DNA of 21,275 nucleotides from positions 1 through 21,275 of the forward strand of contig JAFGBX010000314.1 in assembly GCA_016932935.1 (NCBI GenBank), written 5' to 3'. Source of the stretch: Promethearchaeota archaeon. Lineage in GTDB: Archaea; Asgardarchaeota; Lokiarchaeia; Sigyniarchaeales; Sigyniarchaeaceae. Positions 1-21,275 of the stretch are shown here, piece after piece. A model generated the notes under the pieces. That model saw only the letters and a program-made list of their open reading frames with translations. It made no database searches and was not told the origin of the DNA. How positions within the stretch are numbered: the stretch's first letter is position 1; each line of letters starts with the position of its first letter. Both the position numbers and the translations under genes were made by a program.

Positions 1-1
1 C

Positions 2-2806
2 TCGGCGAGGAATAAGAAATTCTTCGCCGCGGGGTTCATCACGTGTATGGCCGTCGTGCTCGGCGCGGAACTGCTGTTCCCGGCGCTCATGACGGGCGCC
101 CGCGGGCAATTGACGGCCGTCCCGGTCTCGAACACTCTGTACCTCGCCACGCCGTCGGAGCTCGGCAACTCGGACGTGCTGGACGCCTTGCTCCTGGATC
201 CTTCCATCGCCGTGAGTATGAGCTTCAACGGAAGCTTCGGCGGCCACGATTGCGTCGTCTGGGACTCGGCCCGGCCGCTGAACTCGACGGAAGCAGCAGC
301 GCTCGTGGCGTTCGTCCAGAACGGGGGCGGGCTGCTGGCCATCGGGAGCCCGGCACTCGCCGCGAATTCCAGTATTCTGGTCGACCTGGGCATCTTGACG
401 ACGGCATCTGCCTCTGAAAGCTCGAAGCTGACGATCGTCGACATCCCGGCGGCCACGCTGTCGCATCCATTCGCCGGGAAGGTCGAATGGAACTCGATCC
501 CGGAGATCGTGAACTACACGGTCATCCAACGGGGCGACTTGATCGCGACGAACACGACCGTGTTGCTCGACCGGTTCTTGCAGGTGGGCGAGGTGGGGAA
601 CAAGGACCCGCTCCTCGTCGAGAAGCGTCTCGGGGACGGGCGCGTGCTGTTCTACGCGGGGCACTTCGGGTCGGCCGACCGGGATATGAACAAGCAAGTG
701 CGGCTCTGGCCTTACTTCAACTACGTCTTCTACGGCTCGGTCTTGTACCTGTCGGGCGACGAGGCGAGCATCCCGACGTTCGGTAGCTGGGCATACAGCC
801 CCGTGCCGCACGCCAACGATCAAGCGATGATCGCTATTTACGTGACCGCCATGGCGGCGTTCGCCTTCGCCATCTTCTTCATCGTGCGCCGCCGGTCGAG
901 GCGCGTCAAGCTCGATGAGAAGACGCTCGCCGCCGCGCAAGTCGAGGTGAAGAAGGAGGACGAGGTGGCCATCGAGCTCGACGAGGCGAAGAGGCGGCGG
1001 GTGAAGGAGCTCATGGACTCGGGTATGGACCCGGAGGCCGTGTACGCGGAACTGGCGAAGCTGGCCGAGGTCGACCTGCGGGACAAGTGGGAGCAGGTCG
1101 GCAGCCACCGGCAGATAGGCGGGTTCTTATTCGGCTTGTTCATGGGCATCATCGTCATCGTCCCCCAGCTCGTGATCTTCGGTTACATCTTCCCGCAGAT
1201 CGTCTTGCCCTTTCCCCAGGTTAACGGCTGGATGGACATGACCAAGAACTTCTTCGGTGCCATCTGGACAGCCTTCGACGTCGGGACGAGCGTGGCGCTG
1301 GCCAAATACTTCGCCCAGTACCGTGTCAAACAGCCCGAGAAGGCCATCCACTACATCCAGATTTTCGTGTGGTGGCAGATGCTTAGCGGCGTCGTCCAGA
1401 TCACCATCGTCGCCTTGATCGGCTCGATAATCTTCCCGCCGACCTACCTCGCGCACATGTCGTGGATGTTCGTGGTCCACTCGCTCATCCAGTACCCGGG
1501 CTTCTTCCTCGTCCTGCAGTACGTCTTCCAGGGCATGCAGCGCACCGACTACCAACTGGTGTCGCAGCTCCTATACACGATCATCTTCAACGTGCTGTGC
1601 CAGATCGCGTGCATCGTGCTCTTCCGCTGGATCTTCGCGCCGCTGCCCATGTACGGCGAGGCGTTCGGGGCCGGGATCGGTTTCGCCATCGGCCAGTACT
1701 TCGCCGAGTGGGGCACGTTCTTCTTCACGGTCGGCCTGTTCAAGAAGCTCAAGTTCTCCTTGTCGACGATCTTCCGGGCAGATTTCACGCGGGCGGAGTT
1801 CCGGGAGACGATGCGCTTCGGACTCAAGTTCGTGATGGGATCCGTGTGGGTTCCCGCGGTCTGGCTCTTCCAGATGTTCCTTCAGAGCGTTTTCATCAAG
1901 GGATACGCGACGGAAAACGGCTACTTCAACCTGGTCTACACGATCGGGGGCATCGTCGCCGTCGTCGGCCTGTTCATGGAGGGCCTGCTTTCCGGCGTGT
2001 CTGAGGCGCACTCGCACGGCAAGAAGAAGCTGCTCGAGTTGCACACGGTGCAATCGCTCAAGTGGGCGAATTACATCGCGTTCTTCATCGTGACGCTGCT
2101 CTTGATGCTCGGGCCTCGGTTCATCATAGGCTTTTCGGGCGAGGATTGGCTCCCGGCCATAAAATTCATTCCGTGGGTGCTGATATTCCAGCTCCTCGGG
2201 CCGTACTCGTGGTCAGGTGATAAAATGCTCACGGGCGCTGGCCAGACGGGCAAGCTTGCTATCTGCTGGGTCATCGAGCAAATCTCTCGTGCGTTGCTCT
2301 TGCTTGCGTTCATCCCTGGCTTCCAGATGCTGGGCGTGCTCTACGCGTACATCCCGGCCCTCGTGGCCAAGAACATCTCCCTCTGGATCTTCATCTACCG
2401 CTACGTCACGAGGCCGAAGGCCTACTGGCTCGTGGTCTGGATATCGCCAGCCGTGAGCTCGATCATCGTCTACTTCCTCTTCGAATACGCCATCGCGCCT
2501 TTCGTGTGGCAAGGGGACTTGATCTCCACGGCACTCCTGTTCCTGGTCGGGCTCTTCGGTGGCTTGTACCTCTATGCCTTCCTCGCTGGTGTCTTCGGCC
2601 ACTGGGATCGCAACACGATCGCCGAGCTAGACAAGGCGACGCGCATGGTCAAGGTAGTAGGCGTTCTCGCGCGTAGCCTTTACCACGCGTCGCGCGCCGG
2701 CTACATGGTGAGCCCGTTCAAGGACAAGCACCCCGTCGACGTGTTCATGGACGCCATGCGCGAGGCGCACGAGCTCGAGATCGAGAAGAAGGTGCTCAAG
2801 ATCTAG
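2..2806 (+). CDS. Large polytopic membrane protein: extracytoplasmic N-terminal domain + charged helical linker + Wzx/MOP-like polysaccharide/oligosaccharide flippase-type domain; probably 5'-truncated by the window edge
   Basis: The frame is open from nt 2. SARNKKFFAAGFITC precedes the first ATG at 47 and, with MAVVLGAELLFPALM, looks like a basic n-region plus hydrophobic signal/anchor, so the true start is likely left of the window. Residues ~30-260 are hydrophilic with N-x-S/T sequons (NST, NSS, NYT, NTT). Then come a TM segment (AMIAIYVTAMAAFAFAIFFIV), a charged linker (KLDEKTLAAAQVEVKKEDEVAIELDEAKRRR) and at least 12 hydrophobic spans up to TAG 2804-2806. Codons are GC3-rich. The flippase assignment is by architecture only. 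Confidence 0.6.
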   Translation, partial: SARNKKFFAAGFITCMAVVLGAELLFPALMTGARGQLTAVPVSNTLYLATPSELGNSDVLDALLLDPSIAVSMSFNGSFGGHDCVVWDSARPLNSTEAAALVAFVQNGGGLLAIGSPALAANSSILVDLGILTTASASESSKLTIVDIPAATLSHPFAGKVEWNSIPEIVNYTVIQRGDLIATNTTVLLDRFLQVGEVGNKDPLLVEKRLGDGRVLFYAGHFGSADRDMNKQVRLWPYFNYVFYGSVLYLSGDEASIPTFGSWAYSPVPHANDQAMIAIYVTAMAAFAFAIFFIVRRRSRRVKLDEKTLAAAQVEVKKEDEVAIELDEAKRRRVKELMDSGMDPEAVYAELAKLAEVDLRDKWEQVGSHRQIGGFLFGLFMGIIVIVPQLVIFGYIFPQIVLPFPQVNGWMDMTKNFFGAIWTAFDVGTSVALAKYFAQYRVKQPEKAIHYIQIFVWWQMLSGVVQITIVALIGSIIFPPTYLAHMSWMFVVHSLIQYPGFFLVLQYVFQGMQRTDYQLVSQLLYTIIFNVLCQIACIVLFRWIFAPLPMYGEAFGAGIGFAIGQYFAEWGTFFFTVGLFKKLKFSLSTIFRADFTRAEFRETMRFGLKFVMGSVWVPAVWLFQMFLQSVFIKGYATENGYFNLVYTIGGIVAVVGLFMEGLLSGVSEAHSHGKKKLLELHTVQSLKWANYIAFFIVTLLLMLGPRFIIGFSGEDWLPAIKFIPWVLIFQLLGPYSWSGDKMLTGAGQTGKLAICWVIEQISRALLLLAFIPGFQMLGVLYAYIPALVAKNISLWIFIYRYVTRPKAYWLVVWISPAVSSIIVYFLFEYAIAPFVWQGDLISTALLFLVGLFGGLYLYAFLAGVFGHWDRNTIAELDKATRMVKVVGVLARSLYHASRAGYMVSPFKDKHPVDVFMDAMREAHELEIEKKVLKI

Positions 2807-2814
2807 CCGGTTCA

Positions 2815-2862
2815 ACCTTTTCTATCCCATTTCTTTCACTGGTTCCTGAATTGCTTTTCTTC
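2815..2862 (+). terminator. Pyrimidine/oligo-T-rich tract downstream of the flippase-like gene (possible archaeal-type terminator)
   Basis: T runs (ccttttc, catttctttc, gcttttcttc) lie within 60 nt after the TAG stop, in an otherwise GC-rich context. No experimental support. Confidence 0.3.
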
Positions 2863-3088
2863 ATGAGTGCAGCTAGCTTGCGAGCGTCACCAAAATCAAG
2901 TCGAACGCATCTGGGCGGAAGGAGTGCGCTATGGCGAACCGGCAAACCATGATGCAGCGGCAAGCCAAGAGCTGGTACACGGGCCGTCGATGGCCGCGGG
3001 CGCGACTCGCCGTTTCCCTTTGCGCCTCTCGCGCAATGGTTATAATCGCCGAGACGAGATCCAACCAAGACTGCTGGTGTTTGACCGC

Positions 3089-3796
3089 ATGAGCGAAACC
3101 CGCAAGGTACGGATCACGTGCCCGTCGTGCAACAAGACCTTCGATGTCGGGCTACCGTTCACCCAGTTCAACGAATCACAGCTGGAGAAGGGGCTCGTCA
3201 CCGTCCTATTGAAGAACGAATGCGGCCACAAGTGCTTCGTTTTCATCGACAAGGATTTCAAGATGCGAGGCGGGCATTGTGCCGACTTCGATCTCGACAG
3301 CGAGGGCATCAACAGCTCGCCCGTCCAGAACCAGTACCAGGCCTCGGAGCTCTTGCTGAAGTATGCCGCCGAGATCATCAAGATGGACATTCAAGAAGAA
3401 CCGTTCATCAACGCGATCGGCGCCCAGAATAAGATAGACGCGATGGAGAACGCCCTGATCCGCGGGGACATCAAGAAAGCCGGGTCACTCATCGACAGCC
3501 TCCGGAAGTTCGCGTCCGAGATCGACGAGAAAGAATTCGCGAACAAGCTGCTCAAGAAGGTACAAAGCATCAACAAGCTCATCATCGAGAAGCCGAACCT
3601 CGATTGGAACACGTTCGTGCTCGATGATGGCGAGGCGAGGAGCGAGGCCGAGTATGCCTCCATGCACGTGATCCACTACGAGCGGCTGCGCAAGGTCGTC
3701 GCGGAGCTGGAATACGAGGCCATCGAGGGGCGGCTGCCGCGGGCCGCGGTCGAGGCGAAGCGGCAGCGGCTCATCGAGCTCATGGACGAGGCCTGA
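3089..3796 (+). CDS. Hypothetical protein: N-terminal Zn-ribbon (CPSC...CGHKC) followed by a long helical, charged C-terminal region
   Basis: ATG at 3089 (MSETRKVRITCPSCNKTF...). The upstream part of ORF 2867-3796 is R/G/A-rich and unprotein-like. An in-frame GTG at 3077 is an alternative start, 34 nt from the TATA-like ttataat at 3040-3046. TGA stop at 3794-3796. The next gene follows 6 nt later. Confidence 0.6.
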   Translation: MSETRKVRITCPSCNKTFDVGLPFTQFNESQLEKGLVTVLLKNECGHKCFVFIDKDFKMRGGHCADFDLDSEGINSSPVQNQYQASELLLKYAAEIIKMDIQEEPFINAIGAQNKIDAMENALIRGDIKKAGSLIDSLRKFASEIDEKEFANKLLKKVQSINKLIIEKPNLDWNTFVLDDGEARSEAEYASMHVIHYERLRKVVAELEYEAIEGRLPRAAVEAKRQRLIELMDEA

Positions 3797-3802
3797 CATG
3801 AT

Positions 3803-5218
3803 ATGGACGAGAAGAGAACGACGTCGCAGCGCGAGCGGCTTCGGCTGCTCGCCAAGTTCCTGCCAGGGACGCCAGCTGCCGCCTCCGCGATCGAACTGCT
3901 GCAGCGGATGATCCGCGTCGACACGACGAACCCGCCCGGCAACGAGATCGCCCTTGCCAGGGATCTGGAGGCCTGGGTGAAATCACGGGGACATAGCTTC
4001 GTCAAAACCCGAATTTTCGAGAGCGAGCCGGGCAGGGCGAGCCTGATCGTCGACATCCCCGGTAACGACCCAGGCAATCACCCGTCGTGGGGTTTCATGA
4101 GCCATCTTGACGTTGTGCCGGCGGAGGGGAAGTGGGCCCATCCCCCCTTCTCTGGCGATCTCGTGCAAGCCGAGCACGATTCGTTCGTCTGGGGGCGCGG
4201 CGCGCTCGACATCAAGTACCTCGGAGCGGCCAACCTCGTGGCGGCATTCACGCTGCTCGACGAGGGGTTCCGGCCAAGGGGGAACATCAAGATCCTACTC
4301 TGCGCCGACGAGGAGAACGGCGGCCACAAGGGGCTCGAGTGGCTCGCCGGCAACCACCTCGACGCGGTCAAGGTCGATTGCTGCCTCAACGAGGGCGGCG
4401 GGTTCAAGCTCCCGATCAAGGACGACTTCGTCATCCAGGTCGGCGAGAAGGGCGTGTTCTGGACGCGGCTCCGGATCCACGGCAAGGGCGGCCACGGCAG
4501 CATGCCCCCGGACTACGGCACGACCGCCATCTACAGGGCTGTCAGGATCCTCGACAAGCTCAAGCGATACAAGGCGAGGCTCACCATCGGCAAAGAATAC
4601 ATTGCCACGATCAGCGCGATCTCCCTCCCGAACTCCCTCAAGGGCTTGATCAAGGCGAAGGGCCTCCTCCGCGGCCTGCTTGCCCTGGCCGAGAGGGCCA
4701 CCCGACTCAAGCTGCGGCAAGTAGTGCTCCCGCTCGTCTCCAACTCGATCGCGGTCACCAACTTCCACTCCGGGGTCAAGGAGAACTCGATCAGCCCGGA
4801 TGCCGAGCTCGTCCTCGACATCCGCACCCTGCCCGGCGTCGGCAGGGCGGAGGTGAACGAGATGATCAGGGAGGCGATCGGCGACGAGCTGTACGGGCAG
4901 GTGGAGGTGGAGCCAATCGCCAACCAGCCATGCACGACCTCGACCATCGACAACCCCTATTACGAGACCATAGCCAGCATCACTGGGGAGATCTATCCAG
5001 GTGCCAACCTCGTACCGTTACTGAGCCAGGGCTCGACGGATAGCAAGTTCTACCGGGAGAAGGGTATGGCAGCGTATGGCTTCTGCCCGACGATCAAGGA
5101 CGACGATCTGACCTACGACCAGCTCCTCGCCATGGCGCACAACGTGGACGAGCGCATCTCGGTCACGAACCTCATGCTCGGCGTCGACTTCGCCTACCGG
5201 GTCATGAAGCGGGTGTAG
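3803..5218 (+). CDS. M20-family metallopeptidase (ArgE/DapE/ACY1/CPG2-like deacylase/dipeptidase)
   Basis: M20 hallmarks: TTNPPGNE near the N-terminus, HLDVVPA (metal-ligand His-x-Asp), GRGALDIKY (catalytic Asp region), CADEENGG (metal/catalytic Glu-Glu), HGKGGHGSMP and a dimerisation-domain-sized insert. Possible GAGG 11 nt upstream of the ATG. Confidence 0.85.
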   Translation: MDEKRTTSQRERLRLLAKFLPGTPAAASAIELLQRMIRVDTTNPPGNEIALARDLEAWVKSRGHSFVKTRIFESEPGRASLIVDIPGNDPGNHPSWGFMSHLDVVPAEGKWAHPPFSGDLVQAEHDSFVWGRGALDIKYLGAANLVAAFTLLDEGFRPRGNIKILLCADEENGGHKGLEWLAGNHLDAVKVDCCLNEGGGFKLPIKDDFVIQVGEKGVFWTRLRIHGKGGHGSMPPDYGTTAIYRAVRILDKLKRYKARLTIGKEYIATISAISLPNSLKGLIKAKGLLRGLLALAERATRLKLRQVVLPLVSNSIAVTNFHSGVKENSISPDAELVLDIRTLPGVGRAEVNEMIREAIGDELYGQVEVEPIANQPCTTSTIDNPYYETIASITGEIYPGANLVPLLSQGSTDSKFYREKGMAAYGFCPTIKDDDLTYDQLLAMAHNVDERISVTNLMLGVDFAYRVMKRV

Positions 5219-6413
5219 GGGGTTCCACGGCGCGTTGAACCTGGGACCGGTCGCCCTCCAAGCCCTGGCTGGCCGGCGGCCGTGTGGCGATCGACGCCCG
5301 CTTCTCGTTCTTGTATATATCGTAGACGAAGTACAAGGCGAGGAACTGGGAAAACGGGTTGAAGAACGAGAGCGCGACCATGAACCCAGTTTGCTGGAGC
5401 ATTTTCTTGAACAGCTCCTTCTTGGACGGCATGTAGCCGTTGTACGCCAACGAGAACAGCGGCATGTACCAGAGGATGAACTGGGCGTTCGAGACGTTGA
5501 AGAACGTGAGGAAGATGACAATGTTCAGCAGCACCCTCGTTCGGAAGCTGACCTTCTTGATGTAGAAGAAGATGTCGGAGGAGACCAGGGCGATCGCGGT
5601 CACCACCAACGCGATTGGCGAATAAAACGCTACGAACGCGGCGACGAACGGGGGGTTTTCGACCGGAGGAAAGAACCTGTTAAAGCCGTCGAACACCGTG
5701 TACATCGGCCTTTGCACGTGGTTCAAGAACGGTTGGATGATGTCGGCGAGGGGGATATGCAAAACCATCAAGCCACCAAGAACCAGCGCCACGCTGCCAG
5801 CGACGAGGATGAGACGCCGGAGCATCGTCTTCCTTTCGCTGATCACGTACGGGATAACGATGATCGCGCCCAGGAACTTGATGCTGAGGGCCAGCCCGAT
5901 CAAGGCCAGGGCTAACAGGTCCCTGAGGAGGGCGCTACCCCACTTGCTCTCCAGGAGCAGCACGAAGTTCAGTACCAAGAACCCGATGACGGAGTCGAAC
6001 AAGCCCGTGTAGACGCACACCGAGCACAGGAACGGGTTGAACAAGAAGTACGCGCACGATAGTATCTCCCGCTTCCCGAACTCCCCACGCTTGGACAGTA
6101 GCCGGTAAATTTGGTACGCCGTCACGACGTGGAACGCCAGGAAGACCAGCTTGGGGAGCCAGTAGTTCACGTTGAAGAGCCAGGAGAAGAACACGAGGAA
6201 CCCGATTGGGTAGACGAACGTCATTTCCCCGGCCAGGAACTTGTTCCAATAAAGGACGTAGGCCACGGAATAGTCTTCGTGCGTCAACCAGACGAGGCAC
6301 AAGAAAAAACTCGCCACGAGGCTCGTGTAAAAGGCGAACCGAAACTGGCGCATTCCTTTGGCCGACACGGGTTCTTGCATGGTTCTCGGTCTCCGGTTGG
6401 GCTCAGTACTCAT
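5202..6413 (-). CDS. Polytopic membrane protein, GT-C-fold glycosyltransferase-like (DUF2029/PIG-M-like)
   Basis: ATG at 6413 (MSTEPNRR...); alternatives at 6380 and 6353. About 10 hydrophobic spans, with motifs VYPIGFL and FLFNPFL resembling DUF2029/GT-C loops. Only the C-terminal 403 aa of the 732-aa track ORF is protein-like. Its N-terminal part is an R/H/G-rich off-frame read through the neighbouring transporter gene. TATA-like box 28 nt upstream of 6413. Confidence 0.65.
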   Translation of the reverse strand: MSTEPNRRPRTMQEPVSAKGMRQFRFAFYTSLVASFFLCLVWLTHEDYSVAYVLYWNKFLAGEMTFVYPIGFLVFFSWLFNVNYWLPKLVFLAFHVVTAYQIYRLLSKRGEFGKREILSCAYFLFNPFLCSVCVYTGLFDSVIGFLVLNFVLLLESKWGSALLRDLLALALIGLALSIKFLGAIIVIPYVISERKTMLRRLILVAGSVALVLGGLMVLHIPLADIIQPFLNHVQRPMYTVFDGFNRFFPPVENPPFVAAFVAFYSPIALVVTAIALVSSDIFFYIKKVSFRTRVLLNIVIFLTFFNVSNAQFILWYMPLFSLAYNGYMPSKKELFKKMLQQTGFMVALSFFNPFSQFLALYFVYDIYKNEKRASIATRPPASQGLEGDRSQVQRAVEPPTPAS

Positions 6414-6436
6414 TGTGAATAGGTGGCGGTTGGACG

Positions 6437-6445
6437 TATATCTTT
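6437..6445 (-). promoter_or_regulatory. TATA-like box (aaagatata on the minus strand) for the GT-C-like gene, leaderless geometry
   Basis: This is the only AT-rich element in the 41-nt gap between the transporter stop (6455) and ATG 6413. It is centred about 28 nt upstream of the ATG. Confidence 0.4.
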
Positions 6446-6454
6446 CGTCGCGCC

Positions 6455-7990
6455 TTAGCTGTCCGCCAAGAACTTGGAGCGGCCGCTCCCGTCGAGCCGC
6501 TCCGAGCGCTTGTCGCCGTGGAGCCGTTCCAGCTTGGCTTTTATGGCCGGGTAGTTGTTGCGGTCGATGGGGAAGAAATGCCACGCGGCGACCCCGATCG
6601 CCGAGAGGATGGCGGGGATGAGGAACGTGGCGACCGCGACGCCGGTGATCGCCCTCCCAAAGTCGTCCCCCTCGACGACGAGGCCGTTGGTGAAGTCGAT
6701 GTCGTTCGCCGGCACGAGGGAGAAGGAGGCGAGGATGAACGGAACGGCAGCCAGGGCGAGGCTCGTCATCGGCTTCGACGCGATGCATCCAAGCCCCGAG
6801 TAGACGGCCTCCCTGCGCTCGCCCGTGATGGACTCGTCGTAGTCGACGACCATGGCGCGCGCAGGAGCGAGGTAGATCAAGAACGCCGGCATCCCCATGG
6901 CTCCCACGCTGAACCCAAGCGACACGAGCCACGCCCCCGGGGGCAAGGAGTAAGCCCCGACCATGGTGCCGTTCGGTACGTACGCGGCGGCGAAGGCGAT
7001 GGCGTACCCGACGCTCTGGATGGCGAGCGAGAACGTGATGGCCGCCTTGAGGTCGCGGTACCGGGGGATGTAAAGGATGATGACCGTGCCGGCCACGATG
7101 CCCCCCGCGGGGCCGAGGAGGAACGGCACGGCGTCCCAGAAGGTCGAGCCCGGGTTGGAATCGTTGAACCCGAAGATCCACGCGATGACGAACGCGAAGC
7201 CCGTCTGGACGAAGTACATGGCGCCCGTGGAGAGGCCCTCGTAGGCGATGAAGGCCTGGCCCGCCCGGTTGGCGAGCACGGTCCTGGCGGATTGCCTGAA
7301 GGAGGCCTGCGTCGGCGGGATGTATTCTTGTCGTTCCTTGACCCACCGGGTGAAGAAGGCCCACGGGACAAAGGAGACAGCACCGAACACGAGGACACAA
7401 ACCTGGAAGGCCGCCACCGATTCTGGGGACGGGTTGGACAGGAGCGCCATGGGCACGAGGCCCGCCGCGGCACCGGCGATCGACAATCCGGCCGACGCCA
7501 GCGCTATCTTCGTCCGTTCACGCCCGTCGATCGTGATCTGCGGGAACAAGGCGGTGCATGCCAAGTAGCATATCGTGAAGCAGGTGTCGTAGCAGAGCTG
7601 CGAGACGAGGTACCACACGAAGAGGGGGAACTGGTAGTCAACTCCGCCGGTCGACAGGCCCCAGCCCGCGGGCGGGAAGAACACGAGGACGAACGAGGCC
7701 GAGAACAGAGGGGCGCATACCTTGATCCACGGGATGTACCGCCCGCTCTTCGTGCGCGTGCGATCCATGAGCATGCCGAAGATCGGATCGTTGAGGACGT
7801 TCCACACCGCGTAGACCACTTGAGCCACGGCGATCCAGCTGGGATCCAGGCCCATCCATCCGTACCAGAACGCCTGGAGGAAGCCCAGCATCGACACGAA
7901 GATGCCGCCCGGCACGCTCGAGAGCGCGTACCCGACCGTCTCCTTCCACGACACGCGCTCAGCTGGACTTGTGTTCATCTGGCTGGTCAT
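6455..7990 (-). CDS. GPH-family (glycoside-pentoside-hexuronide:cation symporter, MelB-like) MFS transporter
   Basis: GPH signature NDPIFGMLMDRTRTKSGRYIPWI (D-P-x-x-G-x-x-x-D-R-T...G-R-x-x-P) after TM1, plus about 12 hydrophobic spans. Start chosen at ATG 7990 (MTSQMNTS...); the 39 upstream codons of the track ORF are P/R/A-rich. ATG 7978 is an alternative. Confidence 0.8.
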   Translation of the reverse strand: MTSQMNTSPAERVSWKETVGYALSSVPGGIFVSMLGFLQAFWYGWMGLDPSWIAVAQVVYAVWNVLNDPIFGMLMDRTRTKSGRYIPWIKVCAPLFSASFVLVFFPPAGWGLSTGGVDYQFPLFVWYLVSQLCYDTCFTICYLACTALFPQITIDGRERTKIALASAGLSIAGAAAGLVPMALLSNPSPESVAAFQVCVLVFGAVSFVPWAFFTRWVKERQEYIPPTQASFRQSARTVLANRAGQAFIAYEGLSTGAMYFVQTGFAFVIAWIFGFNDSNPGSTFWDAVPFLLGPAGGIVAGTVIILYIPRYRDLKAAITFSLAIQSVGYAIAFAAAYVPNGTMVGAYSLPPGAWLVSLGFSVGAMGMPAFLIYLAPARAMVVDYDESITGERREAVYSGLGCIASKPMTSLALAAVPFILASFSLVPANDIDFTNGLVVEGDDFGRAITGVAVATFLIPAILSAIGVAAWHFFPIDRNNYPAIKAKLERLHGDKRSERLDGSGRSKFLADS

Positions 7991-8103
7991 CACTCCGGCG
8001 GGGCGATCACTTGACTTAGGAGGCGGGAGGAGATAAGGGCGTCTGGCGGGGCGCTCAGCCCGCGCAGGGGGCTGTGCCCGCACGGGTGCCTCGGGCGGCC
8101 GGG

Positions 8104-9573
8104 TCATTTACGCCACGTGTAGATGCATTTCCTGACCTCGGCCTTGCCGTACGCCCCCATCTGCTGGCTGCTGTTTCCCTTCCCGACTGGCAGCGTGGAG
8201 ATGGACTCCGTCTGGAGGCCCGCCGCGATGGCGATGTCGGAGAGGATGATGTCAACGGGGATGACGATGCCCGCGAACCGGACGTTGTCGTTGACGTAGT
8301 AGGCCCTCCCTCCCGCCTTGAGGACGCGGGCTAGCTCGAAGATGACGAACGCGTGCTCGAAGAAGTAGTTCTTGATGAGCCGGTACACGTTCGGGTTGTT
8401 CAACCGGTTGGCATCCTTGAGCTTCTCGAAGTGGTCGTGGATGGCGGCGACGATCTCGTGGCCATCGTGCACGGCCTTGACCCTGGAGAAGAACGAAGCC
8501 CTCCCCTGGCCGGCGTAGAGGTCCTCGAGGTAGGCGACCTTCTCGCGGTTCTCCACCGTGCATGAGAGCAAGGACTGCCGCAGCCGCTTGAGCCCGGCAT
8601 CGTCGACACCCAGGTAGGCGAGCTCAAGCGGGTAGACCCGCGTGTAGTCGTACCGGTTCAAGTAGGGCGGGGACGAGATGACGAGGTCGATCGAGCCGTC
8701 GGGGACGGCGCTGAAGAGCTCGAAGGCGGTTCCCTGACGGAGGTCTACGCTGCCCCTCCGTTCCGTGGCTGGTCGGGCCTGCCCGGCGTTGATGTCCTCT
8801 GACATCACGTCGAGCTGGGCAGCCAGGGCTTCCTCGAAGGGGCGGATCCTGGTCTTCGAGTAAACGACGCGGGCCTTGCCGGATTGGGAGTCCCAGCGGA
8901 GGAATTGGCCACATTTCTCCGTGTAGCTCACTTTTTCCAGGATGGAAAGACCGGCGAGGTGTAGCACGTCGCGCAATCCCTTGTCGCCGATTCGGTTCTC
9001 CACGTGATGCCGGAACGCGCTTATCTTGCGCTCGACGCCCGGCGGGAACGCCATCTCGGAGATGCGGACGTGTTTGAAGGCGGTCTCGTCTTCGGCAGGC
9101 GAGGTCGAGAAGTCGGTGGCGTTGATCTCCCGCACCGCCTCGTCGAAGCTGGCCGGCTGGATCTGCTCGGCGGCGAGCCAGGCCCTGGCCACGAAGGGGC
9201 CTATGGGCAAGAGCTCGAAACCGACCGCGTCGAGGCCGCGTTCCCGCGCCGAGAAGAGGGTCGTGGCGATGCCTGCGAAGGGGTCGAGGACGGTTCCGGT
9301 ATCGATCCCCGATTCTTCGATCAGTCGATCGACGAGCTTGGTCGAGAACCCCTCCTGGTAGCGAAACCAGCGGTAGAACGGGGCATCCTTGTTAGCTTGA
9401 TAGCTTACCACATTGCGGCTGAGCTGCGGATCGACGCGGATCAGCGGCCGGTATCGCCGCTCCGCTCGCTCGAGTAACACGCCGAGGCCGCCTTTCTCCG
9501 CTGGCGCGCCCTGGCCGGGGGTCTTCGTCGAGGCCATGGGTTCGACCGACGCTCCTTCGGCTTGGTAATACAT
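8104..9573 (-). CDS. N6-adenine or N4-cytosine DNA methyltransferase (SPPY catalytic motif), solitary
   Basis: AdoMet motif I region is FRYQEGFSTKLVDRLIEESGIDTGTVLDPFAGIATT. About 190 aa later comes catalytic motif IV DLVISSPPY, then LKAGGRAYYVNDN. The order I...IV with a long spacer suggests an alpha-like permutation. ATG 9537 is an alternative start. Confidence 0.8.
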   Translation of the reverse strand: MYYQAEGASVEPMASTKTPGQGAPAEKGGLGVLLERAERRYRPLIRVDPQLSRNVVSYQANKDAPFYRWFRYQEGFSTKLVDRLIEESGIDTGTVLDPFAGIATTLFSARERGLDAVGFELLPIGPFVARAWLAAEQIQPASFDEAVREINATDFSTSPAEDETAFKHVRISEMAFPPGVERKISAFRHHVENRIGDKGLRDVLHLAGLSILEKVSYTEKCGQFLRWDSQSGKARVVYSKTRIRPFEEALAAQLDVMSEDINAGQARPATERRGSVDLRQGTAFELFSAVPDGSIDLVISSPPYLNRYDYTRVYPLELAYLGVDDAGLKRLRQSLLSCTVENREKVAYLEDLYAGQGRASFFSRVKAVHDGHEIVAAIHDHFEKLKDANRLNNPNVYRLIKNYFFEHAFVIFELARVLKAGGRAYYVNDNVRFAGIVIPVDIILSDIAIAAGLQTESISTLPVGKGNSSQQMGAYGKAEVRKCIYTWRK

Positions 9574-9750
9574 GTTATGCCATAAACTTAAACTGCGGTG
9601 ATGGAAATTCCTCGCTCGATGCCCCGCCGACCCGGATCCCGCCAGGGCGATAACCGATCGGTGCGCCCCGTGAGATTTCCGTCATCGTGGCATCCCCCGA
9701 TCTAAGCAGAATTAAGAACTCCCCGAACTAGTATATTTCTACAAGGGCAC

Positions 9751-10920
9751 TTGTGTAGAACAAGGCTTTTCACCGGCCGAAGGTGTGTCTGTATCAAATT
9801 GATTTTCACGCTTCCCGTGCATAACGAGGAGACGACGCTGGCTAGCACGGTGGCCATCGTACACGAGTACCTCATGGCCAAGTGTCCGATCGACTTCACC
9901 ATCTTGATCGCCGAGGACGGTTCCACGGACAGGACCAAGGACATCGCCCGCGACCTGCAGCGCCGCTTCTCGCACGTCGAGGTGATCACCGAGCCGAAGA
10001 CGCTCGGGCGTGGCCTGGCCCTCAGGCAGGCATGGGCCCAGTACTCGGACGGCGACTTCTATGCGTTCATCGACGCGGACATGGCCGTCCCGATCAAGTA
10101 CTTCTCCCGGCTCCTCCACGGCGTCCTGGAGGAGGGCTACGACTGCGTCATCGGTTCACGGTACGTGAAGGGGTCAGTCGTCGAGAGGCCACGCCTCCGG
10201 CAGATGGTCTCGAAGGCGTACAACTCGCTCCTCGGCTTCTTCTACGCGAGCGACGCGAAGGATCACCAATGCGGCTTCCGCATCTTCAGCAAGGCCATGA
10301 CCGGCGCCATCCTGCGGCATTGCACGTCCGACTCGTGGTTCCTTGACACCGAGTGCCTGGTCATGTTCCAGCGCCGGTTCAAGGTCAAGGAGATCCCGGT
10401 CGAGTGGAACGAGCACCGGACGCGGAAGACCGACCTCAGGCGCTTGTTCAAGGACTTCAAGCGGCACGGCGTCGGGCTGTTCAACCTGGGCAGGTACATG
10501 CTGCGCGTCGACCCGCTCTTCATGTTCGGTTCCGACCTCATGAAGAAACTGCTGAAGTTTTCCGTCGTCGGCTTTGGCAGCTTTGTATTCGTGCTCTTCT
10601 GGACGTTCATCTTCTCGCTCTTCACGAGCGACCAGGTGATCCTCGCAATTGTCAATTCAGTCGCGTTCTTCGTCGCCATGACGTTCCAGTTCAAGCTGAA
10701 CAAGAAATGGACGTTCCACGACAAGAGCAAGAAGGTGAAGAAGCAGTTCAGCTTCGACGTCACGCTCCGCCTCGTCGGTTGGGCGATCTACGAGCTGGTC
10801 TACCTCTTCCTCGCCAGCTTTGGTATGGGGTACATCTTTTCCACCATCGGCGGGGCGGCGGTCTCCGTCCTGTTCAACTTCGTCTGCAACCGCTACATCG
10901 TGTTCTCGAGGCGGATCTGA
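9751..10920 (+). CDS. GT2 glycosyltransferase (polyprenyl/dolichyl-phosphate sugar synthase-like) fused to a C-terminal GtrA-like 4-TM domain
   Basis: FTLPVHNEE, IAEDGSTDRT and FIDADM (DxD) are typical GT-A/GT2 motifs. The C-terminus (LLKFSVVGFGSFVFVLFW ... FNFVCNRYIVFSRR) matches the GtrA family pattern. There is no in-frame ATG near the 5' end. Candidate starts are TTG 9751 or TTG 9799, and TATA-like tatattt at 9732-9738 favours the downstream one. Confidence 0.8.
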   Translation: MCRTRLFTGRRCVCIKLIFTLPVHNEETTLASTVAIVHEYLMAKCPIDFTILIAEDGSTDRTKDIARDLQRRFSHVEVITEPKTLGRGLALRQAWAQYSDGDFYAFIDADMAVPIKYFSRLLHGVLEEGYDCVIGSRYVKGSVVERPRLRQMVSKAYNSLLGFFYASDAKDHQCGFRIFSKAMTGAILRHCTSDSWFLDTECLVMFQRRFKVKEIPVEWNEHRTRKTDLRRLFKDFKRHGVGLFNLGRYMLRVDPLFMFGSDLMKKLLKFSVVGFGSFVFVLFWTFIFSLFTSDQVILAIVNSVAFFVAMTFQFKLNKKWTFHDKSKKVKKQFSFDVTLRLVGWAIYELVYLFLASFGMGYIFSTIGGAAVSVLFNFVCNRYIVFSRRI

Positions 10921-10963
10921 CGGCAACGGGTTATCTCGACAGCGATGCGTCCTCCCAAGCCGC

Positions 10964-11701
10964 TCATTCCCTGGTGCCGACTGCATACGCGCTGACCCCG
11001 AACGGCGCGTTGAGCCCCGATCCGATGAGCTGGTTCTCCATCCGCAACACCCTGATCAAGAAGGCGTTGAGCCTCTGGTTGATTTCCAGGAGGTTGTCCT
11101 TCTTGGGTTCGTTCCGCCTCCAAAATGCTAGGGATTGTGCCACCTTCATGGCGACGGACGGGAGGAACATGGAGAAGTTCCAGTAGCCCGCTTGCAACAC
11201 CTTGAACCCGTTCCTGGCCAGCCTCGCCGCGAGCTCTCCCTTCCGGTACCGGCGCTGGTGGAGGTTGGCGTCGTCGTGAGCCGTCCACAAGAACGAGAAC
11301 GCCGGGACGAACGCCACTAGCTTGCCCCCCGGCCTGAGCACGCGGTGCCACTCGCCCAGCGCCGCGTCCTCGTCCTTGATGTGCTCGAGGACGTCGGAGG
11401 CGATGGCCACGTCGAAGGAGCCCGTGGCCTCCCCGATCCTCGTCGCGTCGCACACGTAGGTCGAGTCGATCCCTCGATCGTGGCACAAGCGCACCGCGAC
11501 CTCGCTGATGTCGAACCCCCTGACCGATCGGCAGCCCCTTCCCATAAAGTCACGCATCAGCGCGCCGCCCGAGCACCCGATGTCGAGCACCTTCTTGCGG
11601 CTGACGTCCCCCACGAGGTTCACGATGATGTCCCTCCTGGCAACGAACCAGTAGTATTTCTCCTCGAGCAGGTGGTACTTCCTCTCGAATTCCTTCTTCA
11701 T
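10964..11701 (-). CDS. Class I SAM-dependent methyltransferase (Methyltransf_11/23-like, of the type common in glycan clusters)
   Basis: Motif I VLDIGCSGGALM, acidic post-I residue in GFDIS, motif II DVAIASDVLEH, and LRPGGKLV. GGTGA lies 9 nt upstream of the ATG. Confidence 0.8.
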   Translation of the reverse strand: MKKEFERKYHLLEEKYYWFVARRDIIVNLVGDVSRKKVLDIGCSGGALMRDFMGRGCRSVRGFDISEVAVRLCHDRGIDSTYVCDATRIGEATGSFDVAIASDVLEHIKDEDAALGEWHRVLRPGGKLVAFVPAFSFLWTAHDDANLHQRRYRKGELAARLARNGFKVLQAGYWNFSMFLPSVAMKVAQSLAFWRRNEPKKDNLLEINQRLNAFLIRVLRMENQLIGSGLNAPFGVSAYAVGTRE

Positions 11702-11782
11702 GGGGCCGGTTCACCGACGTGCGTTCCGTGGTGGTTGGTTTCGTTTCGTTCCTTATCACCTTTCTCCTCGTCCCGGCCCAGG

Positions 11783-12976
11783 TCAGGGATGCCCCGCGGC
11801 GGCCGCTGGCAGCTCCTGGCCGGCGGTAGGGGCCAAGATGGGATCCGGGGGCGATGCCCGCAGCTTCTCGAGCATGTAGAGCGAGAGGAAGAAGACCGAG
11901 CTCAAGGGGATGACGAAGATCGTGCTGACGAGGGCCACCAGGACGAACTTCGCGCGCGCGTACCGTTTATTGTACTTGATCGCCCACGCCACGATGATGA
12001 AGTAGAAGATCCCGTGATGCTGTCCGTAGAACTCGGGCGAGACCAGCATGGTGACGAAGGCGCCGGCGATGTAGAAGTCCTGGCCGTCGAGGCACCGCTT
12101 CCTCCAGAGCACCACGAACGCCCCGTAGCCGACCGCCGCGACGACCACGAGGGCGGCGAGGGGCGATAAAGGGGCGTACAAGGCGAGGAACTTGGTGAGG
12201 CTTCCCGCGAACGCGATCGAGTTGTTGTAGTCGACGATCGCGCTCGTGTTGGCCCTGACGAGCGACGAGATCAGGTGGGGGTAGGCGAGGAGCATGGCGA
12301 CCGAGGGCACGAGGGGCAGCACCATGAAGAACAGCCGCCGGATCAGCTTCCCGATCTTGAACCTCCCTTGGAGGAGCACGATGGGGATCATGAAGATCGT
12401 GATGTGCTTGAACATGACCGAGAGGCCGAGGAAGAAGAACTGCAGCTTCTCGTTACCAACGAGCATCCCGTAGAACGACAGGACCACGCACAGGCCCGCG
12501 GCGACGTTAAACTGGCTGTAGACGTGGTCGGCGCCCTGGGCGGTCATGACCAGGCCCAACGACGCGAGGAGGAGCGCCATCGTCGCGTCGTGGCCCATGA
12601 GGCGGTAGTTCCTCCGGGCGACGACGAAGCTGGCCAGGCTCGTCGCGAGAACCGAGAGGCTGAACGCGAAGATCTTGGCGAGCAAGTCGCCCGGCAGGAA
12701 GTAGAAGGCCATGAGGAGGTACACGAGCTGCGGGGGGTTCTTGAACGGGCAGAGGACGTTGTCGTAGAGGCTGTTCGGGTCGTTGAGCCAGCTGTCCACT
12801 GCCGGCAGCCACGTCCACCGGAGATCCCCGTGAAGGGCCGGGTTGAAGAACAAGTGGTACACTATGGCGATGGTGATGAAGACAGCGTTGCACGCGATGG
12901 CGAGGACGAAGAGGCGGCGCGCGTTGCGCCCGGCAGCGTCGACGATCCGCTGTTGCCTTGTTGCCACGCGGTGCAC
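11783..12976 (-). CDS. Polytopic membrane protein, second GT-C/DUF2029-like glycosyltransferase candidate
   Basis: About 10 hydrophobic spans; FKNPPQLVYLLMAFYF resembles the DUF2029 YPP-type loop. The track ORF (to 13492) overlaps the actin gene out of frame and is R/P/S-rich there. There is no ATG, so the start is assigned to GTG 12976 (or GTG 12967), downstream of the actin stop. Confidence 0.6.
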   Translation of the reverse strand: MHRVATRQQRIVDAAGRNARRLFVLAIACNAVFITIAIVYHLFFNPALHGDLRWTWLPAVDSWLNDPNSLYDNVLCPFKNPPQLVYLLMAFYFLPGDLLAKIFAFSLSVLATSLASFVVARRNYRLMGHDATMALLLASLGLVMTAQGADHVYSQFNVAAGLCVVLSFYGMLVGNEKLQFFFLGLSVMFKHITIFMIPIVLLQGRFKIGKLIRRLFFMVLPLVPSVAMLLAYPHLISSLVRANTSAIVDYNNSIAFAGSLTKFLALYAPLSPLAALVVVAAVGYGAFVVLWRKRCLDGQDFYIAGAFVTMLVSPEFYGQHHGIFYFIIVAWAIKYNKRYARAKFVLVALVSTIFVIPLSSVFFLSLYMLEKLRASPPDPILAPTAGQELPAAAAGHP

Positions 12977-13064
12977 CTTTGTCGCAGCTCGGGATCCGGC
13001 TGCTGATCCAATGCGGCCTCCTTGCGATTTATCGTTTTTCCCCACGGCCGTTGCCCTGCCGTCG

Positions 13065-14204
13065 CTAGCCTCCGGGGATGCCGACCCGGTATCGCTGCAG
13101 GGCCGGGGATGAGAACAGCATGGAGCCCCCGATCCACGAGGAATACTGCCGGCTCTGGCCGCGCGGCTCTGGCGAGAGCACCTTGACGGGGGTCGTGGCG
13201 CGGCCTTGCAGCACCTTTTCCAGCCTCGTCCCGAGGCCAGGGAACAGGCTCGTGCCGCCCGCGAGCACGATGCTCCTCCACAAGGCCGGTCGTACGTCGC
13301 CCGGGCACCCGGCGATGGCGGCGCGTACCAGCGCGTCGATGGGTGGTGCCTGCTTCCCCGCGATGGCGGGATCGAAGAGCAACTCGGGTCCCATGAACCG
13401 GAGGCTGCCCACGGGCAGCTCGCGGCCGTCGGGCATCGCGTACCCTTGTTCCGCGGCTGATTCGGCGCCGGCGGCGGGATCCGCCGCGACATAGCACATC
13501 TGTTCCTTGATGTCCTCCGCGAGGATCAGGCCCTCCGGCGGCCACGGGCGTTCCCCCTCCGGGAGGCGCGTGAACGCGTGCTGGGCAATGTACTGCGTGA
13601 CGTCACGGCCACCCAGGGGAAAGAGCTGGATTGCGGGCCGGACCATGTCGCCATCGACCACGGGCACGACCCAGCCGGTCGTGTCCCCGAGGTCGACCAC
13701 GACGCCCGTCTCCATGCCGGACGCGCGCAACGCCAGCTCCGGCTGCGGGGCCATGTATATCTCCGAGGCGCGCACCTTGTCGCGCATGAACCTCGCCATC
13801 GCGTCGATGTCGCCTTGCTGGGCGGCGGGGGAGCACGTGATGAGGACGGGGCGACTGGCCGGGTCGACGCGCAAGCCGGCGATGAAGAAGTATCTCACGA
13901 CCTTGTCCATCACGTCCCAATCCTTCACGACGCCTCGCTCGCAGAGGTGCTGGATGTTGAGGAACGCCCGCTCCATCGTGATCTCGTACCCGACCGCGTA
14001 CCCGCGCTCGTAGATCTCGTAGTGGTGCCGTTCGACGTCGCTCGGAAACTCGGGCTCGTGCTTGAAATGCCCGACGGCCGCTGGGAGATCGGGGAGGCGC
14101 GGGTAGTCCTCCCCAGCGAAGCCTATCTTGATGGTCGTCGACCCGATGTCGATGACGACAGGCACGGGCTCCGAGTAGGGATCCCGTTGCTGCCCCGATG
14201 TCAC
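13065..14204 (-). CDS. Actin-family protein (eukaryotic actin/crenactin-like)
   Basis: Phosphate-1: VVIDIGSTTIKIGFAGEDYP (cf. actin CDNGSGxxKAGFAGDDAP). ERGVVKDWDVMDKVVRYFF..LRVDPASRPVLITCSP (cf. [38 protein letters not shown]). Phosphate-2: VVVDLGDTTGWVVPVVDG (cf. VxDSGDGVTHxVPIYEG). LGGRDVTQYI (cf. LAGRDLTDYL). Adenosine motif: IVLAGGTSLFPGLGTRLEK (cf. [20 protein letters not shown]). SSWIGGSMLFS (cf. SVWIGGSILAS). GTG 14204 lies 9 nt after AAGGAG (14220-14214); the ORF-maximal TTG at 14213 abuts the SD directly. Confidence 0.85.
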   Translation of the reverse strand: MTSGQQRDPYSEPVPVVIDIGSTTIKIGFAGEDYPRLPDLPAAVGHFKHEPEFPSDVERHHYEIYERGYAVGYEITMERAFLNIQHLCERGVVKDWDVMDKVVRYFFIAGLRVDPASRPVLITCSPAAQQGDIDAMARFMRDKVRASEIYMAPQPELALRASGMETGVVVDLGDTTGWVVPVVDGDMVRPAIQLFPLGGRDVTQYIAQHAFTRLPEGERPWPPEGLILAEDIKEQMCYVAADPAAGAESAAEQGYAMPDGRELPVGSLRFMGPELLFDPAIAGKQAPPIDALVRAAIAGCPGDVRPALWRSIVLAGGTSLFPGLGTRLEKVLQGRATTPVKVLSPEPRGQSRQYSSWIGGSMLFSSPALQRYRVGIPGG

Positions 14205-14294
14205 GAGCCGCAACTCCTTCGCAGATCGGTCTCAGATTTCAGGTCCATCACGGGCTCCTCGTGATCTGTCGTTTTTCACGAGTGGTAAAAAAAC

Positions 14295-14302
14295 ATATAT
14301 AA
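14295..14302 (+). promoter_or_regulatory. TATA box (atatataa) in the actin/serpin divergent intergenic region; may act in both directions
   Basis: It sits in an A-rich context (ggtaaaaaaacatatataacgg), ends 29 nt upstream of the serpin ATG 14332, and is near-palindromic. Confidence 0.45.
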
Positions 14303-14331
14303 CGGTCAGAAAATACAATCAACGGTTTTAT

Positions 14332-15633
14332 ATGAAACCGGGCAGACCGCGGCTAATGAGAGAAGCCTTGGTGTTTGTATACCTCGTGGCAATTTCAGTT
14401 ACAATTTCTGTTCCCTCCTTGATGATGACATTCGTGACCCAACCGGCACCAACCCATTCCCACTTTCCAGATGTTGAGCGTGTGGATGAAACAGAACATC
14501 GCCGGGCTGATGATTCGCTTGCGAACCTTGAAATGATGCAAGTCGTTGCGAATTCGAGCAATTTGTTCGGGATCGATCTCTTTCACGAGCTGTGGGACGG
14601 GGCATCGAACGTCATCTTCTCCCCGTGGAGCATCACTTCGGCAATGCTCGTGCTGCACGAAGGGGCGAGGGGCCAAACCCGGGAGGAAATCGCGAACGTG
14701 TTCCATGTTGGCAGCCTGGACGCTTGGCGCCCAAATTACGCGGGCATTTACAACCGGTTGAGTGACGCAACTGCGTGTAGGGTTAACACGGCCAATGCGT
14801 TCTGGCATGATTTGAGTAATACGCCTGCCGCGGAGTTTATCGAACCGATCAACAAGTATTATTGTGGCGAAGTTCGTGCCGTTGATTTCATGAACCACCC
14901 GGATACTGCATGCAACGATATCAATGAATGGGTTGCGTCCAAGACTGAGAACATGATCGATGGGCTCCTGGATCCAGCAAGTATCTCTCCTGAGACTCGT
15001 TTCACCATCACCAACGCTCTCTACTTTGCCGGGGCATGGGAAACTCAATTTGACCCGAAGAGAACGTACAATGCCACGTTCCACGGGATCGAAGGAAACG
15101 CGACTGTTCCCTTCATGCGACATTCTGGAGGTGCGCTCTTGAACTACATGAGGAACGACATCCTAGAGATGGTCGGAATACCATACGAGGGTAACCAGCT
15201 GGACTTGCTCGTCCTGATCCCGGAGGTAGGATTTGATGCATTCTTGCCAATTCTCTCACTAGATAACATTTATTCTTGGGAGACACAAATGACGGAAGAT
15301 GCATTAGACATCAGATTACCCTCCTTCTCCCTCGATGTAAAATCGGACCTGGCGGGAATTCTTTCCCAGATGGGAATGCCCGTAGCATTTCAACCGGGTG
15401 CTGCCGATCTCTCGGGCATAGATGGTACCCGTGGTGATTTTATCTCCAGCGTGATGCACGGTGCCGCGATCGTTGTGGACGAGGTGGGCACGAAGGCTGC
15501 AGCAGCGACGGCAGGTACAACGACGTGTTATTGCACGATCCCACAGATCGTTGTAGACCATCCATTCATCTTTCTCATCCAGGAACGAACGACCGGCTTG
15601 ATCTTGTTCCTCGGAACGGTCTTAAACGTATAG
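14332..15633 (+). CDS. Serpin (serine protease inhibitor) with an N-terminal signal/membrane anchor
   Basis: FSPWSITSAMLVLHEGARGQTREEI, INEWVASKTENMIDGLL and NALYFAGAWETQFDP. Hinge and reactive-centre loop: DEVGTKAAAATAGTTTCYCTIPQ. C-terminal signature: VVDHPFIFLIQERTTGLILFLGTVLNV. The N-terminal hydrophobic segment is ALVFVYLVAISVTISVPSLMMTFV. Third-codon positions are mixed, unlike the flanking genes. Confidence 0.9.
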   Translation: MKPGRPRLMREALVFVYLVAISVTISVPSLMMTFVTQPAPTHSHFPDVERVDETEHRRADDSLANLEMMQVVANSSNLFGIDLFHELWDGASNVIFSPWSITSAMLVLHEGARGQTREEIANVFHVGSLDAWRPNYAGIYNRLSDATACRVNTANAFWHDLSNTPAAEFIEPINKYYCGEVRAVDFMNHPDTACNDINEWVASKTENMIDGLLDPASISPETRFTITNALYFAGAWETQFDPKRTYNATFHGIEGNATVPFMRHSGGALLNYMRNDILEMVGIPYEGNQLDLLVLIPEVGFDAFLPILSLDNIYSWETQMTEDALDIRLPSFSLDVKSDLAGILSQMGMPVAFQPGAADLSGIDGTRGDFISSVMHGAAIVVDEVGTKAAAATAGTTTCYCTIPQIVVDHPFIFLIQERTTGLILFLGTVLNV

Positions 15634-15665
15634 AAGGTTGAGGAATTGAACCGTTCCGAAAGGCG

Positions 15666-16541
15666 ATGAATTCCATGGCGAGGATCCCAGGCGAGGGTCT
15701 CCCGGATGCCGAAGTCGCGGTGCTGGCCGCGATCGAGGAACTGCTCGGAACAACCATTCCCAAGGTGAAAACGATCGAACATGCCACCACCGGCTTTACA
15801 ACGGGTGACGGGCATGTCACGGGACTTGGCATCCATCACGGCACGTTTTCCACCTTGCCAGCCAGTATTGGAACCCTGACATCACTCACGGAGCTGGATT
15901 TAAGTGACAACACGTTTTCTTCCCTACCCGGAACGATCGGGCAGCTGGTGAACTTGAAAACGCTGAATTTATACAAGAACCATCTATCCTCCCTTCCAGA
16001 AACGATTGGAACCTTGGGAAAGCTCACCAGCCTCAGCATCACGTCGAATCACCTCGAGTGCTTGCCCGAGACGATAGGAAACCTCAAGACCCTGACGAAG
16101 CTCGGCTTGGGGTTCAACCGCTTGTCTTCCTTGCCTGAGACGATGGGAAACCTGGTGAGCGTGACCGAGCTCTTGCTCGTGCACAACCAACTGCGCTCCC
16201 TTCCGGAAACGATCGGGAACTTGCAAGCGCTGCAAACCCTCTGGTTGCATGGCAACAAGCTAGAATCCCTTCCCGACACGATGGGGAACCTCGTGAACTT
16301 GATAGAACTAGGCTTAGGCGCAAACCAGTTGTCTTCCCTGCCTGATACGATGGGCAGGCTTGAATCACTGAAAATGCTTCGACTCGGCGAAAACAAGTTG
16401 ACATCCCTTCCCGAGACGATGAGAAACTTGAAATCCCTCACGTCACTTGATCTCCGGTCAAACCAGTTGTCGTCCTTCATCGAAACGAACAAGCCCTGGA
16501 TCACGGATCTCGAATCACGAGGATGCACAGTCGTGCTGTGA
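15666..16541 (+). CDS. Leucine-rich repeat protein (about 10 x 23-aa repeats), no signal peptide
   Basis: Repeats have consensus LxxLxLxxNxLsSLPETiGNL. The N-terminal ~48 aa (EVAVLAAIEELLGTTIPKVKTIEHATTGF) form a non-repeat cap. Starts 32 nt after the serpin stop on the same strand. Confidence 0.9.
   Translation: MNSMARIPGEGLPDAEVAVLAAIEELLGTTIPKVKTIEHATTGFTTGDGHVTGLGIHHGTFSTLPASIGTLTSLTELDLSDNTFSSLPGTIGQLVNLKTLNLYKNHLSSLPETIGTLGKLTSLSITSNHLECLPETIGNLKTLTKLGLGFNRLSSLPETMGNLVSVTELLLVHNQLRSLPETIGNLQALQTLWLHGNKLESLPDTMGNLVNLIELGLGANQLSSLPDTMGRLESLKMLRLGENKLTSLPETMRNLKSLTSLDLRSNQLSSFIETNKPWITDLESRGCTVVL
15810..16499 (+). repeat. 69-bp periodic coding repeat (about 10 tandem LRR units)
   Basis: Recurrent ...tcccttcc(c/a)ga(g/a)acgat(g/t)gg(g/a)aac(c/t)t... 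every 69 nt. Units are diverged rather than near-identical. Confidence 0.85.
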
Positions 16542-16545
16542 GGGC

Positions 16546-16716
16546 GTGTTCCTTAAGCTTACCAGGCGAGATGGTGTATCCATCCAGCTCTTAACCATCA
16601 CCCATCTGGGGGAGGCCCGCCAGCTCGAGTCAAGGGTGAAGGGCCTCATCGCTAAAGGGCACGTCGAGAAAATCATACGAGATGGAAGGATTCTTTATAG
16701 AAAGAAGGCAACATAG
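16546..16716 (+). CDS. Possible small (56 aa) winged-helix-like protein
   Basis: GTG 16546 lies 4 nt after the LRR stop. LGEARQLESRVKGLIAKGHVEKIIRDGRILYRKK resembles a recognition helix plus wing hairpin of wHTH regulators. Short, non-ATG start, no clear RBS. Confidence 0.25.
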   Translation: MFLKLTRRDGVSIQLLTITHLGEARQLESRVKGLIAKGHVEKIIRDGRILYRKKAT

Positions 16717-17008
16717 AGGGATAAAGAGATACCGATACCGAGTTCTGATGGGTTCGGATGGTGCCAGCATACCTCTGACCGTTCCGCAGAACAGTTTGTT
16801 CGTTTCCGTGGCTTGAGTGACCACAGTACTTAAGACAACGGTAAGCTGCTTAATTTTCGGGTTCCAGCACCCAGCACGCTAATTGCGTGGAACTCGTCGG
16901 ACTCTCGCTCAAGGCGAGTTACTTAGTTGAATTCTGCAGCCTATTTAATCCTTGCAACCCGGCGGGCGAACGATTTTCCTCGATTTTCTCTCGTACTGGA
17001 TCGGTGAT

Positions 17009-17728
17009 TCACGGGTATCGTATCAGGTAGTTCACGTTCGACTTCGCATCCCGTTCGACGCGATACGGGAGGTCCTGCGATTTAATTATCGCCTCTACGA
17101 AATCTTTGAAGCTAGCAAACCCGATCAACGATTCATGGAAGCTAGGATCGAGCTTGAGCATCATGTTCTTGTGCTGCGGGATGTCCATGGCATCCCCTCT
17201 ATCTTCCCTGATGCGTATGACTTGCTTGAATAGATTGGTGGCAGCATTCATGTCCACATCGACCTTGCCGCCTGCGCCGAATATCTCGCAAGGGATGAAC
17301 TCGTCGCAGTTTTGTTGGATAATTGGCGCCGCCAACACCTTCGACGACAGCACGATCACGTACCGCCCGTGCTCCCGCAGTTTCCGAACGAGCGGGATGA
17401 AATCGCTGTCGCCCGATGCGATCGCGTACACGTCGATGTCCGGGTGCAGGAAGACTGCCTCGATAGCGTCCGTCGCGAGCTTGATGTCGGCGCCGTTCTT
17501 CCCGCTCGAGGCCAACGCTGGTTGGTCGATCAGCTCGAGCCCGTTCTCCACGAGCTCCTTTCGATACGCCTCGTACTTGCACCAGTCCCCGTACGCTCGC
17601 CGTATGCTCAGCACGCCATGTTCCGACAGTTTTTGGATTATCGGCCGGATCTTGAATCCTTTACCGAAGCTGTTGAAGAAGTTCTCGAAATCGACGAACA
17701 GCGCCAGCCGGCGGGAACCATCGACCAT
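17009..17728 (-). CDS. NYN-domain (LabA-like, PIN-fold) RNase fused to a C-terminal OST-HTH/LOTUS domain
   Basis: NYN motifs: LALFVDFENF, RAYGDW, GKNGADIKLATDAIE, DVYAIASGDSDFIPLVRKLREHGRYVIVL. C-terminal LDPSFHESLIGFASFKDFVEAII fits the OST-HTH pattern. ATG 17728 (MVDGS...); the track start GTG 17737 is an alternative. Confidence 0.8.
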   Translation of the reverse strand: MVDGSRRLALFVDFENFFNSFGKGFKIRPIIQKLSEHGVLSIRRAYGDWCKYEAYRKELVENGLELIDQPALASSGKNGADIKLATDAIEAVFLHPDIDVYAIASGDSDFIPLVRKLREHGRYVIVLSSKVLAAPIIQQNCDEFIPCEIFGAGGKVDVDMNAATNLFKQVIRIREDRGDAMDIPQHKNMMLKLDPSFHESLIGFASFKDFVEAIIKSQDLPYRVERDAKSNVNYLIRYP

Positions 17729-17790
17729 TTTACACACTTGTTTCTAGTGCGACACGGCGAGTTAAACGTGATCATAATCGCTCGTAGGCA

Positions 17791-17820
17791 ATGTTGTTAA
17801 TAGAGCCGGATTAATATCCT
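17791..17820. repeat. 30-nt intergenic motif, copy 1 (a[t/c]gttgttaa..8 nt..ggattaata)
   Basis: 22/30 identical to 18830-18859, including identical 8-mer and 9-mer blocks at the same spacing. Confidence 0.35.
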
Positions 17821-17828
17821 GCTCGGTG

Positions 17829-18041
17829 TTAACGAGCGATAATAAAAAAGATGTTTAGTTCCTCGTCATCCACGACGAGGAACCGGTGCCCCACGATGGG
17901 CACGACGTGCGGTATCTGCCTCGCCTCGACCTCCGCGGGCGTGACGCGGTACGATTCGTGGATCCAGGCGATCATCTCGTGTATCTTCGGCAGATCCGTC
18001 GGATAGGCGTAGTACCCTGAGCCCGATGCTCCCACAGACAT
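17829..18041 (-). pseudogene. Fragment of an SMI1/KNR4 (SUKH) gene, homologous to the middle of the 19249-19872 gene
   Basis: GYYAYPTDLPKIHEMIAWIHESYRVTPAEVEARQIPHVVPIVGHRFLVVD versus GYYAYPKDVPKMHEMIEWIHESCRVTPADVEARQIPHVVPIVGHRFLVVD. The N-terminal ~105 aa and C-terminal ~50 aa of the full protein are missing. Confidence 0.7.
17868..18017. repeat. Direct repeat copy A (150 bp) of the SUKH gene core
   Basis: Hand alignment to 19405-19554 gives 137/150 identical with no indels. A perfect 50-nt run spans 17881-17930 = 19418-19467. Homology stops abruptly at both ends. Confidence 0.9.
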
Positions 18042-18052
18042 GCATGAAAAGC

Positions 18053-18061
18053 AATAAATAT
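18053..18061 (+). promoter_or_regulatory. TATA-like box (aataaatat) upstream of vapB, leaderless geometry
   Basis: Centred about 26 nt upstream of ATG 18083, in an AT-rich patch. Confidence 0.4.
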
Positions 18062-18082
18062 GTGAACTTACATATTTGTGTC

Positions 18083-18385
18083 ATGGCCAACATCACCCTG
18101 AGCATCGACAACCGCATCCACGAGCGCATGAGGGCGTATCCCGAGATCAAGTGGACGGAGGTCGTGCGGAGGGCGATCCTCGATTACCTCGCCAAGCTCG
18201 ATGAGGCCGAGAGCATCCCTTCCACCGACTTGTGGAACCAGCTGGACGTGGAAACCCAGGCGCGTCTCAGATCCATGATGGATCACGTCGATCTCGACGA
18301 GGAACTCGTCGTCCAAGAACGGATGCACGCCCAGGAAAGCGAGCGATTGGATTCCCAACTGCGCGTCGAGCGTGGTCGCGAATGA
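18083..18385 (+). CDS. vapB: Antitoxin, ribbon-helix-helix (CopG/VapB-like)
   Basis: MANITLSIDNRIHERMRAYPEIKWTEVVRRAILDYL has a beta-strand/helix/helix pattern. The stop overlaps the PIN gene start (ATGA at 18382-18385). The acidic C-terminal tail is typical of a toxin-binding region. Confidence 0.7.
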   Translation: MANITLSIDNRIHERMRAYPEIKWTEVVRRAILDYLAKLDEAESIPSTDLWNQLDVETQARLRSMMDHVDLDEELVVQERMHAQESERLDSQLRVERGRE

Positions 18386-18795
18386 GCACGTGGTTACTCG
18401 ACACGAGCGCGGTGATCCGCTGGTTCAAGCAGTCGGGGAAGCGCATTTTCGACCACGGGTTCAACACCTCGATACTGACCGTGGTCGAGTTCCCCGTGCT
18501 CGCAGCATACCCGGGATTCAGCGTGCTCTATCCGACACCCGCCATCTACAAGAAAGCCGTTGCGTCTGCTTCCGCGCTGCGAAAAATCGGTTCGATCATC
18601 CCGGCGGTAGACCTGGTCATCGCCTCGACCGCGATCGAGAGAAACTTAACGTTGGTCTCCGACGATGACCACTTCATTGTCCTGGAGAAGGTCGAGCCGG
18701 GGCTGCATCATGTCTCCCTAGCCGCGTTCTTGCTGAAGATTGATCGTGGGGGTGGCGGTGCTGGTGCCGTGCCCCAGAAAGGCGGCAAGAGATGA
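18382..18795 (+). CDS. vapC: PIN-domain toxin (VapC-like ribonuclease)
   Basis: Conserved acidic residues in the expected order: LLDTS (Asp), VVEF (Glu), AVDLVIAS (Asp), SDDDHF (Asp). 4-nt overlap with the upstream antitoxin. Confidence 0.8.
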   Translation: MSTWLLDTSAVIRWFKQSGKRIFDHGFNTSILTVVEFPVLAAYPGFSVLYPTPAIYKKAVASASALRKIGSIIPAVDLVIASTAIERNLTLVSDDDHFIVLEKVEPGLHHVSLAAFLLKIDRGGGGAGAVPQKGGKR

Positions 18796-18829
18796 ATATG
18801 GATCGAACCTCTATGCGACTTATGAAGGA

Positions 18830-18859
18830 ACGTTGTTAAAAGGGTAGGATTAATAGACC
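18830..18859. repeat. 30-nt intergenic motif, copy 2
   Basis: See copy 1. Lies between the vapC stop and the Cys-rich ORF. Confidence 0.35.
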
Positions 18860-18905
18860 ATTTCTTTCTTGTCAGGCATGCTCTCTTGCCAAGGTGACAC
18901 AAGCC

Positions 18906-19232
18906 ATGATCGACACCCGGACGTCCCCCACCCCCGCCTTCGTCCCCGCCGACTACAAGGCCCGATTCAAGGTGCCGTGCGCCCCCGACGACGAGTTGAG
19001 CGACTCCCACCACCAGGAATGGTACGCCGGCACGGGCATTCGCCCCGCCGACCACCCGCTCGCCGGCCACATCTGGTTTTCCGGGTGCGGCGCTTGCGGC
19101 AGCGACGACGTGCTCGTGATCGCCGCGCAGTGGTGCGTGTCGTGGCACTCGGGCGACGCCTACTGGGACTACGAGATCGCGTGCAACGCGTGCGGCACGT
19201 TCACCCGGCGCTCGTTCTGCGAGAACGACTGA
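18906..19232 (+). CDS. Small Cys-rich protein with two CxxC pairs (Zn-ribbon-like), unknown function
   Basis: CGAC ... CNAC plus three further Cys. GC3-rich codons. GGTGA lies 8 nt upstream of ATG 18906; the track start GTG 18894 is an alternative. Confidence 0.5.
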   Translation: MIDTRTSPTPAFVPADYKARFKVPCAPDDELSDSHHQEWYAGTGIRPADHPLAGHIWFSGCGACGSDDVLVIAAQWCVSWHSGDAYWDYEIACNACGTFTRRSFCEND

Positions 19233-19248
19233 CGCGGGCGCGGGGGCG

Positions 19249-19872
19249 TCACTCCAGCCAGAAGGGCACCCGGAGGCCGCCCGGCAGCCCGGGTTCCCTG
19301 GCCCCGCCGTGGAAGATGTCGTGGACGAGGAACGACGTCAAGTCGGACGCGTAGAGGATGATGTCGTCGCCGTACATCGACAGGACGGGGTTCGACGCGC
19401 AGCGATCCACGACGAGAAACCGGTGCCCCACGATGGGCACGACGTGCGGTATCTGCCTCGCCTCGACGTCCGCGGGCGTGACGCGGCACGACTCGTGGAT
19501 CCATTCGATCATCTCGTGCATCTTCGGCACGTCCTTGGGGTAGGCATAGTACCCCGGCGCGTACCGCACCGGCTCGCCCGAGCGCCCGTAGATGTTGATG
19601 GCCTCCTTGTCGGTGCCGTTCATCGCCCGCAAGTAGAGCTTGTAGACGGGCGGGAACGCGAGGCCCATGTCCTCCTCAAACCTGGCGATCTCGTCGTCGG
19701 AGAGGCCGTCGTTCCACCTGGTTCCCGGCTGGACCTGGAAGCCGTAGACATCGTCCCGTAACACGGCGTCCTTCCAGCGCGCCTCGCTCTCCCGCTTGAG
19801 CCACGCGAAAAACCGTGCCGGGTCATTCGGGACACTTGTCTCTGGCTCGGTCGTCGGCATCGGGTTGATCAC
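19249..19872 (-). CDS. SMI1/KNR4-family (SUKH-1 superfamily) protein
   Basis: IARFEEDMGLAFPPVYKLYLRAMNG (the ligand/partner-binding N-terminal motif of SMI1/KNR4) and ...VPIVGHRFLVVD... GAGG lies 9 nt upstream of GTG 19872. Confidence 0.7.
   Translation of the reverse strand: MINPMPTTEPETSVPNDPARFFAWLKRESEARWKDAVLRDDVYGFQVQPGTRWNDGLSDDEIARFEEDMGLAFPPVYKLYLRAMNGTDKEAINIYGRSGEPVRYAPGYYAYPKDVPKMHEMIEWIHESCRVTPADVEARQIPHVVPIVGHRFLVVDRCASNPVLSMYGDDIILYASDLTSFLVHDIFHGGAREPGLPGGLRVPFWLE
19405..19554. repeat. Direct repeat copy B (150 bp), inside the intact SUKH gene
   Basis: See copy A: 137/150 identity, same orientation, 1537 bp apart. Confidence 0.9.
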
Positions 19873-20004
19873 CTAATTGATCCTCTCTTGCACCGCGCTC
19901 CTTGAAAGAGTTGGGCAGGCCCGTCTCCCCGGATCGACCCAGCTACCGCGGTGTAAGGTTCTTTACCGAGCATTGTTCTCATTACCGCGGAACACGCCAG
20001 CCGA

Positions 20005-20901
20005 ATGATGGTACAACCCATGAAGGACTACGAGATCGTCGCCGACTCCCCCGACTTGCTCGTCCTCGCCCAGAGGCGAACGCGAAACCTCTCCACCATT
20101 GCACCACCCGTGATCATCGGCGTGGCAGCATCCCTCGCCCTCATCTTCCACTTCCGCGTGGAACCATGGATCGCCATCGTGGTGCCCGCGGCAGCGACCA
20201 CCGCCGTGCTGCTCGTCGGCTTCTGGCTGTTCCAGGGAGTCAATGCCATCAAGGTCGACAAGGCGACCCATGCCGTCACGACCCTCGCCAGGAGGTGGCT
20301 GCCGCCCTTCGAGCGCGTCGAGTACCTCCTCCCGTTCGACGAGATCCTCCACGCGGGCCTCTACCCCTATGCCGACGTGCACGACCAGAGCACCATGCTC
20401 GGCATGGAGACCAAGGAGGGCATCGTCAAGCTCCTCCCCAAGGCTGGCGAGGCCGAGGGGCAGCTCCTGGCCAAGATCGTGACGATCGCCGACCACCTGG
20501 CGACCGCCGACCCGAAGGCGAGCCAGCAGGGGCGGGAGCCCGGCCACGTCGTCACCGCGGTCGAGTACGCGCCTTCCACCGTGGCCACGGGATCCGAGCG
20601 GGGGTCAGCCGGGTTCGGCGACGCGCGCCAGGGCCTGCTGGACGGCGTCGACCGGCTGGTCGCGTCGCTGCGCGAGGACGGATCCGCCCGCGGCGAGGGC
20701 CGGGTGCCGGCGAGGCAAGACATACTGGAAATTCTCCGCTCGGTGGAGCGGAAGATCCTCGCCCTCGGCATGAAGGTCTCAGGCTTTGCCATGGCCGCGC
20801 AGGCGGGATTTTTCCACGCCTTCGTGGCACTCGGCTCGGGGAGCAGAAAGCACGTCCAGGGCGTCCTCTCCCGCGCCAGGTACAACTTGCTGCGCGCGTG
20901 A
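20005..20901 (+). CDS. Hypothetical membrane protein (2 N-terminal TM segments, soluble C-terminal region)
   Basis: GC3-rich frame with normal amino-acid composition. TM candidates are LSTIAPPVIIGVAASLALIFHF and IAIVVPAAATTAVLLVGFWLF. The overlapping 349-aa ORF (19902-20951) is R/P/G-rich and judged a shadow. Confidence 0.55.
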   Translation: MMVQPMKDYEIVADSPDLLVLAQRRTRNLSTIAPPVIIGVAASLALIFHFRVEPWIAIVVPAAATTAVLLVGFWLFQGVNAIKVDKATHAVTTLARRWLPPFERVEYLLPFDEILHAGLYPYADVHDQSTMLGMETKEGIVKLLPKAGEAEGQLLAKIVTIADHLATADPKASQQGREPGHVVTAVEYAPSTVATGSERGSAGFGDARQGLLDGVDRLVASLREDGSARGEGRVPARQDILEILRSVERKILALGMKVSGFAMAAQAGFFHAFVALGSGSRKHVQGVLSRARYNLLRA

Positions 20902-20962
20902 ACCGCCGCGGTGGCGGTCGGGCGGGACCAGCCTTTTATGCACCCCCGTGATCCGTAGGTTC

Positions 20963-21275
20963 ATGTCGGAACCCGCGCCTCGTGCCCCCGTGCCACCACT
21001 GATCACCCAGGAGTTCGTCACCCGGTTCGTCGCCGTGCTCGCGACCGCCGGCCTCTGCTTGTCGTTCTTGCTCCTCGCCGTCGCGATGAGCATGTACCCC
21101 GGCTTCAGCCTCGTCTCCCATACGTTGAGCCGCCTCGGCCGCCAGAGCCTAGCATGCGGTGCGGAGGGCTACCTCGGCCAGCCAGCGTTCAACGCGGCCT
21201 ACGTGTTCGGCGCGGCGGCGCTGATCCCGCTATACGCGGTCTTCGCGCGCGGCTCGCACGTCTCAGGGCAGAAGA
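20963..21275 (+). CDS. Membrane protein, DUF998-like, 3'-truncated by the window end
   Basis: ATG 20963 and open to the window end. It is absent from the track because no stop falls within the window. MSEPAPRAPVPPLITQEFVTRFVAVLATAGLCLSFLLLAVAMSMYPGFSLVSHTLSRLG; the YPGxS...S.LG pattern after TM1 is reminiscent of DUF998. Confidence 0.45.
   Translation, partial: MSEPAPRAPVPPLITQEFVTRFVAVLATAGLCLSFLLLAVAMSMYPGFSLVSHTLSRLGRQSLACGAEGYLGQPAFNAAYVFGAAALIPLYAVFARGSHVSGQK

Follow-up and report, generated by a model that had tools for sequence, protein, structure and literature searches.

The window analysed here is a contig of 21,275 nucleotides from a public MAG. Its minus strand carries an intact open reading frame (13065..14213), which the frame listing reads as 382 amino acids from a TTG codon. 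The protein is already public in GenBank, labelled "actin family protein"; this NCBI record (MBN2153032.1, here P0001) contains 379 amino acids and begins at GTG 14204. The GTG is located 9 nt past a Shine-Dalgarno-like GAAGGAG motif and the N-terminus of the homolog P0002 aligns with it; because of this spacing and this match, 13065..14204 is the better coding sequence. The upstream TTG at 14213 abuts the motif, and the three codons it would add are probably untranslated. Further upstream, the actin gene and a serpin gene diverge from an AT-rich intergenic region of 127 bp, which includes a palindromic TATA-like element, a candidate archaeal promoter element shared by the two genes. The actin gene is intact and expressed-looking. 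Its GC content is 68% and that of the window is 60.7%, below the 65-70% that the initial annotation had estimated for the genome. The native, GC3-rich codon usage proposed there was borne out, as the GC3 of the actin gene (0.88) matches that of the core genes (0.86-0.90). The locus comprises:

13065..14204, minus strand: coding sequence of the actin-family protein, 379 amino acids and stop, an exact match to MBN2153032.1
14205..14213, minus strand: three extra codons of the version starting at the upstream TTG
14214..14220, minus strand: Shine-Dalgarno-like motif GAAGGAG preceding the GTG start, read from the sequence, of presumed function
14295..14302, no strand: TATA-like element TTATATAT, read from the sequence
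9751..16541, no strand: variable genomic interval holding the actin gene, delimited by Pfam and by tblastn synteny against L004-L010

Profile searches confirmed a real member of the actin family. Pfam Actin (PF00022) matched with 238.3 bits (cut-off 27, E = 1.5e-70), a signal far above chance, whereas the sister families FtsA (20.8 bits, cut-off 31.8), MreB (17.5, cut-off 27) and Salactin (11.6, cut-off 27.1) stayed below threshold. The NCBIfam models for MamK (13.5 against 400), ftsA (11.4 against 175.85) and salactin were also far below their cut-offs. The best 60 PDB sequence matches comprise one Asgard lokiactin, HC1 actin (9wc4), at 221 bits, together with eukaryotic actins at about 198 bits. 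An AlphaFold (AF2) model (pLDDT 92.6, pTM 0.91) shows all four subdomains of the actin fold, subdomains 2 and 4 among them, and the best 50 Foldseek matches to it are all eukaryotic actins (rmsd about 2 A, 364-381 aligned columns). Eukaryotic actin and the ARPs (Arp1-Arp10) resemble the protein at TM 0.83-0.90 and 33-39% identity, with the same order of motifs. The weak sub-threshold FtsA and MreB scores could be taken to point to a different ATPase with the ASKHA fold, such as MreB, ParM, FtsA, Hsp70 or a sugar kinase, and the phosphate-1 and phosphate-2 loops (GSTT, GDTT) look like those of ASKHA proteins in general. However, every top sequence and fold match is an actin and none of these families matched better than Actin, so that profile, sequence and fold evidence refute such an identity and leave it a practically negligible probability. 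All the peptides that the initial annotation had quoted (VVIDIGSTTIKIGFAGEDYP, ERGVVKDWDVMDKVVRYFF, LRVDPASRPVLITCSP, VVDLGDTTGWVVPVVDG, LGGRDVTQYI, IVLAGGTSLFPGLGTRLEK and SSWIGGSMLFS) are present in the translation. Its observation of an actin-like length holds for the total, but not for the parts: the D-loop region is longer and the C-terminus shorter than in actin.

Alignment to human beta-actin located the nucleotide-binding motifs (phosphate 1, phosphate 2 and adenosine), all of which are present:

14127..14150, minus strand: phosphate-1 loop DIGSTTIK (actin D11-K18)
13671..13694, minus strand: phosphate-2 loop DLGDTTGW (actin D154-H161)
13236..13265, minus strand: conserved adenosine-binding motif LAGGTSLFPG (actin G301-G302 region)

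The phosphate-1 loop keeps D11, S14 and K18, with G15 replaced by Thr. The phosphate-2 loop keeps D154, G156 and D157; G158 and V159 are both replaced by Thr and the catalytic His161 by Trp. G301 and G302 are kept as well, and K213/E214 are kept in this protein only, P0002 having L and V. Of the catalytic pair, Q137 is present and accompanied by Trp at position 161, a combination foreign to conventional actins and lokiactins: Q137 and H161 were both found in 102/102 of these, where H161 and G158 are invariant and residue 169 is always aromatic. Among divergent family members only 35 of 111 keep both Q137 and H161. Trp at position 161 occurs in 4 of 216 sequences, three of them from the subfamily described here. 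As most binding residues are kept, the protein would be expected to bind nucleotide (ATP/ADP-Mg). With Trp in place of His161 and DLGDT in the phosphate-2 loop, hydrolysis probably proceeds slowly or responds to a different trigger; the retention of Q137 and of most phosphate-binding residues suggests that it may persist despite H161W.

Two further regions depart from actin:

14001..14069, minus strand: enlarged D-loop region in subdomain 2, HFKHEPEFPSDVERHHYEIYERG, from the alignment and the AF2 model
13068..13136, minus strand: C-terminal segment WIGGSMLFSSPALQRYRVGIPGG, from the alignment to actin

The D-loop region contains 26 residues, compared with 18 in ACTB (+8) and 20 in lokiactin (+6), and is predicted by the AF2 model to be partly helical, with a helix at residues 57-67. 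It carries a lokiactin-type SDVE motif. In a sequence set that is biased, being made up of matches found with the query or with one Heimdall lokiactin, [ST]DV[ED] is present in 72 of 88 lokiactin-like sequences; of the remaining 128, only the three of the query subfamily have it. At the other end, the tail after G343 comprises 19 residues, instead of the 31-32 of actin and lokiactin. The protein thus ends ~13 residues before the actin C-terminus, and W356 and the last helix to F375 are missing. A frameshift or assembly error behind the short C-terminus was rejected: P0002 has the same length and the same shortening, its three independent assemblies are identical, and no remnant of a C-terminal helix was found in downstream frames of the window or of the homolog contig L001. 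The barbed-end hydrophobic cleft, the docking place of profilin, gelsolin and the D-loop of the neighbouring subunit, carries the changes R147M, T148E/D, Y169D/E and L349S. Judged from these residues, the surfaces for filament contacts and regulators would be altered and partner binding changed; with respect to F-actin-like polymerisation and its regulation by profilin and gelsolin, the cleft substitutions are suggestive only.

NCBI labels the protein Lokiarchaeota, a label derived from MAG binning. The best matches of the M20 peptidase encoded next to it are proteins of Sigynarchaeota MAGs (78-81% identical), followed by other Promethearchaeota. The flanks are syntenic and 62-87% identical to the Sigynarchaeota assemblies GCA_030587545, GCA_030587475 and GCA_030587505, and also to GCA_041305925 and Logan contigs. 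The host is an Asgard archaeon of a Sigynarchaeota-related lineage, in agreement with the archaeal genome foreseen in the initial annotation. Related genomes conserve the stretch up to 9.6 kb and, as far as their sequence extends, the stretch beyond 17 kb. The interval in between encodes GT2/GtrA, a SAM methyltransferase, GT87, the actin, the serpin and an LRR protein. No actin homolog is present downstream of the conserved block in the captured sequence of L004-L006 and L008-L010, whose M20 is 80-81% identical; L007 stops within the methylase gene and leaves the interval uncovered, and beyond the syntenic interval MAG incompleteness could mimic absence of actin in the relatives.

Residence in a variable interval next to serpin and LRR genes of atypical codon usage (GC3 0.59 and 0.69, respectively) would fit a recent acquisition by horizontal transfer, whether the donor was a eukaryote or a bacterium with a BARP-like protein; a mis-binned, non-archaeal contig would fit a taxonomic label that stems from binning. 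Bacterial actin-family proteins of similar identity exist, namely P0007 from Pseudomonas (32%) and P0009 from Nannocystaceae (38-40%). Nevertheless, the GC3 of the actin gene is at core-gene level, the flanks keep their gene order in several independent Sigynarchaeota/Asgard assemblies, the sole close homolog belongs to another Sigynarchaeota organism, the D-loop motif is lokiactin-specific and all eukaryotic and bacterial sequences stay at or below 40% identity. We regard transfer or mis-binning as very improbable.

Searching 1.84e9 cluster representatives exhaustively with phmmer detected a single close relative, P0002, at 60% identity, and at 50% identity the subfamily forms a single cluster among these representatives. 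Scans of genome contigs and metagenome contigs yielded no further family members. P0002 shares H161W, the phosphate-2 loop, the long D-loop region and the short C-terminus. Its organism, found in the same three samples, is another, more distant Sigynarchaeota organism, with an M20 peptidase 71% identical to that of the window. Because the two actin loci have no neighbours in common, we rejected the idea of a conserved operon or partner gene.

Loss of the catalytic His and of the C-terminal helix, together with a location in a variable interval, could mark a decaying, non-functional copy, a pseudogene-like relic. In the same organism pair the actin has diverged faster (60% identity) than the neighbouring housekeeping gene for M20 (71%), as a relic would. 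Against this, two lineages retain an intact reading frame of 379 amino acids with the same derived traits and with the nucleotide-binding motifs kept, identity is evenly spread over the subdomains (56-66%), and the fold is confidently predicted. In addition, the gene follows the codon usage of its respective host, with a GC3 of 0.88 here and 0.55 at the P0002 locus (L001), and a Shine-Dalgarno-like motif precedes the start. There is little chance that the gene is a relic.

On trimmed columns the protein is 39% identical to ACTB and 42% to lokiactin. A neighbour-joining tree with 100 bootstraps joined P0001 and P0002 at 100%, and deeper nodes received 0-38%. In this tree neither Arp1 nor Arp4, the named ARPs included, attaches to the subfamily, and the protein, unlike eukaryotic actin and the ARPs a prokaryotic one, shows no supported affiliation with any ARP class. 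The Nannocystaceae actin P0009 does not group with it either. Crenactin of TACK archaea and BARP of myxobacteria are likewise prokaryotic members of the actin-proper family, but the present host is Asgard, neither TACK nor bacterial, and crenactin is not among the best 60 sequence or best 50 fold matches. The D-loop motif suggests descent of the subfamily from lokiactin; since the bootstrap tree leaves the attachment point unsupported, this descent is argued from one motif and a slightly higher similarity. The gene is less phylogenetically informative than the initial annotation had hoped: it encodes a probable ARP-like paralog, divergent from conventional actin, and its deep tree nodes carry low support. 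It reveals no new actin-bearing lineage, as Asgard actins had already been listed in the initial annotation and the GenBank annotation exists.

Comparison with lokiactin, the conserved actin of Asgard archaea, of which HC1 actin (9wc4) and 'Ca. Lokiarchaeum ossiferum' lokiactin are examples, brings out both kinship and distance. The two have in common an Asgard host, the full actin fold, a similar length, the [ST]DV[ED] motif and the residues D11, S14/T14, K18, Q137, D154 and G301/G302, and lokiactin is the best PDB match. In contrast, lokiactins share 78-99% identity among themselves and about 60% with eukaryotic actin, whereas the query is only about 42% identical to lokiactin; it differs in H161W, G158T, Y169D/E, R147M and L349S, in a D-loop region six residues longer and in the ~13 missing C-terminal residues. 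Universal presence in related Asgard genomes would be expected of a lokiactin; the query is rare, and patchy in the captured sequence of relatives. The 120 matches listed in a search with lokiactin P0003 are Heimdall, Hod, Kari or eukaryotic sequences.

A fast-evolving lokiactin ortholog that serves as the sole cytoskeletal actin and builds the main F-actin-like filaments would account for the lokiactin top match and D-loop motif, the native codon usage, the complete high-confidence fold, the retained residues (D11, S14, K18, Q137, D154, G156 and G301/G302, with K213/E214 in the query only) and the lack of a second actin in the 21-kb window. Yet the protein is devoid of H161, G158 and the C-terminal helix, all of which are kept in every one of the 102 conventional actins and lokiactins. 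The captured sequence of closer relatives does not contain the gene past the conserved block, and protein searches show no ortholog from their MAGs. Moreover, profilin genes have been reported in Sigynarchaeota (bioRxiv 10.1101/2021.04.02.438162), implying a profilin-competent actin in these organisms. A role as the sole actin is thus unlikely, if less so than decay or transfer.

Asgard ARPs offer a parallel: they too are divergent paralogs of patchy distribution, arising through gains and losses, and loss of catalytic residues is common to many divergent family members. 'Ca. L. ossiferum' encodes three non-lokiactin actin homologs, which are ARP-like paralogs (PMC9834061); its ARPs include UYP47647.1, UYP44711.1 and UYP44126.1. 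The query lacks supported grouping with any other sampled sequence beyond its own single 50%-identity cluster. We infer that the gene is a paralog: the protein is probably an accessory, lineage-restricted ARP-like member of the family, most likely derived from lokiactin, and not the main filament-forming actin. Three changes define the protein: replacement of His161 by Trp within a DLGDT phosphate-2 loop, which would alter hydrolysis; remodelling of the barbed-end cleft with loss of the C-terminal helix, by which the protein also departs from conventional actin; and enlargement of the D-loop region into a partly helical element. Such a protein could behave like an actin-related protein, forming its own homopolymer insulated from lokiactin and lokiactin regulators; alternatively, it may act as a nucleotide-dependent module on lokiactin filaments or partner proteins. 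A tentative possibility is a more specific course, a prokaryotic case of neofunctionalisation from actin to ARP within one Asgard lineage. In this scenario, lokiactin was duplicated, and one copy gave up the catalytic His together with the C-terminal helix while its D-loop and barbed-end cleft changed in concert. The result would be either a second system of hydrolysis-poor filaments insensitive to profilin and gelsolin or a protein capping or nucleating lokiactin filaments, as a functional analogue of the eukaryotic ARPs of independent origin.

Asgard actins, like their regulators, hold a central place in ideas on the origin of the eukaryotic cytoskeleton, and several actin-family paralogs per Asgard genome are already known. 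The gene adds a rare, well-defined subfamily whose signature is H161W, an enlarged D-loop and a truncated C-terminus, and it fits a history in which actin paralogs kept arising, diverging and being lost within single Asgard lineages. The overall picture is unchanged, since such paralogs are known and the protein is annotated accordingly. The protein also offers a convenient natural mutant for the contribution of the catalytic His and the C-terminal helix in an archaeal actin.

The window contains no detectable RNA genes or tRNAs. Membership of the actin in a defence system within the variable island was rejected, as PADLOC gave no defence-system match for the actin, the serpin or the LRR protein. 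Elsewhere in the window, PADLOC matches were confined to a type II methyltransferase and weak hits to NYN and mad2.

The actin open reading frame lies at 13065..14213 on the minus strand, where the initial annotation had put it, and encodes 382 amino acids counted from a TTG codon; every peptide quoted earlier occurs in its translation. GenBank already holds the protein, annotated as an actin-family member (MBN2153032.1, 379 amino acids; here P0001), with a GTG start at 14204. We prefer this start because a GAAGGAG Shine-Dalgarno-like motif at 14214-14220 lies 9 nt upstream of the GTG and directly abuts the TTG, and because the N-terminus of a homolog, P0002, lines up with it. The GC content is 60.7% for the window and 68% for the actin gene, so that the earlier figure of ~65-70% for the genome was too high. 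With a GC3 of 0.88, the actin gene falls in the range of the conserved core genes (0.86-0.90), and it is therefore compositionally native, as its codon usage had suggested.

Profile searches matched the protein to Pfam Actin (PF00022; 238.3 bits, E = 1.5e-70), whereas FtsA (20.8 bits), MreB (17.5 bits) and Salactin (11.6 bits) stayed below their own Pfam cut-offs and the NCBIfam syringactin, MamK, FtsA and salactin models scored far under threshold. Among PDB sequences, "HC1 actin" (9wc4), which is the lokiactin of a Hodarchaeales strain in culture (bioRxiv 10.1101/2025.02.26.640444), ranked first at 221 bits; eukaryotic actins, that of yeast included, came next at ~190-198 bits. An AlphaFold2 model based on a 41-sequence alignment was confident (pLDDT 92.6, pTM 0.91), and its best 50 Foldseek matches in the PDB were eukaryotic actins throughout (TM 0.83-0.90, rmsd ~2 Å, ~367 columns). 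Because the profile, PDB-sequence and fold results agree, the reading as an actin rather than an MreB or FtsA relative stands, and the product is almost certainly an actin-family, nucleotide-binding protein.

The protein is not a canonical lokiactin. We used as comparison the Heimdall protein P0003 and its relatives, identified as lokiactins by their match to published lokiactin antibody peptides (PMC9834061). Identity among these is 78-99%, with members from Heimdall, Hod, Kari and further lineages; P0001 shares ~42% identity with them and 39% with human beta-actin. Residues are numbered by human beta-actin. The alignment showed that D11, S14, K18, Q137, D154, G156, D157 and G301/G302 are kept, as are K213/E214 in P0001 only (L and V in P0002), and that the replacements include G15T, G158T, V159T, H161W and K336Q. 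The barbed-end hydrophobic cleft is altered at R147M, T148E/D, Y169D/E, L349S and M355Y. At 26 residues, the D-loop region is longer than that of beta-actin (18) or lokiactin (20), and residues 57-67 within it are helical in the model. The chain is ~13 residues short at the C-terminus, lacking W356 and the final helix, with 19 residues after G343 versus 31-32. The truncation is genuine, because P0002 has the same length and C-terminal end, three independent assemblies of P0002 are identical, and no remnant of the final helix is encoded in any downstream frame at either actin locus.

Among the sampled sequences, Q137, H161 and G158 were invariant in all 102 conventional actins and lokiactins, while only 35 of 111 divergent, ARP-like members retained Q137 together with H161. 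Position 161 was Trp in 4 of 216 sequences, three of them from this subfamily. The residue pattern places P0001 among the actin-related, non-conventional members. The sole other sequence with Trp161, P0111 (VVDLGDRESWAVPVVDG; 348 aa, 39% identical to P0001), also ends in a short C-terminal tail; distant kinship, convergence and a truncated gene call are all conceivable explanations.

An exhaustive phmmer search over 1.84 billion cluster representatives yielded 10,210 actin-family matches, of which P0002 alone was close, with 514 bits and 60% identity; the runner-up reached 260 bits. P0002 (MDO8115110.1) is encoded in a Sigynarchaeota MAG, and P0062, a longer gene call of the same protein, lies on short contigs (JGI 3300032118, ENA ERZ27247687, Logan SRR9616672). 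Two pattern scans of the GTDB representatives and one of JGI metagenomes gave no further members. The gene had been expected to be phylogenetically informative; this held in part, as a neighbour-joining bootstrap tree of 115 non-redundant sequences supported the P0001-P0002 pair at 100% and deeper nodes at 0-38%. Lokiactins were nearest by distance. The D-loop motif [ST]DV[ED] was found in 72 of 88 lokiactin-like sequences and, among the other 128 of this biased sample, only in the subfamily's three. As a shared derived character, the motif gives moderate evidence that the subfamily descends from the lokiactin lineage.

In actins, nucleotide and metal are bound through D11, S14, K18, D154-G158 and G301-G302, and the water for hydrolysis is positioned by Q137 and H161. 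The D-loop of the next subunit docks into the cleft that subdomains 1 and 3 form with the C-terminus, a site to which profilin, gelsolin, cofilin and WH2 domains bind as well. Given the retained residues, P0001 should still bind ATP/ADP-Mg, and H161W and the Thr-rich P2 loop probably slow or alter hydrolysis. The D-loop and the cleft with the C-terminus, which together make the longitudinal contact, are both remodelled and conserved between the two orthologs, the D-loop region being 66% identical versus 60% overall. Such a contact fits a polymer compatible with itself and incompatible with lokiactin, or else an ARP-like binding module; that the protein forms its own filaments is conceivable, with the balance tipping slightly against it.

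The "Lokiarchaeota" label in GenBank derives from MAG binning, and we therefore tested the host independently through neighbouring genes. The best matches of the M20 peptidase were Sigynarchaeota MAGs (78-81% identity), followed by "Lokiarchaeia"/Sigynarchaeota (71%) and other Promethearchaeota (Asgard) at <=60%. Loci of the M20 orthologs (GCA_030587545/475/505, GCA_041305925 and Logan runs DRR438506/8/9) were syntenic with the window:

47-2806, plus strand: 919-aa uncharacterised protein, lineage-specific and conserved, 81-87% identical across all related Sigynarchaeota loci, without a match in Pfam or PADLOC
following ORF: 64-81% identical in syntenic loci
3803-5218: M20 peptidase, 80-81% identical in syntenic loci
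MFS_2 transporter: 69-84% identical in syntenic loci
8104-9573, minus strand: type II DNA methylase, 77-81% identical in loci L007-L010; PADLOC MTase_II, 390 bits
far side of the variable interval: NYN protein (81%), or orf18869, SUKH and orf20005 (56-66%)

Sigynarchaeota were described as sister to Lokiarchaeota, on material from the sediments of hot springs (bioRxiv 10.1101/2021.04.02.438162). The M20 matches and synteny bear out the archaeal genome proposed earlier and make a Sigynarchaeota-related Asgard origin of the actin gene very probable. The methylase looks like an orphan, and no restriction-enzyme domain was detected among its adjacent genes.

Relative to the actin's strand, a divergently transcribed serpin gene lies upstream, and the genes downstream encode a GT87-family glycosyltransferase, a SAM methyltransferase and a GT2/GtrA glycosyltransferase. 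Relatives with an M20 80-81% identical keep the conserved block and differ beyond it:

L004-L006, after the conserved block: fused GT2-GtrA-GT87 gene, small ORF, enoyl-CoA hydratase
L008-L010, between methylase and NYN gene: PMT_2 glycosyltransferase only

L007 stops within the methylase gene, and the variable interval is outside its coverage. No actin was found by tblastn in the captured sequence of L004-L006 and L008-L010. The organism carrying P0002 has an M20 just 71% identical, which comes from exactly the three samples that gave its actin contigs, and its actin gene has unrelated flanks, with an Mpt_N-domain protein on the upstream side and CitMHS and CorA transporters on the downstream side. 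Since actin is missing from the captured loci of closer relatives and present in a more distant organism with unrelated flanks, the subfamily is patchily distributed, without a conserved partner gene. Actin also diverged faster than the housekeeping M20 in this pair (60% vs 71%). PADLOC defence-system models matched neither actin nor its immediate neighbours. We consider P0001 likely to be an accessory paralog and not the main actin. Asgard genomes are known to encode, besides lokiactin, several ARP-like paralogs that were gained and lost in complex ways (PMC9834061); by its description, P0001 fits the same kind. A literature search of incomplete coverage found no paper describing the subfamily; what is new is a very small subfamily defined by a specific set of changes, with evidence for accessory status.

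The glycosylation genes beside actin (9751-12976; GT2+GtrA, SAM methyltransferase, GT87) vary among close relatives: Sigynarchaeota MAGs have one fused 776-aa GT2-GtrA-GT87 protein (L004 13378-15708), and Logan contigs a PMT_2 protein (L008 14805-15863). The SAM methyltransferase gave a partial PADLOC 'mad2' match (51 bits). A 569-aa ORF at 11783-13492 (minus strand) is over-extended, overlapping the actin 3' end in another frame; the GT87 gene probably starts at an in-frame GTG at 12976, leaving a gap of ~90 bp.

The divergent actin and serpin genes are separated by 127 bp of AT-rich sequence (14205-14331) with a palindromic TATATA. This element stands ~90 nt before the actin start and ~30-40 nt before the serpin ATG, the latter spacing being one that would suit leaderless transcription. 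The serpin gene (14332-15633, plus strand; 433 aa, Pfam Serpin 290 bits, hydrophobic N-terminus) precedes a leucine-rich-repeat protein gene (15666-16541, plus strand) by 33 bp. Both have much lower GC3 (0.59 and 0.69 vs 0.86-0.90 in core genes), are absent from the related genomes' captured sequence downstream of the conserved block, and were probably acquired recently. The NYN-domain gene (17009-17737, minus strand) shares 81% identity with its counterpart in L008-L010 (L008 16690-17415, plus strand); its orientation relative to M20 is opposite to that in those loci, which indicates that the edge of the variable interval was inverted or rearranged. Past the island lie a PIN-domain gene (18232-18795, plus strand) and a SUKH/SMI1-family gene (19249-19872, minus strand); PIN and MazE-PIN toxin-antitoxin-like genes are also nearby in loci L004 and L014.

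Follow-up and report, generated by a model that had tools for sequence, protein, structure and literature searches.

The 4.6 kb or so of lower G+C DNA that adjoins the actin gene (positions 14214 to about 18893) is probably a patch of flexible (accessory) genome, made up of independent cargo that shares only a lower GC3 and does not form a three-part module. The window analysed is an entire MAG contig of 21,275 nucleotides from a high-GC archaeon, labelled Candidatus Lokiarchaeota at NCBI, and composition contrasts were made within it. The cargo comprises a serpin gene (possibly together with an LRR gene), a gene for a NYN-LOTUS RNase, a dead SUKH fragment and a VapBC pair (Table 1). The patch would sit in a rearrangement-prone stretch beginning past a conserved M20-MFS-methyltransferase block, and the flexible genome reading is based on four contig families from relatives.

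G+C content is 0.50-0.55 in 500-nt windows over 14001-17250, compared with 0.62-0.71 on either side, and the mean for 300-nt windows is 0.534 inside the island and 0.627 in the remainder (Mann-Whitney p = 2.7e-8). GC3 across the block genes is 0.59-0.80, against 0.85-0.94 for the flanking actin, GT87, MFS, M20, orf112 and SUKH genes, and the difference in G+C between block and flanks is almost entirely synonymous. When base composition is corrected for, the tetranucleotide usage of 14001-18680 shows the poorest correlation with the rest of the contig (0.774 versus about 0.88-0.92), with an L1 distance of 0.35 versus 0.14-0.17 elsewhere. As this segment remains an outlier after the correction, the shift is not one of base composition alone. 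An earlier note, made from the sequence only, had described a low-GC island here with mixed third-codon positions. Sliding G+C, GC3 and tetranucleotide analyses against the contig all confirm the dip, but the right end, placed by the note at 17830, is in fact at about 18796-18893. The SUKH remnant, vapB and vapC belong to the block. The left edge includes a TATA-like TATATAA (14296-14302), about 30 nt ahead of the serpin ATG, which by eye is a candidate promoter.

Table 1. Features of the low-GC block and its flanks, with predicted products and supporting matches.
Feature	Position	Strand	Match or basis	Composition
Actin gene, left flank, host-like composition, outside island	13065..14213	-	PF00022, 238 bits	GC3 0.88
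AT-rich divergent intergenic region, left island edge	14214..14331			G+C 0.42
Serpin, 433 aa (NCBI model 425 aa)	14332..15633	+	PF00079, 290 bits	GC3 0.59
LRR protein, 291 aa	15666..16541	+	LRR_14, LRR_8, LRR_4	GC3 0.69
Spacer between convergent LRR and NYN genes, 467 nt	16542..17008			G+C 0.51
NYN (LK-nuclease) + LOTUS/OST-HTH RNase, 239-242 aa	17009..17737	-	PF01936, 103 bits	GC3 0.75
SUKH gene-middle remnant, repeat copy A, 150 nt	17868..18017	-	Repeat family D2	GC3 0.75
Palindrome AAATATGTGAACTTACATATTT, directly upstream of vapB	18056..18077		Sequence reading
VapB-like ribbon-helix-helix antitoxin, 100 aa	18083..18385	+	NCBIfam VapB, E = 1.6e-4	GC3 0.80
VapC PIN-domain toxin, 137 aa	18382..18795	+	PF01850, 29.6 bits (cutoff 23.6)	GC3 0.76
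AT-rich intergenic region, right island edge	18796..18893			G+C 0.41
orf112, right flank, host-like composition	18894..19232	+		GC3 0.93
Full SMI1/KNR4 (SUKH) gene, right flank	19249..19872	-	PF09346, E = 3.6e-5	GC3 0.92

The block resembles prokaryotic flexible-genome, genomic and defence islands in its sub-core G+C, its sharp AT-rich borders, a location that varies between relatives, and a mixed conflict- and surface-related cargo that includes a toxin-antitoxin pair and a gene remnant. It differs from genomic islands in the mobility features. No tRNA was found in the island, no integrase or transposase was matched in Pfam, PHROGs or PADLOC among the island proteins scanned, no att-type repeats flank the whole island, and no mobility gene that would account for arrival of the cargo was found within it. 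The earlier note had seen no integrase, tRNA or flanking direct repeat. A 150-nt direct repeat does link 17868-18017 to 19405-19554 (copy B, inside the full SUKH gene). The copies are 91% identical, mismatched at 13 positions and identical throughout a 50-nt core (17881-17930), and bracket the VapBC segment rather than the entire island. In the alignment, similarity stops abruptly at both ends of copy A and the surrounding DNA is AT-rich, and this copy would be a dead piece of the SUKH gene nearby. Only weak matches to catalogued defence proteins were obtained, which sets the block apart from defence islands, and at least one cargo gene, that for the NYN-LOTUS RNase, appears to be old and to have passed vertically down the lineage.

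The RNase carries its NYN domain in residues 10-149 (nt 17291-17710) and a LOTUS-like winged helix at about residues 163-240 (nt 17018-17251). The LOTUS match falls under the Pfam cutoff (17.6 versus 23.8 bits), and OST-HTH is matched with E = 0.0036 when the C-terminal part is searched alone. This part is collinear with the LOTUS domain of P0007, which scores above threshold. In the structure model (pLDDT 84) its topology is helix-helix-short helix-helix-strand-strand, and in Foldseek the fold of the protein matches both 2qip (E = 3.8e-10) and the NYN domain of MARF1 (E = 7e-8). The family profile picks up 2kpm and 2kzv (E about 0.01) and, on profile scores, lies nearer to 2qip, a bacterial LK-nuclease (E = 4.7e-16), than to MARF1 (E = 0.014). 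Acidic residues D16, D84, D90, D110 and D112 of the NYN domain are invariant. The protein is like bacterial-type LK-nuclease (NYN/DUF88) + OST-HTH/LOTUS proteins in its N-terminal NYN domain, conserved acidic residues and single winged helix, and the gene is likewise stand-alone, without conserved neighbours. For the bacterial genes, a published analysis saw no conservation of neighbourhood and put forward a stand-alone RNase (PMC2848206). The predicted protein would similarly act as a stand-alone RNase with an intact acidic active site, and its gene is under strong purifying selection. It lacks the RRM domains and multiple LOTUS repeats of the eukaryotic counterpart, MARF1/Limkain b1. Its closest archaeal homologues are longer (about 360 aa) and carry an extra C-terminal domain.

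Archaeal versions were described as very rare by Anantharaman, Zhang and Aravind in 2010 (PMC2848206), whereas here several related archaeal lineages have kept the gene, and among GTDB species representatives a relative is encoded at no fewer than 578 loci. Related contigs (L003-L006) share the h244-M20-MFS-MTase block (76% nucleotide and 66-81% amino acid identity) and carry a NYN orthologue (about 80% amino acid identity) about 2 kb beyond the methyltransferase gene. The orthologue is oppositely oriented, and only a PMT_2-like glycosyltransferase gene lies between. These contigs stop 149-255 nt beyond the NYN gene, and a serpin and an LRR gene may lie farther along. The dN of the NYN gene is 0.12-0.14, versus 0.13-0.22 for the neighbour genes, and its dN/dS is 0.06-0.08. 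Because the orthologues lie near the same block, diverge like their neighbours and have a low dN/dS, the gene was probably inherited vertically. Recent import of this gene was considered and rejected, as the orthologues are as diverged as neighbour genes and yet have low GC3 (0.62-0.72, beside host genes at 0.79-0.89).

Near its N-terminus, at about residues 13-31, the serpin carries a hydrophobic anchor or signal (Kyte-Doolittle maximum 2.2 at residue 13, 19-residue window). The LRR protein has no hydrophobic segment (maximum 1.08), and from this contrast the serpin probably acts outside the cytoplasm. The reactive-centre loop of the serpin (residues 384-404, nt 15481-15543) includes the inhibitory-type hinge EVGTKAAAATAG, whose residues do not vary across alignment A3. 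The predicted P1 is Tyr400, which faces Arg, the P1 residue of PAI-2, when the two are aligned. Inhibitory serpins are known from prokaryotes, for example aeropin, Tk-serpin, thermopin and miropin. The predicted protein shares with them the full fold, the hinge type, an N-terminal export or anchor signal and archaeal closest relatives, and probably would be a membrane-anchored or secreted inhibitor that acts as a trap for extracellular serine proteases of the chymotrypsin or subtilisin type. It is distinguished from them by the lack of an adjoining cognate protease gene and by an identity of at most 50% to any entry in the databases searched. Its predicted P1 Tyr is followed by a predicted P1' Cys. 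The best matches are 48-50% identical, one being named Sigynarchaeota, and the next named matches (39%) are from Methanocellales and Euryarchaeota. None of the relatives' contigs includes a serpin. A 49% identical serpin elsewhere has a GC3 of 0.64, with neighbours at 0.74-0.92.

The LRR gene starts 32 nt past the serpin gene on the same strand, and for this reason the two are possibly a bicistron; a two-gene functional unit particular to this lineage is possible. The product, which may be a cytoplasmic scaffold co-transcribed with the serpin, has a non-repeat N-terminus of ~60 aa followed by about nine 23-residue repeats, seen in the DNA as a 69-nt period over 15909-16488 (repeat family D1). 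The repeats are of the Shoc2/PIRL type (consensus of the kind LxxLxxLxLxxNxLxxLPxxIGxL), although no Roc-COR, TIR, kinase or other effector domain is attached. Scores are alike for plant PIRL, Promethearchaeota and cyanobacterial proteins, and the class is common in Promethearchaeota as well as in cyanobacteria and plants. The repeats alone cannot establish orthology to any eukaryotic LRR protein. They make all such proteins alike, so orthologues are not reliably recognisable, and missing recurrence is therefore weaker evidence for this gene than for the others. The spacer that follows contains no Rfam family and no recognisable feature, and orf89 has no match in Pfam, PADLOC, NCBIfam or PHROGs.

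The earlier note had also proposed a functional module of sensor LRR, protease inhibitor and RNase effector. In such a defence or stress module the LRR protein would sense an invader, the serpin would control a protease and the RNase, perhaps with VapC, would serve as effector. The three genes are physically close, serpin and LRR may share an operon, and a VapBC pair adjoins. The NYN gene weakly matches the PADLOC model for a LabA-like NYN nuclease (E = 6.8e-6), and a 58% identical homologue (L007) edges a low-GC3 defence island (0.40-0.54) with MmeI, TIR, AAA ATPase and McrBC genes in a host of GC3 0.88. However, no pairwise adjacency recurs in 170 loci: 80 GTDB NYN loci (within 1.34 Mb of locus DNA) gave no serpin or LRR match, 80 metagenome serpin loci (0.51 Mb) gave no LRR or NYN match, and the closest homologues of the NYN, serpin and LRR genes, at 10 loci, have unrelated neighbours throughout. 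As the genes are not found together in any related sequence examined, they are not a coordinated sensor-inhibitor-effector system. The NYN gene is also on the opposite strand, convergent with the LRR gene across 467 nt, and the predicted compartments do not match, with the serpin anchored or secreted and the RNase presumed cytoplasmic. Neither the serpin nor the LRR protein matches any PADLOC model, and LK-nuclease + OST-HTH genes lacked a conserved neighbourhood in the published survey (PMC2848206). Such a module is very unlikely.

A single, fairly recent acquisition from a lower-GC donor, not yet drifted to host composition, is unlikely, though less so. The even reduction in G+C and GC3, the sharply defined AT-rich edges, the serpin without close homologues or counterpart in relatives, and the toxin-antitoxin pair and gene remnant, which are typical island debris, would all fit. 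Against this, three related lineages carry the NYN gene, with protein divergence equal to that of adjacent core genes and low GC3 throughout, GC3 is uneven within the block (0.59-0.80), and the mobility features and flanking repeats are missing. The serpin and NYN genes also differ in where their nearest relatives come from. For all three of the serpin, LRR and NYN genes these relatives are prokaryotic, mostly archaeal where a source is named, and the eukaryotic flavour that the note had drawn from domains better known in eukaryotes is not supported. Its description of an acquired or differently evolving block holds for the second alternative; the NYN orthologues argue against recent acquisition of the whole. 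Misjoining or misbinning of DNA from another organism to the actin contig would explain the abrupt shift in composition and the breaks in Logan contigs at 14156 and 17910, close to either end of the serpin-LRR-NYN segment, one of them inside the repeat. This is extremely improbable, as an independent contig (L001) covers 14156-17910 at 100% identity and crosses the left junction with 58 nt of actin coding sequence and the intergenic region, and another (L177, equal to 17901-19059) crosses the right junction into orf112. The 50-nt identical core of the SUKH repeat accounts for the break at 17901-17910, and relatives in independent samples carry the low-GC NYN gene on a contig with the high-GC syntenic block.

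Under the favoured interpretation as a flexible-genome patch, the low GC3 would not be the trace of a three-gene system that arrived recently in a single transfer. Accessory genes of this lineage may instead be exempt from whatever raises core genes to about 0.9, possibly because they came from AT-richer donors, are expressed at low levels or experience less GC bias linked to recombination. Related contigs are likewise mosaic, with low-GC3 genes scattered among high-GC3 genes.

The putative vapBC pair resembles VapBC type II systems in gene order (ribbon-helix-helix antitoxin, then PIN toxin), a 4-nt overlap (ATGA) of the vapC start with the vapB stop, and an upstream palindrome, a candidate operator or promoter; scores are under the NCBIfam equivalog cutoffs (VapC E = 7.5e-7). 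PF26688 (RHH_12) is a precomputed match on an identical Logan gene for VapB. In the right flank, orf112 has no family match in Pfam, PADLOC, NCBIfam or PHROGs, and the match of the full SUKH gene to PF09346 falls narrowly below the Pfam cutoff. In the left flank, the top solved-structure match of the actin gene product is 9wc4 'HC1 actin' (221 bits), followed by yeast actin (198 bits).

The block of lower G+C located beside the actin gene extends from 14214 to 18893. Over 500-nt windows, G+C is 0.50-0.55 across 14001-17250 and stays at or below 0.58 to approximately 18750, with flanks at 0.62-0.71, and the mean over non-overlapping 300-nt windows is 0.534 in the block vs 0.627 in the rest of the contig (Mann-Whitney p = 2.7e-8). 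Tetranucleotide usage, corrected for base composition, has its lowest correlation with the remaining contig at 14001-18680 (0.774 vs ~0.88-0.92). For deviant composition, used as a criterion for genomic islands, G+C, GC3 and tetranucleotide usage all depart from the surroundings, as judged against this one contig rather than the whole genome, and the compositional observation is therefore real. GC1 and GC2 are alike in block and flank genes, and the shift is synonymous. An earlier note had placed the end of a lower-GC island at 17830; the island itself stands as a real patch of differing composition, but it is wider than first noted, its right edge being an AT-rich intergenic region (18796-18893, G+C 0.41).

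A chimeric contig is unlikely. Three Logan contigs, assembled independently from SRR13394437, are 100% identical to the window at 14156-17910 (L001), 2513-7655 (L002) and 17901-19059 (L177). L001 spans the actin-serpin junction and L177 spans the VapC-orf112 junction, and in relatives from other samples, too, a low-GC NYN gene shares a contig with the high-GC syntenic block. The break between Logan contigs near 17901-17910 is explained by the 50-nt identical core of a direct repeat. The other end of L001, at 14156, falls within the actin gene 58 nt from its 5′-end, where no repeat in the window accounts for the break; the cause could be a paralogue of actin, or strain variation, elsewhere in the sample.

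Features of the lower-G+C block and its flanks, with GC3 of the predicted genes.
Feature	Position	Strand	GC3	Remarks
ORF, 919 aa	47-2806		host-like	no Pfam family
ORF, 309 aa	2867-3796		host-like	no Pfam family; orthologue in relative's syntenic block
ORF, 392 aa	5202-6380		host-like	no Pfam family; not found in relative's syntenic block
M20			0.88	
MFS			0.88	
DNA methyltransferase	8104-9573	-		type II N6/N4; PADLOC MTase_II, 390 bits
GT87			0.94	
Actin	13065-14213	-	0.88	PF00022, 238 bits
Divergent intergenic region	14214-14331			G+C 0.42; TATATAA ~30 nt 5′ of serpin ATG
Serpin	14332-15633	+	0.59	PF00079, 290 bits
LRR protein	15666-16541	+	0.69	32 nt 3′ of serpin; 23-residue repeats, 69-nt period
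Convergent spacer, 467 nt	16542-17008			featureless
NYN-LOTUS RNase	17009-17737	-	0.75	
SUKH gene piece, 150 nt	17868-18017	-	0.75	
Palindrome, 22 nt	18056-18077			
VapB	18083-18385	+	0.80	
VapC	18382-18795	+	0.76	overlaps vapB by 4 nt (start/stop)
orf112	18894-19232	+	0.93	host-like
SUKH, full gene	19249-19872	-	0.92	host-like
ORF, 298 aa	20005-20901	+	0.89	no Pfam family

The serpin domain is full-length (profile positions 2-369 of 370), and the protein has an N-terminal hydrophobic segment at residues 13-31 (Kyte-Doolittle 2.2); its site of action is predicted to lie outside the cytoplasm. The hinge, EVGTKAAAATAG, resembles that of inhibitory serpins. Its 12 residues from E384 align with the PAI-2 hinge, with small residues at P15-P9 that would permit loop insertion, and are invariant among the closest homologues. 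In the same alignment Tyr400 stands opposite the Arg at the P1 position of PAI-2, and the serpin is predicted to be of the inhibitory type. Its best database matches are only 48-50% identical, one being named Sigynarchaeota, and the next named matches (39% identity) are Methanocellales and Euryarchaeota. A literature search for Asgard serpins found nothing relevant. One 49%-identical homologue (L012, 4627-5784) has a GC3 of 0.64 among neighbours at 0.74-0.92, and G+C in the subfamily stays at ~0.52-0.55 regardless of host context.

For the adjacent LRR protein, numerous Promethearchaeota, cyanobacterial and plant PIRL/Shoc2-like proteins score about the same (38-52% identity), a similarity that reflects the repeat class, not ancestry. 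As repeat similarity dominates the homologue search, in which the query's own database entry is missing among the 120 matches listed, no LRR orthologue is recognisable.

The RNase carries an NYN domain at residues 10-149 (PF01936, 103 bits) in which the acidic residues D16, D84, D90, D110 and D112 are invariant. The C-terminal part scores 17.6 bits against OST-HTH (E = 0.0036; Pfam cutoff 23.8) but is collinear with the LOTUS domain (34 bits, above threshold) of a Methanofollis homologue, P0007, and its topology in the predicted structure (pLDDT 84) is compatible with a winged helix that bears an insert helix. A divergent LOTUS winged helix is probably present, and the NYN+LOTUS combination named in the earlier note was essentially right. 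Its likening of the protein to eukaryotic MARF1 fared less well. Foldseek retrieves both the bacterial LK-nuclease 2qip (E = 3.8e-10) and the MARF1 NYN domain (E = 7e-8), with target-normalised TM-scores of 0.78-0.84 for the NYN fold against the two. Orthology to MARF1/Limkain b1 was rejected since the protein lacks RRM domains and has just one LOTUS-like domain, and the family profile is nearer to 2qip (E = 4.7e-16) than to MARF1 (E = 0.014), the reference LOTUS structure 2kpm giving E = 0.012. Among the sequence homologues there is no source-named eukaryotic match, and the protein belongs to the LK-nuclease+OST-HTH family of prokaryotes (PMC2848206). This family is abundant, GTDB species representatives having at least 578 loci that encode a relative. 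NYN-LOTUS RNases were considered very rare in archaea in the 2010 description (PMC2848206); in this archaeal lineage, in contrast, the family is conserved and subject to purifying selection.

Serpin, LRR and NYN-LOTUS domains next to actin in an Asgard-type genome tempt a eukaryote-like-system reading, and the earlier note had proposed a module of sensor LRR, protease inhibitor and RNase effector, to be doubted if the genes had unrelated, non-conserved neighbourhoods elsewhere. Such neighbourhoods were found. No serpin or LRR match occurs in flanks of up to 10 kb on either side at 80 GTDB loci with NYN-LOTUS homologues, no LRR or NYN match at 80 serpin-homologue loci from metagenomes (0.51 Mb), and the adjacency is likewise absent from 10 closest-homologue loci. 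The closest NYN homologues (L003-L008 and L178), the closest serpin homologues (L009-L012) and a close LRR homologue (L179) all have unrelated neighbours. The NYN gene lies on the strand opposite to the serpin and LRR genes, and the predicted compartments also differ: the serpin would be extracytoplasmic, the LRR protein has no hydrophobic segment at all, and a cytoplasmic location is presumed for the RNase. Only the serpin and LRR genes, with their short gap, could be transcribed as a unit, and this pairing is not recurrent either. A eukaryote-like gene set is not upheld, as the trio was not found together at any of these loci and its nearest relatives are prokaryotic. A conserved multi-gene defence system is unlikely given the lack of recurrence; in PADLOC only the NYN protein has a match, and a weak one (PDLC01154, E = 6.8e-6), the serpin, LRR, VapB, VapC and SUKH proteins being unmatched. 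A literature search for Asgard NYN proteins in defence systems found nothing relevant. A provirus origin was rejected, as PHROGs and a viral-contig scan gave only generic LRR/NYN families and four distant viral NYN matches (23-37% identity). The patch is best read as carrying independent accessory genes together with the SUKH remnant and the VapBC toxin-antitoxin pair, and the position beside actin appears to be without significance.

The earlier note had also considered the block to be acquired or differently evolving. Composition does differ, but recent acquisition of the block as a whole is not supported, the NYN gene being old in the lineage. Four Logan contigs of a related organism (L003-L006, DRR4385xx) share the h244-M20-MFS-methyltransferase block with the window at 76% nucleotide identity (amino-acid identity 66% for h244, 81% for M20, 72% for MFS and 77% for the methyltransferase), and carry an NYN orthologue (~80% identity) ~2 kb past the methyltransferase, in reversed orientation and preceded by a single PMT_2-like glycosyltransferase. 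The NYN gene has a dN of 0.12-0.14 (neighbours, 0.13-0.22) and a dN/dS of 0.06-0.08, and the orthologue has a GC3 of 0.62 in L003/L006 between genes at 0.79-0.89. Together, these values argue for a functional gene that has long been resident in the lineage and has not drifted to host composition. No serpin or LRR orthologue was recognised in L003-L006, whose contigs end 149-255 nt past the NYN gene. At a further locus, L008, the NYN orthologue has a GC3 of 0.72 and its neighbours 0.40-0.61. As NYN and serpin homologues are of low GC3 amid high-GC3 genes, low GC3 is a standing property of accessory genes in these genomes, not a time stamp. GC3 is strongly mosaic in this high-GC archaeal group: low values persist in accessory genes for a long time, and a low G+C by itself is therefore a poor clock for recent transfer. 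The most interesting residue of the block is the archaeal NYN-LOTUS RNase, conserved and still low in GC3.

In L007 (1-11161, GCA_040960625.1), a 58%-identical, 386-aa NYN-LOTUS homologue lies at the edge of a ~10-kb defence island (GC3 0.40-0.54, adjoining host genes at 0.88) that includes an MmeI-type enzyme, TIR, TPR, an AAA/nSTAND3 protein and McrBC. This single locus suggests that the archaeal RNase may have a conflict-related role. A rather improbable extension would have NYN-LOTUS as a stand-alone RNase that has long been conserved in a high-GC clade of archaea, stays in AT-richer flexible or defence regions and acts on foreign or selfish RNA, with serpin-LRR separately a lineage-specific two-gene unit. 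Eukaryotic MARF1 restrains retrotransposon RNA, and NYN-LOTUS would then be its prokaryotic functional counterpart.

The contig that carries the patch is labelled Lokiarchaeota, and this part of it is prone to rearrangement. The statement in the earlier note that integrase, tRNA and flanking direct repeats are lacking was correct for the first two, with no tRNA in a tRNA scan and no integrase/transposase family among the island proteins scanned; an Rfam scan of the window matched no family. However, a 150-nt direct repeat exists (17868-18017 and 19405-19554, 91% identity, sharp edges), though it brackets VapBC-orf112 and not the island. The first copy, an internal piece of SUKH, lies isolated in the AT-rich sequence that separates the NYN gene from vapB, and the repeat may be the scar of a recombination or duplication. 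A reading of the copies as att sites of an integrated element was rejected, as no integrase is encoded in the 1.5-kb unit that they bracket (VapBC, orf112 and the 3′-end of SUKH) and orf112 is host-like. The VapBC pair (18056-18795 including the palindrome) had escaped mention in the earlier note. The PIN domain of VapC scores 29.6 bits, above the Pfam cutoff, the matches of VapB and VapC to NCBIfam models fall short of the model cutoffs, and RHH_12 was found on a Logan gene identical to vapB. The palindrome, AAATATGTGAACTTACATATTT, is just 5′ of the vapB ATG. A gene for a small DNA-binding antitoxin followed by a PIN toxin gene predicts a VapBC type II toxin-antitoxin system.

In the flanks, the best solved-structure match of actin is 9wc4 'HC1 actin' (221 bits), yeast and animal actins scoring ~190-198 bits. 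The exact protein is not on record, probably because of a differing start-codon call, and genome and metagenome collections searched with single-protein patterns gave no relatives of the gene. No restriction enzyme is evident beside the DNA methyltransferase, which, being conserved in the relative (77% identity), may be an orphan. The interval between the methyltransferase and the NYN gene varies (9751-13000 in the window vs 8116-9174 in L003 and 479-1684 in L006), with GT2/GtrA, a SAM methyltransferase, GT87 and actin in the window and only the PMT_2-like glycosyltransferase in the relative, and looks like a variable glycosylation locus.
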